Assembly: GCA_000091205.1 (NCBI GenBank)
Contig: AP006495.2
Length of the DNA stretch: 64,000 nucleotides
Source of the DNA: Cyanidioschyzon merolae
Lineage: Eukaryota
Strand: one strand, 5' to 3'
In this document: piece after piece, positions 1 through 64,000 of the stretch
How the letters are laid out: each line of letters begins with the position of its first letter
Numbering within the stretch: position 1 is the first letter of the stretch
Made by a program: the position numbers and the translations under genes
Notes under the pieces: model-generated
Database searches by the model: none
Told to the model about the DNA's origin: nothing
Seen by the model: the letters and a program-made list of their open reading frames with translations, nothing else

Positions 1-673
1 CCCAAAGCGTGCAACGAAGCAAACGGACCCAGTGTCTGTGTGCTCCCTTCGTCCTAGCGAAATAGCCACAGAACATGCCGCCACACCGCCGCGACCTAGA
101 CTTGCTTGTGGACGGCAACTCTTGAAAAACAAGGCCTCTACCTCGCACGTCTCTGGACTGGAGGTTTTACCCGCACACGTTTCACCCAGTGCGTCCAGTG
201 AGCCAAGTGTTCGCTCTGAGGCGTCGCAGTCGCACAGCGCAAGCACTATCTGACAAGCGAAGCGACTCTTCGAATAAAGTAGGGAGCGAAAGCTTTTCCA
301 AGGGCTTCCAGTGAGCGCGCTTTTGAGTTGCTTGCTCCCGATTCGCTTCCGTAGAGACGCTCACGACACTAACCTGGGCAAAAACCGCACTCGTTTCGCC
401 CGTACTCGAGTCGATTTTGTACGTATGCAAACCCGACCTATTCGTCACTATCACACCAAAGAATCGTCTCTGTTTCCACGAGACGCTTCCTGAACACCAG
501 CACACTGCAACCTACCGGTCGAGATGCTTGCCAGCCTTGACGACCTGCACCGTTCGAGATGTCGATGAGATCGCAACGCTCTCGTAACGACTGGCTAATC
601 GTGGACTGTTGCCTTCATTCTGGAGTAGCACACAAAACGGCGTCAACGTGCGCTCTTTCAGGGCTCGTGTCTA

Positions 674-1549
674 GTGTCCATCAGGAGCATGTGGTTTCTC
701 GGTATTTTCCAGGCCTTATTGCAGCTGTTTTTAGGCTGGCTTTGTCCGGGCTTGACGCTGCGTTCGCTGCGGTTGCACTGGCGACGCGGCTGGCTTGAGC
801 TCCGAAACCTAAACGTACCCGCGAGTATGACTCGCTATCTGCCGGTACGCTTGCCGGTGCGCTTTGTGAGACTGCATGTGGGTAGACTTCGTATAAAGGT
901 ATCGTGGCGAGCGCTTCGCCAACTGGCTCGCTGGCGAGTTCGTAGTCGTCACCAGGGGCCAGACCCGGACACCCGGCGTGTATCATTGAGTTTCTTGTCT
1001 GAGTTGCTTTGCATTGAGATCGAGGATGTGGGTCTGCTATGTACAGACGATACGGAAGCATACTTGGAATCCCGGTTGGAGCGAGCGCTCTGGAAACGTC
1101 TGCAATTGCAGCTCAAGTTAGCCAAGTTGCAGGAGTGTGAACGTCTCGCTGCTCGCGTGCTCCAGCTGCCTGTGATGGGTGCCCTGGAGTCCGGTGCCGC
1201 ATGGGATGCTTCTCTGGATGCAGAGGGAAATGAGGGGCAATTCTTGTTGGAAGATGCCCGGCATCGTCCAGGGAACACTGAAGCGCCCGACGAGGCCGTC
1301 GACATCACACGCAACGCCAGAGCGGATCCTGTCTCCAATGATCGGTGCATCGTAACCACTCAAGTACCGCACGAGAGCGTGTTGCAGGGTTCGGTATCCA
1401 CTGACGGGGCTTGTTCATGGACAGCGGCACCAGTGTCGTCATCCGCAGCGCCTGATGGTGAACCAGCGAAGCAGCTCGTGAACGCGACCCAAAGCGAAGC
1501 ACTGGAGGCATCGAGGCGAACTCATGCGCATGCTTGCACACCAGAACAT

Positions 1550-1582
<33 letters not shown>

Positions 1583-4500
1583 CCCAACGCGCCTTCCATG
1601 GAGGATGCACCGAGCAGAGCGTTGGCATCCACCTTGGAACCGAGCGACCTAATGCGATCGAACAATGTCGTATCGGATCATGGAGAATCCACGGTAACTG
1701 CGGATGCACCAGAGTGCACTGCCCGGCAACATCCATCTGCGGAGGCAACAAGAGAGGCACCAGACTCGGCTGACGCTTCATCGTCTTCAGTCGGTGATGA
1801 ACTTCGCGAGCCGCAGTTGCCGTCCGATACGGGATTGCTTGCATCCCCTGCTGCGACCTCGGAAGCCTCAACGGAACCACACGATGCACCGCAGCTCTCC
1901 GAGACCGGAGCAAGCGGTATCGCGACCACCACCGGCACCACGGAAGCATTGGCGCTCGACTGGGACGCTGCCCCTTTTCTGGAAATCTTCGAGCGTTCCT
2001 CCTGGATCCAAGTATTTCGCCAAGTACGCATTCGACTCCGTCGGGTTTGGATCCGGCTAGAAGCGAGTCCGCAACCGAACGGAAAAGATCACAAAGATAT
2101 GGCTCCAGCGCCGTACGCCCTGGAATGCTCCCTCGAAGACGCGTACCTTGAACCTCCGGATGAAGCGTTTCGTGCACAGGTCCTGGAACGCTGTGGGCTA
2201 TCGCTTCCCGAACTGGATCCATCCGAGGATGCCAGCTACGAAGAATCGGTATTTCTCTGGAGAGGGTGTTGTTTCCGAGGCTTGCGCATACGCTTCGCCG
2301 TGGACGATGAACGCTGGTTACCGTTGCTCGCACAGACACCACAACAGAGTCGAGGTGGTAGCGCGTCCGACGAGCCACCGCTGCCACCACTCCAAGAGTC
2401 CGACTGGGACTGGCTGTGGCGACGACTCCGCCATCGTGAACCTACGAGCTACCTCATTGCAGATCTGCTTCTATTAGCTCGTCTGGGAATCAACATGGCC
2501 GCCTTTGAGGATACCACGCGCTACACAATGGATGCACTCCACCAGAACAGTCTTCCTTTCGCTGCTGGTGCTGGTGCTGGTGCTGGTGCTGCCGCTGCCG
2601 ATACCACCACCATTCGGTTGCATGCAAGTATACCGTATGTGCACGGTCACCTGACGTTAGCGACGTTGTTCAGTCTCACGCGACTAGCTGAACAGCTGGC
2701 GCATTGGTTTTGGCGTGCTTATCTCCATCAAAAGTACGACGTACCTGCGGAACGACCTCGGCGCCTATCACCGTATCGTTTGGCGAGACTTCCGGGTCGG
2801 AGGCATCCCGCTCGGGCCTGGTGGCGCTACGCGGTTCGCTGTGTCCTGGGCCTACGTCGACGGCAACGAAGAGAGGCCGCACTGCCGGCTGCATTACCGG
2901 AACTCTCTCGTTGGTTACGACTTCAGTTATTGTACTTTGCGCTCTACCGCGAACTGGTGTACGGGGAATCTGCACCGAAGCAGCTCTTCGAGTGCGTCAT
3001 GTCCTCGCTGGATGCCGTCGGGGGTCATCGGGTGTGTCCTCGGGAGAATAACGGAGCGCTGCGCTTTCGGAGCGTTTCACAACCTGGATCCGGATTGAAC
3101 CTTGCGGACGATTCCGAGACAGCGCTTCCACGGCGACTGGTCGCTCAACTACGGTATCTGGAAGAGCGCATGCCTCTAGAGCAGCTGCTGAATGCACGAC
3201 TTCTTGTTCATGTGCATGAGCGTGCAAAACGCCTCCAAGCGGAAGCAGCGAACGAGAAACGTTCGTCTTCCTGGTCCAGAGGGCACATCTGGCGCCTGGC
3301 CAGCACTTCATGGCAATGGATTCGGTCGACTGTGAGCTCCTGGTTCGGGACGTATCAGCTCTACCAGGTGGTGAAGCAGCGACGCGAGTCACGCCGAGCG
3401 CTGCGCTGGATAGCCACTGCAACAGAGGCTGCCTCGGATGGAAGCGCGAGAGCCGAGCACTTGTCTCAGGCTTTGGTGACGCAGGCATCCATGGATAGTG
3501 GAGCAGGTGCGCGTGCTCCTGTCAGTGCTGCGACTCGTGCGCCTGCTACGGACGTGTCTGCTCCTGCTTCCGTGGATCCGGGTGCTGCTGCTGCTGCTGG
3601 TGCTGTCGGTGCCGATCACCAGGATATGGACGAGTTCCTGCAACGTCTTCGTGATGCGTTTCATGAGGCCTGGGTGGCAGTCTTCGGCGAGAGCGGGCGC
3701 GATGCTGTTCTTTTCACCGAGTCCCTGGTGGAGGCATTCGAGACCAGCGTACCGCTGGATCTAGAGATGCAGTTGGAGCAAGCCTCGTGGACGCTGCACG
3801 GCATCGGCGACAGCGAGCGTCTGCCAGGCGACTTGCCGTCTTGCACACGAGCTGCCAGCATGCCGAAGAACAACAACAACGAGAACAAGAACAAGAACAA
3901 GAGCAGCGTGTCGGCATCGCTGCTGACGCTACGCCTCCAGGGCATATGGTGGCGTCTGCACGACCTCGGGACGACGAGTCCGCTGCAGACGCAAGTCGTT
4001 GTCCGCGACTGGGAGGTTATCCCAGACGTCGTGCGCGTGCAAGCCCAGACAGAGAGCGTCTTTTACGCTGACCTGCCGAGTACAGCCCCGAGCGCTGCGC
4101 TCTACATGCGGTTGCAAGTTCAGAAACGGGTCGATCGCCGCAACTCCACCACCGACGCGTTACCGCTGCTGCATGAGAATGGGAACGGAGGTGTTCCCGG
4201 TGAGCCTGCTGCACCAGGCACCGCACAGACTCCGTTGCAACCGAGAGAAACCGCCTCGCATGCGACGGGTTGCAACTCGCTTGCCTCCAGTACGGAGACC
4301 GAGTCAGCCTCTGCGCTCTATGTTCGCCTGCAGCCGCTGCGAGTACATTTGCAGACGGAGCAACTGGTGCCACTGCTGTCGTTGCTCCAAGAGTGGCGGG
4401 CTTGTATTCCGCGGTCGCTTGCCGAACGAATCGCTGGCCTCATGCAGGAGCATCCCAGTCGAGCGCGACATCGAGCCATAGAGGCACTGCAACTGGAACA

Positions 4501-7500
4501 ACGTTTCCGAGTCGATGTTTTCTGCGAGTGGATCCAGGTCTGGTACGCATCCCGGTGGTTGCTGCAGTTGGAGCGTCTCTCGCTGCTCCGTACGCGTTCC
4601 CTGGTCAAGGCGCACTTTGGAGAAGCGCAACGAGACGAACCGCAGCCCTTACTCTTGTCCATCGCGAGTATGCATGCCCACTTTGTGCCTCAGCGCCGTG
4701 GAAGCAATGCAGCGGGCAGGAATGCTGCCGCTTCCGAACGTAACGAGCAGGTGAGCATGAGCGTCCATCCGCACGACGCTGGGGCCACGATATCGCTGCT
4801 GGAGCCGGTTCCGCTTGTCCTGAAACTGTTCGGCCGCTTAGAGCGAGGACAGAACGCTGCAGCAACTGTAGCCACAGAGCCTCGTCTGCATATTGTGGTG
4901 TCGCTGCGGGTTCCGGTACGACTGCAGCTGGCGCCCGTCGTGATTGGTGCGCTCTTTGAACAGGTTCGGCACTGGCAACAGTGCTGGATGCAGCGAGGCA
5001 GGCGACGACCCTGGCTCTGGGGCAGGGTCCAGGACACGCGCTTGTCGCCGGAGATGCGCTCCAATGCACCTGTTTGGCAGCAACTCGTGATGATTCCTGT
5101 CGTATGGAGGCAACGGCTGGCGACGCAGCACGCCTGGCATCGCGGGGAGTCGGCATTGTGTCTGGGTATTCTGGGTATGGACGCTGCAGGGTCGCTGCAG
5201 CTGGTGGATGCTAGCGCTGACAGACTGTCCAGCATCATCGGGATGGCGCTGGAGTTCCCGTGTTGGCAGCTGGAGCCGCTACACGACCCGTTGCCGTGGC
5301 CTCTGGAACGCGCATCGACCCGAGGAGCGCAGCTGCTGCTGATGCTGCTGCGTCGCTCCACCGATGAACGACCTGCACCAGTGATTGCTTCACCGGAACA
5401 TGGGCGCCTTGGAGCACCCGAATCCGTTGAACGCACCACAGACAGTGCGCAGCTCCAGGGGTCAAATGAAACGACGCAAACTGGAGCAACCACAGGTCCC
5501 AGGGCAGATACGAACACCCCCGTCAGTACGAATGCCCGTCCGAGTCGTGGAGCTGCGCATGCTTCGTCCGCCTCCTCTTCTACTACTACTTGTACTGCTT
5601 CTGGAGCAGTCGTTGCATTCGCTTTGCGTTTCGCCAGTGCAGCGCACGCTGAGCTATGGTACCGGCGATGGCGCTGCGGCAAGTTCGAGGACCCACAGCA
5701 ACAGCAACGTTACGGCTGGTGGGCGCTCTTGCATCCGGGGTACCGGTGGTGCTCGCGAAGCGACACCATTCCGGGCGCAGTGTCAGCGGGCGCCCGGACG
5801 CCTGTCTTGTCTTCGGAAGCGTATCCGCCGCTGCTCGCTGCTGTAGCGCTCTGGATTCAGGTCGAGATGCCACACGGAGCTGTGCTGGAGATGCCACTTG
5901 GTCGCTGGACAAACGGCTGGCATCCAGCAGGAGCGCATGGCGTCGCAGGCACCAGAAAGTCGATGCCCTTCTCCAGGAATGCGGACACAACCCCGCTGGA
6001 CTGCTTTGAGGTTTCGTTTTCGAGTTTGAGGCTGCAGTTGCGGAGCGCATGCACCATTGTACCGGTGGACAGTGCACTTGTGCGCATGGAGCAGCTCTCC
6101 ATCCGCTTGCAAACAAGGACATCGAGCGGAGACACCACTGCTGGGGGCGGGACGCCCCTGATCCAGATCCCTGCTGTTTCACCAGCGGCTACCGCTACGC
6201 CGCAGCTTGCAGTGGATACCGCGAGGCGAGCGTTGTGGCGCGACCCTCGTTGGAGAGCGTACGTAGCGCATGACGGTTTGTGGGGCTTTGCAGACGGTCC
6301 AAGTCTGCGGACATGGGTGTCCACGGAACTGTGGGTGGCGTTTCGGCACCCACGCGAAGCACCGGATCGAACGCAAGGCTTTGTTCTGATACCCTCGGTA
6401 TCTCTGCTGTTGCAGAGCACTTGGATGGAGGCTCTGATCCAACTCTGTAGTCAAATCATGCTTGCAGCCGGTCCGTCTGGCGAGCTGGCGTGCGCAGGGA
6501 TCCAGCGCTCGACACTGAGGTCCAGCGACAGCCCGCCGCTTCATGCAACTGGAGCCGAGGCATATGCGGCAGCCTCAATGCCGAAGAACTCCTGGAGCAA
6601 CAGACAGCAGCGCTCACATATGCATTGGCAGCGAGTTCGTCGGCGACTCCGTTGCTGGCGACTTGCGTCTCATTTCTGGGTGTTGCTTCTGGAGCGCAGC
6701 GTCCCGGTGAACGCGCCTCCGACCTGTTCACAAACAGAGGCAGAACGCATCGATGCACCTGCAGCGCAGCACAGCAGTTTTCTGGGACGTACAAACTGGG
6801 AAAGCCTTCGCCAATGGCGGCACAGACGCTCCCGAATAGCGACGACAGCGACGGCTTCCTGGTTACCCCGCTCAACCTCGAGTGGGTCTTCCCCAACGGG
6901 ATGCACAACAACAGGACCAACACCCGAAGACAGAGCCAATGCAGAGGCGGCAGGTGGTGCAGACGCCGCAGCAGACGCCGCAGAAGCCATAGCCACTGAG
7001 AATGCAGCCGCTGCTCGTAGATGTGCCGCAGAGACGACACTCGGAGATACCGTAGCGGACCCGTGTGCAGGCATGATGCTAGGTGCAGCACCAGGAGAGC
7101 GCCGCTGTGGAGACGCTCTGACAACGACAACGACAGAACAGCAAACTGGACTGGACGGCACTTTTCAGATGGTGCTCTTCCTTGCAGAAGCGCTGGTTGC
7201 GATGCGTTCTGTTTCCGAGGAGCTCGGCATCTTTGCGGAGCTGCTTGCTCGACACCTGGACCTGGAATGCTGCAGCGAGGATCAGTCTTCCTTGCAATTG
7301 ACGATGAAGCTATCGGGACTCGCGCTGCGGGATCTGTTGTCGCTGCGATCCGATACTGGTGGCGAGTTACGCTTCTACTCTGGTACGCTGGACGAGCAGG
7401 CTGTCGAGGATGAGTCACCAACGGCCGGGCGAGCATCTTCGGGGCCAATGTCGCTTGTTGCACTCAGTAGCAGCAGCAGCAGCTCACGAGCGACGTTACG

Positions 7501-10500
7501 CGACTCGCTTCGCGATGCAACTGCAGAGGCGACGCTAGCGCTCGAGTCTGCTCCAGCGGGCGCTTCACAAGAAACCTCATGCACACGCGCAGCGCTCGAA
7601 GTGCATGGAGTTCTTGGACTGGACGCTTCCGGATCGTCAGGCGCCTCAAAATCGTCCAGTGCTACCAGTGAACTCGAGCAGGAGCGTCCCGTCGCGACTG
7701 CAGCGCCAACGAGTGCACGTCGTCGTCGCCTGCAGTCACCAGAGGCTTCACTTCGAACCGCTGTGGTACCCGGGCTTCAACTGCGTATGATGGTGAACGC
7801 ACCTGAGATCGTCTACTTCCATCCGTTTTACGCCTTGCTGGTGCAGACGGTATACGCCTGGCGAGATACGCTTGCGATGGTGTCAGCGTGCCAGCACGTG
7901 CAACCACCGGTGATCCTGGGCGCTTCTTCGCCAACAGATGAAACTAGTGCTGCTGCTGTTGCTCTTGCTGGTGCTGTGTCTCGAAAAGGTTCCGCACGGA
8001 TGGGTCCTGCATCCAGCAGTGCGCTTCCAGCTGGGATCAGCGATACGGGGCAGATTCCGAATACAGCGACAGCGATGCGTCTACCAGTCCACATCGAGAT
8101 ACACTGTATTCAACCTCGAGTATGCTTCCCGAGCGAGCTCCATGAGGCGTCTTTCGTCGAGGTGAAGCTGGAAACGGCTCGACTGCGCCTCGAGCAAACG
8201 GCGCTCTCGAGTCCAGTGGCGACATCCGTATCGGCAGAGCGACCCTTTCCGATGCTCGGGGATGCTATTGTTGCGAGTTACTTTGAAGCACAAACAGAGG
8301 AGGTTAGTGTTTTCTGCAGGCTTGCGGATCAAGAGCGGGTTGCGGTTTGTTTCCTCGAGCCGGTTCCCCTACTGGAGGCATCCATCTACTGGACGCTGCC
8401 GACTGGAAAGCTCGACACTGGGCACCAAGTGACATCGCCCACAATGGGATCGTCGCAAACTGCATCGGAGAATGCAGGCACGTCGACTGGGATACGGAGA
8501 GCAGTCACCGTCCCTGGAGAAATACCTACGAGATCGTCGCAAACAGCATCGGAGAATGCAGGCACGTCGACTGGGATACGGAGAGCAGTCACCGTCCCTG
8601 GAGAAATACCTACGAGATCGTCGCAAACAGCATCGGAGAATGCAGGCACGTCGACTGGGATACGGAGAGCAGTCACCGTCCCTGGAGAAATACCTACGAG
8701 ATCGTCGCAAACAGCATCGGAGAATGCAGGCACGTCGACTGGGATACGGAGAGCAGTCACCGTCCCTGGAGAAATACCTACGAGATCGTCGCAAACAGCA
8801 TCGGAGAATGCAGGCACGTCGACTGGGATACGGAGAGCAGTCACCGTCCCTGGAGAAATACCTACGAGATCGTCGCAAACAGCATCGGAGAATGCAGGCA
8901 CGTCGACTGGGATACGGAGAGCAGTCACCGTCCCTGGAGAAATACCTACGAGATCGTCGCAAACAGCACCACCAGCAGAGAAGCGGACGGAGCAACGTTC
9001 CAGTCCGGAACCCGTTACGCTTCCACTCGAGGTCAGTGACGAGCCGGTGGACGTCACATCGCTGGTCTTGCAAGCACAGGCTGCGGAGCTGGAATGCCAC
9101 CTGAGTCCCACGGTGATCGCTGCCCTGGAACTGGTTCTACTCACGAACCTATTACGATCATATGGCCAGCGCTGCTTCCCGGTATCGAGTTACGAACCAA
9201 AGCGCATCACCGTGGAGCTCTCTTTCGAGCGTTGCCTGCTCTTTGCCGATGCTACGGATCCAGAACTCGAAGAGCTCTGGGGCTCTAGCGGAAACGTGAA
9301 CTCCAGCGACAGCACAACGCCGCTTCAAACAGAAACAGAGACGAATACCGAGCCTGCCATCGACGCTTCAGGTGCGGTTCGAGACACCAGACGCTCCGCG
9401 GAACAAGCACCGAGCGTATCCTCCAGCACTGCATCTGCATTTTCGGCTAGCAAGATACCAGGCTCTATCACGTCGTCAGTATCTGAAGCGCGTGCTCCGG
9501 TGGCTTTACCGGGGGAAACCTCTTCGCTAGGTGCACAACAGCGTCGATACCGCAGCCGCAAACCTGCCACCAGCGAGCCTGGACGCAACCCGGTCTCGGC
9601 GAGTGCATCGTCTCTAGGTGCAGCGAACTGGTCCAGCACCGGATCCCTCAGGTCGATGGTACGGGAACGCTCCGAGTCCAACGAAAGCCGCCCAGTACTG
9701 CATTCCCGCGGTAACCAGGACTCGAATACGCGAACCCGTACCGCTTCTGATACTGAAACAGTACCCGCGCAAGTCCTAATGGACTGTCGAGACTTTCGAG
9801 GTGTATTCGCGCTAACGCTGCCGTCCGGTGCAAGTGAGGGACATTTCACCCTCTCTGAACTGCAACTCTGGAGTCGACGCGATCAAGCAGAGCGCACAGA
9901 AGAGCAACAGGATGTATTCGCTGCTCCGACATCGAGAGCGCTCAGAAAGCCGGCCTTGGCCTCCTCCGTGACGTTGTCAGGCTCGCAGACCCCAGAAATG
10001 GCAGCAACAGCAGCATGGCAACTGCCGTCTGCTACTCCTGAGGCGTTTGCCGCCCAGCCGCCAGAGGCCAATACGCCGACCCTCGCCCAGCATACTCGAA
10101 AGACGCGTTGGCGACAGACACGAACTGGTATGGTCCTCTGCAGTGGCCCCGTATCGCTGGATCTGGGGACCCAGCCCGGTCATCCGTTCCGCTGGCGTTT
10201 TGAAACCGACAAGTCGTTGCAGCTGACGATGCGCGGCATCTCCGACGTTGCCGTCCTCGAGGTGCTCACTGTCTACACCATAACCCTCGGCCAGACAACC
10301 AAGTCGTTGCGGCCGTACTTGCGCCTGCACGACCTCTCGGTGGAGTCGTTATTTGGAACTAGCGGCTGGGACATGCAGCTGGAGCTCCCAAGGCTGGAAC
10401 TCCTCCTCCTGGACCAGCGTACCTTTGGAGCAACCATGCTGGCTGGAGTCGGGATTGAACTGGCAATGCACGCTGCGCTCAAGTTGAGCGCTACCGGAAA

Positions 10501-13500
10501 ACTCGAGCGTCTCGTTTCTGGTGTTCAAGAAGTGCTCTTCTTTCGGGCGTGGCTAGCGCAACAAGCAGCTCCCAAGCAAAACGTGTGGCATGGCGGCAGC
10601 GTCTACGATATCCAGTGCCAGCCGTACTTTGCATCGATCGTTGTGGAGCGTCAACTGACCTCGCCACGAGGCCACGAGGCATCCTCATCCACCATACAGG
10701 TACAGTTGTTATCCGAGGAGCTGGAACTGCGCTTTGGTGTCGATGACCTGGTGCTGTGTCTGCGCACCCTGGATGGACTCTTGAACACTCTGTTTCAGCG
10801 ACTGCAGACGGCGCGAGTCCGCAGAGCCTGGTACCGACATCGTCTAGCGCTGCGGAGTGCGGCGTTTGTGTCTCGCGCCAGTGGACGTCTGGGGGCAGCT
10901 CTACTGGGGCTCGCGGACACCGACCTCCATCATCGACGTTTCAGTGGCAGTATCAGGAGTAGTTATAGTGCTGGTGGTAGTGGTGCGCCCAGCATCGACC
11001 AAGAACGCGACTCGGAGCACCTGGATCATGGTGCTCGTGATACCGATAATGACGAAGGCCATGCTGCTGGTAACGAGAGCACGGGTGCAGCGGCAACAGC
11101 GCGCCACTTACATCAGCGAGGTTCTTCGGGGCGGCGACCACTGGGCCTGGCAGCTGCGGCAGTCAACTCGGGTCCGTTGAAGGCCTGGTTAAGCGAGAGA
11201 CTTGGGCGTCGTCGCACTGTACCTTCAGCGAAACAGGCTCAGTCACTGGATGTGCACGTTCCGCGAAGGCATGCCGTGGATGCTGCAGCAGCAGCTGCTG
11301 CTGCTGCAACGACACGGGGGATCGATCTGGAAGCTGGATTGCAGGCAAAGGAGCAGCAAAGCTTCCTGGATCAGAGTCGTGAATCCGGCAAGAGGAGGAC
11401 GCTCGCTTCATTACTCAGGAGCAGCTTATCCATGGATTCAGACGCACAAAGCGCCCCAAGGCCTGCCGAGCGTATCGATAGCACCTCACCGCGTTCACCG
11501 ATGCATTTGGACGGCACGAGTACTACTCCCGATACTGGTGCTACAGCCGGTGCTACTGCTGCGTCAACCGGTACGCCCGAGCAGACGATCCATTGGCAAG
11601 GAAGTATCGGTCCGATTCGCTTCTCGCTCATGGACACGTTTGCACAAGTACCGTACGCACTTGTGAGCCTAGCGCTGTGCCCCGAGGACCTCGAGGTGAC
11701 CTGGGCACCCGACCAACAAGCGCTGGGTGTGACGGTGCACCTTCGCATGGCCATGCACACCTTCGCGTCTGATCGCTTGGTATGGGATCCACTGGTGGAC
11801 CCGTTCAATCTCTGGATTCGAAGCCGTTCCCAGATCAACCAGACACTGGACACGATGACGCTGGGGGTAGCCATCGAGGTGCCCGAGTCCATTGAATGCA
11901 CCGTCAGCGATCGTTTTATTCAGGCTATCGCTCAGACGGATCAACGAATCCGGCACGAGTTCGCAATGGAGCATCGTCAGCTCGGTCGACATCGTCAGTT
12001 GCGGCACCGACAGCGAGCTTGGGTCCGATGGACGCGTCCTCGGTCGGAGCCGCAGCTGCTGGAGTTGTACAACGCGACGGAGCTGGTGCTTTGCCTAGAG
12101 ACGCAACTGCAACTGGTACCGCTGCAGCTTGCCCCTGGGGCGCGAGTTGCGCTGCCCCTGGTAGCGCCTCTGCCCAGCACCTGTTGTTGGTATCCCGCTG
12201 ATGACGATCGACAGCGAGCAGATGCTGCGTTTCGCGCGAGACTCTGGGTCCAGGACGCAACCGCTGCAGCTGCATCCTGCTTGACCTCGCCCTGGACACC
12301 GGCCTGGTTGAACCTGAGTCATTACGGGCGTCAGCTGTTGCGTCTGCAGTGGCAGGCTGGGGGTATCGGGGCCGCTTTGGCTGCCACAGACTCGATACCA
12401 GCCAAGGCTGCTGCTGGGGCTGCTGCTGGGGCTGCGGCGCCATTCCTGGAGTTGCTCATGATTGGGGCCCTGCGTGGTGAGCAACTCACGGTATCGTTCC
12501 ACAGCCCCGTTCTGGTACAGAATACGACGGGAACAAGTCTGCGGTTACGTCTACGTGTTCCTGGTGGGTCTCCAGTGCCAAAGTCCGCGTCGAACAAGCC
12601 CCATGCGATCGAGATTCGCTCCTGGTACGCACATCAGTTCGCGTGTTATCATCAGAGTCGCAAAGCCGACCCCACACCAGTCCCGAAAACACGTCACCGT
12701 GCCACCGATGAACAGCCCGCAGGTGTTGACTGCTGGCAACGCGCTGCTTGGCCAGCGACTGCGGCAACACTGGACGCTTCGAGTACAGCGGCAGACTCGC
12801 AGCTAGCGTACGCGTCTCTGGACGTGAACCAGCGCTCTAGTGTCGGGACTAGCGCACCATCAGATGAAGCACCGGGTGATGTAGCCGGAGCATCGTACCA
12901 GAGGTCAGGTGTGGATCGGAACTGGGCACCAAGCCAAGCGCCATGTGCGGATGCTGCTACTACCGGTACTGCTATTGCTGGTACTGGTACTGCTGCATCG
13001 ACGCAGAGACCTGGTAGCGCATCTGCAACACCACGGACACGTTCCGTGGAAACCCAGCTGGTGCTGGAGACGGTGATACCGCCACAAGGCGTTCGTTCGC
13101 TACCGCTCGCGTTCTCGACGCTCGACGGAGAACTGTACATTCAGGCGTATCGCCGACCAGAGTCGCGAGTCCCGGCCAATGCCTGCGACTCGTCCGGGGT
13201 TTCGCGAACACCTGCTGAGGCCCTGGACTCGCAGTCTTCTTCGTCTGACGCTTTGAGGAGCAAAGAGCCGCCACCAAACGCTCCATTGGAAATGGGTGCG
13301 TTTCTGCGAGCGACGCAACTGGAGCCGTTGCTGATGGAAGCGCGGCACAGCGCCGTCTGCTTACCGCTCTACAGTGAAACAAAATACGCCGCTTTTGGTA
13401 CCGGAGGGAGAGCAAATGCTGGAGTTGCCGCTTCACAACGACGAGTGCTCTGGTATGCGCGAATGCAAGCGTTCCGTATGAGATCGGATGCCTGGTGGCT

Positions 13501-16500
13501 CGCCCTATCCATTCTACCAGTTGTCAAGGTACTGAATGCGCTTCCGTATCCTGCAACACTGGACCTGCTGCAGGACGGTCAACGCACTGGACGCCTATCG
13601 CTGGCCAGTGGCGCCGAGGACACCATCACTGGCGTCAACTGGATGCGCCCCTGGCTCATGGAGTGGTCGGTTCGTGAGCCCGACGACACCTACAAGTGCC
13701 GGGTGCCTTCTGTGTTCACCCTGGAGGCGCCTCGCAGCCTGCCTGATGCATCCCAGTCCTACTGGGATGGCTGGTTCCGCGGTCAACAGACGAATGCACT
13801 GCGGTGCTGGCGCTTGCAACTCGCTCCTCATGGCGACCTGGATCGGTCGAGTGCGCGTTGGCTGCTCACGTTGACGGCTAGTTACTGGTTGCTGAACTTT
13901 ACGAATATCGCCCTGGACGTGCTGCCTTTGAATCCGGTGCCACCAGCGACACCGTCTGCGGACCGCTCGAGCCGCTGGTGCTGGGTATCGTCGTCGACGA
14001 AGAAGCAGCGACCTGATGTGCTTGGCGAGGTCGCTGCAGAGCTGCAGGCACCGTGTACACGAGACGCTGCCACCCGGCAACCGACGCACGAGCTCGATAC
14101 CGAGTCGCCGGTGCGCTTGCACAGGGCGAATGCAACGGTACCGCCCGGCGTACCGGGTTATCCTGAAGTGTCCGTAACAGCAGCATCGTCGCAGGGCGTC
14201 TTTCCGGCACTCCAGGCCGCGCTGTCGTCGTCGCTCGAGTCGAGGTCTGAGCTCGCGTCCGGCGCTCCACAGCAGCAGCATGCTCGCACTGCGTTCGAGA
14301 GAGGAACCGAGGGCTTGTGGATGCTCTCGCTCACGAGTGCGGCTCCGGCTGCTACCATGGCGAACCGTGCCCGGTTTGGGGTACAGGCTTCACCGACATC
14401 CGATCGTCATCAGAGTCGTAGACAACGGCGATTCGCTGGCGGATCGGTGGACGTGCGGTATCAGACCCTGGGACGCAGCGAGTTTGTGCTCGACGGTTGG
14501 CCGCTGGTGATTCATCGTCAGCCTCACTGGGAACTGACCGGTGTCACGCTGGTCTCTTTGCATCCGTATTTGCTCATTCAGAACGCGTCGACGTTCGCAG
14601 TGGCGGTCAGGGCCTTGCATGGGTCATCTGCAGCAGTCCTGGAGCTGCCTGCTTCGGCTGGCTCTGAAGCGTCTGGTGCGTTCTCGGTACGTCCGCTGCG
14701 GCTTTGGCAGCATGGACGAGGACGAAGTGCCCGCTCCTGGCTCAGTCGACCCGTGCTGTCGCTAGCTGTTCGAGAGGATCGTTGTGAGGAAGCCTCGGCA
14801 ATCAACTGGCACTGGTATCGTGACCTGCCGCTGAAAGAGGATCGCGTATTCACGCTGAGCTTTATCATGGAGCATCTGTTGTTGGCGAGTCATCTGGGCG
14901 CCCAGCGTGTACAACTGGTCGAGCGACCTGGTACTGGTGGTAGCACTGGGCTCAAGTCGCATTCCATGAATCCGCACGGAACGGAAGCAGAGCAGCAGCA
15001 GCAGCAGCAGTCGTGTTCGCGGCTGGAAACGGGTAATCAGCATGGAACGAAAGCGAGTCAGCCGGTTGGCGCAAGTCGGTCGAAAGCACGGTTGCTTGAA
15101 TCGAACGTGGATCAGAGACGACACCAGCGCAATGACGACCCGCATAAGCAGCGGTATCCGACGCGGTACCAGGAACAGGATCAGGTTCAGTTGGGTACCT
15201 GTCGACAGGGGGAGCTTCCAGATACGAAGCGCCACCAGCATTGGCAACGTTACAGCAGCAACGAAAGCGCCCACTTACGCGAAGCTTTTGAATGCCTGCT
15301 GCACGTTCAGGTCAGCAGCAACCTCTTGGGTCAGAAAATCGTCATCCTGAGCGACGAGTTACCCACCAGTCCCCGGTTTGCGCTCTGGAATCGTACACCC
15401 TATGTGATCCTCTATCGGTGGATGCCACCGCAGACCCTGGCGCTGGGCGGTAGCCTGTTCCATCGACGGCGCTGTATGTTTCAAGTCGCCAGGCCGTACG
15501 CGCGCCTAACACTGAGTCCAGCCTGGGTCACGGAACACTACTGCTTGCAAGCGATGGCGTTTGCGTCGCTGCGGGAGGCGCTCGAATGGCGTCTCTGGCG
15601 GCATGGACAAGTCTACGACCTCATGGAGCCGCAACGCTATGCAGCATTACCTGTTCAGGGACAAGCTGGCACCGCCATTGACCTGGTTTATCCACAGGTT
15701 GACCTCGTTGGGACCGGCACTGCCCAGCTGGTATTCAGTAGCACCCGGCATACTGCCGCAACAGCAACGACGACTGCGACTACAACGGATACAGCGCAGC
15801 ACACGTCGACGTCAGCGCAAGCGCGGGCGCTCATCGAAACCTCCTTCATGAGCGCTGGTGCCCAGGCGTCTGCATCCAACGAGGTCCCGCTGTTGGGCGC
15901 TTTTCTCCACCGGCAGCGCGGAGCACCATCGCTGGAAATCCTGCTCCAGGTAGAACTGAAGCGCGCGGCAGTCTCGTTGGTGCTGTGCGATTCGCATCAG
16001 CGTTTCTTCGAGATGCTCTATGCGGCGGCCTCGGGAATGGAGCTCTTCCTCCATACCTGCGGACCGGAGTCGTCTTTATCTCTCCAGGTGACTAGCGTTC
16101 AATGCGATAACACGTTACCTTTCTACGTATCTCCGGTATTGATGCTGACCCGCGAGCAGCCGTGGCTCTCGTGTGCGGCGCGGTGGCGGCAACATGCCGG
16201 TGGTCGGCACTACTACAGCATTCAGCTGCGTATCGCCGAGTTGCTGGTGATGTTGGATGATGGACTTTTATGGCAGTTGTTGGAGGCTGCGCGTGAGCTC
16301 TGGTCGAGCTTTTCGCAACGTCGGGCGGGACTGGAGCGCACTGCCCCCGTGCTTCGGAGTGTGCTGGAGGCCGTGGATGCGCCCAGCTTGTGGCTTGCGT
16401 CCAGTCGAGCGGTTGCAGAGCAGCGTCGAGCGCCCTCTTTCTTCCAGCTTGTACGGGTCGAGCGTATGCGCCTGCGGCTATCGTTCAAGACGGATCGGGA

Positions 16501-18067
16501 ACGCGCACTGGAAACTGCGGCCTTGACACGCCAAACGCTCTTCAACGCGGGTCTGGTGCTCACGGAACTCGACAATGCATTGGTTCTGGTGGGTGCATTC
16601 CAGCTACGTCAGGTGTATGCACCGCTTGTACAGGTCATTGAGCGCATGGTACAGCATGTGCTGTGGCAGTCGTTCCTGAGCTCGTATAACTTCATAGGTG
16701 GATTGAGCTGGCTCGGTGATCCAGCCGGCTGGTTGTATGAGCTTCGTGAAGGCACATTTGATTTCTTTAACGAGCCTATCAGTGGTCTGTTCGAGTCCAA
16801 TGAGGCGCTGTGGCGGGGGTTTCGGCGCGGGGCTTTTGCCCAGGGTCAAGCGCTCACCTTTGCGTTAACGCAACCTGCGGCACAGCTAGCCGGTAGTTTG
16901 GCTCGTGCACTCGGCACGATCAGCTTGAACAGGACCTTTGAGATCGCCCGAGCGCGTCAAGATCGCACGCTTGGTGAACCGGAGGATATCTTTCTCGGGA
17001 TCGCGTATGGTATGTTGGGTGCTGGTACTGCGCTCGGTGCCGCATTGACGGGCATATTCGTGGAGCCGGTGCGCGGGTACCGTCAGTCCGGCGTTGGCGG
17101 CTTGTTTCAGGGTCTTGTGGCGGGTCTCTGGGGATGGCTACCCCTGACTTTGGCCTCTTTTCTGGTGCTCGTTCAGAAGCTTGCCATGGGTATCCGCAAC
17201 CAGAACCGGGTGGATCTGCGAACACGAGAACGTCTCCGTGATCCACGTGTGCTCTACCGGGCCAGCGATGCACCGCTTCCACCGTATGTGGCGTATTTGG
17301 CGCGGGGTCAGCGGCTCTTGCACCAGGTTCAACGCGGAGCGCTAGCTACAGAGCCCTACGTCATACATATTGAGTTTGAAATGTCGGCGCTGGAGGACAG
17401 AGAGGAAGAGGAAGCACGGGACTCGTCGATGGAGGCGACGCAGCGCCCTTCGGTTTGGGGTGCTGTCTCGAGAAGGCGCCTAATCGGCTGGATATCCAAG
17501 GGCAGGTTGGCTTCGAGTCTCGGGAAGAATCCTGGTGCTGCTGGTGCTGGTGCTGGTGCTGGTGCTGGTGCTGGTGCTGGTGCTCAGGAAACGCTCATCA
17601 CGGTTGCCGTACCAGCGGCAGTCATTCTCTCCCGTTCATATCTTGTTGCTGTCGACGGGAATGGCGCGTTTCTGTGGCGTTGTCGGCTGGCTCGTATTGA
17701 GGCCATTCGTGAGCGCTCCGATCCGACGGGCATTCGCTGGTTATGGATCCAGGCCCGTCCGAGACGCGGACGAAGTAGACGTGCCTATCTGTTTAGCAAG
17801 CCAGAAGCAGCTGCTTCTGCTTCTGCTGCTGCTGGTGGTGGTGGTGCTGTCGTCATGACTTGGGCAGCATTACCGACACGTCCACCGAGCCCGTCGCTCG
17901 ACGCGTTTATGCAGCTTGTTTCGTTGATGAGACAACGACAGGCCTCGATGGAGGCGGCCTCTCTGCCGCCTAGCCGCGAGCCGTCGACAACGCGAGCCAC
18001 CAGTACGAACAAGGCGGCAGCGGAAACGCTCACGGCACTGGAAACGGATATCTTGGACGCAGTGTAA
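674..18067 (+). CDS. VPS13: Giant VPS13-family bridge-like lipid transfer protein (5797 aa, single uninterrupted ORF)
   Basis: The N-terminus (GIFQALLQLFLGWLCPGLTLRSLRLHWRRGWLELRNLNVP...VRFVRLHVGRLRIKVSW) matches the chorein-N pattern L.NL.L...AL..LP..V..G.IG.L.L.IPW. The C-terminal region (SYNFIGGLSWLGDPAGWLYELREGTFDFFNEPISGL...GYRQSGVGGLFQGLVAG) matches the conserved VPS13 C-terminal GS.d.lGNPvG...G..DFf.eP motif. The protein is full of low-complexity inserts. The true ATG may be at 674 or 689. Confidence 0.8.
1551..1580. repeat. (CAG)10 microsatellite in the VPS13 coding sequence, encoding poly-Ala
   Basis: cagcagcag... read directly from the sequence. Confidence 0.9.
2561..2600. repeat. 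(GCTGGT)n hexanucleotide microsatellite, coding (AG)n
   Basis: gctggtgctggtgctggtgctggtgctgccgctgcc. The same motif recurs at 17533 and 18818. Confidence 0.9.
8448..8951 (+). repeat. Six perfect tandem copies of an 84-bp unit, in frame within VPS13 (28-aa unit SSQTASENAGTSTGIRRAVTVPGEIPTR x6)
   Basis: The unit gatcgtcgcaaacagcatcggagaatgcaggcacgtcgactgggatacggagagcagtcaccgtccctggagaaatacctacga repeats with period 84. The copies are identical apart from one base in the first unit. Confidence 0.9.
17533..17584. repeat. (GCTGGT)8 microsatellite in the VPS13 3' region, coding (AG)n
   Basis: ggtgctgctggtgctggtgctggtgctggtgctggtgctggtgct. Confidence 0.9.
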
Positions 18068-18186
18068 AGACCGGGGTGAACGATTGGCGTCAATGCATGA
18101 GGACCAGGAAAGGAGCTCTTGTCGGTATATAGTATGCACCAGGAAGCACTTGCAGTGCACGTTACGCTGCAACGGATATAATTGCA

Positions 18187-18460
18187 TGTACACAGCGATT
18201 TGGCGCCAAATGCCTACGTGTCCATCCAGTGCGTGTCTAGAATGATGCATGTCGAGTGTGATGCACATGTGGTGCATGCATGCTGGTGCATGTACACAGC
18301 GTTTTGGCGCCAAATGCCTACGTGTCCATCCAGTGCGTGTCTAGAATGATGCATGTCGAGTGTGATGCACATGTGGTGCATGTACACAGCGTTTTGGCGC
18401 CAAATGCTTACGTGTCCATCCAGTGCGTGTCTAGAATGATGCACATATTACCTATTGACA
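18187..18460. repeat. Tandem repeat of about 2.9 copies of a 91-103 bp unit, just downstream of the VPS13 stop
   Basis: The unit tgtacacagcgttttggcgccaaatgcctacgtgtccatccagtgcgtgtctagaatgatgcatgtcgagtgtgatgcacatgtggtgca begins at about 18187, 18290 and 18381. It contains the palindromic core cacatgtg. Confidence 0.8.
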
Positions 18461-18817
18461 TTGCTACGCTTTCGCACATGCAACCTGCGCTTCAGCAACC
18501 TTTTCATCCCAAGCAATAAACTGGGTATCTGTTGCACTTCGAGTGGGGGAAAGCACGGGTATCGACTTTCGGACGAAGCGCAGCTATGGGGTCTGTTTTC
18601 ATTGATGCCGATTGTTGCCGCGCAAACCCCTGCTACGGCGAGAAGTAGGTCGTGCACGTTTCATACTTGTATTGACTGAACGTATTGCCCAATTTTCCGC
18701 ACATTTCAGTTGAACAGCTCCCATAATAATCAGCACCATCCCGGAGACCGGCAGTGACAAGGGACTCCACGTTCGCGGATTCGTGTCGCCGGTGACGTCA
18801 GCCCGCATTTTGGAGAT

Positions 18818-18870
18818 GCTGGTGCTGGTGCTGGTGCTGGTGCTGGTGCTGGTGCTGGTGCTGGTGCTGG
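18818..18870. repeat. (GCTGGT)9 intergenic microsatellite
   Basis: gctggtgctggtgctggt... read directly. Confidence 0.9.
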
Positions 18871-18970
18871 CGCCCGCGCCTTTCAACCGTCAGGTACCAT
18901 AGTCGCCCTATCTCGGACCGGACAACGCGTGTCGTCACGTCCGCGGGCCTACGTGCACCTGGCTCTCAGC

Positions 18971-20224
18971 ATGTCGTCATCGACGCATCCTGAGACTGCT
19001 GCCGAGGTCGTAGTCGTGGTCGTCGGTTGCGGGATCAGTGCGCTCACGACGGCAGTGCACCTCCTGGAGACGTTCGGTTCAGGACGGCTCCTCGTGGGCA
19101 TCTACGGCGACCTGACACAACTGAATCAGACCACGTCTTGTGGTTGTGCGGGTCTATGGCTGCCGTTCCACATAGAACCACAGGACAAAGTGCGTGACTG
19201 GGCTCGCTCCACGTACCAGCGGTTTCTGCAGGACGCCGAAAACCCCGACACGGGCGTACGTTTCGTACCAGCGTACCAGTTTTACCCGAAACCACCGGAG
19301 AGTTTGCCCTACTGGCACGCAGACGTGCTCGACTTGGCCGTGATTGGACGCGATCAGCGTCCAGAGGAGACCTTGGCGAGCAGTGCACGTACCGAGTCAA
19401 CGGCGGTCGCTGACACAATGCCTTCGTTCCCGGACGGCTACTCGTATGCGCTTCAATGGCGTACGGCCGTGGTCGATATGCCCCGCTATCTCGAATGGCT
19501 CGTCGCAAGATTCCGTCGACTTGGCGGCATATTCTGGAACGAGAACTCTGGTGAACCACCATTGCCTTTACAAAGGTTGACAGATGTGGTACGTCGATGT
19601 CGCATACCGACCACGAACCGAATGACCATTGTCGTGAATGCTACGGGTCTGGGTGCGCGTACGCTCTGTGCTGACTCGGAGTTACGTCCAGCATTGGGTG
19701 TGCTCGTCCGCGTTCGCTACCCAATGCGATTCGTTTTGCAAGTAGCAGGCGGTCCACTCGGAGATCCGCAGTACCCCACCTATGTAATCCCACGAAACGA
19801 GGAGCTGTGCACCTGCGGCGGAACGGTGCTGTTCGATCTTCCAGCAGCAGAGCAGGAGCGACTTGTGCAGTTGTCGACCATCGCAGACCACTTGGAGCCT
19901 GAGCAAATACCACCAATTGCTCGCGACATGCTCGAGCGCTGCCGGCAACTCTACAAGCCGTGGCAAAACAAGGATGTCGCATTATCAGTGGCCGAGGTGT
20001 GGAGCGGCCTGCGTCCAGTACGCACCGGAGGTGTTCGCCTTGAGCTCGAGCGCTGGCCGGCGGCCGGAGAAGCGAACAATGCGGATGCCTCGCGGTGGAT
20101 TATCCACAATTACGGGCATGGAGGCGGCGGCGTCACCGTGTCCTGGGGTTGTGCAGCGGCAGTCACCGAGCTGGTTCGTTCGCTCTGCGAAACGATCGAC
20201 ACGGCTTCTTGCGGAAATGCGTGA
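18971..20224 (+). CDS. FAD-dependent D-amino-acid (or D-aspartate) oxidase
   Basis: N-terminal Rossmann motif VVVVVGCGISALTTAVHL. Internal motifs GCAGLWLP and VVNATGLGARTL. C-terminal DAAO signature WSGLRPVR...IIHNYGHGGGGVTVSWGCA. The track start at 18929 is GTG; the first ATG (MSSSTHPE) is at 18971. Confidence 0.75.
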   Translation: MSSSTHPETAAEVVVVVVGCGISALTTAVHLLETFGSGRLLVGIYGDLTQLNQTTSCGCAGLWLPFHIEPQDKVRDWARSTYQRFLQDAENPDTGVRFVPAYQFYPKPPESLPYWHADVLDLAVIGRDQRPEETLASSARTESTAVADTMPSFPDGYSYALQWRTAVVDMPRYLEWLVARFRRLGGIFWNENSGEPPLPLQRLTDVVRRCRIPTTNRMTIVVNATGLGARTLCADSELRPALGVLVRVRYPMRFVLQVAGGPLGDPQYPTYVIPRNEELCTCGGTVLFDLPAAEQERLVQLSTIADHLEPEQIPPIARDMLERCRQLYKPWQNKDVALSVAEVWSGLRPVRTGGVRLELERWPAAGEANNADASRWIIHNYGHGGGGVTVSWGCAAAVTELVRSLCETIDTASCGNA

Positions 20225-21215
20225 ACGTGGCGTGGTATCGTGCGTGGCGTCAGGATACGGTACCGCATTGCATGGCAGGGTGCGGTACTTTGCAAGCAGA
20301 TCAGTGCGGCGAACGAATTTGGGCCGCGCTCTGTAGCATTTCAGCCCCGGAACGCGGCAACTTCGAGCGCGTTGTCAGATACAAAATGTCGCCTCGCACA
20401 CTGCGTAAGGTCGACGCAGGGAAACGTTACACCGATCATATACTGCAGGGGCGTGGGCGGTACTCCCGAGCGCAACCCTCGGCTCGAAACACGTACAGAT
20501 AGACCCCAAAAGTCGAGCACTAGCGCAGCAGCAGCAGCAGTAGTAGTGGTAGCAGCATCCTTGATGGCTCGCACTGGCGTTCGCGAAATCAGATGGGAAG
20601 AGAGCGCGCCGACCGATGTTTGCACGATATACCTCCGGCAAACAGAAAGCGCGGTGCCATGTACAAGTCTGCAATATGACGACGGCTGCTGGTCGAATTG
20701 TGGCTACCGCTGTCGCGCCAAATTAGTCCGACGCTGCCTTCCGCCTGTCACAATAATCAGAACAAGTGCGCATTCAGAGGTCCTACACCGGATGGCCATC
20801 AGCTGACTCAAACCAGGAATCCGGTATTCCACAGTATTTGTCGGTTTGTGGAGGGGGCAACCCATGCTTGTCGTGCCGCAGACTTGAGTGTTTGCACACT
20901 GAAGAGCACGCTCACCATGACCTGGTTCGCGAAAGATGCCACGGACAAGCGGCTCCTGCCATCGGTGGATGACGAATGCCGTCTTTCGTGCTTGTGTGTG
21001 GCCCAGCTCCGATCCCGTCTTCATTGTCTCCGCCGTTGACAAGGCGGTGACAACGTAGTGCCAGTGCGGTGCATACTTACCCAATATTTTCTGGCTGCAC
21101 GTAGAAAACGTCTTGCGCGAAAGCAACGAGGTGTACGATATGAGGAACAACGATCTCTGTGCTGTTTGCGAGTTACTCTTTTGATTGCGTCATATCTTGT
21201 ATCGCAAGACTTAAC

Positions 21216-22847
21216 TCAGGAGCTCTCGTCGGAGCGCGGTGCGGTCGAAGAGCTCCACGACTGCTGCCGTTGTTGCTGTTGCTGGGTGTCCTGGTTCGCT
21301 GTGAATGGGCACCCGGGGGCGCGTGTGCCACGCCCCTGTCCAAGCGCGTCTAGAACATCGTTACCAACGGCAAGAACTCCCTCCAGGATGCGCAGCAGGG
21401 GCTGTGCCACATAACTAGCACCAACACGCAACCGATGCGCATCTGTTGGCATTCGAGCAATATACGCCAAGCGTCGCAGCTGATGGGCAAGCGGTCCACT
21501 GAGGTTCAAAAGACCCAGCAGTTGGACGCTGCCGTCGTCGCGGCCGAGTGTGATCATTTCGCCCAGATGCACATATTGGAAGGGCAGCGGTTCCCGACCC
21601 GTTAGGCTTGCCCAGGTATTCCACGCAGCAAAATCTGCCTCTTGAAGCGCAATCTGTGCCGTCATTCCGCGTGGTTGCTCCCTCGTTACCACGGGAACAG
21701 CTGCAACTGGCTCTCGGATCTGGGCGGCATCACCGAGCACAATGACCTCGGGATAGTTCGGTAAGCGTAGGAATCGATCCGTAAGTAGCTGGCCTCGTTC
21801 ATTGCGCTCTACTTGCCGGCTAGCAATGAGCCCTTCGCGGATCACCTTATTGATTCGGTTTCCTGCTGTCCAGAGCACCAGGTCTATTTGTTCGAGTGTG
21901 GTTTCAGATGCTGGAGGAGCACGGTCGCCGCTTTTTTCGGCATAAGAAAGGCGTAACGAATTCGGACCTACTGAGACCACGCTTGTTTCAGGTACGAAGC
22001 TTATATTTCGCAGACGCAGCGCACGCGTCGCCTGGGATCGATTATACGCTGTCGACGCTGCCATCAACTCTCTCCCTCGGTCAACGATTTGAATCTGGGC
22101 GCGCGGACCGAGTCGATCACTCAAGTTGCATGCCAGTTCTACGCCGCTGTAGCCTCCACCGACGATTACGATGCGAATCGTTGGCTGCGAAGACGACTCT
22201 AATAGTCGGACCCGCTCGCGAATGCGAATGGCATCCTCGACACTGCGAAAGCCCAGCGCATGCTCGCGAGCTCCAGGAACCATATCCCGCGTATCTTCGC
22301 TGCCAAGAGCGATCACGAGGCGATCATAGGAAATGATCTCATCGGATTCCTTCGACTCAGAAGCGTTGCTGGGCATCATCGGTCGCACAGTTACTCGCCG
22401 CTTGTCGAGATCGATATGCTGCACTTGCGCCTGCAGAAAGTCGACATCGGTGTCTTCTAAAAGCTCCGCAAACGGTGGCGCCACTTCCCAAATGCCCATT
22501 TCTCCGGTTACCAGCTCATAAAGCAGAGGCAGGAAAACGAACCGCTCTCGGGTATCGATCAGTGTCAGCTCCGGTCGGGTGCGTTGTCCCGCAACAAGTC
22601 GCTGGCTTGCGCTCTGCTTTGAAGTATCGGAAGCGCGCCTGCGCTCAGAATTGTCTACAGAAAAAGTGGACTCGCGCTGGGGCGTCCGCGCAGCTGCCTC
22701 ATAGCGACGGAGGTCACGTCCCCACGGCAGCTGGCAAAGTCGCAAGGCCGTGTAGAGGCCTCCAAAACCGCCACCTAGAACGCAAACTTTCGGCCTCAAC
22801 GATGCCATGGATTTGCTCTTTGGTTGATCTTCTTGTGAACTCGACAT
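21216..22847 (-). CDS. Type II (alternative, rotenone-insensitive) NADH dehydrogenase, NDH-2
   Basis: Two dinucleotide-binding motifs, KVCVLGGGFGGLYTALRL and IVIVGGGYSGVELA, in an NDH-2 architecture, followed by a C-terminal Q-rich tail. The track ORF extends upstream to 23198; I take MSSSQEDQPKSKSMASLRPKV (ATG ending at 22847, alternative at 22808) as the likely start. Confidence 0.75.
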   Translation of the reverse strand: MSSSQEDQPKSKSMASLRPKVCVLGGGFGGLYTALRLCQLPWGRDLRRYEAAARTPQRESTFSVDNSERRRASDTSKQSASQRLVAGQRTRPELTLIDTRERFVFLPLLYELVTGEMGIWEVAPPFAELLEDTDVDFLQAQVQHIDLDKRRVTVRPMMPSNASESKESDEIISYDRLVIALGSEDTRDMVPGAREHALGFRSVEDAIRIRERVRLLESSSQPTIRIVIVGGGYSGVELACNLSDRLGPRAQIQIVDRGRELMAASTAYNRSQATRALRLRNISFVPETSVVSVGPNSLRLSYAEKSGDRAPPASETTLEQIDLVLWTAGNRINKVIREGLIASRQVERNERGQLLTDRFLRLPNYPEVIVLGDAAQIREPVAAVPVVTREQPRGMTAQIALQEADFAAWNTWASLTGREPLPFQYVHLGEMITLGRDDGSVQLLGLLNLSGPLAHQLRRLAYIARMPTDAHRLRVGASYVAQPLLRILEGVLAVGNDVLDALGQGRGTRAPGCPFTANQDTQQQQQRQQSWSSSTAPRSDESS

Positions 22848-23145
22848 ACAAAAGGTACGTGTGCTCAACAGCGAGCGTGCACGTCTGCCCTGGCTGGTAG
22901 CTCGACGCCCCCGCTCCACTCGCTGTGCACCAGAGAAAAGGTGCGGCCAAGCAGTCGGCGAAAAGACCGACTGGCGATGGGACTGTTGCGTACGACAGCA
23001 GTTGCGTCCAGCGAATACTGCTGAAAAAGAAAGAAACATTTCGCACACAGGTAAGCTACGCGTGGTATACGGGATCGTAGGGTCAATGGTACTTTGACAG
23101 AACGCGCTGCGTGAACGAGTACGCAATTGCCCGATGAGCGTCCAG

Positions 23146-23270
23146 CGCACGCACGCATATCCATAGACGCACGCACGCATATCCATAGACGCACGCACAA
23201 ATATTCATACGTATGCACGCACGCATATTCATATGTATGCACGCACGCATATTCATACGTATGCACGCAC
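23146..23270. repeat. Minisatellite of about 22 bp, unit ACGCACGCACGCATATCCATAG / TATGCACGCACGCATATTCATA, about 5-6 copies
   Basis: Read directly. The minus-strand ORF at 22865-23308 translates it as repeated CVHTYEYA. Confidence 0.85.
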
Positions 23271-24224
23271 AGTTTTTTGTTTAACAGCGTGTTTGCATAG
23301 TTCAGCAATCCGCGATGCTACAGTGGATACCGACATTCGGGAGAGCGTTGGTCGTTTTGCCTACATCCAAGGTCCATTATCCATTCGCAAGCATCAACAT
23401 AGCGTGCCCCAGCGCACAACATCATCGCCCCATTGCAGTGCACGGCGCGCTGGGCGCTGTCGAAGCTCGGCGCTTCCAGCCCATAGTCTTCGGTGCTGCA
23501 GCAGGGGAACGTGCCCTCGCGCTTCGCAGGTCCAGTGAACGATAACCATTGTAGGGCGACTGGCGGTTGATATTTTTGTGCGTCGCATCTCGCCGTGGCT
23601 GCGTGTCTGCGGGCATGAGCGAAAACATTTCGGGTAGCTTGGAAGAACGCTCTTGGATCCGCGATCGTTACTCGGCGATGAAGATTGCCTGAATGATAAA
23701 CGATTTCCCAATTGCTGATATCGAGCAAGCAGTCAGGGGTCAACGGTCAGTACAATGGTTCCGTCCAACAGATTAGTGACGTCGAACGCAGTATTCACCG
23801 GCACCGTTCCAGAGCTGGAGACAGAGTGCAGCGCACTGGAAAAGGGCCGGAGGGAGCAGACGGCTCGCGTTTTGGATGAGCGCCTCCCTCATCGATATGC
23901 CAAATCTACTCGGAGATGGTTAGAGAGCGAAGCCATCGGTTTGCTTTTCCTTTCAGAATGGAAAGCGTTCTGACACATGGTTCCTGATACCGGTCATGCG
24001 CCTGCACCTCTTCCATGTGTTTATGTTGCCGCCCAGCGCATATACCAAGGATGCGAAACATCCCTTGAAACCGGAAGCGGCGAGCGCCCCGGCAGAACAG
24101 GGCGCGCATCCCTCCTTCGGATACCGGTGTGTACCGATGTTGTCAGCGGCTGGCACCAAGCGCATAACGAACTCGTCATGCGTTACCCACACAACGAACC
24201 ATAAAATTTTGTTTATCGTCCTCT

Positions 24225-24608
24225 CTATCTGTACCGTTTCTGTTTAAGGTTCAACAGCTCGGTCGGTACGCGCGGTCGCGGCCTGTCTCTGAACACCGTC
24301 TTTTCGCGAATAATCGCTACACATTCCCACTGGGTGGTTCCGTGCTCTGCAACTGGCTTTCCTTTCCGCAACACAAGGAACGGTTGTTTCAAGGTCACGA
24401 TATTGCCAGCGAGCTCATACTGTGACAAAGTGAGTACGCGTTGTCGTTCTCCAGCGTTGGACTGCACCGTTCCGAAACAGCGTGTTTCATCGCCAGGTGT
24501 CTCGTCGGCGCTTTGCTTTACGGGGGCGTCAAACGTGAGCGAACCCTGCAGCTCCATCAGCGTCCACTCTGGCAAGTTCTCCGACTTGAACACTATTGGC
24601 AAGCGCAT
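24225..24608 (-). CDS. CTF8: Ctf8-like protein (CTF18-RFC complex subunit), about 127 aa
   Basis: MRLPIVFKSENLPEWTLMELQGSL...LAGNIVTLKQPFLVLRKGKP...ECVAIIREKTVFRDRPRPRV parallels human CHTF8 LAEWVLMELQGEIE...LAGN...LEKPFAVLVK...ALIKDKILFKTRPKP. The first codon in the track is TTG; the ATG is the second residue. Confidence 0.5.
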   Translation of the reverse strand: MRLPIVFKSENLPEWTLMELQGSLTFDAPVKQSADETPGDETRCFGTVQSNAGERQRVLTLSQYELAGNIVTLKQPFLVLRKGKPVAEHGTTQWECVAIIREKTVFRDRPRPRVPTELLNLKQKRYR

Positions 24609-27372
24609 CAAGATGAAAAGAAGCTGGATGTTTGCAACGTGCTAGGACGTAGAAACTGTGTGCGGCGCAACGGTAGCGCAAAGTTTGCGGAAACGAACGT
24701 GCACGCTATTTCGCGCCATGCTGCACCGTTTCCGGCGCTGCGCAGAAGCTGCGTTTCTGCGCAGTGTTTGCGTACGACCCGTTCATGGGGAGCACGACCT
24801 ATGCAGCACCTTGGCGCTTCACAGGGAGCTCGTCTTATGATGCTATACGTTTTGGTGATGCTTCTGAGTCAAGTTATGCATTCGAAATTGTCATAATGAG
24901 CCGCGTATGCGACAAGTGGATCGAGATATCGGCGTGGCGGGGTCTCCCAGAGAGGGCATTCGGGTGACTCCGCGGCCGCATGCGCGCCCGGAAAAGAAGC
25001 TGCTGGAAAACGCGCTTGATGATGAGAAACTCGGCTCTATATCAAAACTGCTACAGCTCTTCCTATCTCGTATCTTTGCCGTGCGCTGCTGCGTGCAGGT
25101 GAGTCTGCTCTGGGTCAGCAAAGCCAGTACGGAAACCTAGTCTAGAGAAACCGCATGACAATCTTGAACTAGGCTGAGAGCTGCGCTAGCTTTCGATAGG
25201 CTCAACGTCACTGGCGCTTTGCTGCTACAGTTTGCGCGAGATTCGGGCAAGGAACCAATACACCGTCGTATCGAAGCCATTTGAAGGATAATGTCATTAT
25301 GGTGCGATGCTCCCAGGTTCACGTTTGCGACATGGGGGGCTCCCGCTCCATTCTAAGCAGCTATAACGAGACTACGGGGGATGATTTACCATCAGTTCAC
25401 AATGACTGCTGCATCACCAGCAGTGGTTAATGAGAACGCCGCCCCGTTATGGTGTGGCAGTGCCTGAACCGTATACGGGAGCAAAGTCCTGCGCTCGTTC
25501 GCAACGTACAGACTGTACGCTTACGCATGCAGAACGCAGAGGATTCTGAGTAGCGAGGGTGATCTCCTTCAAGAACGTCGACAGCGATAGCACCTCCGTA
25601 CACCTGTGGAAGACCAAAAAACTGCGGATCGACTAACTCCGGCGTACAGCAGAGAGATTGAGTCCAGTCAAATCGCCATTAAAACCAGCCATTGTGGGAT
25701 GGTTCGGCAATCGCTTCCTTGTCGTTTCACCTGCCTCCCGCGTGAAATACGCTGGTCGCACCGTTCACTCCGGATGATTTTTCAGTGGGCGAAGGATATT
25801 GATGGCAGCATACAGGGTGCGATTTCGCTGCTTGCGACATATGTCAACGCTCTGCACACACGCACAGTCGCAAGAATCTTTGCGTTTCCTGCCATTCTCG
25901 TATTGTTCATATGCAGCACCAGTGCTAGCTTTCCAGCTTCGATATTTAGCTGTGGGCAGCTGTTCATATACACCCACCAAGCCTCATTCTCCGAGGGCCG
26001 ATCTGTTTCGCATGAACGTCTGCTTCATCGCTTGCGAAATTCCGTGGACGCGTACAGAAGGCTTGTGTTGATGCTGCTATCCTCCGTTTGCGTGCGCGGT
26101 GCGGTACTGTGCGCCCACGGACTTCCCTCTGAGCGATCCCTCGGCAAGTACGCTGCCCGCTTCACACGCACGCGTATGCTGTTGCACTCGATTGGGCATC
26201 TGGGAAGCACGATGTTTTTCATTATGAAGCAAGTACCGGACGGGAAATCCAGACCGGAGAGCAGCTCGACAAAATCTCGATTCGTCTACGCTCCCTACGT
26301 GCTAAGCGGTGACGCATTCCCCGAGTGACGCGATCATTAGGATCATTGATTTTCGAATCCAAGGCCCTTTTCCACGGAAACGAATCGGACGAGAGCTCCT
26401 GCGAGCATATCCCATGAGCGGTATCGTGCTGTTGCCGACTACTGTTCCATTGATGGCCTGAAAGAGACAAGGATTTGTCATTTACATCGGGTCGTTTAGT
26501 ATTCGACGTGAAAATTTCATTGAATAGTTGGCATGAGCTTGCGAGCAAGTCGTCAACAATCGAATTAGGGTATTTCCCTCGTCAATCCAGCGACACGTTT
26601 TGTCGCGCCCACGAGTTGCCTTGGAACAGAAAGATCCGAATGTTGAGACATGCGTGATTTCATCATGCACCCCGAAAGAAGAGGAGATTCGTGGAGGCTT
26701 GCACGCATGCATTGGATGTTGGTGCAAATCATCGCACCAAAACCGTGTTCGACGACTTTCCGAACCACTTTTATTCTGGGGCCATGGCAAACTCCAGCTG
26801 CAGGGAGACTCGAAGAAACGTCAGCGAGTAGTCCAACGAAGATCCTAAAACAAGATATGAATCGAGAACCTTTTTTGATTAACGTCGAATCTAAAGACTG
26901 GGCATGTCAGATATGCCCGGACAAAATCCTCAGGCAAAAACATATCGCCGAGCTTTGTGATCCGCTTGAATCCGAATCGGATGCAGGATCCACATGCACT
27001 GGATCCATCAGATCGCATCGGAGGCGCGTCGCTTTGCCAAATCTGGAGCTAAAGTCACGGTAGTATAGGACCGAACTGTATATAGCTGTACTATATGATT
27101 CATAATGGGTAAATCCTGGAAGTCTGCGAGAAACGTTTGCTCGTGGCGTTGCCGGCAACGCGTCCCAGATACCGTCCCAGAGCGGTGTCCGCGGTACGCT
27201 ACAAGTGCTGTTTGAATCGTGAGTTCTGCGTCAAGTCGTTTGGCAGCAGTGGCTTTTAAAAGGAGATAATCGTACTGCATGTTTCGAACCGATAAGCGCG
27301 ACGTTGACTAGTCGGAGGCACGAAGCGAAACACTATTGGTTCTGAGCATCCTGTTTCCGAGTCTCATCGTCA

Positions 27373-29733
27373 ATGAAGGTTCCAAACGGCTCGGACGGTA
27401 CACCCTCCGTGGAAAGCACGGAAAAGGTTTCCCTTACCGACGATGAAATCGTGCCGAACGAGCGCTCAAGGCCTACGAGCTCCCTGGATCTCAGCGCGAA
27501 CGGCCAGCCTCGCTACTCCATCCAGAAGTTGCGAGAGCCACCAAACGTTTTCCATACGCTTGGCGCGTCTCTACTCGGAAGCACCGGGCGACAACTTGAA
27601 AACGGTAGTGATAGAGGAGACCACATTCCAAGCCGCCAACGTTTTCAACAACGAGACCAAGGCCGCCTTGGGGCGTGTCCTATGCAGCCTCGGTTCGACT
27701 GGAAACGTCTCGGTCGCTCGCTCGCTACTATCGGACGCCAATTACCACATGTGTGCTCCAAGTTAATCACAGACTTTGGTACGTGGCTGCTCGACTCATT
27801 TTCGGACCTAGTGCGTCGATCTTCGGCATTTGTACGCCGCTACTGGGTTGCGCTGTTGCTACTGGCGCTTGCAGGCGTCGGGCTCGCTCTACTGGGCAGA
27901 CTCGTTTTTGAACCGCTTTCTTGGAAGGGTTGGTTTACCTTCGCTGTCCTACTCCTGCTGCTTGCTTCACTCATTTGTAGCTGGCTACCAACGGAGGTTT
28001 CGTTTGCGTATGCGGTTGTCACCCTCATGGCCTTTTTCGTGATCTCGCCAGCCGAAGGCCTGATCGGCTTCTCTAACACCGGTGTTGCCGCCGTCGCTGT
28101 CTACTTCATGGTAGCGGAGGGTGTTTACAGAACTTCTGCTCTGCGCACGATCTTTCGAATACTATTGGGACGCCCATCTTCGCTTTTGATGGCACAGGTA
28201 CGCACATGTCTGCCAGCCGCAGTCGTGTCAGCTTTCTTGCACAATACACCTACGATGGTGATGATGATTCCCGGGGTTCAGCGATGGGCGCGTTTTAACG
28301 GCCTCTCTGGAGCGAAAATTCTCATGCCTCTGAACGATGCTGCTGTCCTTGGTGGCTCGACAACCATCATCGGCTCGTCGGTGAACCTCGTAGTGCTTGG
28401 TCTCGTCCAGCAGACGAACGTGCTGGACCCAGCCACGAACCATGTCGTCCAGTTTGGGATCTTTAGCATCACCAAGTTGGCAATCATCAATCTGGCAGCC
28501 TGCCTCGTGTTTATTTTCGTGTTCAGCGGCATGCTGCTCAAGGATCGTGAAAACGTCGTGGAGGACGTAGTTGAGCACCCGCGCGAGTACACAGTCGCTG
28601 TTATGGTTCGCGAAGGATCACCGATTGTTGGTCTAACAATCCAGGAGGCAGGCTTACGCGCCCTCAAGGGTCTCTTCTTGGTAGAGCTGTCACGAAAGAA
28701 CGGTAACTTGATCGCTGCCCCGGGCCCGGATACGGTGATTCAGGCGCAGGACGTTTTGCTCTTCGCTGGTCGCTTGGAAACCGTCGCCGAGCTCTACTTA
28801 ATCGACGGGATCATACCAGCATCGACGCATACTCGCAAACTCTCGGTGCAGATGCACCGGCGCAGACTCTACGAAGTCGTTGTTTCGCCGTTCAGCTCCC
28901 TGGTGGGCCACACCATCCGGGAGACCAACTTTCGGCGCAAGTACCATGCTGCAATCATTGCCGTTCATCGTGGCGGCGCCATTGTGCGGGAGAAAATCGG
29001 TGATATTCAGATTCTCGGTGGAGAGACCTTCATCGTTGAAGCGAGCGAAGATTTCGGTGAACGCTACGCTCGAGACTCCGACTTCAGCCTCGTAAGTGAG
29101 GTGAGTGGCACTGAGCGGCCCCGGGAGGATCTCCCTCATATGCTCGCAGCGGGTCTCTTTGTCGTGCTGATGATCGCTTTTGCAACCACGGGATTCATGT
29201 CGATTTTCGTGAGTGCGAGTCTCGCCACCATAGGGATGCTCATTACGGGGTGTATGACTTTTCGGCAAGCGGGCGCCTCCGTGCAATTGCCGATTCTGCT
29301 CACCATAGGTGCGGCCTTTGGTATCAGTGAAGCGATGCAGGTTTCGGGGGTAGCCGCCCAGCTTTCGCTGCTTATTGTGAAGATCCTGCGCCCGTTGGGG
29401 TCGATTGGAATCCTCTTTGGCATCTACGTCATCACTGCATTGCTGACGAATGCCATTACGAGCATTGGAGCAGTGACGTTGACGTTTGCGATCGTGGCAA
29501 GTAAGGGCACAGGGATTATCTACCTGACGCAGGTGAACGTGTATGCGGCGCTCTATACGATGATGGTCGCAGGAAACTGCTCCTTCATGTTGCACACTGG
29601 CCACCAAACGAATCTCATGGTGCACGGCGCCGCGAATTACCGCGTCTCCGACTGGTTGAAACTCGGCGTGCCTCTTCAGCTCGTGAGCTGTATTGTGACG
29701 GTGGTGGCTGCCAACTTTCTGTACCGGTCCTAG
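27373..29733 (+). CDS. Ion-transporter-superfamily anion permease (CitMHS/DASS-like, YfbS-type) with two central TrkA-C (RCK_C) domains
   Basis: Transmembrane helices at both ends, with FLHNTPTMVMMIPGV and GSSVNLVVLG permease-type motifs. Two cytoplasmic TrkA-C-like units lie between them (YTVAVMVREGSPIVGLTIQEAGLRALKGLFLVEL...; LYEVVVSPFSSLVGHTIRETNFRRKYHAAIIAVHRGG...). The ATG start is confirmed. Confidence 0.65.
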   Translation: MKVPNGSDGTPSVESTEKVSLTDDEIVPNERSRPTSSLDLSANGQPRYSIQKLREPPNVFHTLGASLLGSTGRQLENGSDRGDHIPSRQRFQQRDQGRLGACPMQPRFDWKRLGRSLATIGRQLPHVCSKLITDFGTWLLDSFSDLVRRSSAFVRRYWVALLLLALAGVGLALLGRLVFEPLSWKGWFTFAVLLLLLASLICSWLPTEVSFAYAVVTLMAFFVISPAEGLIGFSNTGVAAVAVYFMVAEGVYRTSALRTIFRILLGRPSSLLMAQVRTCLPAAVVSAFLHNTPTMVMMIPGVQRWARFNGLSGAKILMPLNDAAVLGGSTTIIGSSVNLVVLGLVQQTNVLDPATNHVVQFGIFSITKLAIINLAACLVFIFVFSGMLLKDRENVVEDVVEHPREYTVAVMVREGSPIVGLTIQEAGLRALKGLFLVELSRKNGNLIAAPGPDTVIQAQDVLLFAGRLETVAELYLIDGIIPASTHTRKLSVQMHRRRLYEVVVSPFSSLVGHTIRETNFRRKYHAAIIAVHRGGAIVREKIGDIQILGGETFIVEASEDFGERYARDSDFSLVSEVSGTERPREDLPHMLAAGLFVVLMIAFATTGFMSIFVSASLATIGMLITGCMTFRQAGASVQLPILLTIGAAFGISEAMQVSGVAAQLSLLIVKILRPLGSIGILFGIYVITALLTNAITSIGAVTLTFAIVASKGTGIIYLTQVNVYAALYTMMVAGNCSFMLHTGHQTNLMVHGAANYRVSDWLKLGVPLQLVSCIVTVVAANFLYRS

Positions 29734-31052
29734 CACATGTCGCGGATGTGTTTTCGACGCAAAACAGTGGATGGTGATCTGCACTGGAAAACGCTTTGGC
29801 GATGACGTCGCTCATATTCGACCTAGAGTCATGATCTGATCGGGTTTGTCCAAGTACCTGCGTGGCCCGCACCTGATGTGTAGGATTCCGAGTCCGGAAC
29901 GATGTCGAGTGCATCGAAAGAGAAAAAGATGCGTTTCGGTGCCGTTTTCTTGTGATTCGACAGCGTTGGCGCTCAAGTGACGGCTGTCGTGGATGTGCAA
30001 GCTGTTCCGCTCTCCTGCAGGCGGTGTCAACTCCAGGTATCTGCTTCTAGTCTATCAAGTCAGTTTTGTCTCGCCCTCGCTGCGGATGATAGCATGAGAA
30101 CGAATTCACGATGTAATGTGTTTTATAGACCGTCCATCATTTGCCCAGAGGATATAGATTCCTCACTTAACGGTACAAGGAGGAATGCATTCGTCCTTTA
30201 GTTCAGTCATACCACGGTACTCTGATGGTTGAGGAGCACTGAACGGAAGACGTAGATGTGCTCTGCGTCAAAAAATGGTATTATCGAAGCTTGCCTGCGG
30301 CCAATGATGGAAAATGACTGGCGAATCCCTACCGGCAAGCGAAAGCGACGATGGTAGCCGCCATAGGCGTCCTTGTTTCTCAACAGCTTGTTCTTTTGGT
30401 CCTGAAAGCACGGGCATCCAGTTGCAAAAAAGAGTCCTATTTCAATCACGGCCATCTTCCACGGAAATAGCGGTGACAGCGTTCCTGTAACGTTGCGATC
30501 CGGATGAAACACAGGGACGTAGGTTTTTGTTTCCAGTCGATGAGAATTTCTTCGGGTGCAACGGTCGGAGTGCGTACGGGTATTCGCGGTGAAGCGAGCC
30601 CGTTGTATGTGAGATCGAACGTGAAGAGATCGACGACACCATCTGTTCTCGACGTGGTAAATTCATTTGACGGCCTCAGTTTGGCTCGTAGAGAAGGCTC
30701 ATCGAATAGCAACAACCACTTTGTCGAATCATTGAAGACTTTTGTCTGACGTCTGACGACGTCTTTCTTTTGGACAAAGTGGTATTCCACCATTCTCCTT
30801 GTGTTCGAGCTTTTGCGAATTCTATGTGGATAGAGCTGCTTTTCATACTTCTGTACGCTCCATGGTTGAATTCCGTTTTAGGATTCATTTCTATTGTGAA
30901 ATATAATGATCGCTCCACTGGGCGGATCGCTGATGCTCTCAGCACACGGTGACACACTGGAAGCATATTTCGCCTTTCTTGCGCAAGTGCTTCTCCCTCC
31001 GGGCAGGTTTCCACGCAAGGGCGTAAAGAAGTAGGTTCATTTTAAAAAAATA

Positions 31053-31628
31053 ATGGATGAATTCGAATGCGCATTTCACAGGGTCGAGACTGAGAGAGCG
31101 AGAAGACAGCAGAGCGCACCGGCGATAGAAACGCACGGAGAGATGACAGAGCACCAAATGATGTCGAGGGCGCGAGTTCGGGCAATTCTTACATTGATGA
31201 GTTCCACCAGCGGGAATAAATGCATAGAGTTCGCGAACCCAGACTTCAATGCCGCCATCAACATCAGACAATATCTGGTGTTGAAGACGAGACCCAGGGA
31301 GCTGACGCGATGTAGCTCTGTGGGGCAGCCTCTCAGGGTCGTACTGCGTCCGAATGAAAAAAGAAATCGATATCAGGAGCTCCGTCAAAATAGACCCGAA
31401 CGCGTCTGCGGGAGAGTATTAATTTACCCCAGAAAGAACAGAAACTATGTCGCTCAACAGAACAAGCGCGCGTCGAGTGGAACAGCGTTATCGCAACGCG
31501 GGAGTCGCAACACTACCATTTCCGTGCATTCGCGTGTCGGAGCACCGTTCGAGTCATATATTCTTGTGGTTTCGCTCGCGCTAGGTGTGAGTCATGAGGT
31601 CCTGCAGTCAGTTAGACTGAGGACTTGA
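31053..31628 (+). pseudogene. Truncated C-terminal fragment of a Fanzor1/TnpB-like RuvC nuclease (RuvC-II remnant to RuvC-III)
   Basis: MDEFECAF (degenerate vDEfrTSk.C) ... CIEFANPDFNAAINIRQYLVLKTRPRELTR matches the RDxNAAxNI RuvC-III signature. It is paralogous to 35615-35893(-), ...VGFVNRDFNAAIIIRRCAVMENRPPKLTR. There is no upstream N-terminal half and no CxxC zinc finger. Confidence 0.5.
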
Positions 31629-31749
31629 GCGCTCCTTCTTGTGCCCTGGTGACCATAGTTATCACGGGGAGTCGCAGAACCAAAAGCACCAGCAGACTCG
31701 GCGAGTTCGAGGTAAGCGTTTCAAGCTCACAACTCCTGTTGCAGTCGGT

Positions 31750-33375
31750 ATGGACGCCCGGTTCGTTACAGACAGCGATCGTTTACAACCTGTGCGGAAG
31801 CGAGTCTATCGAATTCGCCTCTCTGAAGGGGAACAACTCTGTCTCTGTGGAAAGTACAGCGTTACCATTGCTGGCGCTCAAGGTCCCCTGCGGCAGCGTT
31901 TGTTCTTTAACAGTGCAGAGACAGCACTGAGCATTTGGCAGGACCCGGTGCCTGTCGATGCACCTGCCTGGCAAAGTGCACCGGTCTGGCGGGTGCAACA
32001 GGGGCAACTCGTACTTCTCATCACGGATCGTAGCCGCGGTTCCTATCCGTGGCCTATTCGTCTATCAGCGCCAGCAGAAAACAGCCAGCATTTGACCCCG
32101 AAGTCACTCGTTGCTCGTTACACCGCACCGCCGCTGCACTTTTCCGGGCTAGAGAACCTTGTTGCAGCACTACCAGGGGAGCAAGCTCCTGTTGTGCTGG
32201 TTGCTGGACCCCGCCATACCGGCAAATCAACACTCGTATCGCAGTTGAGTTTCATGGGCTGGCCCTATCACCCGCAGCCGCTCATTCTGGAACTCGATTT
32301 AGGTCAGAATTATTTCTTAGCTCCTGGGTACGTCTCTTTCCATGAAGTTCGCGACTTGGCGTGGCCGATATGGAGGGCATCGACTGCGTGCCTCGAGAGC
32401 GTCTTCTGCGGGAACGTCACACCATTCGCGGATCCGGCGTTGTATCGACAGGCGGTGCAGCGATTGTGGAGCGCTTGCGAAGCTTGGCGCGGGAAACGAC
32501 TGGTGCTCGTGAACACAATGGGTTGGGTTCGTGGCTATGGCGAAGTGCTACTCGGCTCCGTGCTGGACACGATTCGCCCCGACCTTATCGTTTGGGTCAG
32601 CGAAGGAACCGATGCGCAACACGCTGGTGGCGAAGCAGAAATAGAAGCATTCGGTACCACTGCCGGGTCACGTGTTCAGGTGCTACACGTCCAGCGAGCC
32701 CCGAGTTCGGCTCACAAGCAGCGATCGCTGTTACCAGCAGTTGCGCGTGCGTCCCAACTCATCCATGAACTTGTGCAGCAGTGTGAAGATGGATTACCAC
32801 GCGGAATCATTGCGGATCAGTTCCGGTGGTTTTTATGGCAGAATCAACCGGCATACCCGATTGTTCAGTTGCTTTGCAGCATCACACCGTGGTGCGTGCC
32901 CCTGGAGTTCTTTGCGGCAGTATTCATGATCGAGCCGTGCGGGATGCATCGTCTCCAGCCTGGCCATGATTCGGAGCGATTATACAGCATGCTGAACGCC
33001 AGTGTCGTCGCATTGTGTGTTACTGTGATCGATAAGGAGGAACCGACGGAGGAGATATCGTTGCAGGCGCCGCAGCGATGGCTCCTGCGCTCCCCTGGTC
33101 TGGGGCTCGTGCGATCGATTGACCCACAAAATGGTCTTCTCTACATCGTGACGAGCGTACCCCTCAGCGTCCTAGAAAGCACGGTTGCTCTCGCGATGAG
33201 CCCCGAGGTGCAGCTTCCCGCAGCAGCTCTGCAACTCGGAGGCATGGAAGCGGAACCGTTTCTGGGTCTGGGGTGCACCGGAACCGCTGAGGATACGGCT
33301 TCTGATGCTGTGGTAACTTCACGGAAGAATCTTCTCCGCAGACGCCTGATGAAAGCGAAGGTGTCGCCTTCATGA
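31750..33375 (+). CDS. Clp1/Grc3(NOL9)-family polynucleotide 5'-hydroxyl kinase
   Basis: P-loop VVLVAGPRHTGKSTLVSQL. The following ELDLGQ and LVNTMGWVRGYGEVLLGSVLDTIRPDLIVWV blocks match Clp1 ELDVGQ...INTCGWVKGSGY...VDVVVVL. The track start at 31639 is TTG; the first ATG (MDARFVTDS) is at about 31750. Confidence 0.6.
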   Translation: MDARFVTDSDRLQPVRKRVYRIRLSEGEQLCLCGKYSVTIAGAQGPLRQRLFFNSAETALSIWQDPVPVDAPAWQSAPVWRVQQGQLVLLITDRSRGSYPWPIRLSAPAENSQHLTPKSLVARYTAPPLHFSGLENLVAALPGEQAPVVLVAGPRHTGKSTLVSQLSFMGWPYHPQPLILELDLGQNYFLAPGYVSFHEVRDLAWPIWRASTACLESVFCGNVTPFADPALYRQAVQRLWSACEAWRGKRLVLVNTMGWVRGYGEVLLGSVLDTIRPDLIVWVSEGTDAQHAGGEAEIEAFGTTAGSRVQVLHVQRAPSSAHKQRSLLPAVARASQLIHELVQQCEDGLPRGIIADQFRWFLWQNQPAYPIVQLLCSITPWCVPLEFFAAVFMIEPCGMHRLQPGHDSERLYSMLNASVVALCVTVIDKEEPTEEISLQAPQRWLLRSPGLGLVRSIDPQNGLLYIVTSVPLSVLESTVALAMSPEVQLPAAALQLGGMEAEPFLGLGCTGTAEDTASDAVVTSRKNLLRRRLMKAKVSPS

Positions 33376-33977
33376 GACGTCTACAGATCCCAGCACGCGA
33401 ATACTTCGTGTCCCAGTCGCACGCGCTGACCCTCGCGCGCAGCTAAGACTTGCCTCGTCGCAAGTGCAGGGTACCGTAAAGCGTTGCGTGATTCCCGTCG
33501 CAGCTCGAATGCTGCCGGACGTGCTCAGAAGCATATTGTAGAACAGGTCGTGTTCTGGTCCAGGTGCTGCGGTTGCTTCGTCGATGCCCGGAGAACGGAA
33601 GCGCTCCTGGCAACGCGTGCCTCGTTGGGCATCAGCAAACATCAGGGAAACCTCGTGCGCGCGCTCGCGTTATTACCAAGGCGCATTGCCGCTATGCACG
33701 ACTCGGATAGAGGTGGAACCGATGAAGTGGACCCATCATCATCCAGCGACGGCAATTGTTCCATGAACGGAATCGAGGTACGGACACGGTAGATCTATTT
33801 GCGTATGCGCGGTATCGCTGATGAACGAAACCTCGCACAGTGGACGCGTCTGGTACCCATACGTTCGCTCGGAATTCAAGCCACGTTGTTTGCATGTCCA
33901 AGCGTGGTTTCTGCATGAGTGCGGACTCTGCCCCCCAGGTATTCGCGAATACTGTGGTACCGACCAGTGCGGAGCCA

Positions 33978-34276
33978 TTTTTTTCATGGACAAAACGTTT
34001 ACTTAGGCCAGCGTTCTCCGATTATGCGCTTTTTTCTTTTCTTGCTTTTTTTTGTGTTTTTTCAGTGCACGGTGAGGTATCCATCAAACCCCCTACCTCC
34101 AAGTTACATGACCCATACTTCGTCTCGGATATTCTGGTCGTTTCATACGTCTTATCGTGTGTGCCTAGTGCCTGCCGAAAGCGGCGACAGCAATAGCGCC
34201 TGTAGCGCCGGTGCGGTCGCTGCACGGAGACAGAACGGCGTTGCCGTACCACACACAGAGGGCGTCGGCTCGAGGC
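33978..34276 (+). repeat. Left copy of an approximately 300-bp direct repeat (about 75% identical to 38083-38373)
   Basis: Shared blocks include acgtttacttaggccagcg, a T-run, gtatccatcaaacccc, tccaagtt, catacgt...tatcgtgtg, cgttgccgtaccaca and ggctcgaggc. Confidence 0.7.
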
Positions 34277-34411
34277 AGTGCGGGGCAATGCCAGCGCAAG
34301 GCGGTGCCGATTTGCATGGCTCCTGACGCTAGACAACCGGAGCGCTGTTGCGGTCCGAGCAGCAGCACAACGCGGCCTTCACATATCAAGAGACCTATGA
34401 GGCAGCTGTTT

Positions 34412-35491
34412 TCAGGGGTTCAAATCATCTTGAATAATCTCGTCACCAAGGCCTTGCAGGCTCTCATCCTGATTCGTCACTAATCGCTTGAGTTCCAGGA
34501 AGCGCTGGCATTTGAACATAAGCGCAGGCGTCATCATGTCAAGCGCTGCGCCCCGTCCACTTCGACGTTGAGACTCCCCCAAAGTCACCGCTTCAATATC
34601 AGATGCTCGGGGACGTCTGCCCATTCGCGTATAGAAGCCATCGCTCCAGAGTTTGAGGTCCATAGCGAGTGCCGTGAACTGCCGTTTCAGCCGATCGAAG
34701 GCGTTCTCTTCTGAGGTGTCACTGTTAGTGCGGGCCTCGGTGCCTGCACGGTCTCCTCTTCGCTTTACCCAATGGCGGAGCATCGCTCGCCGAATCTTTT
34801 CTCGGGTCGCCTCAGAATGCTTCTTGCCGCGATTCCAGGCCGGTTTTCCCGACAAGGCCTGACGCATTCGTGCTCGAAACGCCGGATCTTGCCAACGTTT
34901 AGATAGGGATGCAGCTTGCTTTGCGATCGTCCCGTTCGACCGCCTGTTCTGCAAAAGCCGAGCGCGCAGCAGTGGGTCCGTCCAGCGTAATCGCATCGTC
35001 TCTGCACGGGTGCTGCTCGGCGTTCGTTTGCGTGCAGGTGGTGCCGTCGGGGACTTCGATTCCGGGTCAAGCGGCTCTGGTTCTGTGCACGCGGTTACTG
35101 CTGCAGCTGTTGGAGTAGACCGCCTAGCGTTCACAGCTTGTCGCTTCTCGTTCACGTCGTCAGGCACTGGAAAAAGCTGCCCAGAGAATACCACCCCAGT
35201 CGATTTACAGTACGTTTCAGGTGTCAGTGCCGTTGTGGCTGTGCCCACTACGTTTGCTAGGATATTGTGTGCAATTCGCGAGCTCCTGAAACCGAGGCTC
35301 TGTAAACTCGAGAGAGCTTCGTTCGCGTGTGGCACCCAACGCTGACCCTTTTGCAGCCCAAGGGTCAGGGCGGACGTCACGTCACGCGTTGTGTGTAACT
35401 TGCAGCGCAGGGGAACCGCTTTACGACCGCAGCGCTCCATTTTGCAATTGCTGAAAGCAGAACAAATGAACATCACCGCAAAGGCACACAA
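34412..35491 (-). CDS. Protein with tandem NUMOD3-type DNA-binding motifs (homing-endonuclease-associated module); function unknown
   Basis: Repeats RWTDPLLRARLLQ, RWQDPAFRARMRQALSGKPAWNRGKKHSEATREKIRRAM match the NUMOD3 consensus G.kHSeETk.KIs. The protein is basic and S/T/P-rich. I could not recognise a GIY-YIG or other catalytic core. Confidence 0.4.
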   Translation of the reverse strand: MCAFAVMFICSAFSNCKMERCGRKAVPLRCKLHTTRDVTSALTLGLQKGQRWVPHANEALSSLQSLGFRSSRIAHNILANVVGTATTALTPETYCKSTGVVFSGQLFPVPDDVNEKRQAVNARRSTPTAAAVTACTEPEPLDPESKSPTAPPARKRTPSSTRAETMRLRWTDPLLRARLLQNRRSNGTIAKQAASLSKRWQDPAFRARMRQALSGKPAWNRGKKHSEATREKIRRAMLRHWVKRRGDRAGTEARTNSDTSEENAFDRLKRQFTALAMDLKLWSDGFYTRMGRRPRASDIEAVTLGESQRRSGRGAALDMMTPALMFKCQRFLELKRLVTNQDESLQGLGDEIIQDDLNP

Positions 35492-35614
35492 AACGCCGTT
35501 CTAAACTCGAACGACGCCGACCGTCTACAGTAGTGGCGAGAAGCCCGCCCTTGACAAGAAATCTCCAACTGACGTGCGGACGCCTCCTGGTCTTGTTCGA
35601 CCGGCCACCTACTA

Positions 35615-37922
35615 CTATTTCCAATTTTTTTCATATAGTTCGACTTTAAGAGATTCTCCTACAAAATTCTCTCGTGTCAACTTTGGGGGTCTGTTCTCCA
35701 TCACCGCACATCTCCTTATAATGATTGCGGCGTTAAAGTCCCGGTTCACAAACCCCACACGTTTCTTGCCATTGATTGTACTTTCTAATGCAAGTAGTCC
35801 ACGAACTTTCGCTCTCCTTTCCATTCGCTCTTCCGTCAGCGCTCCGTACTTTGCTATATCCTCAGGGCTCCGCTGGCCCTTTTCTATCTCCACTCTCTGA
35901 AGTGTACAACCTGGCTCGTGGTGTGTGTAGCACCTTCAGATCCCATCTATCGGTATCGGAACGAAACGCCGTGCACACTCCTTGTGCGTTCTGGTCGTTG
36001 GAGCTGGCGTAGTCCCTTTTTGGGGCTTCCAGCGCCCTGCCCCGTATGCTACTACGAGCCTCTGACTTTCATCCTCATTCAGGGCGCTCAACTGATTGAA
36101 AAAATTCGCGAACGCCCGCTGTTTCCCACAGTATAGATTCATTCGCAGATGAGCCCACCGGGGCTGGGTATACTCTTTCCACAGCGACTCCCAGTGAGCA
36201 GGGCGAACTTTCATGAATTTCCGAAACGCTTGACAGTCTGCTCCGCGGCTCGTCACCTCGCCCAAAGCTTCCAGGTGATCCTTCATTCCTGCATTCTACG
36301 TAACGATTTTCTTCCTTGCATTCATTATACCGGATTCTCGATGGTACCGTGCTCTCGAGAATCTCAAAAGACGCATGTCTTTCTGACGCAAGTTGCCGGC
36401 AGTACCATCTTCCGCACGTTTGGGTACTGCGATGGTTATGATATTTGTGTTTCCGGGGTCCGCGCCAACGACAAAGTCGTTCTCATGCACTTCCTGCGTG
36501 GTAGGATCCGCCTCCTTCTCATCTTCATGATTCGCCGCGCCTACGAAAAGGTCGTTCCCCTCCACCTCCTGCGTCACAGGATCCGCCTCTTTGTTTTATT
36601 CATGCTTCGCCGAGGTCGAAGCCGAGGGCGGGACAGGGCGATTTGTCTTCGACTGCCGATAGTGTACGCACATGGCTACCCAATCGGTTCCGATCATCCC
36701 AGTGAATACCTTTTGTTTGCTCAGTCGGAGACGTTTAAAATCGAAGATACTCTTCCTGTACGTCTCTCGGTTTTCACCTATGAACTCCTCCCTGCTAACA
36801 TTGAACTCGGGACTGATCTCCTTCATGATGCCGTAAAGGACTCTGGGGTCGATAGTCACAAAATGCGCCTTGATGTTGCACAACTGAATGACGTTGAAGC
36901 GCTTGCCCATTAGGAAAGCCTTCCGTCTCTCCCACTCTTCATTCCATTTCCTCAATCAGCTTCATCTCCGCCTTCCGTTCGAGTTTCCGGTTCAGGAATA
37001 CGAAATGGCGCAGAATGAGGCGATAGTATCTTTCCTCATCTTTTTTCAACTCTGATATCTTGTCTGCTGGATTCGCCAGCCCCAAGAATGCACGATGCTC
37101 TTGTACAGCCGCACAGATTACAGAAGCTTCATTCGTGCTCTTGTTTGACACCTTCTTCCCAACAAATTCGATATCCTGTTCATGCTTGCGATCGTTCGTG
37201 ATGCCATTGATAATCGCCTATACTCCGTTGCGAGACAGGCCCGAGCACAGCGCAAATACGGCGCGTATCATGAAACTTTCGAGGTTCATAGTCAAATGCT
37301 TCTTCAGGTTCGTGATGTACTTCATCGCCCGATAGTCGTAAATATCCACGTGACCCTTGTATCGAGTACCATCGAAGCTGTAAAAGGGATTTTTTTCGTG
37401 GAGGGCGTGAACTCGCTCATTTTCCCTCCGCGCTTCCGCTGTGCCAAGCATCAGGTGCCGACTAAAATTCTTATCGAAAAATCCTCCGGAATCTCGACCG
37501 TTTCCATGTGCGTCACCTCGCGATACATCTCCCGCACCAAATGCATCAGTCCTGAGGACGCCTTGACAATACTCTTGGAGTACGAGTCGATACTTTTTCG
37601 ATAGCGTGTCGCAACTTTTCCCTGTAGGGATCCTTGATATGTCCAAGAAGAAAGGTTTTCACCACCCTCTCGTCGTACAGCCGTCTTTCTTGGCGCCTTC
37701 GACGGAGGACCTTCCCCCTTCGGTTCTTCTTCTCTTCCTTTTCTTCCGGACTCGGCACTGTTTTTTTCTGGCAGCCGGCGACCGTTGGCCTCCAGGATCG
37801 TCGACTTGCTTTTTCATAACTTTCCTTTTTTTAAGTTCTTTTGAAAAATAACGCTCTTTGAACCCTTCTGTTATATACCGCGAAAAACACTTGAATACAC
37901 TTGTTTGAGGTTCCAAAAACAA
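35615..37922 (-). pseudogene. Degenerate Fanzor1/TnpB-like RNA-guided RuvC endonuclease gene (about 770-aa span broken into at least 8 frame segments)
   Basis: K/R-rich, NLS-like N-terminus (KELKKRKVMKK...RKKQCRVRKKRKRRR) at 37659-37922. Ruv[19 protein letters not shown] at 36296-36577. RuvC-II block LVVAYGAGRWKPQKGTTPAPT at 35936-36286. RuvC-III NRDFNAAIIIRRC at 35615-35893. Multiple frameshifts and stops lie between the segments. Confidence 0.55.
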
Positions 37923-38082
37923 ATGAACTGAATGACTGTACCTGGCTACGACCTCAACGAAAATACAAATTCTACATGAGATCTACATGCTAGAGATCAG
38001 GATCATGTTTCCCTTCAATGGCGGCATGCGCGTCGCGCCAGTTGACTGCCCGACCTCCGAGGTGCGCTCACTAAGCGCGATT

Positions 38083-38373
38083 CTTTTTTTCTCATTGACA
38101 GAACGTTTACTTAGGCCAGCGGCCTCCGATTGAGCGCTTTTTCTTCTCATACTATTTTTCTGTTTTTGTAGTGCGCGGTAAAGTATCCATCAAACCCCGT
38201 ACTTCCAAGTTCCGTTGCCCATACTTTTTCTCGGATATACTGGCCGTCTCATACGTTCTATCGTGTGCTGAGTACCTGACTCGTTCGTCCGCATTAGCGC
38301 CCATAGCGCCTGCGCCGCCGCTGTACGGAGATAGCACGACGTTGCCGTACCACAAAGGGCATCGGCTCGAGGC
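38083..38373 (+). repeat. Right copy of the approximately 300-bp direct repeat
   Basis: See the left copy. Its minus-strand ORF 38152-38382 is similar to 34022-34336 (YETTRISETKYGSCNLEVGGLMDT vs YETASISEKKYGQRNLEVRGLMDT). Confidence 0.7.
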
Positions 38374-39176
38374 CTGCTTCATCCGACGTAGAATCGGGTC
38401 TCGTCCTCAGTTTGTGCTCGGACAGTCTGCGGATGCAGGCTTGTCTTCGCTGCACGACACGCTGGAGAAACTTGGCTGTTAGGATATATCATGGGAGCCG
38501 CCTCTTTCCTTCGCGATCATGCATGGAATGCGTCGTTGTCGGTTGGCAATGCGGGTTTGTGTTTGACACCCACCACAGTGGGTAGGCGTAGAGAGCACTA
38601 AACCCGTGTGCGCATCCGATTCGCTCGACCTTCCGCCTAGAAGGTAGAGTGTGAGTTTGTTCGCCACTTATGAGCGCTGAGGCTCGGTTAGCGGACCATC
38701 ACATGCCAGTGCTACACTCAAAGTGAGTGTCCGGCCTTTGACTATCACGCTGCTGCCCAGCTGCTGCTGTCCTTCAAGGAGCTCGCTGTGCTCCTGCTTC
38801 CAGCGCGGGCACTGTAAGCCTAAATATGGCAGCGTCCGGGGGTCTCGTTTCCACAGCAGGGACAGTGTGATTCCCAGTGCGTTTCCAGTGTCCCTATACG
38901 GCTTAGAGGCGGTGCTGCTAGCCAGAAGCCGGCAACGTAGATTTGCGTCTTCTGGATACACTGCCGCACAACAGCGCACGCCGAGATCGACCACCGCCGT
39001 AGCCTCCACCAGTCGTACTGCAGCCGATGATGCTCGCACGCTGGCCCTGAGCGGCATCTCGATCTCTTTTGTGAGAAAGATACGGGTCACTGCTGTACAG
39101 CGATGACCGGAGCTCGCTAGGGAGTCTTATAGGATAGGTTGATGTTCCGACTTTCTTCGCATTCTTTTTTCTCGAG

Positions 39177-40457
39177 ATGACTAAAGAGTGTAAAGCGAAT
39201 CTGGCTCGGACGAGCGCACGTCACGAGCAGCTCGCATCGAAGCCGTTTGGTTTCTGTTACACCGTGCTGCGGGAGGAGAACTCGCACCAAGCGCGTGACG
39301 AGCTTTCCGATGCAATTCGAACCCATTTTGTGAACGCGAAAGTCAACGAGCGGTCCATACCTTCGCGATTTTTCTATGACGACGCTGGAACAGCGCTGTA
39401 TGAACGCATCACCTGCACTGAAGACTACTATCTCACGCGATGTGAACGGGAGATTTTCCGTAAATACTGCGATCGGATATTGAACATCGCAGTTGGACTG
39501 GACGAAGATGCACCTATTCGATCGCACTCTCCCAATGAGAGAGCCTTACATATCATCGAACTGGGCGCTGGCGACGGACACAAAACAGCAGTGCTGGTGC
39601 AGCGTGCTCTGCAACGTGGCCTGCACATCACGTACCGTCCCATTGACATCAGTGAGCGCGCCATGACGGACTGTGCGGAGCGCATCCTCGCAACGCTGAG
39701 CGACCCCGAGAATGGTCATCAGCGTTTGGAGCATTCGAGTGTTGAAGCGCAGTTCACCTTCCATGGTATTGTGGGTGATTTCTTCGAAGGACTTGGATAT
39801 GCGCTGCGCGCACCAGGACGGCGTCTGCAGAACCCTGTTGAGGATCGACTACTGGCAAACGCGGGCAACGCGGGGTATGGTGCAGCTCCCGAGTCAGCTC
39901 ATGAGCATGCTCGGCACTTAGTCATGTTCATTGGATCTTCGATTGGCAACTTTGATCCCACGAACGCTATAGCATTCTGTAAGCAGGTTCGGAGCTTGCT
40001 GCAGCCTGCCAGGGATCACTTTCTTGTCGGGTTCGATCTGCGAAAACCTTATGCAATCATGCACCGAGCGTATAGTGACCGTGAGGGTATTACTGCAGAA
40101 TTTAACCGCAACTTGCTCCGTCGTGTGAACAGAGAACTTGGATCCAATTTCAATCCGGCGAAGTTTGAACATTTTGCCCAGTACAATGTTCGACTCGGGG
40201 CGATGGAGAGCTTCCTTGTCGCCACCGAGCATATGCGTATTGTTTTTCCAAATCTGGCGATGGACACGACGGCGTTGCCGACTGGGAACGAAATCGCGAT
40301 AGAGCTGCGCCCCTGGGAAGCCATCCATACGGAGTACAGCTGGAAGTATACTTTAGAGGACATTTCTGCGCTGGCACAGAAAGCTGGCTTTAGTAGGATT
40401 GCTGCGAATTTCTTTGATTCGAAGAACGGGTTTGTGGACAGTATCTTCGCTCCGTAG
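39177..40457 (+). CDS. EgtD-type SAM-dependent histidine N-alpha-methyltransferase (Methyltransf_33), standalone
   Basis: PSRFFYDDAGTALYERITCTEDYYLTRCEREIF, ELGAGDGHKT, FIGSSIGNF, DLRKPYAIMHRAYSDREGITAEFNRNLLRRVNRELGSNF...FEH and EYSWKY match M. smegmatis EgtD motif by motif. There is no fused EgtB/sulfoxide-synthase domain. Confidence 0.75.
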   Translation: MTKECKANLARTSARHEQLASKPFGFCYTVLREENSHQARDELSDAIRTHFVNAKVNERSIPSRFFYDDAGTALYERITCTEDYYLTRCEREIFRKYCDRILNIAVGLDEDAPIRSHSPNERALHIIELGAGDGHKTAVLVQRALQRGLHITYRPIDISERAMTDCAERILATLSDPENGHQRLEHSSVEAQFTFHGIVGDFFEGLGYALRAPGRRLQNPVEDRLLANAGNAGYGAAPESAHEHARHLVMFIGSSIGNFDPTNAIAFCKQVRSLLQPARDHFLVGFDLRKPYAIMHRAYSDREGITAEFNRNLLRRVNRELGSNFNPAKFEHFAQYNVRLGAMESFLVATEHMRIVFPNLAMDTTALPTGNEIAIELRPWEAIHTEYSWKYTLEDISALAQKAGFSRIAANFFDSKNGFVDSIFAP

Positions 40458-42175
40458 CGAAGGAAACGACGGACGCACCCACGCACGCGCTTGCTGACTC
40501 GGTAAGCGAAACTCGTGTAAGCGGTATCGGATCGCTTTGGCGAACTGAATTGCATTTTGCGGGCTGGTCAAGGCACAAACCAGCGCTCGAGTCCAAGCAC
40601 CGCACAACATCGGTGACTGTCATGTACCGTGCCTGTGCTACTCAGTGCTATATAGCGTAAACTTCCTGAGATCAGTGGCAAGCTTTTCCCATCCCAGAGA
40701 TGACGCTGGTTTCAAGCGCCGGTGGGTTGAAATTGCACGGATCCTCTGGATACCACAACGGAATGCTTTGGAACAGAGTTCCATACGGAAGGCTTTGGAT
40801 CACATTGCCGGCCAGAGCAGGTCTATCGAGATCCCGGCGCTTCGGCATAGAAAAAATGGGAAAGCTGCTCATTTAGTGTACTCAACGCGAGAAAGGCCTC
40901 CTGGTTTCCGCGCCACAGTGTCCATCTGTGCGCAGGAAGACGGGCGTCTAGAGCGTCGCGTATCTGGGACGCAGCGCCACGGTACAGCGTCCACAGAAAA
41001 CAAAGCACAAACGATGCCAGAGATTTCTGTCGCAGATTTTTGGGTTGACGATCTCTCTCGACTGGCAGGATCGCCTAATGATAGATCTCAGTATACCCAA
41101 AACTTTCATAGTCGTATCCACGATCCGGTATTTCTCGCAATATACGGGGTGTGATGCGTGCTTTCCTGACTGCATGAGTCTGCTCTGCCGAGCCGCCTGC
41201 AGATACCACTCGTTATCCGCGGCACGCTTCAGCGCAAGTCGTTTAAACACATCGGAAAGCGGTCTGCAAATGCCACGCACCATGGTAGTGGTATCTATCT
41301 CGCCACAGCAACAGCTCGGAATTCAAAAACGATGTTTAACGGATATCCGGCGCGATCGTTGACTTTCGCGATACTTGCAATGTCTGGATCTTTTCCGGCA
41401 GGTTCGCTGCTCAGAATTCCGATTAGGCTGCACAGAAACTGCCTCTGACCAGGTGTTAAAAAAAGCCTCCAAGTCGTGTGCAGTGCTGAGCACCAAACAT
41501 CTTCGATATGAAGTGCACTGTGGGTAATGATTCGGCGCGGACTCCGCGGCGCATGATTCCTGATGAAAGACATCCCAGATGTACGGCAGCTTTGCTGTTT
41601 TGCCATCGGGCCAAGGCAGAGACGAGCAAACCCCGTGAGCAGACCGTGAATCCCGTCCACGCATCATAAACCACGCCAAATCTACGATAACCAAGCTCGA
41701 GCCAGAGGCGGCACCCGCGCCGTCGAATCACAAGAGCGCATCGAAAGCGCACTGCTTTCTTCGAGGTGCTGGTACAGCACGCAGCGGATAACCTCCCGCC
41801 ACAATCACAGCTTGCCGCCAGCAGAGATCTAAATGGCGGTTACGAATAATCGCCACCAAAACTAGATGCAAAAATTGTAGCAGCATTTCACGAAGCGCAT
41901 GGGCTCCGCATGCCAGTTATCGTAGATTGCAGCGCTGCATCGCGACACACCTCAAACGTTGGTCTCCTGCAGTCAACGGTTCAACGGATCCATCACGATG
42001 AGGAAAATCACATATCGGGCTAGCGACGTGCGCAGACGCCTTGTCCACGGCTCACCACGAATGCCCACCCTGGACTCGATTCCCCACTGAGCTGCAGCGT
42101 ATCGTTTTCAGCAGTAGATCGGACAAGTGACGCTCGGCAGGCGCTGATGCGTTGCATCTGGCGCTCGGTGCACGC

Positions 42176-43264
42176 TCAACCCTCCCGATTCCAGAGGCAC
42201 TCACAATGCTCGGAATCGGCGAGCGCGCGCGTCTCCTCGTCGATGGGTTCCGCATCCAGCTGTGTTAACATAGGCAGAACACGCAGCACCAGCGCTCGAT
42301 ACCACTTGTTTCCGTGCTGAGTCTGGAGCCGTTCAGCGAGCGGGTTTCCCTCCAGGTACAGGGTCCGCAGTTTCGCATGTGCCGAGAGATGGCGCAACTG
42401 TTCAATGCTGTCTATTTTGTTATCGTTCAGCCAGAGCTCTTCGAGATTTTGTAAGTCATCCAACAAGTCATCGAGGCGCGCAATGCGGTTACAACCCAGA
42501 TCCAACAGCTTCAGGTTTCGGAGCATCTCCGTCCCATTTAGAGCCGAGATACCGTTATGACTGAGATAGAGCTCTTCGAGCGAGTCTCGGCAATATTCGA
42601 GGGCGCTCCCTAGTGCCAACAAACGATTGCTCTGCAGTGAAAGGCGTTTGAGTCGGCGGAAGCAGTGCAGCGACGGGAGCTGAACGATCTTGTTCCGTCC
42701 GAGCCATAGCTCCTCTAGCGAGCCTCCTACCTCGAATAGATTGTCTCCAAGCGTTCTTATGCGGTTGGATCCCAGTTCCAACAATCGCAGTTGCGGTAGA
42801 TTATGTGCTTGGAGGCCAGCGATTTCCTTGATTCTATTTTGGACGAGATACAGTTCCTCCAGGGCCGGCAAGTGGAAACGCTCCAGCCCTGCCATACTGT
42901 GGATGCGGTTAAAAGACAAATCCAGGCGTTTCAATTTGGGCTTATGCTCAAGTCCGCTGATTTCCCTGATATGATTTAGATAGAGGTCAATTTCTTCGAG
43001 CTCCGACAGCGTCTCCAGTCCACGTAGCTCCGTGATCAGGTTCTGGCGAAGCACCAAACGACGCAACGAAGTACAACGATCGAGGTTTTGGATTCGACTT
43101 ATTCTGCAGTTCGTCGCCTGGAACTCTAGGAACGGATTGCTAAAAGCGGCGTCAGTTCCGCAGGGAAGTCGATAGGCCTCTGCGATTTCGCCCAGTCCGC
43201 TGTACGAGATGTCGACGACACCGTCCTCGTCCGGACGGACTAACGGTCGCTCCGACATATCCAC
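42176..43264 (-). CDS. SDS22: SDS22-like leucine-rich-repeat protein (protein phosphatase 1 regulatory subunit 7)
   Basis: About 11 consecutive 22-residue LRRs (L..L..L..L.L..N.I..I..L), then an LRR-cap LRTLYLEGNPLAE...YRALVLRVLPMLTQLDAEPI, as in SDS22/PPP1R7. Confidence 0.75.
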   Translation of the reverse strand: MDMSERPLVRPDEDGVVDISYSGLGEIAEAYRLPCGTDAAFSNPFLEFQATNCRISRIQNLDRCTSLRRLVLRQNLITELRGLETLSELEEIDLYLNHIREISGLEHKPKLKRLDLSFNRIHSMAGLERFHLPALEELYLVQNRIKEIAGLQAHNLPQLRLLELGSNRIRTLGDNLFEVGGSLEELWLGRNKIVQLPSLHCFRRLKRLSLQSNRLLALGSALEYCRDSLEELYLSHNGISALNGTEMLRNLKLLDLGCNRIARLDDLLDDLQNLEELWLNDNKIDSIEQLRHLSAHAKLRTLYLEGNPLAERLQTQHGNKWYRALVLRVLPMLTQLDAEPIDEETRALADSEHCECLWNREG

Positions 43265-43866
43265 GAAAACGACAGACAGCGTTCAAGTTTGCACACAGAA
43301 GGATCTGGTTGAGCTCATGGAAGCACTTAGGCTGGATCCTGGTTCCCGGCTCACGCGTACCGACACCAAGCTGCCCGCTAGTTGAGTCGTCAGCAAACGC
43401 AGCAGCGATGTATTTCCAGTCTATGGTCCAGGACTGATAAGCCTCACTAGTTCTTCGGGGTGATCACGTGCTGATGCTGTTCCTGGTAACCCGAGAAGAG
43501 GTCTCAGCTCCAGTACAGACGCTTCCACGTCCTACTAGGTCAAGAGCAACGCCCAGATGCGCTGCCACCGCTGCGGCATGGAACTGCTGCCCGGCAGCCG
43601 GCGGAACAGAACAGCTGCAACTTTCCTGTTCAGCTGCGCAGAAGTGTCCTGAGAGTCACGACTCCTGGCGCGTTGCGAAGCGCAAGCAACTGTAGAAAGC
43701 TAACGGACCCAGGGTCCGTGTCGATTTCAAAGTTCTCGCCATGAAAGGCATCTGCACACTGGAAGTAGTCAACTGAGACGAGTTTCGGCGAGAAGCAGCT
43801 GCAAACGCTGCGCTTCATCGTCGACGTTTTGGGTGCAGTTACAAGCACAACGAACTTTTTTGGATC

Positions 43867-45402
43867 ATGAAAACCAAAAGTCGAGGTAAGACGAACCATT
43901 GGGACCGTGACGGTGCTCCGGCGGTGGCACGCGAGCACCAGTACCGCAGCAGCCGCAAAGGCACTGCAAAAGGGAGTGTGGCGGCGCCCGTGCACAAGCG
44001 GAGCTTGTATGCTCGAGGCCTGCTGCTCGTTGTACTCTATCTGTTTCAGGGCGTACCCATGGGCCTCACCTTTGGCTCGCTGCCGTTTCTGCTCCAGACG
44101 CGCTCTTCCTACGCCAAGCTCGGTGTATTTTCCTCTGCGTCGTATCCGTACTCACTGAAGCTTCTCTGGTCACCGATCGTCGACTCGGTATACGCGTCGC
44201 GTCTCGGTCGTCGCAAATCCTGGATTGTACCTGCGCAACTCCTTATAGGGGTCATCATGGCCTCCATGGCCGCAGCAGTGGAACGCTGGGTTCAACATGC
44301 CCGAGTGATGCAGTTGACGCTTTTCTGCTGGGGGCTCGTTTTCCTTGCGGCAACACAGGATATTGCGGTAGACGGTTGGGCATTAACGCTCTTAGGTGAA
44401 GCAGGATCCGGGTACGCATCGATTTGTCAATCGCTAGGGCTTAGTCTAGGGTACTTTTCGAGCTATACAGTTTTCCTCGCGCTGAACAGCGATGAATTTT
44501 GCGTCCGATGGCTGCAGCAAACATCCGCCGTGATTCGCTTGTATACCTTTCTGCGAATCATGGGTGCATCATTCATTGCGTTCACGCTAATGTTGGCAGT
44601 TTTTGTCAAAGAAGAAATGGCGGAGGATTTGACGCTTGTTCCGCAACCCGACACCGGAGGCCTGTGGTCCGCTCTGCGAGATGCGTATGCCGCGCTTTGG
44701 AGCATACTGCGCAAGCGCTCCATTCAGCGCTTGGTTGTATTCCTCTTGTTCAGTAAGTTTCCCTTTGCTGCTCATGATCACATATCGTCACTGCAGCTGG
44801 TGCGTCGCGGGTTCCCGCGTCAACAGCTGGCATTCATGGCGGTGCTCCAGTGGCCGTTCGACGTCATCGGAGCAATCGCTGTTGGTCGGTATGCCCGGAA
44901 CAGCCGTAACCTCAAGGACAGTCTCTGGCGATGGGGCTTTTTTCTGCGGCTGATGCTCGCAATGTTCACTCCGCTGCTCATCCACTATTTCTTCCCGCGT
45001 GGTGAAAGCGCACGATCCCGTTGGATGTTTGTCGCGATTTTCATCGTCAGTGTTCTTTACCAGTTAGCCAGCGATGGTCTAATGTTTGTGTCCACGTCTT
45101 CGTACTGTGCTCGGATTAGCGATAAGCGCTTTGGAGGCACGTACCTCACGCTTTTGAATACTGCATCGAATTTGGGGGGAACGTGGGCGACCCCGTTGGT
45201 TTTCGGTGCAGCGCACCGCTTCGGATACCTTCGTGTCGCTTTGGCTCTCCCTTTGTGTGGCCTGCTCGTATACTTGCTGCTCCTGGGACCAACTCTGGAC
45301 TATTTGGAGAAGGTTCCGGCATCAGCGTGGCAGCTTGATCGGGGTCCAGCCCAAGCCGTCGCTTCTGTGCCTCACCGCAAAACACTCCGATGTCGCGAGT
45401 GA
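43867..45402 (+). CDS. Acetyl-CoA transporter (AT-1 / SLC33A1 family, MFS)
   Basis: LLLVVLYLFQGVPMGLTFGSLPFLLQ...YPYSLKLLWSPIVDSVYASRLGRRKSWIVPAQLLIG matches the SLC33A1 N-terminal signature LQGIPLGL...FSLKLLWAPLVD..Y...GRRKSW.VP.Q. The protein has multiple TM helices and the ATG start is confirmed. Confidence 0.8.
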   Translation: MKTKSRGKTNHWDRDGAPAVAREHQYRSSRKGTAKGSVAAPVHKRSLYARGLLLVVLYLFQGVPMGLTFGSLPFLLQTRSSYAKLGVFSSASYPYSLKLLWSPIVDSVYASRLGRRKSWIVPAQLLIGVIMASMAAAVERWVQHARVMQLTLFCWGLVFLAATQDIAVDGWALTLLGEAGSGYASICQSLGLSLGYFSSYTVFLALNSDEFCVRWLQQTSAVIRLYTFLRIMGASFIAFTLMLAVFVKEEMAEDLTLVPQPDTGGLWSALRDAYAALWSILRKRSIQRLVVFLLFSKFPFAAHDHISSLQLVRRGFPRQQLAFMAVLQWPFDVIGAIAVGRYARNSRNLKDSLWRWGFFLRLMLAMFTPLLIHYFFPRGESARSRWMFVAIFIVSVLYQLASDGLMFVSTSSYCARISDKRFGGTYLTLLNTASNLGGTWATPLVFGAAHRFGYLRVALALPLCGLLVYLLLLGPTLDYLEKVPASAWQLDRGPAQAVASVPHRKTLRCRE

Positions 45403-46707
45403 TGAATGCACCTTGACAGTGAGTCGATTACGCAATGCTTCAGTTCCTGACTTGTGAGCACTCAGAATAAGCGCTCTGCCCACGTGGTAGAATGTGGTCT
45501 TGGTCGGCATCGTATTGTGCAAAGAGAACCGTATGGAAACGGGCGCTCCGTACGACGCTTTAACATTAGCGCACGCGCGATGCATCTTTTCCCATACGGC
45601 GAGAAGGCGCTCAGTCTCATGCTTTTCGGACAATACGGGTTATCTCCCGCATCCTCATGTGCCCCGATTCCAGAGCATGTGGTCAGCACGGACGGCTCTG
45701 GAGCATCAGTGGGCTCGTTGTGCCCGGTAGTTGGTTAGGCGCCAAACATCGAGCCATGGTCGCTGTAAGCATCACAGAGACTCAAGGTGGATTCTGGCGG
45801 CAAGAATCCATATACTGGCGAGTCGCCGATATTGTTTGCTCGTTTGCCGCGCTTCTGGACATGGTCGTGAGTAGATTTCTGTTATGCCGCGTTGTTTCTC
45901 GATGGGCACAGGTAATGAAGGCCCGAGGATGCCCGTCATCCATTGAGAGCTTGTCCGTAAACCAATCGATTCCGTACCATGACAAGTGGCACCACGGCTC
46001 GAATGGACCCGTGCGCTGGGATGTCAGAAAAGCTCCGAGGCGCCTCGGAGATGCTCGCACCCGAGCATCGCTACCATTCCAGGGGACTCTGTCTCCGCTT
46101 TGGAATGCCCATGAAAGGACCCTTGCGCCAGGCATTACCAAGAAGCATCGCAGCTGCCGTTTTCCCCAAAGTATGAGCTGGTGCTGCTCCGTGGATACCC
46201 GGTCCAGTTTTGGTACCAAGCCGCCCGTCGATCCTAGAAGCGGCTTTTTCGGAAAAAAGCTTGTCTGCTTGGCACTTCATCGGCAAGCTTCCGACCCGGA
46301 CGTGCGTCACGCTGCTAGCGTCTCCAATGATCATGGTGGCTCCTGGATTTCCGCTCAGGATCCCTGAAGTGAATCAGATGTCGCCAGACGCACAGCTTCA
46401 TAGCAATGCGTCATATCCTTTTCGTTTCTTGTGGAATGAGGGCATCTACCCTGATCTCGCGGGATGCGCGGACCCTCTCCAAGAATCAAAATACGGAGCA
46501 TACCTCTTCGGCTGTCGCTTCGATATTCGCCATGTGCATACCCCAATTCGGGATCGCATGTCAAACAATGAATAAAAAATCAACAAGCCCCTTACAGACC
46601 AGCATCAGCACATCGCGATGCACACTCCGAAACAGAAGCACTTAAAACGTTGGCTGAAAATCACAGGGCAAAGGCGCTTCCTATCAAAACCACGAGTACA
46701 AAGCGCC

Positions 46708-47678
46708 TCCCAGCAACTGTCCGTTTCTTCAAGCACCGGAGCGATGGATGATCGTCACAGTCGATCCTATTTCTTATAACCCAGCAACTGTCCGTTTCTT
46801 CAAGCACTGGAGCGATGGATGATCGTCACGGTCGATCCTATTTCGTATAACCCAGCAACTGTCCGTATCTTAAAGCACTGGAGCGATGGATGATCGTCAC
46901 AGTCGATCCTACTTCTTACATCCCAGCAACTGTCCGTTTCTTCAAGCACTGGAGCGATGGATGATCGTCACGGTCGATCCTATTTCGTATAACCCAGCAA
47001 CTGTCCGTTTCTTAAAGCACTGGAGCGATGGATGATCGTCACAGTCGATCCTACTTCTTACATCCCAGCAACTGTCCGTTTCTTCAAGCACTGGAGCGAT
47101 GGATGATCGTCACAGTCGATCCTATTTCTTATAACCCAGCAACTGTCCGTTTCTTCAAGCACTGGAGCGATGGATGATCGTCACGGTCGATCCTATTTCG
47201 TATAACCCAGCAACTGTCCGTTTCTTAAAGCACTGGAGCGATGGATGATCGTCACAGTCGATCCTACTTCTTACATCCCAGCAACTGTCCGTTTCTTCAA
47301 GCACTGGAGCGATGGATGATCGTCACAGTCGATCCTATTTCTTATAACCCAGCAACTGTCCGTTTCTTCAAGCACTGGAGCGATGGATGATCGTCACAGT
47401 CGATCCTATTTCGTATAACCCAGCAACTGTCCGTATCTTCAAGCACTGGAGCGATGGATGATCGTCACAGTCGATCCTATTTCTTATAACCCAGCAACTG
47501 TCCGTTTCTTAAAGCACTGGAGCGATGGATGATCGTCACAGTCGATCCTATTTCGTATAACCCAGCAACTGTCCGTATCTTAAAGCACTGGAGCGATGGA
47601 TGATCGTCACAGTCGATCCTATTTCGTATAACCCAGCAACTGTCCGTATCTTAAAGCACTGGAGCGATGGATGATCGC
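46708..47678. repeat. Satellite array of about 13.7 copies of a 71-bp unit, with 2-3 unit variants in a partly periodic (about 213-bp) higher-order pattern
   Basis: Unit cccagcaactgtccgtttcttcaagcactggagcgatggatgatcgtcacagtcgatcctatttcttataa. Variants alternate ttcttcaag/tcttaaag, cacagtc/cacggtc and atttcttataac/atttcgtataac/acttcttacatc. Each unit carries a GATCG-7nt-CGATC inverted repeat. Confidence 0.9.
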
Positions 47679-48041
47679 CTGCGTATGTGGCGGTCAAACG
47701 ACGACGACGACGATGACGATCTGCGTCGCCATCGAGGTGGCGTTTCTACCTAGCGCCTGTCCGCCGTCGCTTAAACACTAGGTAGCCATTGCGTTTTCTG
47801 TACTCGTTGGAGGGGGACTTTGCTTGAACGGTGTTGGTAACGAACTGGGTCCAGGGCAGCAAGGTATTTCCCAAAAAGACGCTGGCTGAAAGACACTCGA
47901 ACACGTCAGTCAAGCGAGGACTTTGGACATAGTCCTTGTGGACGCAGAAGCAAACGAGCCTGGGTCTTTTTGCGTCGCGAGGCGTTACCGAGCGCATCGA
48001 CTACAGTCTGACGCACCCCTAGGATCGGAATAGTGACTTTA

Positions 48042-51000
48042 ATGGGGGATTTGGGTGAACATGCACCGTCGAATGGCTCCGCAAAGGATAGCGTTCGGCG
48101 CTATGTTGAGGAACACGGCGGTAGTAGACCAATTCAGCGCTTATTGGTCGCAAACAACGGAATCGCCGCCGTAAAGTGCATCCGATCAATGCGAAGATGG
48201 GCATACGAAGCGTTTGGTAGTGAACGAGCGCTGGAGTTTGTAGCAATGGCCACTCCCGAGGATGTTCAAGCCAACGCCGACTACATTCGCCTCGCTGACC
48301 TCTTCGTTCCCGTACCTGGGGGAAGCAACAACCACAACTACGCCAACGTGGAGCTCATCGTCGACATCGCGGAAAGGAACGAGTGCGATGCAGTATGGGC
48401 GGGTTGGGGTCACGCCAGCGAGAACCCGCTGCTGCCCGCTCGCCTTGCGGAGACTGGTATCGCATTCCTGGGACCGGATGCCATTGCCATGAGGGCGCTC
48501 GGCGACAAGATTTCGTCAACGTTGTTAGCTCAGTCTGCGGATGTTCCAGTCGTCAGCTGGAACGGTGATGACTTGAAGGTAACTTTTCACCGCGAGCGCG
48601 GCGGTATTGATGAAGAACGCTATCGCCGTGCCTGCGTTGCGAATGTCGACGAGGCTCGCGCTGCTGCCGATCGTATTGGCTACCCAGTGATGATTAAAGC
48701 CAGCGAAGGAGGCGGTGGCAAAGGCATCCGTCTTTGCCGTCGACCAGAGGATGTTCGAGATGCCTTTCGTCAGGTCGCCGGAGAGATTCCTGGCTCTCCG
48801 ATCTTCATCATGAAAATGGTGGATCAAGCGCGACACCTGGAAGTGCAGATTGTTGCCGATGAATACGGGCACGCGATAGCGCTATATGGGCGTGACTGCT
48901 CCGTGCAGAGACGGCATCAAAAGATCATCGAGGAAGGGCCAGTTACGGCAACGCCACCGCAGGTTTGGAAAGAGCTCGAACATGGAGCGGTGCGTCTTGC
49001 CAAAATGGTCGGTTACGTAGGTGCCGGCACTGTTGAGTATCTCTACGACGGTCGACGTTTCTATTTCCTGGAACTGAATCCGCGCTTGCAGGTGGAGCAC
49101 CCAGTAACCGAGTGGATCACTGGCGTGAACCTGCCTGCAGTCCAGCTGCAGATTGCCATGGGGATTCCGCTCCAGCGTATTGCAGCTATCCAAGCACTTT
49201 ACGGCAATAGACCGGACCTGGATCTCGAGCGACACCAGCCGAACCCGCCGCATGGCCACGTAATCGCCTGCCGCGTTACCGCAGAAAATCCCGAGGAAGG
49301 ATTCCAGCCGACAAGCGGCTCCATTCAGGAGCTTTCGTTTCGAAATACGCCCAATGTGTGGGGCTATTTCAGCGTCGGCGCCTGGGGTGGTGTCCACGAG
49401 TACGCTGACTCGCAATTCGGGCACCTTTTTGCCTGGGGTGCGGATCGCGAGATGGCCCGGAGGAATATGGTGCTGGCACTGAAAGAGCTCAGCATCCGCG
49501 GAGATATCCGCACAACGGTGGAGTATCTTATTACGTTGCTGGAGCTCGAATCGTATCGCGAAAATCGCATCCATACCCGTTGGCTGGACAACCTCATTGC
49601 CTCCAAAGTGAAACCAGAGCGACCGCCGTTCCATATCGCTGTTGTGCTTGGTGCAGTCCATCAGGCGTACAGAGCCTGGTCTGAGCGCCGGCGATCTTTT
49701 GTTGAGTCGCTGAGTCGCGGTCAAGTGCCGCAGCGTATTGACGCTACCTTCATAGAATTTCAGTTCGAGCTGATCTACGATGAGCTCAAGTACGCGCTCA
49801 TCGTCAGGCAAGCGGGTCCGAATGCCTTCCACGTCTCCCTAGCACAGCATCCCGAGGAACGGGTGCGTGTTGATTTCCGACCTCTGCTGGACGGTGGTCT
49901 CTTGATCATGTGCGATGGTCGCTCCTTCAATACTCACTCCAAGGAGGATTCCACTGGCATGCGTCTGAGCATCGACGGGCGAACCTGTGTGTTCCCAGGC
50001 GAAATGGACCCTACGCGCATTGCAGCACAGGCCTCGGGGCGTCTCGTCCGATACCTGGTTGCCAACGAGGAACACGTCGATCAGGGACAAGTCATTGCGG
50101 AGATTGAAGTCATGAAAATGTATCTGAGCGTGCAGGCTCCCGAACCGGGCACCATTCACTTGCTGAAACCAGCGGGAGCGGCCCTGGAGCCAGGCGAAGT
50201 TTTTGCGCAGCTCGATCTCGACGATCCGAGCAAAGTTCGACGGGTGACGCCATTTACTGGGCGCTTTCCGACAATGCTGCCTCCACAGCGACTGGGAAAG
50301 AAACCGCACCAGCGCTTTGAGAGCGCGAAACAGCAGATCGAAGCGCTCCTGGACGGCTACGATGTTGATATGGAGCCGCTCGGCATGCTTCTGCAGCTGG
50401 CGAGCACCGAACCGGCAGTACCGGCCGGGAAACTGCAGGAGGCGCTCTCTTTCCTAGCCGGTCGTATTCCGTCGACGTTGCATGCCGCCCTTCTAGGACA
50501 AGTTTTCGAACTGCGTTCCGTTGCTCGTGATGATCACGAGCGCCTCCAACAGCATTTCCGCGAAATGAAGCGCATGATCAGCGATTTCTGCGAGCAACTT
50601 GCCATCGCAGCGGACCGCGAGGCGCTGGAGGCTACCCTGCGCCCCCTGACCAGTATCCTGGAGGCGTATGTTCGCGGGGGCCTTCGCGGCTACCACGAGC
50701 ATCTCGTTGTATGCCTCATGCAACGCTATGTGAATACGGAGAAGTATTTTGCGCAAGGTCGGCGGCTCGATGAGGTTCTATTCGATCTGCGCGAACAACA
50801 CCGCGAGCACTTGGAAGTTGTTGCGGATATCATGCTCGCACATGCCCAGTTAGCGCGAAAGAACCAACTGATGCTCGCTTTGCTCGATCACATAGCCGCG
50901 GATGCATCGCTTCTGCGCAGTGTCATTGTCCGGCAGTGCCTTCACGAGGTGGCTGCGTTCATCCACCCCGACTATAGCCAACTGGCGCTGCGAGCAAGAC

Positions 51001-54000
51001 TCTTGCTGGCGAGTTCTCGTCGCCGAGCGCTCCCCGAACGTCGAGAGCGCCTCTGCAAGCAGATCGAACAGGCTGTACATGCGCCCACTGAAGAACAATG
51101 CTATCGTCTGTTGCACGCGGTGGTCGAGTCCCAGGAAAGCATCCTGGATGCGCTGGTGAGCCTAACCATGAACCCGGGGGTGCCGGTGGAGATTCGCAAA
51201 GCCGCTGTCCAGTGCCAGATCCTGCGGGCCTACAAAGCGTACCACGTGTACGATCTGGTTGTCGAACTTGACGAGGAACTGGGTTTCCTGCGGGCGTTGT
51301 GGCGTTTCCAGTATCGTTCAAACCTGAACGCTTTTGGTAGTCATTCCAGTATGCGGTCGTTTCCGGCGGCATTGGTGGCGGCGTCGGCTCCGCTAGCCCG
51401 CCGGCAGCTGCGTAGCTACGACTCTGCGGACAATTTGCAGAACTGGGGCTTTCGAGTCGGTATGTTGGTCGTCTTTGAGACGCTGCGGGCGATGGTGCAG
51501 GGTTTCGATCGTGTGCTCCAGGTTTTTCGAGCGGAAACCGGCGGCGAAACGCTGGCTTCGCCTCGTACCAAGTCGAGCGCCGCAGTCGATTCCAGTGCAG
51601 ACTCCAGTGCTGAAGGTATTGGTGTCAATGTACTGACCATCGCCATTCCCTGGACGGCCGTGGAGGTCGCTGATTTTGCGAAATACCTGGGCGTTGCAGA
51701 CGCGGACGACCGTCTGCAGGCAAGTAATGCGAACGACTCGGAGCAGGTTGTCGCCCTGCTCACGCGTTTCTGTCGCTCTTCCGCGGAGCGCAAAGCCTCG
51801 ATGCGCGCTGCCGGTATCAAACTTGTGACCTTTTTGGTGGCACCCGGTGAACTGTGCCAGCGCACGCTGGGCTCCAGTCTGCCTCGTGAAAGCACTTATC
51901 CGGGTTTCTATACGTTGCGGGCATCGCTCGAGTACGCCGAGGATCCCATTTATCGCCACATTGATCCACCAGCGGCTTTCCAGCTGGAGCTGAATCGATT
52001 GGCGAACTTTCGTATCACCCGCTTTGAACATCCGAACCGCTCCATTCACGTCTTCTACGCGGAAGATCGAACCGACAAGGGCGACGCTCGCTTCTTCGTG
52101 CGCGCTTTTGTACGGCAAGCGGAAGTCTACGCCAGTCCCAGCGATACAGCAGCGGTTTCGATCCCGGAAGCGGAGAGGACTTTTGTGGCCTGTCTGGATG
52201 CCTTGGAAACCGCCCGTTGTGATAGGCGCTTCCGACGAACGGACTTTAATCATCTCTTCTTGCACCTGATTCCCCGGGTCTCCATCGATGTGGATGACGT
52301 CGAGGCGATCTGTACGCGCCTCTTTTATCGGTTCTCCTCACGTTGCTGGCGTTTGCGCGTGTTCATGGTAGAGATCAAAGTCCATGTGGAAAAAATGGGC
52401 CCGAAACCGCTTCGATTTATTCTCTATAATCCAACCGGACACTCGTTACGCGTTGAAGGCTACGTGGAACAGGGAGATCGTCTCCTGTCGTTGGATTCCA
52501 GCGATCCGGGTCATTTACATGGTACACCCGTCGATGAGCCGTACCAGGTACTGAACCGTATCCAGCGCCGGCGAGTTGTTGCCCAGACGCTCGAAACAAC
52601 TTACGTCTACGATTACCAGGAGCTTTTCACCAAAGCACTCCATGAGCAGTGGCGGCGTTATTCGCAGGAACGACTTTTGGGAGGATTTCGCCGCCACAAG
52701 ATACCGCTGAAACTGCTGACCTGCACGGAGCTCGTTCTCCAGGATGAAGATCATGACGAGAGCGAGCTGATAGAGACCAACCGCCCCGCCGGGGAGAATG
52801 AAATCGGTATGGTCGCCTGGCGCTACACCTTCTTCACGCCCGAGTATCCCCAGGGTCGCGATGCGATCGTCATTGCCAACGATATCACGTACCTGAGTGG
52901 ATCGTTTGGACCTCGAGAGGATCGCCTCTTTGCCAAGGCGTCTCAGCAGGCGAGAAAGCTCGGTATACCGCGCATCTACATCGCTGCGAATAGCGGAGCC
53001 CGAATCGGCCTCGCGGAAGAACTGCGCAACGTCTTCCAAGTTCAGTGGAAGGATGCACATGACCCGAGCCGAGGCTTCGACTACCTCTACCTGGGACTGG
53101 CGGATAAGCTCAAGTACGAGGATGAACTCGGCATCGTGCGAACGCGAGACGTCGGCGGCGGCAAGTACGCTCTAGTTGATATCTATGGCGCTGAGGATGG
53201 CATTGGTGTCGAGAACCTCATGGGTTCAGCGTGCATCGCTGCCGAGACCTCAGCCGCCTACAATGACTGCTTCACCATCACGTACGTCGCAGCGCGCTGT
53301 GTGGGGATCGGTGCGTACCTCGTGCGCCTGGGGCAGCGCGTTATCCAGCGCGAGCACAATGCACCGATCATCCTCACTGGCTACTCAGCGCTGAATAAGC
53401 TTCTGGGTCGCGAAGTCTACACCAGCCACGAACAGCTGGGCGGTACGAAGATCATGTATCCGAACGGGGTTACCCATCTGCGCGTATCCAATGACTACGA
53501 GGGTGTTCGGGCAATTCTGGACTGGCTCGCTTTTGTGCCTCGTATGCAAGGGGAACGACCTCCGATGATCGACTCCATCGATGCTGTGGTACGCGAAGTC
53601 GACTACGATCCACGAGTGGCTAACGAGGATATTCGATACGCCATTGAAGGCAAGTGGGTCGGACCCTTCGCTCCCGACGGGGCAAGTGTGGTCTCGTCGT
53701 CGGGCTCGTCGGTGTCGTCCAATGGTCCGGTTGCGACAGGTGCGAGCGCTGGACTGCCGCCCGTCAACATGGAGAGTGTCGGCGGTGAAGTTCGGTATCG
53801 TTCGCGGTCGCGGACGGCTTCGTATGCGGGTGCGAATGCAGCAACAGCAGCAGCACCAGGAGCAAGTAGCTTGGCGACCTCTGGAGCGGCACTTGCGAAT
53901 GCTACGGGACGAGCAGCGGCTCGGGTGAGCCTCGTATCGACCAAGCCTGCAACCGGTGTCGAGGAGGTTCCCGCGGCGTTGCCTTCGGGTTCGAGTTCAC

Positions 54001-55447
54001 TGGCGCTCCGCTCGACCGCTGTCGCTGCGCCTGTACCTCAGGAGAGAGCAAAGACGGATGCGGATGCGGATGCGGATGCGGATGCGGATGCCTTGGAGGC
54101 CACTGGAACTGCCCGAGGCGCAGATACCAGCGGTGCTGGGGCGCACGCAAGCCCTGACACCCGGCAGCCGCCCACACTGGATGCCCTGAAGACTGCGAGG
54201 TTTGCACCAGCGCCCGCTGCATTGCCGACGACAGGTTTACGCTCGCCACCACAGTCCCCGGGTTCTGTTTCTGCGTATAGCCCGTTGGAGAGTGGCTCTC
54301 CATTGGAGCCGTCCCTTGACGAGGATCACATCGCTTTCACGGACACCGATCGGATGCGGATCGGGTCGCCTTTGGTACACGCGACCGACGCCTGGGATAC
54401 GAGCAACAGCGTTCACTCGAGTAGCGCGACGACGATGGCTGCAGGTGCCGTCCGGGGCTCGCGACTGTTCACTGCGTCATCGAGTACGTCGGCGGCTGCG
54501 GGAGCAAGCGCCAGCAATAGCAGCAACAACGGTAGCAGCAATGCGAATACGAATACCATGAACAATGCTGGGAGTAGCGTGGCATCGGCAGGCGCACCGC
54601 TCAACACCACCGGTAGCATCAATACCAATACCAATGCCAATGCCAATACCAACAATATCTTGGGTAGCGGTGGTGTTGGTGCGACAGCTTCGCTGACCGC
54701 TTGGAGCGGTAACCTTCCGCCGCTACCGTACGTTCCAAATACGCTCATGGTGGTGGACAACCAAGGGTACGTGTTCCTGGCAGGCCTCTTCGACCGTCAC
54801 TCGTTTCGAGAGACGCTCGCTGGCTGGGCGAAGTCCGTTGTGGTTGGTAGAGCACGCCTTGGTGGTATCCCCGTGGGCGTTATTGCGACACAGACGGTGA
54901 CCACAGAGAAGGTTATTCCCCCGGATCCAGCGGCGCCAGACTCGCGTGAGCTTCGTGAACAGCAGGCCGGTCAAGTCTGGTATCCAGATTCATCCTTCAA
55001 GACTGCCCAAAGTATTCGTGATTTTGATCGCGAGGGTTTGCCTCTGTTTGTTCTGGCCAGCTGGCGCGGTTTCTCTGGCGGAGCACACGACATGTTCCAG
55101 GAAATACTCAAGTTTGGTTCAGAGATCGTTGACGCGCTTCGCGAGTACTCGAAACCCGTCTTTGTGTACATACCACCGGGAGGCGAGCTTCGAGGCGGTG
55201 CCTGGGTCGTCCTCGATACCGCCATCAATCCCCGCTTTATCGAAATGTACGCCGATGAAAGTGCACGTGGTGGTGTGCTCGAACCTGCCGGTACCGTGGA
55301 TATCAAGTTCCGCACCAGAGATTTGCTGAAGACCATGCAGCGCCTGCTACCATCGTCTAGACGTGATGAGAGCGATTCGAGTGCGTCCGACGTTGTCGGC
55401 ATGCTGTCTTTGGACGCATCATCATCATCAGCAGCAGCAACAGCAGC

Positions 55448-55481
<34 letters not shown>

Positions 55482-56201
55482 GCAGGTACCGCTGGGACGT
55501 CCTCTTCGACTGCTGGGCGTAGCGAGTCGCGGGTCACAAAGTCAACGGCGGACGGCTTGCCAGCCTTCGAGGCAGACGGTCGGAGTTCGCTCGAGCAAAC
55601 ACTCTTGCCCATCTTTCAGCAGATAGCCATGACGTTTGCGGATCTGCACGATACAGCGGGTCGGATGCAACATAAGCGCGCGATTCGCCGAGTGGTACCC
55701 TGGCGAACAAGTCGCACGTTTTTCTACTGGCGCCTTCGACGTCGGCTCGCCGAGGAGGAACTGCGGAGTCGCGTTTCACAAGCGGATCCGCAACTCAGCG
55801 ACGCGGAGATCGATGCGCTGCTGCGGAAATGGGCAAGAGCACATGACCCCGCTCTGGACGGTGATATTTACGAACTTGATGATCCTCGTGTCGTGCAATG
55901 GCTCGAGGACGAATTGGATAGCCAGTTGGAGCGGCGTTTGCACAAACTCCGCGAAGCACGCGCCACCTGGCAAGCTGTGGAACTGGGGAATACAGCACCC
56001 GAGGCGTTGCTTGCGGCAATTGAGCGTATTCTCGTACAAATGGATGAAGTTGGTCGCAACGAATGGTTACGAACGCTTAGTGCGCGACTCGAGAACACCT
56101 CATCCGGTTTGGGTGATCTCGAGGCGCCCAGCTCGGGTGAGCAGGCCGCACCACGACGTGTCTTGTCGGGTCGTGGTCTGCTGCGACGCTTCCTCGGGTA
56201 G
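48042..56201 (+). CDS. ACC1: Cytosolic-type multidomain acetyl-CoA carboxylase (biotin carboxylase - BCCP - central - carboxyltransferase), about 2720 aa
   Basis: BC motifs NNGIAAVKCIRSMRRWAYE and EGGGGKGIR. Biotinyl-lysine motif EVMKMY. The CT domain (LAGLFDRHSFRETLAGWAKSVVVGRARLGGIPVGVIATQT...WRGFSGGAHDMF...IPPGGELRGGAWVV) aligns to yeast Acc1. The track start at 48033 is GTG; the ATG (MGDLGEH) is at 48042. Confidence 0.9.
54057..54092. repeat. (GATGCG)6 in-frame hexanucleotide repeat coding (DA)n within the ACC insertion
   Basis: gatgcggatgcggatgcg... read directly. Confidence 0.9.
55421..55486. repeat. (CAT)n/(CAG)n/(CAA)n trinucleotide tract coding SSSSAAATAATTTTTTTTTTT inside the ACC carboxyltransferase domain
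   Basis: catcatcatcagcagcagcaacagcagcaacaacaacaa... read directly. Confidence 0.9.
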
Positions 56202-56777
56202 TGCGCTACGACTCTGGAACGATTTGCGCGGGTTGCATCGGTGGTGTTGTCATCGTCGTCGACGCCGACGTCGATGGCAACGGCAGCCTCGTCCAGAGTC
56301 AGGAGTTTGCCGCGCGATGCTGTTTACCTATGGGGGCGTCGGGGAGCTTCCACGACGTTCGGTCGTGGAAAACATACATGGACGACAACGGAGCATTTTC
56401 GACGCTTGCGAACGCGCAAATGCACCAGCACAAGTCATAAACACGAAAAGAATCCGGGGTTTTCATTGCAACGATTCCGGCGAGGTACCCCAGCGGGCTC
56501 TGATCTGCAGAGGTGCTTGTCTAGACGTACGGCTACTCGAGTTGTCGCAGCGTCATGGACGTACTCGTCACGCAAATATGGTTTACGCTTGGGTTTCGGC
56601 TTCATTGCAGACGGCGTGCAGTGTCAACGCGCAAAGATACGCACACAAAGAAGCGCTTTGGTCTAGACGCGGGCATGGATGCTAGCACACCTCTCTAGAC
56701 GAACGAATTCGGTGCCGTGGACGAACCCCAGTACCTAGGTAGCTACACAAACGCGTACGCATGTCGATGCGTCGATG

Positions 56778-58421
56778 CTAGGGTTTATCAGGGCAAAGCG
56801 CATTGCAGCAAGCTGCTTGATCGGAAGCTCGCGAGCCCTGGTATCGATCGTAGTATCGAATACCACGTCCGTCAATGCGAACGAGGTAGTAGGTTCCGGG
56901 GAAGAGTTCCTCCAACGGTTCGGAGGGCTCGTAATCACAGGCGCCGTAGTTCTGTTCGCGAAGACGAAGCGTCTCATGAAAACAAGCAGGCGACGTCGGT
57001 ATCCGTGCTCCTAGTCGTTCTATGAGACCAACTCGTCGAAGAAGCGCCTCCGGAGAGGCCACGACCCGCATGGCGTACATTGACGCTGCCATGCCGCTGC
57101 CAAAACCGAAAAGAACCACCCGTTTGCCGAGTGTACGATCCCTCTCGGCATCGAGTAAGCACAGTAAATTACCAAAAAGCGAGGCGGTGTACGCGTTGCC
57201 GGTTTGTCGAGCCAGCGTCGTCGACGGAGCACACTTGGCGCGATACAGTGGCTCCGAGCATTCAAGCACGAGCTGCATCAGGGTTCGATCCCAGTAGGTT
57301 GACGGTGGCGGTACGCACACACCAGTCGGGTTCAGGTGCGCAGGGAGGCGTTTCAGCTTGGCAAGTTGCGCACGTAACGCACCCGATACGGCACGATGCT
57401 GTGAAGCCAGTTCAGGATAGCGCAAGTAGTCGTTGAGCACGAGTCGCGCAAACGATTTGCGCACCAGTTTGTTGAATGGTGCATGGAAAACCACATAATC
57501 GAGTTGCGTTGCGTCGGCATCCGCGACCGGTGTCACCGAAGGCTCAGCAAAAGCGGTGCTTGTCAGCAGGGTGCATCGAAGCGACTGTTGTTCGGTGACC
57601 TGCTCGGCACCGGGTCGACCGCTGGTTTCCGCCAGCCATACTCGTGTGCGTCGAGTCTGCTGCTCGACTCGTCCAGTAAACCTGGTGTAACAGATATCGA
57701 GTGCTCTAAAATAGCAAGCAATGCTTTCCGTGCCATTCACAATAGGATACTCTGTATCCTGTCGACGAGCAGGCTTGAAAAAGTCCCATGTGTTTTCAAA
57801 ATGGCTACTTTTAAGGCCCGGTTCCAGCACCAGGATGGGCTCTAGCTGCGGGTAGCGTTGGGGCTGCGCTCGACCAATGAGGAGCGCGACTGCGCCCGCT
57901 CCACCGGTTGCTCTCGCTGGTCCGCGCGGATACACGGCAATATCGCCGCACACCACGAGCCCGAAGCGACCATCAAAGAGGGTACAGCTCTCGCACCAAG
58001 CGATGGTGTTGAAGAGGGCATTGGTACCAGCGTAGCAGGCGTTGGTAGAATCGATGCCTTCGACCTCAAAGTTGCCGCTCTGTTCAAAGAGGGACATGAG
58101 CGCCGTCTTGATCGACTTGGCTCGATCGATGATGGTCTCGGTGCCGACCTCGAGCCTGCCGATGTCGTTGTATTCAATTCGGTATTTCTCCATGAGCGTC
58201 TGCACGACTGTCATGCACATCGAGCGCACATCCTCGCGATCGCCACAGAACGACATGGCTTGTTGTCCCAAACCGATGGTGTATTTCCCAGGGGTGACGC
58301 CGTCGAAGCTCTCCAGCGCCCGTTGATCGACATATTTGCGTGGGAAGTATACTTCAATGGCCAGAATACCTACCGGATCAAAGGTGGAGACTGAAGGAGC
58401 CAAAAGCTGCGCTTGTCGCAT
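56778..58421 (-). CDS. HMGCS: Hydroxymethylglutaryl-CoA synthase (mevalonate pathway)
   Basis: ILAIEVYFPRKYVDQRALESFDGVTPGKYTIGLGQQAMSFCGDREDVRSMCMTVVQTLMEKYRIEYNDIGRLEVGTETIIDRAKSIKTALMSLFEQSGNFEVEGIDSTNACYAGTNALFN is near-identical in pattern to the animal and fungal HMGCS N-terminal half, including the catalytic NAC. I chose the MRQAQLL start (18 aa before the conserved block); the track ORF extends to 58595. Confidence 0.85.
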   Translation of the reverse strand: MRQAQLLAPSVSTFDPVGILAIEVYFPRKYVDQRALESFDGVTPGKYTIGLGQQAMSFCGDREDVRSMCMTVVQTLMEKYRIEYNDIGRLEVGTETIIDRAKSIKTALMSLFEQSGNFEVEGIDSTNACYAGTNALFNTIAWCESCTLFDGRFGLVVCGDIAVYPRGPARATGGAGAVALLIGRAQPQRYPQLEPILVLEPGLKSSHFENTWDFFKPARRQDTEYPIVNGTESIACYFRALDICYTRFTGRVEQQTRRTRVWLAETSGRPGAEQVTEQQSLRCTLLTSTAFAEPSVTPVADADATQLDYVVFHAPFNKLVRKSFARLVLNDYLRYPELASQHRAVSGALRAQLAKLKRLPAHLNPTGVCVPPPSTYWDRTLMQLVLECSEPLYRAKCAPSTTLARQTGNAYTASLFGNLLCLLDAERDRTLGKRVVLFGFGSGMAASMYAMRVVASPEALLRRVGLIERLGARIPTSPACFHETLRLREQNYGACDYEPSEPLEELFPGTYYLVRIDGRGIRYYDRYQGSRASDQAACCNALCPDKP

Positions 58422-59862
58422 CGTATCCGGGTGAAGTGGCTCCGACTCCTGTGCAGCACTCGTTGTTGGCGGCATTCCGCAAAACCAAGGCCTGTTTTGT
58501 TCCCTGCGTGACAAGCATGAAGACGTCCGCTGCGTTTGCTGGTCAGACGAGCACCAGCTGTCTTTGTCTGATAACCAACTTGTCTGGAGCTCCATAGGCT
58601 GTAGTGCTCCACCGAGCTCTTTTTAACCGTGCCGGTCGCTTGTATTCTAGAAGCCGCGACACTTCAGGTCGGTCGATGTACAGCAACCCAACGCAAGCGG
58701 TGGCGCTTTTCGTGCAGAAGCGCGGACCTCGCCGTACGTATCGCTCAGGCTCCGAAACGCACCAGCGAGTTTCTCGTTCGCAGTGAGAGTTCAGCCACTC
58801 AGTTCGATGGACCAGGCTTGTCTAATCGACGCAATGTTCCACCATACATAGAAACATGGTGCAACCAAAGTCTTTCCCGAACGGCATGAGCCAACCGCTT
58901 TGCTCATACGTATCCAGCTGGGAGAAGCAGCAGCAGCGGCAGCGGCGATGGCGGCGGCAGCGGCGATCTCCACGCTTGGAGCCACCAGGGCTCGTGTCCG
59001 TTTTTTCTTTCTACGAGATAGCGCCCATGAAACACGGAGTGCAGGCAGTGCTCCTGCTTCCTGCTAGACGAACGGATACGATCGCGTGTCAACGAGATGC
59101 TCGAGTCGAGTCTGTCCGATTCTGGTGCTGGGAACATGACGGGTCTTTTCGTATACGCGTACGGCCTCATATCCGTTTATGTGAAACGGGATCTCGGATC
59201 CCAACCCAGTCGCTCCATCAACGTTCTTGTGAACAGTACCGAAGCTTGACATGCTGCGGCCTGTTTGGTAGCATTTCTCAGACAACTTTTGCAGCGGCAT
59301 CAATTGATCAAAAGACCTTCGAGTTGATAGAGTCAAACAGATTCCGTTTCGGGTGCACGGTGTTCAGCGTAAGGGCCAGGAGACGGGTGACTCATGCACC
59401 CGCTTATCGTAGAATGAGTACCATGGGGAAAACGGTAGATTTTTCGCCTGCTACCGGTGACGGAATCCAGACTTTCGGCGGTCTGGCTCCCGACTAGTGG
59501 ATGCATTCCTTCTATTGAATACTTCCGGGAAAACAGAACCCAATCGGCGTGATGGTATAGGTATTCCAGAATTTACTGCTCTGCGTCTACCAGCATGACA
59601 GTGCTAAGTTTAGATGCATCATTCGTGTACCATTTAGACTGTTCAAGGGATCGACTTCATCGCAGACAACATTTCGAAAAAAGACGGTATTGGCGTGTCA
59701 CAGCCGCGAACGGCCGGTCGTGCGCCTTGAACAACCCGAATGCGGGACGTAGCCAGTATGCACCGCAAGCTCCAAAGTACGGACCAACACCAAAAACCTA
59801 ATCGATTCAACTGCAGAGATGCCTGCTTGTGAATTCCAGCCAGTCGCGTACCGCCACGTGCT

Positions 59863-60597
59863 CTAGACAAGCTCGATGTATGCGAGTTCAGCGTTATCAC
59901 CTCGCCGAAACCCAGCACGTATGATCCGGGTGTAGCCACCGTTGCGGTCGCCGTAGCGCTCGGGAGCTGCCTCGAAGAGCGCATGCACCAGTTGCTTATC
60001 GTAGATGAAACCGATTGCTTGCCGTCGCGCCGCAAGCGTTCCTCTTTTCGCCAGCGTTATCATTTTATCTGCATACTGCCGAACAACCTTCGCGCGCACT
60101 ACAGTTGTCTTTATGCGTCCGTGCCGTAGCACTTCTGTAGTGAGCGCCCGGATAAGTGCTTTTCGTTGGTCAGCAGGCCGGTTCAACTTCTTGAGACGGT
60201 CTCCGTGGCGCATCGCTTCCAGGCTCAAAACGCCACTTCCAGCCGGCACCCGAGTCTGAACCGCAAAGTTGAAACGCGGAACTGGCACGCTGGGGATCAA
60301 CGGAGCGCCCCTGAAGACACTTGCCGGTCGCGCAGGCAGCACGCGACACGCCGCAACGCAGGACGCCGGTGCAACCCTCGCGAGAGGTGCTTGAACAAAA
60401 CCCAGTGTTATTCTAGAAAGCATTTGTCTAGAATCAGAACAGACACGAACACAAGCAACGAACTGGGAAAACGAAAGATACCCTGTGAACCGAGTCGAGA
60501 CGTCTTTCGCCAGCGTCGAACGTGGCGTCCAACACGATACCCCCAAAAGTGTCTTGTGATAGCGCCAAGCGCTCGACAATGTGCGCAGTGATGGCAT
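59863..60597 (-). CDS. Organellar (probably mitochondrial) ribosomal protein bL17 with an N-terminal presequence
   Basis: C-terminal domain [107 protein letters not shown] matches bacterial L17 almost throughout. The R/S/A-rich N-terminal extension fits a targeting peptide; an internal ATG start (MLSRITLG) is also possible. Confidence 0.7.
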
Positions 60598-62136
60598 CCT
60601 ATCGAGTACGACGGCGGCGACGATCGGCGAGGCGCCGCCGTTGCACGCAAGTGGACGAAATTGTCATGATTGTACAGCTTTCAACATGCCCCAGATGTAG
60701 GCTGTGCTGCGCATCCGCGTGGCGCGGGCGCACCTCGGTATCCGTGTTCAGCGTCGTACCCGAGATAGACATCGCTACCATCTCTATTCCTGTGCGTTTG
60801 AGAAGAGCACCGCTCCAGTCAGCTGACCTGAACGTGCATACGAAAGTTTGGGTATCGTACGACGCTTGAGAATACCTGTCTGTTTTGCGAGCCGCTCTCT
60901 GCGATTGCTTCCTTTTACGCTTTCATCTCCAGCTTTACATTCGTTCTTCGCTTTTGTCTCTTTTGCTGTATTGTCTGCAGTTGATGAGTATTTTTGAGCA
61001 GCGCTAGAGACACGATATCGCTGCTTACGGGTGTTGTTGATGCATCTCATGCATTGGCAGTCTTTGCGAGCAACGAAGCTTCTTTGTGTCTAGCCGTGGC
61101 GCAGCGTGCACAATCGTGACGCCTACCTCGCGTAACGTGTTTCCATGGGTCCACGACACCTCATAGTCCTGCGAGATCCTCGCTGTGTGGTGCCTGACGA
61201 CTTGCGTCACCGCTCAGTACATGCTCGTGACGCGTACAGAGTGCTCTTCTCAATGTGCTCCTCCGTTTCCGCGTCTGATGTCTTATCTTTTGATCACAGG
61301 CCTCCTGTGGGCCATTCACCTGGGCGAGTCTCTTGATCAGTTGCACGCGCAATTGCACGCTGGCCAATGCGGTAGAGGATCTGTGGAGCGCGACATTGTG
61401 CACGATGCACCAAGCGCCGAGAGCAATATCCAGACTGGAGATCAAGTCGAGAGATTTCGAACCGTCGATGCTCTCTCCATGCGAAACGATGACGCAACCT
61501 CTTCCAGAGGAGATCGCTGAAAGAACTCAGGTTCGATACCAGGACCCTTTGCCATACGAGGAGAACAGGCGGGAGCCTCTGGGAGCATATCTCGTGAGCG
61601 CTGTGATGCTGCTTTCGAATGCCGTTTCTTCACTGGCTGCAAAGAGGAGTTGATTGATCGTCTAAACGTAATCGATTACTTCAAAGGACGAATCCAGTGA
61701 AATTTGCGCATGAACTTATGAACAAGTCTCAAAGGGACGATGTCGACGTTTTGTCCTGGTTCATCCAGCGACGTGAATCCTTGCGCCAACGAGATGCTTT
61801 AAGAAAGAAAAATCAAGAACTTGATCGATGCACGATTTGAACATGTTGCATGTATGGAGTTGGCAATCGCTGCGGCTCGTATGTATGATTCGGATCATGG
61901 CGTGGACTAGTTTACGGACCCGTGTTCGCGGGCGTCGCGCATCATCTAGGCTCCAGTGATGTAACGAATCCCAGCAGGAAAGCGTCAAGGAAGCCCATCT
62001 GAAACGCCAACCGATCATCCTAAAACTACGAATGAATCCGCAAGCCCTCATCCTTTCACATCTAGAAACCATTCGGGTAAAATCGAAAGGCAGGAACAGA
62101 GCCAGCAGTGCAGCCTTCCTTCAGAATCTGACACGC

Positions 62137-63072
62137 TCATAGCGCACGTCGCGTTGCAGCGGCCGCTGCAGCGCGCCGTCGGAGCACCAAAAAGCCGCTC
62201 ACGGTCCAGAAGGGCATGGCAAATCCCAGGTACCCGAGGGTTTGCATTAAATTCCATTTTGTGAAAAACATCACGAGCATCGCGAGCGCACTGCCCAGAC
62301 AAAGCTGCCACGCCAGTGCATGCGTTCCCAGGGACGCATCCAGCGCCCAAGGCGTTACAAGCAGGCCCTGTGCGAACGCCAGTGCGCACCACGCGAACCC
62401 AGCGGCAACGACAGTCGCGGTGCAGAGGCCTGCGACCAGAGGATACGTTTTCGGTGTCGAATGCGAATATTGAACGGCAAATTCGGGTCGAGGACCCCAG
62501 TGCACTGTAAAGTTTCGTTCAAAGATGCCGGGCCTCTCGGGTACCGGTGTCGGTCGCAGGTCGACTTTTAAGGTCGCGCTTCGACGATCAGCGGAGCGTT
62601 GGCCAGGCGGCGCTTCAAGCGACCACACCAGCGGTGCCTCGTCTCGCGCGCTCCCGGCAATAACTACCAGTGTCGCGAACGAGTCCTCCACCAGGTATGG
62701 TTCTTGTACCAGATGCTCCGCTGGCGAGAACCGAAAACCTATCGTGTTCTCGCGTCTCACGTTCGCTGTAAGGGCGTGCTGCACCCCAGTGTGCTCATTG
62801 AAGAGCAGAAAGAAAGCTTGCTCAGGAGCGGTGGCGAAGGGCTCGAGCTCGACCCAAAACTGCAGTGCGTCTCCGCGACTTAGTCTCAGTGGCAGGTGCG
62901 AAGCCAGACTCTGCCCGAAAGTATTCGCATCTCCGCTGATGCGGAGTGGCTCACCCGAACGCTCGACTTGGAGCGTTGCTCGTGCAACCTGGTAACCGAG
63001 TACTGGCTGCATGCCGCACACGCCGCTCAAAACCACGGAGATGCAGAGCAAAATCAGAAGAAACTTCACCAT
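62137..63072 (-). CDS. Type-I membrane glycoprotein: signal peptide, about 200-aa lumenal domain, three C-terminal TM helices. Possibly an OST Swp1/ribophorin-II-like subunit (tentative)
   Basis: MVKFLLILLCISVVLSGVCG is a signal peptide. An N-glycosylation sequon NFT is present. TM helices VAGLCTATVVAAGFAWCALAF, LGTHALAWQLCLGSALAMLVMFF and LGYLGFAMPFWTVSGFLVL are followed by a basic tail. The family assignment rests on topology only. Confidence 0.3.
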   Translation of the reverse strand: MVKFLLILLCISVVLSGVCGMQPVLGYQVARATLQVERSGEPLRISGDANTFGQSLASHLPLRLSRGDALQFWVELEPFATAPEQAFFLLFNEHTGVQHALTANVRRENTIGFRFSPAEHLVQEPYLVEDSFATLVVIAGSARDEAPLVWSLEAPPGQRSADRRSATLKVDLRPTPVPERPGIFERNFTVHWGPRPEFAVQYSHSTPKTYPLVAGLCTATVVAAGFAWCALAFAQGLLVTPWALDASLGTHALAWQLCLGSALAMLVMFFTKWNLMQTLGYLGFAMPFWTVSGFLVLRRRAAAAAATRRAL

Positions 63073-64000
63073 TTCGAAACAATGTCTCGGTGAAAGGAAG
63101 TAGATCAACGCCTGTCGCCTTTGCAAGTACCCGCCAGCTGTGGTAGACTCGGCGCTCCCCGGCGTAGGTCGATTCCGTGGGAGAGGTGCGCGCGCGTTCG
63201 CGCCGGGCGCACGCTGACCCTGAGCGCCGCTGAGGCGCCTCGGCAGGTTGCTTCGACCCGTTCCTACAACACCTGTGAAGCATCATCATTGGGTGAATGC
63301 CTTTGGAATTTTTCGGGACCTTTCTAGATGCATTGCTTTGGTATGCGACATGCAGCAATAAGGGTTTCGGGATGCATGGAGAGTTCCCGGATTTTCAGGT
63401 ACATTCTCGAAGCGCCTCTTTCGACGCGTTGACGTTGGAATTTCATCACGCATTTCATCATAGACATCAGGACGTTTCACGAATCCCTTATCGAACGCGA
63501 ATGTGTGGGCACGCGCGTGCACCGGACGTAACCGCTCGCCGAGAGAATCGCCCAGAAGCAGCCCGTGATCCTGGTGTCCGGCCCTGAGCGCCCAAACGCA
63601 TGAGAGCGTCGACTGAGGCCTCCTGTACCCGTCAGTAGAAAGTGCCGAACGGTGCAGTTCGTATTTGCATCCTACAGGCCGGCCCTTATTAGAACTAGTT
63701 CTGGTACACAAGGAGAAACACCCGATCACAGTCAAATGTCACCGCTGCGACGAGAGAACCGAGGCTGTATGCATGGACGACGAAAATGGCAGCCAATTCG
63801 GAGATCCTAACTTGCCTCTGTGCATGACACGAATTGATAAAGGTCGTACGCTACTCATCCAGGTGTTCAACGCTGCCACCAGTATCGCTCGACTACGGAC
63901 AAGGCAGCTCGAGGGAAACTAGAGATCAAAGCATCTACATTCGAATCCAATAGAAAGGATATGGAGGCAGTTGTAGGAAAGGCTCGCAAAAGGCCACTGC

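Follow-up and report, generated by a model that had tools for sequence, protein, structure and literature searches.

The Fanzor1 element CMe-1A of Cyanidioschyzon merolae was described with a consensus of 3169 bp, to which each of its about 150 copies is ~80% identical (Bao & Jurka 2013, Mob DNA 4:12, PMC3627910). The element has no terminal inverted repeats (TIRs), and its target-site duplications (TSDs) were reported as undetermined (Bao & Jurka 2013, PMC3627910). A C4 zinc finger between RuvC-II and RuvC-III is part of the Fanzor motif given by the same authors (PMC3627910). Segments of such elements are shared with other repeats: in TE-N2_CMe the common part is the 5' 635 bp of CMe-1A, and in the MCi-2 subfamilies it is only the 3' ends (Bao & Jurka, PMC3627910).

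The window analysed here is a stretch of 64,000 nucleotides of C. merolae DNA (contig AP006495.2). It contains a plain CMe-1A member on the minus strand (35494-38067, 84-88% nucleotide identity) and, upstream of a polynucleotide kinase gene, a short relic that is homologous to consensus positions ~2735-3085 and nearest to the consensus protein. The relic is far more diverged than typical copies (67% versus ~80-88%), both element termini are missing from it, and it is joined to 1.0 kb of unrelated sequence, with which it makes up a distinct repeat unit that has edges of its own.

Features of the locus

The features of the window are listed in Table 1. Frame analysis of the full CMe-1A copy revealed three in-frame stops and at least two frameshifts. 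All three RuvC motifs are present, but the RuvC-II glutamate is mutated (IPIDGI*), and the copy is without the TE-N2-like 5' 635 bp. Judged by its sequence, the copy at 35.6-38 kb is an ordinary pseudogenised member of CMe-1A. The TE-N2_CMe-like repeats were recovered by nhmmer with E-values of 1.6e-58, 3.9e-47 and 2.5e-8. The first ATG of the NUMOD3 gene (35473) was read directly from the sequence and follows the CMe-1A 3' end, on the same strand, at a distance of 21 bp; in a related species (locus L004) the orthologue of this gene adjoins the kinase gene. Rfam and tRNA scans of the whole window gave no match.

Table 1. Coordinates of the features in the window
Feature	Position	Strand	Remarks
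TE-N2_CMe-like repeats, further copies	33989-34277, 23283-23385	+	Found by nhmmer and blastn to consensus; direct repeats
Composite repeat unit, 1380 bp	30048-31427	+	First ~1.0 kb without Fanzor/CMe-1A similarity; last ~370 bp Fanzor-derived
191-aa ORF	31053-31628	+	Codons 1-98 (about) Fanzor-derived; remaining ~93 chance read-through
CMe-1-type Fanzor1 3' relic	31057-31409	+	Approximately consensus positions 2735-3085 of the 3169-bp CMe-1A
Unique spacer, 322 bp	31428-31749	+	Between composite end and kinase ATG
NOL9/Grc3-type polynucleotide 5'-kinase gene, 541 aa	31750-33375	+	Pfam CLP1_P (2e-21), NOL9_C (4e-9)
Host gene with NUMOD3 motif	34412-35473	-	Pfam NUMOD3; not part of the transposon
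Full copy, pseudogenised CMe-1A Fanzor1	35494-38067	-	Consensus 660-3169; blastn 84-88% identity; 3' end intact
TE-N2_CMe-like repeat	38097-38649	+	Equivalent to 5' 635 bp of CMe-1A consensus; head-to-head with the Fanzor body

Fanzor homology of the relic

The 191-aa ORF exists as the earlier note on this DNA had listed it. At the protein level the relic covers 31056-31346(+), that is ~97 residues corresponding to residues 612-706 of the 734-aa CMe-1 protein. Relic residues 19-98 align without gaps to the C-terminal ORF piece of the 35.6-kb copy (35615-35893, minus strand) with 46% identity over 80 aa (E = 2e-21, composition-adjusted BLASTP). The earlier estimate of about 50% identity was a fair one, and the protein match is not one of low-complexity residues. 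Identity to the published CMe-1 Fanzor1 consensus protein is 54.6% (E = 1e-24, BLASTP), and among 288 family proteins this consensus was the top match outside the relic's own locus, as would be expected for an old member of the family. When the 64-kb window was searched by tblastn with the reconstructed 712-aa full copy, 31068-31346 was the sole extra match. The family protein profile (HMM) run over all frames of 29700-31800 matched 31056-31346 (E = 1e-23) and gave no second match. Family DNA profiles built from about 40-70 copies matched 31057-31213 (E = 8e-13) and 31176-31409 (E = 4e-31) in nhmmer searches.

In nucleotide sequence the relic is 67% identical to the CMe-1A consensus, where the full copy reaches 86.5%; relic and full copy are 61% identical to each other. 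A nucleotide alignment of the two copies was suggested by the earlier note; plain blastn of the relic against the full copy or the consensus found no significant match, and profile nhmmer was required for detection.

The relic keeps the RuvC-II 'DEF' (MDEF) and the RuvC-III 'DFNAAINIR' (PDFNAAINI), with R replaced by P in the RD motif. No RuvC-I region was detectable in any frame of 29700-31800; since the RuvC-I aspartate is absent from the relic, no nuclease can be made. Upstream (29700-31056), no other pieces of a Fanzor gene were found in any frame or by DNA profiles of consensus 640-2900, in agreement with the earlier remark that a nuclease N-terminal half is missing there. A word-based search for relatives of the relic among 5.8 billion proteins returned its own locus alone, in 15 population variants. 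The assignment of the relic as a Fanzor C-terminal remnant is supported by these comparisons.

Family membership and the zinc finger

A family profile of 40 relatives matches the solved Fanzor1 chains 9cf0 (E = 8e-20), 8gkh (1.3e-12) and 9cer (3e-6), and a narrower profile of 20 close copies found no match in the PDB. No Fanzor/TnpB match was obtained from Pfam, whether with the separate ORF pieces, with the full copy in concatenated form or with intact relatives, and the precomputed family label is DUF8286 only. Intact relatives carry GADPGN / VDEFRTS / RDFNAAINI; the complete RuvC triad D...E...D is absent from the relic polypeptide. None of 90 relatives has at least two CxxC motifs between RuvC-II and RuvC-III, and a single motif is present in only 2. 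The published CMe-1 consensus is likewise without the CxxC zinc finger, and a few distant relatives gave sub-threshold matches to PF07282 (E ~ 1e-3). The missing C4 zinc finger (OrfB_Zn_ribbon / TNB) is a clade-wide trait in these sequences, not one peculiar to the two copies in the window. The earlier statement that both copies lack the finger and that its loss is older than their duplication is true but trivial, as the finger occurs in 0/90 relatives.

The composite repeat

The relic forms the 3' part of a repeat unit that is also found on contig Ga0080006_1142693 (L085 6856->5486), with 68.7% identity over 1398 nt (E = 4.5e-141). The second copy is located 147 bp upstream of an LSM gene on the same strand. 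The two copies are colinear across the apparent truncation junction, the alignment is unbroken, and the junction motif GTTCATTTT..AAAA is common to both. By part, the 1-kb module is 69.3% identical and the Fanzor module 68.2%. Because the alignment crosses the junction in both copies, the truncation is older than either of them. A 5'-truncated insertion at the site itself, as the earlier note had proposed, does not agree with a truncation that the second copy has in common with 30048-31427, which is one unit. No coding signal was found in the 1.0-kb 5' module, tblastx identity being equal on both strands.

The edges of the composite were inspected directly and no target-site duplication or terminal inverted repeat was visible. 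A search of about 0.7 Mb of related loci gave no additional copies, and the label of a repeat family, resting on two copies, is thin. It is possible, though the less probable case, that the two 1380-bp copies are a segmental or ectopic duplication of a locus with a broken Fanzor and not a mobile non-autonomous composite. The low copy number would fit such a duplication, as would the lack of target-site duplications, of terminal inverted repeats and of either CMe-1A terminus. However, both edges are sharp and the flanks of the two copies are unrelated, the same modular sharing was described for CMe-1A/TE-N2_CMe and other Fanzor1 families (PMC3627910), and the search for copies covered only about 0.7 Mb of related sequence.

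CMe-1A 3' ends and host genes

The CMe-1A 3' terminus is sharply defined, has hairpin potential, and its hairpin is adjoined by the flank TTTGTTGT. In a hand-drawn four-helix structure of the family 3' end, 78% of cells pair, versus 33-58% when the structure is slid; covariation in this structure was no higher than in shuffles. RNAalifold gave no consensus structure for the family 3' ends, and the single-sequence folding z-score was -1.31.

In 29 of 58 unique loci the CMe-1A 3' end lies within 120 bp upstream of the first ATG of an unrelated host gene on the same strand. Within 60 bp this holds for 19/58 of the 3' ends versus 0/42 of the 5' ends (Fisher p = 1e-5). The full copy in the window follows the pattern, ending 21 bp before the ATG of the NUMOD3 gene. 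Where a host ATG is only 5-60 bp from an intact CMe-1A 3' end, transcription would have to start inside the element. The pattern is a strong one, and it has no description in the searchable literature.

One tentative and on balance rather improbable reading is that CMe-1-type Fanzor1 elements are mobile donors of promoters and 5' leaders, or that they home specifically to the 5' ends of genes. About half of the copies end 5-120 bp before an unrelated housekeeping gene's start codon, in the sense orientation, and transcription of the host gene would then have to start inside the 3' end of the element, where an omegaRNA would be expected. The relic at the kinase gene would be an old example and the full copy 21 bp before the NUMOD3 gene a young one. 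If transcript data confirm the pattern, the ends of Fanzor elements would be seen to drive many housekeeping genes in a minimal eukaryotic genome, and it would become directly testable how a Fanzor element without a transposase is targeted or retained.

The kinase gene and its upstream region

An orthologue of the kinase (P0137, 52% identity) aligns from ATG 31750, and this ATG is, by the alignment, taken as the true start of the gene. With this start, the 11-bp 'abutment' of the ORF stop and the kinase ORF is an artefact of mechanical ORF calling: the coordinates in the earlier note (stop 31628, TTG 31639, ATG 31750) are correct, but the abutment built on them is not, as the orthologue starts at ATG 31750. 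The gene called 'Clp1-like' in the earlier note is of the NOL9/Grc3 type.

The earlier note had further assigned the 3' UTR/omegaRNA region of the element to the promoter and leader of the kinase gene. This was not borne out: repeat homology ends at 31427, and the family terminal 86 nt, including the hairpin, were undetectable in 31400-31760 even at E <= 100. The spacer between the composite and the kinase gene shows no similarity to the CMe-1A ends or TE-N2 in profile searches. The earlier note had suggested a search for an omegaRNA-like structure in 31560-31760; the folding of the spacer is no stronger than that of shuffles (z = -0.73), and Rfam gave no match. The stretch 31495-31600 was considered as a TE-N2-like 5' end on the model of the protein P0044, in which a CMe-1A end runs into a TE-N2 start, and was rejected since the TE-N2 nhmmer profile was unsupportive. 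The 322-bp spacer is the likeliest candidate for the core promoter and 5' UTR of the kinase gene itself. In the related species, the 1083 bp covered upstream of the orthologous kinase gene show no similarity to this region and no Fanzor trace. The insertion cannot be dated from this locus (L004), which extends over only 4 kb and has no conserved synteny on the upstream side of the kinase gene.

Exaptation would mean that a Fanzor inserted by the kinase gene, lost its 5' part locally and had its 3' UTR/omegaRNA region recruited as promoter and 5' leader. This course of events is unlikely. The position of the relic before the kinase gene, in the same orientation, is in its favour, as are the similar position of the second composite copy before the LSM gene and the habit of the family, in which 29/58 unique 3' ends, against 6/42 5' ends, are found <=120 bp upstream of a same-strand host ATG; at such loci part of the element must belong to the host promoter or 5' UTR (e.g., KTI12, 16 bp). 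The truncation, however, is common to the paralogous copy and hence not local, and the element sequence ends 322 bp before the ATG, with the terminal hairpin and omegaRNA-end region undetectable. Excess structure and Rfam matches are lacking, the relic is no more conserved than intergenic DNA (see below), and the orthologue in the related species is without a Fanzor trace over the 1083 bp upstream. Promoter exaptation of the relic is, on the sequence evidence, unsupported rather than disproved. Both copies of the composite are upstream of same-strand genes (at 322 bp and 147 bp), and the composite may make a regulatory contribution.

The 191-aa ORF

Among three haplotypes the 191-aa ORF has 7 non-synonymous and 2 synonymous variable codons, and the neighbouring CitMHS transporter gene has 5 and 14, respectively. 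Pairwise divergence, from small counts, is 1-2% in 31053-31346 and 0-1.4% in 31347-31628, compared with 0.7-1.1% in intergenic DNA and 0.3-0.7% in the transporter coding sequence. On these small counts the relic appears to diverge at least as fast as intergenic DNA, with no sign of purifying selection or conservation. In the paralogous composite copy the ORF is interrupted by an in-frame stop and a frameshift. At the locus itself it is open in 15/15 population variants; since these are only 1-4% diverged, this is weak counter-evidence to non-functionality. Over the last ~55 codons the variants hardly differ (tiny counts), which could be a hint of constraint near the kinase gene. The ORF is most likely not a functional gene, and its annotation in public metagenome data is spurious.

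It is very improbable that the ORF is a domesticated mini-protein in which the Fanzor C-terminal (NUC/RuvC-III) module took on a new, non-nuclease role. Such a protein could account for the frame being open in all 15 variants, for the ATG just before the DEF motif and for the prediction by the JGI gene callers. However, the non-synonymous to synonymous count of 7 to 2 is near the neutral expectation, the paralogue carries a stop and a frameshift, and no homologue outside the locus was found among 5.8 billion proteins. Unique sequence outside the repeat makes up half of the ORF, there is no RuvC-I aspartate, and the RD motif has changed from R to P. A chance or low-complexity similarity of the relic to Fanzor has a negligible probability and was rejected on the E-values of the pairwise alignment (2e-21), the protein HMM (1e-23) and the DNA HMM (4e-31), together with the aligned catalytic motifs.

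Interpretation

The best explanation, to which a probability of about three in four is given, is that the relic is an old, non-functional leftover of a CMe-1 Fanzor1, carried as the 3' module of a composite repeat and drifting neutrally, with its ORF open by chance. About 350 bp survive, encoding the last ~97 residues of the nuclease with the RuvC-II glutamate and the RuvC-III aspartate but no RuvC-I aspartate. The relic would have arisen not by truncation on site but as the 3' module of the 1380-bp composite at 30048-31427. The composite would have existed first and then have been copied to at least two genomic places, by transposition or by segmental duplication. Recognisable element sequence now ends 322 bp before the kinase start codon, and the part of the element where an omegaRNA 3' end is expected (terminal hairpin and flank junction) is absent or eroded. 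The upstream position would fit the habit of the family to be found before host genes in the same orientation, and no specific regulatory exaptation would be needed. The relic itself is of little weight, being one more decayed copy of a family described in 2013. It does show that pieces of Fanzor are shuffled into composite repeats and that what looks like a truncated insertion can have been inherited in that form.

Comparison with known systems

The family profile aligns across the WED/RuvC core with the solved Fanzor1 structures of Parasitella parasitica (9cf0), Spizellomyces punctatus (8gkh) and Guillardia theta (9cer), and the RuvC-I aspartate (DPG), the RuvC-II glutamate (DEFRT) and the RuvC-III aspartate (RD.NAA.NI) of these proteins are in register with the family. 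In contrast to them, the relic encodes only the last ~13% of the protein, and no omegaRNA has been demonstrated for CMe-1. The CMe-1 clade also lacks the CCCC zinc finger, which Saito et al. (2023, PMC10432273) describe as common to SpuFz1 and TnpB.

Like TE-derived promoters and 5' UTRs in general, among them the outward-reading promoters of insertion sequences, the relic precedes a host gene in the same orientation; it differs from them in the 322-bp spacer of non-TE sequence and in showing no sign of constraint. The Fanzor segment of the composite does not reach the CMe-1A terminus, ending about 60 bp before it, and trans-mobilisation via a common end is not evident. As in TE-N2_CMe, which has the 5' 635 bp of CMe-1A, and in the MCi-2 subfamilies, which have 3' ends only, one segment of the composite is held in common and the rest is unrelated, but in the composite the common segment is internal, 3'-proximal coding sequence.

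Family identity and the neighbouring full copy

The Fanzor family of both copies in the window is already published, and the fragment (the C-terminal remnant upstream of the kinase gene) is ordinary. CMe-1A was described as an element of ~3 kb that lacks TIRs and has ~150 copies, each with ~80% identity to their consensus, and its 5' 635 bp are common to another element, TE-N2_CMe; the supplement gives a consensus of 3169 bp and a CMe-1 protein of 734 aa (Bao & Jurka 2013, PMC3627910). The Fanzor assignment in the earlier note is correct, since a profile made from 40 diverse full-length relatives matches the Fanzor1 structures of Parasitella parasitica (9cf0, 8e-20), Spizellomyces punctatus (8gkh, 1.3e-12) and Guillardia theta (9cer, 3e-6), with the three RuvC motifs in register. 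Local Pfam gave no match for the full-copy pieces, the fragment or intact relatives, and DUF8286 is the only precomputed label for the family. A database search yielded 174 close relatives (60-78% identity) from JGI and ENA metagenomes, and an exhaustive HMMER search yielded 1486 at E <= 1e-3. The gene of the full copy, rebuilt from 37758 to 35615 (-), is interrupted by three in-frame stops and by two or more frameshifts, and the variant 3' tail, read directly in the sequence, extends to 35494. The match to the consensus (see table) marks this copy as an ordinary pseudogenised member of CMe-1A. It contains a 75-bp tandem duplication (36460-36609, 79% identity) coding for the acidic repeat 'KHEE.KEADP..QEV.DND', the unit number of which differs among relatives, with several units in the proteins P0001 and P0002. 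The window has 55% GC and long ORFs without introns, which together with the CMe-1A match point to C. merolae or a very close relative as its source. About half of the CMe-1A copies begin at consensus ~660, without the TE-N2_CMe-like 5' 635 bp, and the arrangement of the modules varies: the TE-N2-like copy at 38097-38649 (+) and the Fanzor body (-) are arranged head-to-head, and at the related locus L002 both are in tandem. The published consensus may thus combine two distinct elements that often occur side by side.

Features of the window and genes found downstream of CMe-1A 3' ends
Feature	Position	Strand	Remarks
ORF of fragment	31053-31628	+	191 codons; ORF calling
Composite repeat	30048-31427	+	one block aligned to contig Ga0080006_1142693 (L014/L085 6856->5486)
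Full copy	38067->35515	-	84-88% identity to CMe-1A consensus positions 660-3145
NUMOD3 host gene	34412-35491	-	related-species counterpart L004 3348-4016(-)
TE-N2-like piece	38097-38649	+	
TE-N2-like piece	33989-34277	+	
TE-N2-like piece	23283-23385	+	
KTI12	ATG 16 bp past consensus end		profile position 1 at residue 1
Cysteinyl-tRNA synthetase (CysRS)	30 bp		Pfam
DEAD-box helicase	13 bp		Pfam
UFD1	54 bp		Pfam
FtsZ			Pfam
ATP synthase beta			Pfam
Phosphoglucomutase			Pfam
Class IV aminotransferase			Pfam
Exo/endonuclease-phosphatase-family protein			Pfam

Extent and origin of the fragment

The fragment had been proposed to be a paralogue of the full copy at about 50% identity. This is borne out: its residues 19-98 align ungapped with the terminal ORF piece of the full copy (35615-35893, -) at 46% identity (E = 2e-21, composition-adjusted statistics). 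The rebuilt full-copy protein (712 aa) gave a single additional tblastn match in the window, at 31068-31346. Searched against six frames of 29700-31800, the family protein HMM matched 31056-31346 (E = 1e-23) and revealed no other Fanzor-coding piece. Nucleotide similarity to the full copy was not detected by plain blastn; with DNA profiles of 40-70 family copies, matches appeared at 31057-31213 (E = 8e-13) and at 31176-31409 (E = 4e-31), which delimit a Fanzor-homologous segment of ~353 bp. Low complexity is ruled out by both the protein and the DNA profile searches. The fragment keeps RuvC-II ('DEF') and RuvC-III ('DFNAAINIR'); because RuvC-I is absent, its predicted product could not be a nuclease.

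The best match of the fragment among 288 family proteins, own locus excluded, is the CMe-1 consensus (54.6%). In nucleotide sequence the fragment shares 67% with the consensus, which the full copy matches at 86.5%, and the fragment and the full copy are 61% identical, a signature pointing to a much older derivative of the CMe-1 family. A 5'-truncated insertion at this site, as had been suggested, is contradicted by the composite repeat, of which the fragment is the 3' module and a second copy of which is colinear across the junction. The two copies are 68.7% identical over 1398 nt (E = 4.5e-141), with 69.3% in the upstream 1.0 kb and 68.2% in the Fanzor part, and the alignment is unbroken across the junction (GTTCATTTT..AAAA). 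The truncation (consensus ~2735) had therefore arisen before their common ancestor gave rise to the two, the composite unit having subsequently been copied by either mobilisation or duplication. Both edges of the repeat are sharp with unrelated flanks, and neither TSD nor TIR was found at either edge. The 1.0-kb module has no detected similarity to any part of CMe-1A and no detected coding signal; only two composite copies were found in ~0.7 Mb of related sequence.

The 191-codon length of the ORF is shared by all 15 population variants, which are 96-99% identical to each other. Variable codons across three DNA haplotypes (window, L001, L003) are 7 non-synonymous and 2 synonymous in this ORF, and 5 and 14 in the adjacent transporter gene. 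Divergence among these haplotypes is 1-2% in the Fanzor part, no lower than the 0.7-1.1% of intergenic DNA, and in the paralogous composite copy the reading frame is broken by a stop and a frameshift. The 191-codon ORF is thus most likely a pseudogene remnant, open by chance. At least 15 public records of metagenomes or assemblies (JGI, ENA, Logan) list this spurious ORF as a 'hypothetical protein'.

The kinase gene and its upstream spacer

The gene downstream of the fragment carries the Pfam domains CLP1_P and NOL9_C and is thus predicted to encode a NOL9/Grc3-type polynucleotide kinase. The fragment was described as ending 11 bp before this ORF. The kinase orthologue P0137 (52% identity), however, aligns starting from ATG 31750, upstream of which there is no in-frame ATG, and the TTG at 31639 is the mere opening of a mechanically called ORF. 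Repeat-derived sequence stops at 31427, leaving 322 bp of unique spacer. Traces of the element's end were sought here with negative result: the profile of the CMe-1A terminal 86 nt (hairpin and flank junction), searched against 31400-31760, has no match even with the threshold relaxed to E <= 100. The predicted fold of the spacer is no more stable than that of shuffled sequence (z = -0.73), and Rfam has no match anywhere in the window. The 1083 bp upstream of the kinase orthologue in the related species contain no Fanzor trace, and synteny there is not conserved either. Exaptation of the fragment as promoter or leader is geometrically unnecessary and unsupported.

CMe-1A 3' ends and host start codons

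In a survey of 80 fetched family loci the CMe-1A 3' end had a sharp boundary (...GCCACTACTGTACACCGCTGGCG), after which comes either of two tails, ...GGCGTCGTTCGACTTTCGAACGGCG and ...GGCGACAACGTTTTTCTTTTGAAAGGCG (e.g. window 35494-35520, -). Each tail is capable of forming an 8-10 bp terminal hairpin, the pairing register differing between them. Conservation continues for 8 nt beyond the published consensus end, into the flank (TTTGTTGT; TT in 29/32 unique flanks, loci L006-L081), reflecting either a true element end ~8 nt further out or a target-site preference. In a hand-drawn four-helix structure 78% of cells pair, versus 33-58% with partners slid; covariation in this structure was not above shuffle controls, as expected for decaying copies, and RNAalifold gave no consensus structure. 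What these 3' ends could show is base-pairing potential without covariation.

Host genes lie unusually close to these ends. A same-strand ORF (>= 150 aa, first ATG) starts within 60 bp in 19 and within 120 bp in 29 of the 58 unique flanks (loci L002-L084 and the window), and an opposite-strand ORF is as close in only 6. The corresponding values at 5' ends are 0/42 and 6/42 (Fisher tests, p = 1e-5 and 2.6e-4). The downstream ORFs form 29 unrelated clusters, and 9 of the 10 scanned carry housekeeping Pfam domains. Within the window, the full copy ends at 35494 and the first ATG of the NUMOD3 host gene follows 21 bp on, at 35473. The NUMOD3 DNA-binding motif is otherwise typical of homing endonucleases; the gene here appears to be cellular, and the related species, where the kinase orthologue is only 52% identical, has it in the same syntenic place, tail-to-tail with the NOL9-like gene. 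The distances are so small that transcription of the abutting genes, we infer, must start within the element. Through this orientation-specific abutment the general idea of exaptation in the earlier note has a real counterpart at the family level. The fragment itself illustrates this poorly, since a 322-bp spacer separates it from the gene, its terminus is missing and it shows no constraint; the abutment, a by-product of the analysis, is the finding that merits follow-up.

Comparison with known Fanzor and TnpB proteins

CxxC pairs are absent from both window copies, as the earlier note reported, and from the published CMe-1 consensus. Of the 90 relatives in which the segment from RuvC-II to RuvC-III could be delimited, none has a C4 (CCCC) zinc finger there either. 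The absence is a trait of the whole CMe-1-like Fanzor1 clade and carries no information particular to the two window copies. The CCCC zinc finger has been described as a conserved feature of TnpB and SpuFz1, and the motif was treated as conserved by Bao & Jurka (PMC3627910) and Saito et al. (PMC10432273), whereas the CMe-1 clade is without it.

Follow-up and report, generated by a model that had tools for sequence, protein, structure and literature searches.

The window, a stretch of 64,000 nucleotides, comes from the nuclear genome of Cyanidioschyzon merolae 10D, and its proteins exactly match BAM81033-81040. The C. merolae 10D annotation places no feature in the intergenic space between CMM182C and CMM183. 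There we find, on the minus strand, a decayed Fanzor1 element and a truncated copy of a non-LTR retrotransposon (LINE); a second retrotransposon tail lies downstream of CMM182C, itself a gene with NUMOD3 motifs (Table 1). An initial annotation of this DNA had read these pieces as a nuclease gene and its partner bracketed by direct repeats. Its raw features all lie where it placed them, apart from corrections of boundaries and lengths, and the GC content is indeed lower inside (0.47-0.53 within 35-38 kb) than in the flanks (0.55-0.57).

Table 1. Features of the locus, in window coordinates.
Feature	Position	Strand	Basis or remark
Solo 5'-truncated non-LTR retrotransposon 3' end, ~300 nt	33978-34276	minus	poly(A) 33978-33984
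Host gene CMM182C (BAM81035.1, 353 aa)	34412-35473	minus	exact match to annotated C. merolae protein
Decayed CMe-1A Fanzor1 element	35494-38080	minus	consensus ~648/660 to 3169; blastn
Conserved foldable 3' segment, candidate omegaRNA scaffold	35527-35618	minus	overlaps ORF end
Fanzor1 pseudogene	35553-37817	minus	six frame segments by tblastn with the CMe-1 protein (734 aa); three in-frame stops
CMe-1 aa 1-16	37817-37770	minus	tblastn
CMe-1 aa 15-75	37782-37600	minus	tblastn
CMe-1 aa 76-122	37600-37460	minus	tblastn
CMe-1 aa 116-293	37481-36948	minus	tblastn
CMe-1 aa 295-729	36943-35564	minus	tblastn; three in-frame stops
CMe-1 aa 709-734	35630-35553	minus	tblastn
75-nt (25-aa) tandem duplication	36460-36612	minus	TRF: period 75, 2.0 copies, 79% matches
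Second 5'-truncated non-LTR copy, ~865 nt	38084-38950	minus	poly(A) 38084-38090; adjoins Fanzor left end

CMe-1A has been described as a Fanzor1 element of C. merolae (Bao & Jurka 2013, Mob DNA 4:12). We took its 3169-bp consensus from the supplement of that paper and aligned it by blastn: consensus positions 660-2196 correspond to window 38067-36535 (84.4% identity) and positions 2117-3145 to window 36539-35515 (87.9%). This minus-strand element runs from its left end at 38080 (TCGCGCTTAGTGAGCGCACC) to its right end at 35494 (...GAACGGCG) and is ~82% identical to an intact metagenome copy (L001, 7718-10432). The family in the window is CMe-1A. Nozaki et al. (2007) had earlier described it as an interspersed repeat of 3.2 kb, reported it to be transcribed and counted 253 copies, 5% of the genome; another published count is about 150. 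Its TE class has been listed as 'unknown' since 2013. The suggestion of an undescribed element family thus falls away, as the published consensus aligns here at 84-88%.

Each frame segment of the nuclease gene recovered by tblastn is 64-76% identical to the CMe-1 protein, and the long segment 36943-35564 is interrupted by TAA at 36598, TAG at 36298 and TGA at 35938. With six segments and three in-frame stops, the initial count of at least eight pieces is reasonable, although within the 3' 1.3 kb the breaks in what is one frame are stop codons rather than frameshifts. The ends of the gene move as well: the ATG is near 37817, not 37922, and the consensus stop corresponds to ~35553, not 35615. 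The K/R-rich N-terminus and the remnants of RuvC-I, -II and -III reported earlier are all there. The RuvC-I motif is present (Asp codon 36460-36458) and RuvC-III NRDFNAA is kept (Asp codon 35740-35738); RuvC-II has gone from VDEFRTS to IDGI*R, so that its Glu (position 35944-35942) is lost. Just N-terminal to the RuvC-I strand lies the 25-aa duplication, a tandem unit whose copy number differs among family members, with several more units in P0060 and P0061. The window copy is catalytically dead: it has accumulated at least five frameshifts and three nonsense codons, and the RuvC-II glutamate is gone. Its ancestor would have encoded a ~734-aa RNA-guided RuvC nuclease (Fanzor1).

How firmly does the family belong to Fanzor1? 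The family profile A3, searched against PDB chains, matches the Fanzor1 structures 9CF0 (E = 7.9e-20), 8GKH (6e-10) and 9CER (3.8e-5), and no significant PDB match falls outside Fanzor1. At E <= 1e-3, 1321 representative proteins are related to the family. The RuvC D-E-D triad (D484, E656, D725) is invariant in an alignment of 37 diverse family members; this layout is a feature of the family, of which the window copy keeps both Asp residues and has a mutated Glu. The zinc-ribbon/TNB domain between RuvC-II and RuvC-III (PF07282) scores below the Pfam cut-off, with E = 5e-4 to 0.09 in relatives and 0.23 in P0060, and the AlphaFold2 model of P0060, an intact relative, has a mean pLDDT of 31 and is unusable for fold comparison. 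Judged by sequence, the window gene is a pseudogenised Fanzor1. The choice of Fanzor1 with a D-E-D RuvC layout, rather than a short TnpB, was sound.

An omegaRNA had been expected at the 3' end of the nuclease gene, and a conserved structured segment lies there, at 35618-35527. A closing stem (CAGUAGUAG.GUGGC/GCCACUACUG) and inner hairpins recur in single-sequence folds of the copies, and the window copy folds at -38.5 kcal/mol (z = -1.97). Across 47 copies, the paired cells amount to 84%. The covariation is weak, with 10 double changes versus 4.7 in shuffles (6/500; 47 copies), the RNAalifold consensus is poor, and a comparison with Rfam gave no family match. By analogy with characterised Fanzor1/TnpB systems, the segment is a plausible omegaRNA scaffold; the last ~130 nt of the Fanzor copy, which keep this stem-loop region, would be where it resides.

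The neighbouring gene tells a different story. CMM182C matches Pfam NUMOD3 (PF07460, E = 1.5e-6, 28.5 bits versus a cut-off of 20.4), and the motifs noticed in the initial annotation are thus real. A GIY-YIG or HNH core, for which the initial annotation proposed a search, did not appear: at E <= 1 the Pfam scan returned NUMOD3 alone, with no GIY-YIG, HNH or LAGLIDADG core, and no nuclease domain was found in the orthologues. The Fanzor and NUMOD3 ORFs are on the same strand, ~20-120 nt apart, and the two repeats flank both in direct orientation, which would suit a pseudogenised new composite element, that is, a Fanzor1 and a NUMOD3 protein between ~300-bp terminal direct repeats. However, the gene order Methyltransf_33, NUMOD3 gene, NOL9, CitMHS is conserved in three other Cyanidiales assemblies, one of them Cyanidiococcus yangmingshanensis, and none of the three has a Fanzor or LINE at the syntenic NUMOD3 locus, where the gaps upstream of the orthologous genes span ~0.5-1.4 kb. 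We also looked at the contexts of other copies in hot-spring metagenome contigs of close relatives (347 confirmed relatives, 80 loci fetched), a sample chosen by Fanzor homology and thus biased: the NUMOD3 gene is present at 0 of the 80 other Fanzor loci, and the intact copy L001 has neither a bracket nor a NUMOD3 gene. CMM182C reads as a Cyanidiales gene, conserved within the lineage, that carries NUMOD3 DNA-binding motifs but lacks a detectable nuclease core, and the idea that it is the nuclease's partner does not survive.

The repeats weigh on the same side. The window holds only two copies, 33978-34276 and 38086-38373, which are 78.7% identical over 300 nt (E = 1e-63). The left one has a sharp edge with poly(A), common to other copies of the repeat, and a private 13-bp target-site duplication (TSD; 33965-33977 / 34277-34289, CAGTGCGGAGCCA / CAGTGCGGGGCAA, 11/13 matching). 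The right one does not end at 38373: its homology to other copies runs on to ~38945-38950, and it has 863-866 nt in common with group-A loci. It is 83.6% identical to L001 6401-7262 and encodes the ORF2 C-terminal zinc-knuckle region (LINE ORF2 aa 589-680 = 38841-38572, 76%, tblastn); no TSD was found for this fragment. Longer copies contiguous with the tail carry a reverse-transcriptase ORF (Pfam RVT_1, E = 4e-19), and the tails measure from 289 to more than 1344 nt across loci. The genome contains 26 non-LTR retrotransposons (Nozaki 2007). The two repeats are thus 3' tails of independent, separately 5'-truncated non-LTR retrotransposon insertions. The initial annotation was right to see two direct repeats, but as LINE tails of unequal length (~300 versus ~865 nt) they are not brackets. 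Together, the 0/80 co-occurrence, the Fanzor-free synteny, the unequal retrotransposon tails and the left TSD rule out the composite, to which we leave hardly any chance at all: with a host NUMOD3 gene, separate LINE tails and a known CMe-1A, there is no Fanzor+NUMOD3 element.

Could the Fanzor unit have arrived together with the LINE tail that precedes it, as one chimeric insertion (38950-35494)? In the metagenome loci, the CMe-1A units have sharp boundaries at both ends. Their 3' end is fixed, and several interchangeable upstream pieces of graded length join the same left-end position: LINE poly(A) tails and the modules B, C (= TE-N2_CMe) and D. The junction of LINE poly(A) and Fanzor left end is shared by no fewer than six independent loci, where the LINE pieces measure 289, 567, 865 and over 1344 nt. 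A joint insertion could account for this recurrence, either through retro-mobilisation driven by the LINE, by read-through or 5' transduction with 5' truncation, or through some other 3'-anchored copying. Yet a search for poly(A) or a TSD at the Fanzor 3' end found neither, the 3' tail of the LINE shows no significant similarity to that of the Fanzor unit, the star-like phylogeny of the Fanzor unit does not follow the upstream-module groups, and the loci were picked by Fanzor homology. We therefore regard a joint arrival as quite unlikely. On a similarly low footing, CMe-1A Fanzor1 units may spread as a 3'-anchored module, with different upstream pieces, each 5'-truncated to a graded extent, joining one precise left-end position: LINE poly(A) tails, TE-N2_CMe and two further repeats. 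The pattern would fit mobilisation of Fanzor1 by a non-LTR retrotransposon, or another one-ended way of copying that is undescribed for Fanzor elements.

A role for the relic in the host is another doubtful prospect. The distance from the Fanzor right end to the annotated CMM182C start codon downstream is 21 nt, the insertion is fixed across all sampled C. merolae-like strains, and the repeat family is reported to be transcribed (Nozaki 2007), all of which would agree with exaptation of the Fanzor 3' end as a putative promoter or 5' UTR of CMM182C, the relic being retained for host expression. However, the relic is as decayed as other copies (84-88% to the consensus), and fixation in close strains is expected of any old neutral insertion.

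We thus favour, with a probability of about 0.9, a patchwork in which a single host gene lies among three relics, independent of one another, of repeats already known from C. merolae. The identity of each piece, the independence of the NUMOD3 gene and the decay of the nuclease are demonstrated; the role as omegaRNA and the order in which the Fanzor and the upstream LINE piece inserted are inferred. Every sampled C. merolae-like strain has the same insertions, and no empty-site allele was found. In this patchwork, the CMe-1A Fanzor1 copy (minus strand, 38080-35494) sits between CMM183 (histidine methyltransferase) and CMM182C, with the poly(A)-ended, ~865-nt 5'-truncated non-LTR 3' end directly upstream of its left end in the same orientation. 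A further 5'-truncated tail from that retrotransposon family, ~300 nt long, inserted separately on the downstream side of CMM182C and has a target-site duplication to itself, and CMM182C is flanked by Fanzor and LINE insertions by chance. The region holds already known material, a dead copy of a described Fanzor1 repeat, and no new kind of mobile element.

The finding matters little, since it re-identifies a degenerate member of a repeat family that has been in the literature from 2007 and was assigned to Fanzor1 in 2013. Three modest points reach further. TE-N2_CMe, listed as unclassified, proves to have its first ~220 nt in common with the 3' tail of the C. merolae non-LTR retrotransposon. 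The architecture of CMe-1A over 80 loci, with a fixed 3' end and variable 5' modules, bears on how this Fanzor1 family moves. Finally, C. merolae is genetically tractable, and the conserved 3' stem-loop is a concrete candidate omegaRNA.

Compared with the CMe-1A consensus, the window copy comes from the same species and has the same 734-aa Fanzor1 ORF, motifs and 3' end, but frameshifts and stop codons, together with the missing RuvC-II Glu, make it inactive. The 5' 635-bp module of the consensus is identical to TE-N2_CMe, an unclassified Repbase entry of about 70 copies. This module is missing from the window copy: consensus positions 1-659 give no alignment upstream of the Fanzor unit, and a LINE 3' tail stands in its place, running opposite to the homologous TE-N2 segment. 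The window copy is thus a 5'-variant of the CMe-1A family. The window repeats have homology at 74-78% to consensus positions 60-282, which lie within the TE-N2 part of CMe-1A, and also to the 3' UTR/tail of the RT-encoding C. merolae LINE; they are plain minus-strand LINE tails, whereas the TE-N2/CMe-1A segment is opposite in orientation to the Fanzor gene.

CMM182C has the NUMOD3 motif and repeated W.DP..RAR units in common with NUMOD3 homing endonucleases (I-TevI-like GIY-YIG, HNH); unlike them, it is a host gene with one copy, kept in synteny, in which no nuclease core was detected. The C. merolae Fanzor1, a predicted nuclease with a candidate omegaRNA, can be set beside the characterised nucleases SpuFz1 of Spizellomyces punctatus (8GKH), Fz1 of Parasitella parasitica (9CF0) and Fz1 of Guillardia theta (9CER). 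The homology is at the profile level, with identity of ~30% or lower, and spans RuvC-I (DPG), RuvC-II (DEFRT) and RuvC-III (NRD..N..N). A length of ~730-750 aa and a K/R-rich N-terminus are common to all of them, and the variable 25-aa tandem repeat before RuvC-I sets the C. merolae family apart.

A host gene and three relics of known repeats simply lie side by side at this locus (Table). The initial annotation had read it as a composite element, possibly of an undescribed family, a Fanzor1 nuclease gene and a NUMOD3 ORF between direct repeats. What it had observed was confirmed, as was its Fanzor1 call, while the composite reading and the novelty were not. The lower GC content that it reported inside the region is real (0.47-0.53 between 35 and 38 kb vs 0.55-0.57 beside).

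The nuclease relic belongs to CMe-1A, the single Fanzor1 family listed for C. merolae, with ~150 copies, each ~80% identical to a ~3-kb consensus, without TIRs, with TSDs undetermined and class unknown; its 5' 635 bp are a separate repeat, TE-N2_CMe (Bao & Jurka 2013). The same family had earlier been described as a transcribed 3.2-kb interspersed repeat (253 copies, 5% of the genome), whose truncated ORF is weakly similar to WSSV WSV486, in a study that also counted 26 non-LTR retrotransposons (Nozaki et al. 2007). Using the CMe-1A consensus DNA (3169 bp) and protein, CMe-1 (734 aa), from the supplements of the 2013 paper, we found that two stretches of the consensus align to the window and that the protein aligns over its full length in six frame segments. 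Thus, the window copy is a dead CMe-1A element and the family is not new. This copy carries at least 5 frameshifts, 3 nonsense codons and a replaced RuvC-II glutamate (IDGI* for VDEFR). In a three-frame read, its downstream part is one frame broken by three stops, and several frame changes lie upstream of 36955. Stop-codon reassignment was rejected because all three stop codons occur, together with frameshifts, and the neighbouring host genes are read normally.

The RuvC motifs quoted in the initial annotation are present. The frame-joined C-terminal 446 aa matched 177 metagenome proteins at 60-79% identity, including P0060 (752 aa), in which a 25-letter motif and FVNRDFNAAINIRKC are intact. 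Searching 1.84 billion representatives with a profile gave 1321 relatives, many of 580-740 aa; when 36 of these were aligned with P0060 (28-39% identity), D484, E656 and D725 proved invariant. When all PDB chains were searched with the 37-sequence profile, the only significant matches were Fanzor1 proteins, aligned through all three RuvC motifs; they were obtained only once distant representatives had joined the profile; the shallow profile A2, built from close relatives, gave no Fanzor match. By sequence, these matches assign the family to Fanzor1. A Pfam scan of single ORF fragments and of the frame-joined C-terminus found no TnpB domain, an AlphaFold2 model of P0060 (with 18 close relatives) reached a pLDDT of 31, too low for use, and megablast of the 4.5-kb region against a phage database gave zero matches. 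An ORF of >750 aa with all three motifs is kept at one locus only (L001/L005/L006). A 25-aa unit (~EADPxTQEVxDNDLVVDAxKHEExK) is repeated in tandem a varying number of times: the window has two units, P0060 and P0061 several more. The unit contains a copy of the beta-strand that comes before the RuvC-I aspartate.

The direct repeats are present as described, in two copies only within the 64-kb window. Both share with intact copy L001 a sharp edge, TTTTTTTCATGGACAAAACGTTTAC, past which the flanks are unrelated, and homology between the right copy and L001 extends ~860 nt. The right-copy segment encodes, on the minus strand, a C-x2-C...ET..H...CP...R zinc-knuckle tail, which in longer copies (L039) is continuous with an upstream reverse transcriptase (Pfam RVT_1, E = 4e-19); the window copy matches the ORF2 C-terminus at 76%. 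The common edge thus marks where a non-LTR retrotransposon ends in poly(A); the two repeats are copies of this element truncated at the 5' end to ~300 and ~865 nt. The left copy has its own TSD (CAGTGCGGAGCCA / CAGTGCGGGGCAA, 11/13, exactly at both ends), which excludes it as the terminus of a larger element: these unequal LINE tails do not bracket one unit. No TSD was found for the right LINE piece or the Fanzor unit of the window. About 220 nt of TE-N2_CMe (an unclassified Repbase element; CMe-1A consensus 60-282) is homologous to the LINE 3' tail in reverse orientation.

Together with four long ORFs, the NUMOD3 ORF exactly matches annotated C. merolae 10D proteins (BAM81033-BAM81040); it is CMM182C, and no annotated feature separates it from the next gene, a histidine N-methyltransferase. 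Its NUMOD3 motif is significant (PF07460, E = 1.5e-6, 28.5 bits vs a cut-off of 20.4), as had been claimed, and Pfam detects no nuclease domain in it. The proposed partnership with the nuclease does not hold. A metagenome scan confirmed 347 nuclease relatives, and by tblastn CMM182C occurs at none of the 80 loci with flanks; the intact copy L001 has a 2OG-Fe(II) oxygenase gene on one side and a GRAM/VASt gene on the other. Orthologues of CMM182C are found in Cyanidiococcus yangmingshanensis (54% over the C-terminal 223 aa) and two other assemblies. The full order of acetyl-CoA transporter, Methyltransf_33, NUMOD3 gene, NOL9/CLP1 and CitMHS is found in Cyanidiococcus and GCA_041825655.1; in the third assembly only the upstream neighbours are visible, the contig stopping just past the NUMOD3 gene. 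In all three, the gap upstream of this gene is ~0.5-1.4 kb and holds no Fanzor or LINE homology; in C. merolae, the insertions widen the CMM182C-CMM183 gap to 3.7 kb. CMM182C is a gene of the host.

The Fanzor right end lies 21 nt upstream of the annotated CMM182C start codon, so the promoter or 5' UTR of this gene must be inside the relic or pass through it. Short metagenome contigs carrying CMM182C (L003, L004, L088) break at 33978 and ~35520-35580, where the LINE tail and the Fanzor 3' end have their edges, consistent with multiple copies of both in those genomes.

A second relic in the window includes the element's 3' region, preceded by an unclassified ~1-kb dispersed repeat. Since this pairing recurs in L038 (8195-9528), it may be a non-autonomous derivative with a Fanzor 3' end.

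Features of the locus, upstream modules and structural matches (window coordinates)
Feature	Position (strand)	Details
Dispersed repeat of second relic (30041-31346)	30041-31050 (+)	67-73% to pieces in L023, L038/39, L040, L053, L066
Fanzor part of second relic	31059-31346 (+)	CMe-1 aa 612-706, 55% identity, FANPDFNAAINIRQ
Left LINE tail	33978-34276 (-)	vs 38086-38373: 78.7% over 300 nt, E = 1e-63
TE-N2_CMe / LINE-tail shared segment	34092-34275 and 38176-38398	74-78% identity
CMM182C	34412-35473 (-)	BAM81035.1, 353 aa from ATG at 35473
CMe-1A unit	38080-35494 (-)	
Consensus 660-2196	38067-36535 (-)	84.4%
Consensus 2117-3145	36539-35515 (-)	87.9%
CMe-1 protein alignment	37817-35553 (-)	six frame segments
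Broken frame	36955-35615 (-)	TAA 36598, TAG 36298, TGA 35938
25-aa tandem unit	36460-36612 (-)	
Right-end hairpin	35494-35512	CGTTCGA-CTT-TCGAACG
Left-end palindrome	38061-38080	GCGCTCAGTGAGCGC
LINE::Fanzor junction	38080-38092	also L008, L042/43, L055, L038/39, L072, L006
Right LINE tail	38084-38950 (-)	
Histidine N-methyltransferase (CMM183)	39177-40457	
Module A, LINE tail + poly(A), Fanzor orientation		289, 567, 865, >1344 nt; window and at least 5 other independent loci
Module B, unnamed repeat		45-640 nt
Module C, TE-N2_CMe match		150-680 nt
Module D, unnamed repeat		~1080 nt
Parasitella parasitica Fanzor1 9CF0		profile vs PDB, 7.9e-20
Spizellomyces punctatus Fanzor1 8GKH		profile vs PDB, 6e-10
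Guillardia theta Fanzor1 9CER		profile vs PDB, 3.8e-5

How CMe-1A moves was left open by Bao & Jurka (2013). At nearly every locus, one of a few other repeats is joined at the same left-end position in graded lengths. The LINE poly(A) adjoins the Fanzor left end at the identical nucleotide (...ATGAAAAAAAGAA abutting TCGCGC...) in at least 6 independent loci with different LINE lengths, and three further repeat modules share this junction point. Such a pattern, in which the 3' end is constant and the 5' extent varies, is reminiscent of 5' truncation. Neither poly(A) nor a TSD was found at the 3' end of the Fanzor unit, and in 18 loci a search around the units and their upstream modules gave no convincing TSD. 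A test for SINE-like parasitism through a 3' tail common to LINE and Fanzor unit showed no significant similarity. In a star-like NJ tree of Fanzor units, upstream-module groups are not monophyletic, and the tree is uninformative on this point. All C. merolae-like metagenome strains sampled carry the insertion, with no empty-site allele among them. At L030 (~2290-2330), after ...GGAGACGTTTTGTC, the 3' region turns into the LINE terminal sequence AATGAAAAA, which replaces the remaining Fanzor tail.

A fold recurs in the last ~130 nt of the unit: a long-range stem that encloses inner hairpins (window copy -38.5 kcal/mol, z = -2.0; best copy z = -4.2). Pairing covers 84% of cells over 47 non-redundant copies vs 36-60% in slid controls, and double changes number 10 vs 4.7 in shuffles (6/500). 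This is suggestive only, since the structure comes from the consensus itself and neutral decay is under way in most copies. Covariation was marginal in hand-built structures; RNAalifold on the 47 3' ends gave a weak consensus (-7.3 kcal/mol) with no covariation term, and Rfam had no match to the segment. With suggestive pairing and nothing from RNAalifold or Rfam, an omegaRNA here is a plausible but unproven candidate.

Both ends of the unit are well defined: the 3' end is sharp across loci (...GCCACTACTGTACAC...GTCGTTCGACTTTCGAACGGCG) and the left end starts at TCGCGCTCAGTGAGCGCACC. The left end, in the window as in the family consensus, carries a near-perfect palindrome, and the right end a hairpin, of which other copies have a second sequence variant, AACGTTTTTCTTTTGAAAGACG. 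This arrangement recalls the subterminal hairpins of IS200/IS605, although there is no TnpA-like gene here.

Follow-up and report, generated by a model that had tools for sequence, protein, structure and literature searches.

NUMOD3 normally serves as the DNA-binding module of homing endonucleases. In the initiation factors Sld2 and RecQ4, which are essential for origin firing, an N-terminal domain precedes a region that is phosphorylated by CDK and binds Dpb11/TopBP1. The NUMOD3 unit of I-TevI forms a DNA-binding helix (PMC11201747 and works cited there). The RecQ4 domain is a homeodomain-like module without the usual minor-groove arm, and RecQ4 N54 binds DNA in a non-sequence-specific manner with a preference for branched DNA, and makes contact with TopBP1 as well (PMC3458545). 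The literature on plant Sld2 yielded nothing useful. A nuclear plant NUMOD3 gene, ClNUM1 of Chrysanthemum lavandulifolium, has been studied solely through overexpression phenotypes (PMC11201747). The Fanzor1 transposon CMe-1A is represented by a 3,169-bp consensus built from about 150 copies, which encodes one 734-aa protein and only Fanzor1 (PMC3627910).

In this study, we analyzed a window of 64,000 nucleotides from Cyanidioschyzon merolae (contig AP006495.2), in which an unusual nuclear NUMOD3 protein of 359 aa had been predicted beside a nuclease pseudogene. The ORF was confirmed at 34412-35491 on the minus strand, with 359 codons counted from a TTG (ORF listing). It contains the CDS of CYME_CMM182C (34412..35473, minus strand; 353 aa plus a TGA stop; exact sequence match), a real gene, annotated in the nuclear genome of the red alga C. 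merolae 10D, that is identical to BAM81035.1, XP_005537071.1 and UniRef100_M1V5P6. The annotated start is the first ATG at 35473, and the predicted ORF runs 6 codons further upstream, to the TTG at 35491. As predicted, the product was basic (pI 10.7; K+R 62 vs D+E 35), with a pI of 12 in the central repeat region. The nuclear location held, but the premise of an unusual protein was weaker than stated, since CMM182C already bears the UniProt name "Nuclease associated modular domain-containing protein" and ClNUM1 has been published (PMC11201747). Relatives from Galdieria and Compsopogon are labelled as NUMOD-domain proteins in UniProt too. The automatic JGI name 'ArfA' was rejected (14.2 bits vs a cutoff of 25.5). 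No expression or experimental record for CMM182C was found in searchable full texts or the supplements of C. merolae papers, and nothing meaningful was retrieved from the PDB with a family profile of the whole protein. The AF2 model, built from the 342 aa that follow the second ATG (35440), was all-helical with pLDDT > 90 for residues ~150-335 and disordered N-terminal of that stretch. CMM182C would fall into three parts, a fast-evolving disordered N-terminus, a very basic helical array, and a C-terminal three-helix domain related to Sld2/RecQ4-N.

The helical array appears to consist of two W-DP units and one NUMOD3 unit, where at least three NUMOD3 repeats had been claimed. Results of profile-level scoring showed that a single unit (34790..34876, minus strand; residues 206-234 of the 359-aa ORF) matched Pfam NUMOD3 (PF07460) at 28.5 bits (E = 1.5e-6) in a scan of the whole CMM182C protein, above the gathering cutoff of 20.4 bits, and at 32 bits when the central fragment was scanned alone. 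Profile support was limited to GKPAWNRGKKHSEATREKIRRAM and the RARMRQALS just before it, and the second and third 'repeats' of the original prediction turned out to be two halves of this single match. The other two units, RWTDPLLRARLL and RWQDPAFRARMRQ (34853..35011, minus strand), were family-specific W-x-D-P-x-x-R helical units (RW.DP..R), in which W170, D172, P173, R176, W200, D202, P203 and R206 were invariant in the orthologue alignment and the helices were predicted with pLDDT > 90. Alone or jointly, they gave no NUMOD3 match at E <= 10 in the Pfam scan, and a profile of 49 W-DP units aligned to a canonical NUMOD3 profile of 28 units with an hhalign probability of 3.4%. Divergent NUMOD3 was therefore rejected as an identity for the W-DP units, neither Pfam nor hhalign being in its favour. 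The shared register of DPxxRxRM in the W-DP units and SxETRxKM in NUMOD3 is suggestive only. A PDB search with the repeat-region profile retrieved neither I-TevI nor I-BmoI, nor any other solved NUMOD3-containing endonuclease; its match to nitrile hydratase alpha (AWTDPAFKQRL) was dismissed as a motif resemblance at chance level.

Measured against the NUMOD3 of GIY-YIG/HNH homing endonucleases (I-TevI and I-BmoI type; PF07460), the CMM182C unit GKPAWNRGKKHSEATREKIR thus exceeded the profile threshold, and relatives of CMM182C have 2-4 tandem units whose G-K-x-H/L-S-x-E-T-R-x-K-I/M-S pattern is also that of bacterial and phage GIY-YIG proteins. Unlike homing endonucleases, CMM182C has no nuclease domain and is a nuclear, syntenic, single-copy gene outside introns and mobile elements. 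Its NUMOD3 unit is interleaved with W-x-D-P-x-x-R units that are missing from canonical endonucleases, and the array is fused to an Sld2-like domain. ClNUM1 is likewise a nuclear-encoded eukaryotic protein without a nuclease, in which NUMOD3 is the sole recognised domain (PMC11201747), a likeness drawn by description only.

The conserved C-terminal ~80 aa of CMM182C (34472..34705, minus strand; LKLWSDGFYTRMGRRPRASDIE...FKCQRFLELKR) seem to be similar to the homeodomain-like domain at the Sld2/RecQ4 N-terminus, a relationship that is new here. The family profile ranked 2KMU first in the PDB (E = 0.0038), and hhalign probabilities were 94% to RecQ4 N54 and 93.8% to yeast Sld2, compared with <= 1.8% for 30 shuffles. 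Positions 3-48 of Pfam Drc1-Sld2 (PF11719; cutoff 28 bits) were matched in long relatives, with 30.3 bits for the best of them (P0062) and 18-26 bits for the others; the CMM182C protein by itself did not match this family. The assignment depends on family profiles and its statistics are moderate (E = 0.004; 94%). Three helices were predicted with pLDDT > 90, in the same order as in the RecQ4/Sld2 domain, and fold searches with the AF2 model returned generic helical bundles only, retrieving neither 2KMU nor I-TevI. The domain of the CMM182C family and that of Sld2/RecQ4 (PF11719, 2KMU) share the motif L-x-x-W-[SE]-x-x-F-x-x-x-x-G-R-x-P-x-x-x-D-[IV], and in both a basic third helix comes next and ends in L-K/R-R. 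In the alignments, the position equivalent to K49, a DNA-contact residue of RecQ4 (PMC3458545), was K or R throughout the family. The conserved triplet is W-S-D in the CMM182C family and W-E-x in Sld2/RecQ4, and the Cyanidioschyzon clade has an insertion of ~16 aa between helices 2 and 3. CMM182C also differs from the initiation factors in the position of the domain, which is C-terminal and not N-terminal, and it has neither the helicase nor the Sld2 phospho-region. The C-terminal domain region was not basic (pI 5.1). It is followed by a conserved acidic tail (34415..34471, minus strand; G-D/E-E-I-I-x-D-D), in which G349, E351, I352, I353, D355 and D356 were invariant in orthologues. The original prediction had overlooked the C-terminal domain.

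The same combination recurred in long red-algal and green paralogues (Agarophyton P0062, Compsopogon P0054, Chlorokybus P0084, P0160, P0040), all of which have NUMOD3 units and then the W-S-D / G-R-x-P Sld2-like motif. P0160 keeps the order of CMM182C, a W-DP unit and then GKPAWNKGK. These long relatives (360-720 aa) contain more canonical NUMOD3 units than CMM182C and are paralogues, not orthologues; P0033, P0062 and P0088, of the long red-algal type, have two Sld2-like motifs each.

The N-terminal ~150 aa (35024..35473, minus strand) were unconserved, predicted to be disordered (pLDDT 40-52 in the AF2 model) and poor in acidic residues, and dN among Cyanidiales reached 1.26-1.27 there vs 0.35-0.37 in the conserved part. 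A profile search of the N-terminal 133 aa for degenerate nuclease cores hit no Pfam family at E <= 10, and the whole protein matched nothing besides NUMOD3, with no nuclease family at E <= 1. The predicted lack of a detectable catalytic domain was thereby borne out and extended to the relatives. Of 20 relatives scanned with Pfam, 19 had NUMOD3 and none had a nuclease-family match whose E-value was meaningful, and a nuclease domain was absent from all ~60 relatives examined. These results indicate that the N-terminal region is not a decayed catalytic core, because it is unconserved and predicted to be disordered. Inspection of composition and motifs showed that many relatives' N-termini, a number of which derive from automatic gene calls, resemble red-algal organelle presequences, being acid-poor (low D/E) and Ser/Thr/Arg-rich with an A-F motif near the start. 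In C. merolae itself, the resemblance to a transit peptide is not clear. The region may serve in organelle targeting or as a linker.

Orthologues of CMM182C were found in Cyanidiococcus, Cyanidium, Galdieria, Agarophyton, Eucheuma and Compsopogon, some of them with 52-54% identity. Alignments, a motif census over 39 proteins and an exhaustive profile search defined a family with a variable N-terminus, two W-DP units, NUMOD3 unit(s), an L-K-L-W-S-D...G-R-x-P domain and K-x-x-R-[FY]-L-x-L-[KR], to which CMM182C conforms. The NUMOD3 plus Sld2-like architecture recurred in Cyanidiophyceae, florideophytes, Compsopogon and the green relative Chlorokybus, and red algae have two paralogous types of the protein, short and long. 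CMM182C itself has no close paralogues, since its close homologues formed just three clusters among 5.8 billion proteins. The family is transcribed, as several relatives come from transcriptome assemblies. In the conserved part, dN/dS was ~0.12-0.15 (0.37/2.45 and 0.17/1.45), with dS saturated. CMM182C is a free-standing gene, and the syntenic block around it is conserved among three Cyanidiales genomes. Its gene order Pyr_redox_2 - CitMHS - NOL9 - gene - Methyltransf_33 - LRR - Acatn - ACC is found again at L003 and L004, and the orthologues in Cyanidiococcus and GCA_041825655.1 occupy the same slot (Methyltransf_33 | gene | NOL9/CLP1_P) with no trace of CMe-1A and no nuclease neighbour.

The predicted nuclease pseudogene proved to be a frameshifted Fanzor1 (TnpB-like) copy of CMe-1A that lies outside the gene (35515..38067, minus strand). 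It was identified by direct alignment to the published consensus and CMe-1 protein; Pfam profiles gave just a 12-bit match to Cas12f1-like_TNB, the PDB gave no match, and the AF2 model of an intact relative of this neighbour was too poor for use (pLDDT 35). Blastn aligned 38067-35515 with consensus positions 660-3145 at 84-88% identity, and by eye the 3' end of the element lies at ~35494, roughly 20 bp upstream of the CMM182C ATG. The copy is broken, with the 734-aa CMe-1 protein aligning in frames -3/-2/-1/-3/-1/-3, that is, with at least 5 frame changes, together with in-frame stops. Fragments of the CMe-1A 5' region, also outside the gene, were detected by blastn on both sides. One of TE-N2_CMe type in the 3' intergenic region (34092..34275, plus strand) was 78% identical to consensus positions 84-256 and 79% identical to 38086-38373; the second (38176..38398, plus strand; 74% identity to consensus 60-282) is head-to-head with the truncated copy. 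The element was absent at L003, L004 and L005. CMM182C is outside the element, because the consensus alignment stops ~20 bp short of the ATG, and the Fanzor1 pseudogene arose later, when the high-copy CMe-1A, which is unrelated to the gene, inserted upstream of it.

CMM182C is best explained as a single-copy, vertically inherited nuclear gene of an uncharacterised family of red algae with green-lineage relatives. Of the three options raised in the original prediction, the evidence favours only the domesticated DNA-binding protein, and CMM182C is probably such a non-catalytic protein, possibly targeted to an organelle, and neither a transposon accessory nor a dead homing endonuclease. Nucleic-acid or DNA binding is suggested by domain homology. 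Most likely, the NUMOD3/W-DP array, being basic, would run along DNA and make the contacts missing from the Sld2-like domain, and the outcome would be a bipartite, largely sequence-tolerant binder of DNA or branched DNA that does not cleave. The weakest step of this proposal concerns the site of action. Because many relatives' N-termini look like organelle presequences, the target may be plastid or mitochondrial DNA, where the protein would be an accessory of the nucleoid, of replication or of recombination.

We weighed this reading against a nuclear role in replication or chromatin, in which this family would be where Archaeplastida keep the Sld2/RecQ4 N-terminal module. It would work at nuclear origins or forks, possibly with a partner of the Dpb11/TopBP1 type, and the NUMOD3 array would be an added DNA anchor. 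The C-terminal domain is specifically similar to Sld2 and RecQ4 N54, the latter binds both TopBP1 and DNA (PMC3458545), and S/T-P sites and basic patches (KSPTAPPARKRTPSS) can be read in the disordered N-terminal half. Such a role is nevertheless unlikely, as the domain sits at the opposite end of the protein from that in Sld2/RecQ4, many relatives have presequence-like N-termini and not nuclear signals, and the coexistence of short and long paralogous types in red algae is unexpected for a core initiation factor. A broader proposal is that the family represents a previously unrecognised Archaeplastida-wide factor of DNA replication or maintenance, either a nuclear counterpart of the Sld2/RecQ4 N-terminal initiation module or a plastid/mitochondrial nucleoid and replication accessory built from a homing-endonuclease DNA-binding module and a eukaryotic replication-factor domain. 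We regard it as rather unlikely, and it keeps a place because the domain similarity is specific and the family is conserved and constrained.

In a further explanation, CMM182C would be the remnant or a free-standing relic of a homing endonuclease whose catalytic domain decayed in place. In its favour, NUMOD3 elsewhere typically belongs to GIY-YIG and HNH endonucleases, and the weaker database matches to the CMM182C unit are such enzymes, with PF01541 and similar domains. Against this, no residual catalytic signal was found at E <= 10, none of about 60 relatives has a nuclease domain, and CMM182C is in neither an intron nor an intein. The gene is also syntenic and under purifying selection in lineages whose synonymous divergence is saturated (dS > 1.4), which implies that any catalytic loss would be ancient and that the present protein has been kept for another role. 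This explanation is very unlikely. An accessory or DNA-targeting gene of the adjoining Fanzor1/TnpB element is extremely improbable. CMM182C and the element are on the same strand only ~20 bp apart and CMe-1A fragments flank the gene on both sides, but the consensus, which codes for Fanzor1 alone, stops before the gene (PMC3627910), the gene is present where the element is missing at orthologous loci, and the copy is dead whereas the gene is conserved. The region is rich in 60-140-aa ORFs in all frames and transposon fragments flank this one, as for a chance open frame in repeat-rich DNA. That probability is close to negligible in view of the cross-species conservation, purifying selection, significant Pfam match and confident structure model.

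The original puzzle thus has an ordinary answer, being an annotated locus with a NUMOD3 label in UniProt and, as its neighbour, one of about 150 copies of a published transposon. What the analysis adds is that NUMOD3 has become fixed in a host protein that lacks a nuclease and is conserved in lineages from Cyanidiophyceae to florideophyte seaweeds, with green-lineage relatives, and that in this family it invariably comes with a domain akin to the N-terminus of Sld2/RecQ4. The Sld2-like assignment gives the uncharacterised family a concrete hypothesis, namely DNA or branched-DNA binding, possibly in the maintenance or replication of an organelle genome. C. merolae is open to gene targeting and localisation experiments, which makes this hypothesis directly testable.

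At the C-terminus, the acidic tail of CMM182C was 2 aa shorter than in the near-identical environmental strain L001, with a TGA stop here vs CGA in L001. At the other end, the CMe-1A copy terminates ~20 bp from the start codon, and the transposon may have taken over the upstream region of the gene.

The ORF at 34412-35491 (-) is listed in the window as 359 codons with TTG at its start, and its first ATG, at 35473, yields a 353-aa product that is identical (exact-sequence match) to CYME_CMM182C of C. merolae 10D (BAM81035.1, XP_005537071.1, UniRef100_M1V5P6). This match places the window in the nuclear genome of C. merolae. CMM182C is named 'hypothetical protein' at NCBI and 'Nuclease associated modular domain-containing protein' in UniProt. 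Long intron-free genes in the window encode acetyl-CoA carboxylase, HMG-CoA synthase, an acetyl-CoA transporter, a CitMHS transporter and a NOL9/CLP1-type kinase, and no tRNA genes were found in a scan of the window. A single 5,797-codon ORF (674-18067, +) encodes a giant protein; scanned as two halves, it gave no Pfam family at E ≤ 1e-5 and no recognisable domain. As predicted, CMM182C is basic, with a pI of 10.7 overall and 12 in the central repeat region. Its stop codon TGA (34412-34414) reads CGA in L001 (2034-2042), a contig of a 99%-identical environmental strain, so the 10D protein is 2 aa shorter than that of L001, which ends in ...NPRK (the Cyanidiococcus protein ends in ...DARK). The JGI/IMG automatic name 'stalled ribosome alternative rescue factor ArfA', carried by near-identical environmental copies in the CMM182C cluster (P0299, P0303, P0308, P0311, P0312), is spurious, as its Pfam score is sub-threshold (14.2 bits vs. 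a cutoff of 25.5).

CMM182C is a conserved host gene: it is under constraint, occurs as a single copy and keeps its syntenic position. Among 5.8 billion proteins, a word-seeded search returned three clusters only, from C. merolae, Cyanidiococcus yangmingshanensis (54% identity) and GCA_041825655.1 (52%). Exhaustive HMMER profile search recovered 123 proteins at E ≤ 1e-3, including 23 at E ≤ 1e-10, with members in Cyanidium caldarium, Galdieria sulphuraria, G. partita, G. phlegrea, Agarophyton chilense, Eucheuma denticulatum and Compsopogon caeruleus, and a more distantly related protein in Chlorokybus, a streptophyte alga. Several relatives were assembled from transcriptomes, which shows that the family is expressed. 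In the conserved part, Nei-Gojobori dN/dS was ~0.15 between the window and Cyanidiococcus (dS saturated) and 0.115 between Cyanidiococcus and GCA_041825655.1. On the orthologous contigs L003 and L004, the gene lies between Methyltransf_33 and NOL9/CLP1_P, followed by CitMHS, Ctf8 and Pyr_redox_2, which matches the order in the window: Methyltransf_33 (39177-40457, +), CMM182C (34412-35473, -), NOL9/CLP1_P (31639-33375, +), CitMHS (27373-29733, +) and Pyr_redox_2 (21216-23198, -).

NUMOD3 survived profile-level scoring, with one unit passing at 28.5 bits against a gathering score of 20.4 (E = 1.5e-6). The match covers one uninterrupted stretch (residues 206-234, RARMRQALSGKPAWNRGKKHSEATREKIR); thus, where the original prediction saw at least three NUMOD3 repeats, its second and third are halves of one match. 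The prediction is thus borne out in part: one profile-supported NUMOD3 unit stands, beside two related-looking helices without profile support. The W-x-D-P-x-x-R (W-DP) units RWTDPLLRARLL and RWQDPAFRARMRQ, scanned against Pfam alone or together, gave no NUMOD3 at E ≤ 10, and a profile of 49 W-DP units aligned to one of 28 canonical NUMOD3 units from bacterial GIY-YIG proteins with an hhalign probability of 3.4%. W170, D172, P173, R176, W200, D202, P203 and R206 are invariant in the Cyanidiales alignment. The W-DP units are a conserved repeat specific to the CMM182C family, and canonical endonucleases lack it.

Conservation within the family peaks at residues ~263-340 (...FDRLKRQFTALAMDLKLWSDGFYTRMGRRPRASDIE...TPALMFKCQRFLELKR...). 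Of the retrieved proteins, 39 carry the motif L-x-x-W-S-D-x-[FY]-x(4)-G-R-x-P, invariably C-terminal to the NUMOD3 array. Long relatives match Pfam Drc1-Sld2 positions 3-48 (P0062, from Agarophyton, 30.3 bits vs. a cutoff of 28; others 18-26), and the top PDB match of a 27-sequence domain profile was 2KMU, the RecQ4 N-terminal domain (E = 0.0038). By hhalign, the domain scored 94% against RecQ4 (residues 3-50) and 93.8% against the N-terminus of yeast Sld2, compared with 0.4% for the reversed sequence and ≤1.8% for 30 shuffles; of the comparison sequences, RecQ4 residues 7-37 were confirmed against the 2KMU-profile alignment. In the AlphaFold2 model the helices follow the expected order, at pLDDT > 90; fold searches with the CMM182C model did not retrieve 2KMU. 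Profile comparison thus points to a specific Sld2/RecQ4-N-like domain at the C-terminus of the family, with CMM182C alone below detection by Pfam Drc1-Sld2. The RecQ4 domain is a homeodomain-like three-helix module without a minor-groove arm, which contacts TopBP1 and binds DNA without sequence specificity, preferring branched DNA, through helix 3 with R43 and K49 (PMC3458545). In the hhalign register, the K49 equivalent is a nearly invariant K/R in the family, and that of R43 is R/K in most members and Q in C. merolae. Red algae also have a second, longer paralogue type of 360-580 aa with canonical NUMOD3 units (P0062; P0054 from Compsopogon; P0033, P0035, P0088), and P0033, P0062 and P0088 each have two Sld2-like motifs. 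The order NUMOD3 then Sld2-like is common to green-lineage relatives (Chlorokybus P0084; P0160, P0040).

Two mobile origins had been proposed. As predicted, no catalytic domain was detected: in Pfam scans, the whole protein scored for no family besides NUMOD3. A remnant of a decayed homing endonuclease would be sought in the N-terminal ~150 aa, where a profile search for degenerate nuclease cores had been suggested; the N-terminal 133 aa gave zero Pfam families at E ≤ 10. This region is predicted to be disordered (AlphaFold2 pLDDT 40-52), is unalignable even within Cyanidiales and evolves fast (dN ~1.26 vs. 0.35-0.37 in the conserved part). Among 20 scanned relatives, 19 matched NUMOD3 and none gave a meaningful match to a nuclease family, which argues against such decay. 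The other proposal, an accessory or targeting protein of the adjacent element, drew on a neighbouring nuclease pseudogene, and that pseudogene is real. Hot-spring metagenomes contain >200 fragmentary relatives of the ORF fragments at 35615-37922 (-), so the neighbour is a high-copy repeat; profile methods lacked the power to identify it, and TnpB-type motifs, including VNRDFNAAINI, were read directly in its relatives. CMe-1A is a 3,169-bp Fanzor1 element without TIRs; C. merolae has ~150 copies of it, each sharing ~80% identity with the consensus (Bao and Jurka, PMC3627910). Its consensus (PMC3627910 supplement), positions 660-3145, aligned by blastn to 38067-35515 (-) at 84-88% identity, and the 734-aa CMe-1 protein aligned end to end through frames -3/-2/-1/-3/-1/-3 with internal stops, marking this copy as a clear pseudogene. 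By tblastn, L003, L004 and a further compared locus (L005) show no sign of the element, and the Methyltransf_33-to-gene spacer is ~960 bp in Cyanidiococcus vs. 3.7 kb in the window. The copy is therefore an insertion specific to this lineage, next to a gene that was already there, and CMM182C lies outside the element, contrary to an accessory role.

The puzzle of a NUMOD3 protein in a nuclear context thus has an ordinary resolution. CMM182C, as a presumed DNA binder, resembles the DNA-binding half of each of two known systems and belongs to neither parent family. Homing endonucleases are catalytic and mobile, whereas CMM182C lacks a catalytic domain and is immobile; compared with Sld2/RecQ4 factors, it carries the domain at the opposite end, without the helicase and phospho-region. 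CMM182C may be a bipartite DNA binder that does not cleave, made up of the Sld2-like domain and the basic NUMOD3/W-DP array; the NUMOD3 helix could give groove contacts absent from a RecQ4-type domain. In many relatives the N-terminus is poor in acidic residues and rich in Ser/Thr/Arg, and has an A-F motif close to its start (PAFS, LAFS, MLLFVGS; MFICSAFS in C. merolae). Because such N-termini resemble red-algal plastid transit peptides, a role on organelle DNA is plausible, localisation being proposed more tentatively than DNA binding; the less likely alternative is a nuclear role related to Sld2. The CMM182C gene model and NUMOD3 annotation were already public, and the CMe-1A transposon is published; we found no literature account in which NUMOD3 is coupled with an Sld2-like domain, or which reports red-algal conservation of this coupling with green relatives.

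The dead CMe-1A copy, on the same strand as CMM182C, has its 3' end (35494-35515) ~20-40 bp upstream of the start codon of the gene; the last consensus bases, GAAAGGCG, were placed by eye at 35501-35494, ~20 bp before the ATG. Either the promoter/5' UTR must now lie within the end of the transposon, or CMM182C relies on read-through. A direct ~300-bp repeat pair (33978-34276, +; 38086-38398, +; 79% identical) brackets CMM182C and the Fanzor1 copy. Both are copies of the CMe-1A 5' region, or TE-N2_CMe-type repeat (fragments 34092-34275, +, and 38176-38398, +), the upstream one facing the 5'-truncated element head-to-head. Between the CitMHS and NOL9 genes lies a Fanzor1 relic that is older and more diverged (31059-31346, +); it has 55% aa identity to CMe-1 residues 612-706 and is also found in L001. 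The Fanzor1 pseudogene contains a 78-bp tandem duplication (36460-36537 / 36535-36612, 79% identical), which corresponds to a repeated acidic segment ahead of a sequence motif and has extra copies in some intact relatives.

Follow-up and report, generated by a model that had tools for sequence, protein, structure and literature searches.

The stretch of Cyanidioschyzon merolae DNA analyzed here (64,000 nucleotides of contig AP006495.2; hereafter the window) carries a gene for a multidomain, homomeric, cytosolic-type acetyl-CoA carboxylase (ACC) on its plus strand at 48033..56201, which the open reading frame list and translation give as a single exon of 2722 codons uninterrupted by a stop. Translation probably begins at the ATG at 48042, in keeping with P0134, which starts at MGDLGEH. 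The product is 74% identical to the ACC of Cyanidiococcus yangmingshanensis (Cyanidiales, red algae), the closest named relative, and 99% identical to JGI metagenome proteins. Pfam places along it, in order, Biotin_carb_N (residues 34-153), CPSase_L_D2 (201-382), Biotin_carb_C (413-519), ACCA_BT (535-654), Biotin_lipoyl (669-726), ACC_central (728-1482), and Carboxyl_trans (to residue 2572), and the biotin attachment motif of BCCP, (E/A)-V-M-K-M, is present as EVMKM at residue 692. The BC, BT, BCCP, central, and CT (carboxyltransferase) domains are therefore joined in one polypeptide in the order that defines the eukaryotic multidomain ACCs, and by this domain set the product is an ACC for which carboxylase activity is predicted. 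Besides a plastid ACCase of several subunits, C. merolae possesses the multifunctional ACC1 (CMM188C), which is cytosolic (PMC4928187); that the enzyme is essential, as a reading of this DNA from its sequence alone (hereafter the sequence-only reading) had supposed, is not established for C. merolae. The Carboxyl_trans match is broken into two stretches. The N half of the CT domain (52839..53651, plus strand) matches profile positions 1-266, is modeled confidently by AlphaFold2, and is matched by Foldseek to the CT of solved ACC structures; the C half (54777..55748, plus strand) matches positions 264-493 and is defined by Pfam and AlphaFold2. Between them no profile position is missing, and the CT catalytic core is complete.

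The two halves are separated by an intrinsically disordered, low-complexity insert. An insertion of about 350 residues in the CT domain had been proposed at 53680-54725; it does lie there, with exact limits of 53682..54749 on the plus strand, corresponding to residues 1884-2239 (356 aa). Immediately before it, the element KWVGPFAPDG (53652..53681, plus strand), delimited by alignment and common to two relatives, is predicted to form a short strand ahead of the disorder (residues 329-334 of the AlphaFold2 fragment). The alignment with the CT domain of human ACC1 (4asi) ends at AIEGK and restarts at VFLAGLFD, spanning approximately 7 human residues versus approximately 370 here, and chains of the PccB type can be aligned with the sequence flanking the insert on either side. 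Ala, Ser, Thr, Gly, Pro, and Asn make up 69% of its residues and low-entropy segments were detected in it, in agreement with the earlier description of the tract as S/A/T/G-rich, but its GC content is 62% (56% for the whole window) and not the 65% then assumed. Searches of Pfam and NCBIfam with the insert alone returned only noise (Herpes_UL17, E 0.07; ArfB, E 0.63). An exhaustive phmmer search against 1.84 billion representative proteins returned solely a 127-residue fragment of the same gene and no donor protein, and a word-index search with the insert alone was uninformative, since it missed even the 99%-identical P0001, probably because low-complexity words swamped the candidates.

The insertion point falls at approximately position 265 of the 493 in the Carboxyl_trans profile, which we take, in view of the published yeast CT structures, to be the linker that joins the N subdomain of CT to the C subdomain. 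From this profile midpoint and those structures, we read the insert as lying at the seam of the two subdomains. An hhalign comparison of the CT N half with the C half gave a probability of 0.1% and no mutual similarity, and the literature consulted for CT subdomain residue numbers held general statements only. When the region was modeled by AlphaFold2, residues 1883-2236 had pLDDT values below 50 (approximately 28) and no helices or strands, as expected of the disordered loop that had been suggested, whereas the CT core was modeled confidently and superposed on 4asi and 1od2 by Foldseek; the insert is thus predicted to be intrinsically disordered. The loop does belong to the CT domain, as the sequence-only reading held, but it does not appear to be embedded in a fold element beside the active site, its position near 265 of 493 costing no profile position.

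Yeast Acc1 and human ACC1 and ACC2 (1od2, 5csk, 4asi, 3ff6) share the domain order and the CT fold with the present protein (HMMER E 1e-170 to 1e-180 for the solved CT domains; target-normalised Foldseek TM 0.65-0.74), but in them the two CT halves are connected by 17-27 residues, versus 382 here, of which 356 are the disordered insert. When we surveyed this linker in 121 ACCs, counting residues from the conserved DPR arginine to the GxFD glycine, the same range of 17-27 was found in 111; longer counts came from Galdieria (47-50 residues), Balamuthia (57), three relatives (181, 316, and 318), and the present protein (382). The extra residues in Galdieria spp. (about 24) and Balamuthia mandrillaris (about 35) enter the linker at the same point and are acidic and rich in Ser, with SGSP present in two Galdieria sequences, but they are ten times shorter than the present insert, and homology to it is not demonstrable. 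The three relatives, C. yangmingshanensis (KAK4531784.1) and the Cyanidiales-like assemblies GCA_041825655.1 / JGI 3300039285 and ENA ERZ1300892, have orthologues with an identical insertion site in the same gene neighborhood (acetyl-CoA transporter, ACC, HMG-CoA synthase). The comparison of orthologues that had been proposed as a check therefore places the insert in three other species, in each of which it is shorter (about 290, 290, and 160 residues; 159-356 across the clade). Its identity to the relatives is 30-38%, in contrast to 87-95% for the flanks, and beyond a few conserved islands the sequences are almost unalignable. The ERZ1300892 sequence is much more distant and GC-rich, with just 5 Asn in its insert; BLAST of that insert found no detectable similarity, and only its position and two short motifs speak for homology.

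With dS saturated (pS 0.68-0.79) or undefined, no usable dN/dS ratio could be formed between species, and codon-level inspection and population SNPs were used instead. Nonsynonymous and synonymous SNPs stand at 7:3 in the insert, a pN/pS close to 1, versus 8:17 in the rest of the gene, and between a pair of Cyanidiococcus strains 22 of 58 substitutions fall within the insert, a segment that makes up 11% of the length. Judged by these counts, most of the insert evolves nearly neutrally.

Three islands on the plus strand depart from this pattern. Island 1 (EVRYRSRSRTAS, 53787..53822) is a basic RxRSRxxS-type motif, a candidate basophilic-kinase site found in three species, with 5 invariant residues that are all specified by differing codons. 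Island 2 (RSPPQSPGSVSAYSPLESGSPLEP, 54240..54311) contains four conserved Ser-Pro sites, SPPxSP…YSP.E.GSP, in a PEST-like composition; three species agree in 14 of its 24 columns, and in 10 of these invariant columns their codons differ. Island 3 (DTDRMRIGSPLVHATD, 54342..54389) carries the motif R[IV]GSPL[LV]HA..D, and 8 of its 9 invariant columns have differing codons. Altogether the three species share 28 invariant island residues, and 23 of these are codon-changed, including serine switches between TCN and AGY. The islands are collinear in the three species, and composition-corrected BLASTP across islands 2 and 3 gave E values of 1e-6 and 2e-10. The first two relatives have all three islands together with an Asn-rich tract described below; ERZ1300892 has only SPPHSP (island 2) and SPLL (island 3) and no Asn-rich tract. 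None of the seven nonsynonymous population changes in the insert strikes an invariant island residue. These comparisons indicate that purifying selection acts on the protein sequence of all three islands.

The islands may be short linear motifs, most likely sites of multisite phosphorylation, docking, or degron function, although they fit no specific kinase consensus cleanly: compared with the AMPK/Snf1 context hydrophobic-basic-x-x-S-x-x-x-hydrophobic, island 1 offers RxRxxS or RxxS, but the flanking hydrophobic residues are missing in this species, and islands 2 and 3 are Ser-Pro sites and not AMPK-like. It is rather unlikely, in our view, that the insert is instead purely neutral filler, translated and disordered but functionless, with the islands as slower-drifting remnants. 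Such filler would account for the near-unity pN/pS, the low identity, and the wide length range, and it would also agree with AlphaFold showing no structure or rise in confidence at the islands and with our finding no phosphoproteome, proteome, or other modification record for ACC1 (CMM188C) in the searchable papers and supplements. Against it, the islands have kept their invariant residues through synonymous saturation, mostly over changed codons, and are collinear at a similarity that stays significant after composition correction, and two of them persist in the distant ERZ1300892.

The remainder of the insert is marked by short tandem repeats. TRF confirmed the (DA)6 run noticed earlier as a (GATGCG)6 microsatellite at 54055..54091 on the plus strand (period 6, 6.2 copies, 100% match); the six copies here compare with three in all five population contigs, an in-frame indel of 18 nt. 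An Asn/Ser/Thr-rich tract at 54510..54680 (plus strand) consists of degenerate hexamer and trinucleotide repeats (families D2 and D3), and an N/T-rich CAATAC hexamer array of 5.5 copies was identified by TRF at 54620-54652. N/T-rich stretches had been pointed out before and are indeed present, but as microsatellite products they need no special explanation, even though they had been thought unusual for a GC-rich genome. Six of the seven tandem arrays found by TRF in the gene lie inside this insert and a second, smaller disordered one with a poly-Thr run (55395..55559, plus strand; residues 2455-2509, pLDDT below 50), which corresponds to a poly-T/poly-S insert previously placed at 55380-55500. 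Arrays in the second insert were identified at 55429 and, as a trinucleotide repeat of 14.7 copies, at 55438-55481. The second insert is also polymorphic, with 6- and 9-nt indels among population contigs and poly-Thr runs of 11 versus 7, and the stretch that contains it measures 85 residues here versus 34-40 in most ACCs.

Animal ACC polymerises, and an analogous outcome would follow if the Asn/Ser/Thr-rich part were a prion-like assembly domain that drives reversible clustering of ACC or its assembly into filaments. Segments of 20 residues with 8-12 Asn do occur at the same relative place in this ACC, in C. yangmingshanensis, and in the GCA_041825655.1 relative, despite a genomic GC content of 54-56%. 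The tract is nevertheless built of polymorphic hexamer and trinucleotide repeats and shows no sequence conservation, the ERZ1300892 insert lacks it, and the slippage-prone DNA that the species have in common is a simpler account of the shared composition. GFP-tagged ACC1 was, moreover, reported as cytosolic, and foci go unmentioned (PMC4928187). We consider an assembly domain distinctly improbable.

Whether the tract is translated or an unusual intron had been left as an alternative. The insert frame has no stop in 356 codons, as had been claimed, although the expectation of about 9 was somewhat low: 5000 composition-preserving shuffles gave a mean of 10.9 stops, none of the 5000 was stop-free, and the other five frames hold 3-12. 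Cyanidiales genomes have 39-54 introns with nearly invariant splice signals, the consensus being GUAAGU at the 5' splice site and ACUAACC at the branch site, and 85% of these introns contain in-frame stops (bioRxiv 10.64898/2026.05.17.725761). Between 53600 and 54800, neither the 5' splice signals GTAAG, GTRAGT, and GTNAGT nor the branch site ACTAACC was found; ACTAAC is absent from the insert, and the only CTAAC, at 53620, lies upstream of it. The length of the insert and its divergence from other ACCs would fit a spliceosomal intron, in frame but of unusual length, or one that is retained, and by chance the region offers 21 in-frame GT...AG pairs whose use would excise 900 nt or more, but the lack of stops and of these signals, a frame that is open in three more species despite saturated synonymous sites (pS 0.68-0.77), and amino-acid motifs kept over differing codons make an intron of either kind very improbable. 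On the same four grounds, the insert is best taken, from its sequence, as translated exon.

An assembly artefact, intein, or transposon-derived insertion is scarcely credible: repeat-rich DNA could in principle mis-assemble and the size is within the intein range, but five independent JGI metagenome contigs carry the insert with differences in SNPs and repeat copy number only and three other species share insert and site, no Hint/intein domain or other Pfam match at E<=1 beyond noise was found, the C-terminal edge (...PNTLM/VVDNQG) is without His-Asn, terminal inverted repeats, flanking direct repeats, and a homologue elsewhere are all lacking, and no Rfam family was found in 53000-56000.

We therefore favor, with a probability of roughly 0.8, the reading of the insert as a translated, lineage-specific, disordered low-complexity loop that expands the CT-midpoint linker of the cytosolic ACC of Cyanidioschyzon and Cyanidiococcus, thermoacidophilic red algae of hot springs; as a lineage-specific disordered insertion, it is an ordinary kind of feature but an unusually large example. 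The loop has grown through slippage of short DNA repeats, and its length is still changing; most of it drifts almost neutrally, and the three embedded islands, if they are linear motifs of the kind proposed, would act as an extra regulatory handle on the cytosolic malonyl-CoA supply of the clade. The loop would be tolerated because both of its ends emerge at a linker that is length-variable across eukaryotes and every position of the catalytic core stays in place; most of it would be strictly bound only to keep the frame open for the C half of CT encoded behind it.

In other protists, too, conserved proteins are known to carry low-complexity inserts peculiar to one lineage, for example the Asn-rich inserts in housekeeping enzymes of Plasmodium. 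Disordered regions in general show an elevated rate of indels and substitutions and reduced negative selection (PMC4494057). The present insert has in common with these its repeat-driven growth, its raised indel and substitution rate, and weaker negative selection; unlike the protist inserts, it sits in the compact, moderately GC-rich, intron-poor genome of a thermoacidophile and contains islands under clear purifying selection.

Within ACCs, the known regulatory counterpart is the disordered loop of the central domain, which bears kinase-target serines such as Ser1157 of yeast (the Snf1/AMPK literature). The insert would resemble it, if the islands are phosphorylated, as a disordered ACC loop with kinase-target serines, but loops of the AMPK/Snf1 type either precede BC or belong to the central domain, whereas the insert is in CT. 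A candidate for the canonical loop is found separately at residues ~1120-1145, where RRQLRSYDSADNL aligns with NRAVSVSDL of yeast; in PDB searches with the central domain, a 217-residue fragment found nothing and a 600-residue fragment was needed. With the canonical loop apparently still in place, the CT insert would add to it and not replace it. Tentatively, the loop could be a clade-specific regulatory module in which proline-directed multisite phosphorylation of islands 2 and 3, together with the RxRSRxxS site, controls activity, stability through a PEST-like phosphodegron, or partner binding.

For annotation, the tract should be kept as coding, with neither an intron model nor low-complexity trimming, and for expression or structural work the loop (residues 1884-2239) can probably be removed. 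In genomes of the Cyanidiales type, otherwise known for extreme streamlining, a subdomain linker expands over the clade by about 24 (Galdieria), 155, 290, and 356 residues, population data show that repeat slippage is ongoing, and functional-looking short motifs emerge inside near-neutral sequence. C. merolae-type algae serve as a biofuel model, and some twelve conserved serines and arginines are candidate regulatory positions in the enzyme behind their cytosolic malonyl-CoA supply. If the loop is such a regulatory module, it would add to the canonical central-domain loop and tie the malonyl-CoA from which fatty acids are elongated to signals of the cell cycle, of light and dark, or of TOR.

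The carboxyltransferase (CT) domain of the acetyl-CoA carboxylase (ACC) of C. merolae is split by a segment of 356 residues (aa 1884-2239; 53682..54749, plus strand) with 62% GC in a window of 56%. Alignment to the human ACC1 CT (4asi) stops after 'AIEGK' and restarts at 'VFLAGLFD', with ~370 residues of the window protein opposite ~7 human ones. Counted from the DPR arginine to the GxFD glycine, both invariant anchors, the linker spans 17-27 residues in 111 of the 121 ACCs surveyed, 47-50 in Galdieria, 57 in Balamuthia, 181, 316 and 318 in three close relatives, which carry shorter forms of the insert, and 382 here. The large insertion claimed by the sequence-only reading is therefore real, as is its long stop-free frame: the segment holds no in-frame stop, against a mean of 10.9 in composition-preserving shuffles, none of which was stop-free in 5000, and the other five frames contain 3-12 stops. 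The repeats that reading described are also present, namely a (GATGCG)6 array (54055-54091) and an Asn/Thr hexamer array (54620-54652), both on the plus strand, and so is the smaller poly-Thr insert further on. The latter (aa 2455-2509; 55395-55559, plus strand) lies in the C half of the CT, is disordered, carries a poly-Thr run encoded by a trinucleotide array, and lengthens its stretch to 85 residues vs 34-40 in most ACCs.

The gene itself (48033..56201, plus strand) is a single uninterrupted ORF of 2722 codons that encodes the full Pfam domain set of the eukaryotic multidomain enzyme, with the Carboxyl_trans match broken into two stretches. Its closest database matches are 33 near-identical (99%) JGI metagenome proteins; identity is 74% to the ACC of Cyanidiococcus yangmingshanensis, 74% to that of one further assembly, 68% to that of an ENA assembly and 40-50% to ACCs of other red algae. 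These matches place the gene within the Cyanidiales, in the Cyanidioschyzon/Cyanidiococcus group of red algae. The multifunctional ACC1 of C. merolae (CMM188C) is cytosolic, and the plastid has a separate multisubunit ACCase (PMC4928187). The gene adjoins those for an acetyl-CoA transporter (Acatn; 43867-45402, plus strand) and HMG-CoA synthase (56778-58595, minus strand), three acetyl-CoA-handling proteins in a row; this order is identical in all four Cyanidiales-like genomes compared, at saturated synonymous divergence.

Several origins for the segment could be dismissed directly: it contains no intein domain, no mobile-element terminal repeats and no Rfam family. An assembly artefact is ruled out by five independent metagenome contigs, all of which carry the same tract and vary only in SNPs and in the number of repeat copies. 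There remained the choice, posed by the sequence-only reading, between a translated loop and a very unusual intron. All three relatives whose DNA was compared likewise keep the orthologous segment open in frame, and synonymous sites between the species are saturated (pS 0.68-0.79), which argues for constraint, since unconstrained sequence would have gathered ~10 stops in each. Within three short conserved motifs of the insert (islands 1-3), 28 residues are invariant in three species, and at 23 of these the codons differ, including TCN/AGY serine switches; amino acids kept while codons change point to selection on a protein. Cyanidiales genomes have only 39-54 introns, with nearly invariant GUAAGU/ACUAACC/AG signals, and 85% of these introns contain in-frame stops (bioRxiv 10.64898/2026.05.17.725761). 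Neither GTAAG nor ACTAACC is present in 53600-54800. On the open frames, the recoded islands and the absent intron signals, translation is the supported option and the segment is best read as coding; TASYAGANAATAAAPGASSLATSGAALANATGR, SPPQSPGSVSAYSPLESGSPLEPSLDEDHIAFTDTDR and IGSPLVHATDAWDTSNSVHSSSATTMAAGAVR are examples of the tryptic peptides it would yield. Two of the metagenome contigs, L006 (8775 nt, JGI 3300052695) and L007 (8672 nt, JGI 3300053659), consist of the ACC gene plus ~260-340 nt on each side, a transcript-like extent; if these samples are metatranscriptomes, they would be direct evidence of the insert in mRNA.

Upstream of the insert the CT region covers Carboxyl_trans profile positions 1-266 and downstream of it positions 264-493, so that the insert divides the profile at its midpoint with no position displaced, and single-chain carboxyltransferases, PccB among them, align with both flanks. 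The flanking residues correspond to 372/380 of the human ACC1 CT and to ~1829/1836 in yeast, and the linker of Rhodosorus or yeast at this point is ~10 residues long. From the yeast CT structure papers we take the insertion point to be the linker that joins the N subdomain to the C subdomain, the counterparts of the bacterial CT beta and alpha subunits. [quoted passage not shown] When modeled by AlphaFold2 from a 36-sequence alignment, the CT core was confidently predicted (Foldseek TM ~0.7 to 4asi and 1od2), and residues 1883-2236 had a pLDDT of ~28 and no secondary structure, as expected of the disordered loop that had been proposed; the second insert was likewise of low confidence and unstructured. 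The ten residues directly upstream of the disordered insert, KWVGPFAPDG (53652-53681, plus strand), are kept in three species and predicted to form a beta strand. This element loosely resembles the canonical 'G-x-W-[VL]-S-G-F-F-D' element, which here follows the insert, a resemblance hinting that the insertion may have begun as a local duplication.

The insert matched no Pfam or NCBIfam family, and an exhaustive phmmer search of 1.84 billion representative proteins returned as its sole match a fragment of the same gene; by these searches it is an orphan sequence. The two inserts hold six of the seven tandem arrays of the whole ACC gene, and copy number varies, with six GATGCG units in the window and three in all five population contigs, and a poly-Thr run of 7-11 that is polymorphic between population contigs (11 vs 7 Thr). 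Population SNPs are nonsynonymous to synonymous at 7:3 in the insert vs 8:17 in the other 2290 codons, a ratio at which the insert evolves close to neutrality. Between two Cyanidiococcus strains the insert, at 11% of the length, accounts for 22 of 58 substitutions and for a 2-aa indel, the same pattern, and between species its identity is 30-38% vs 87-95% for the flanking CT halves. Low-complexity segments in other window genes run to 30-80 residues, and the insert is exceptional mainly by its size. It is a very large case of a familiar phenomenon and not categorically new: slippage has built up a disordered, lineage-specific insertion where a conserved enzyme has a tolerant linker.

Elsewhere in the window, an uninterrupted ORF of 5797 codons (674-18067, plus strand; ~15% low complexity) has VPS13_C near its C-terminus as its sole Pfam match (23.6 bits, cutoff 21) and probably encodes a VPS13-like bridge lipid-transfer protein that has diverged very far. 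In the 605-aa HMG-CoA synthase, the Pfam N domain extends to residue 244 and the C-domain match, in its best stretch, begins at residue 363 and profile position 68, a pattern suggestive of a further lineage-specific insertion separating conserved parts. The ACC gene is overlapped, in another frame or on the opposite strand, by ORFs of 349 aa (55636-56685, plus strand) and 213 aa (54971-55612, minus strand), which most likely stay open by chance because coding DNA here is GC-rich. In three contigs the JGI gene calls include a 79-aa ORF that begins at the ACC stop codon.

The islands are collinear within the insert across species. Island 1 (53787-53822; EVRYRSRSRTAS) contains a basic RxRSRxxS motif, island 2 (54240-54311; RSPPQSPGSVSAYSPLESGSPLEP) four conserved Ser-Pro sites in a PEST-like composition, and island 3 (54342-54389; DTDRMRIGSPLVHATD) the motif R[IV]GSPL[LV]HA..D, all on the plus strand. 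By composition-corrected BLASTP the window insert matched those of relatives significantly only across islands 2-3 (E 1e-6, 2e-10), and those of the two closer relatives align over their full extent (E 3e-43); the ENA insert gave no such match, yet keeps SPPHSP and SPLL. The seven nonsynonymous changes seen in the population all fall outside the invariant island residues. Features of this sort characterize short linear motifs of disordered regions, chiefly sites phosphorylated by proline-directed and basophilic kinases, and the islands may be such sites; in the literature that could be searched, this ACC had no phosphoproteomic or proteomic record. The central-domain loop ARRQLRSYDSADNLQNWGFRVGML (~51390-51470, plus strand; aa ~1120-1145) aligns with the yeast loop NRAVSVSDLSYVANSQSSPLREGIL, presumably the one bearing the Snf1 target Ser1157, and its L-R-S-Y-D-S-A-D-N-L, identical in four Cyanidiales sequences, fits a hydrophobic/basic/Ser/hydrophobic kinase consensus. 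The canonical Snf1-type loop ('RRQLRSYDSADNL') thus appears to be kept, and regulation by way of the CT loop, if there is any, would come on top of it. One tentative reading, which we hold to be rather unlikely and which the genetic tractability of C. merolae would allow to be tested directly, is that the cytosolic ACC has in its three islands a phospho-regulatory or degron module specific to the clade.
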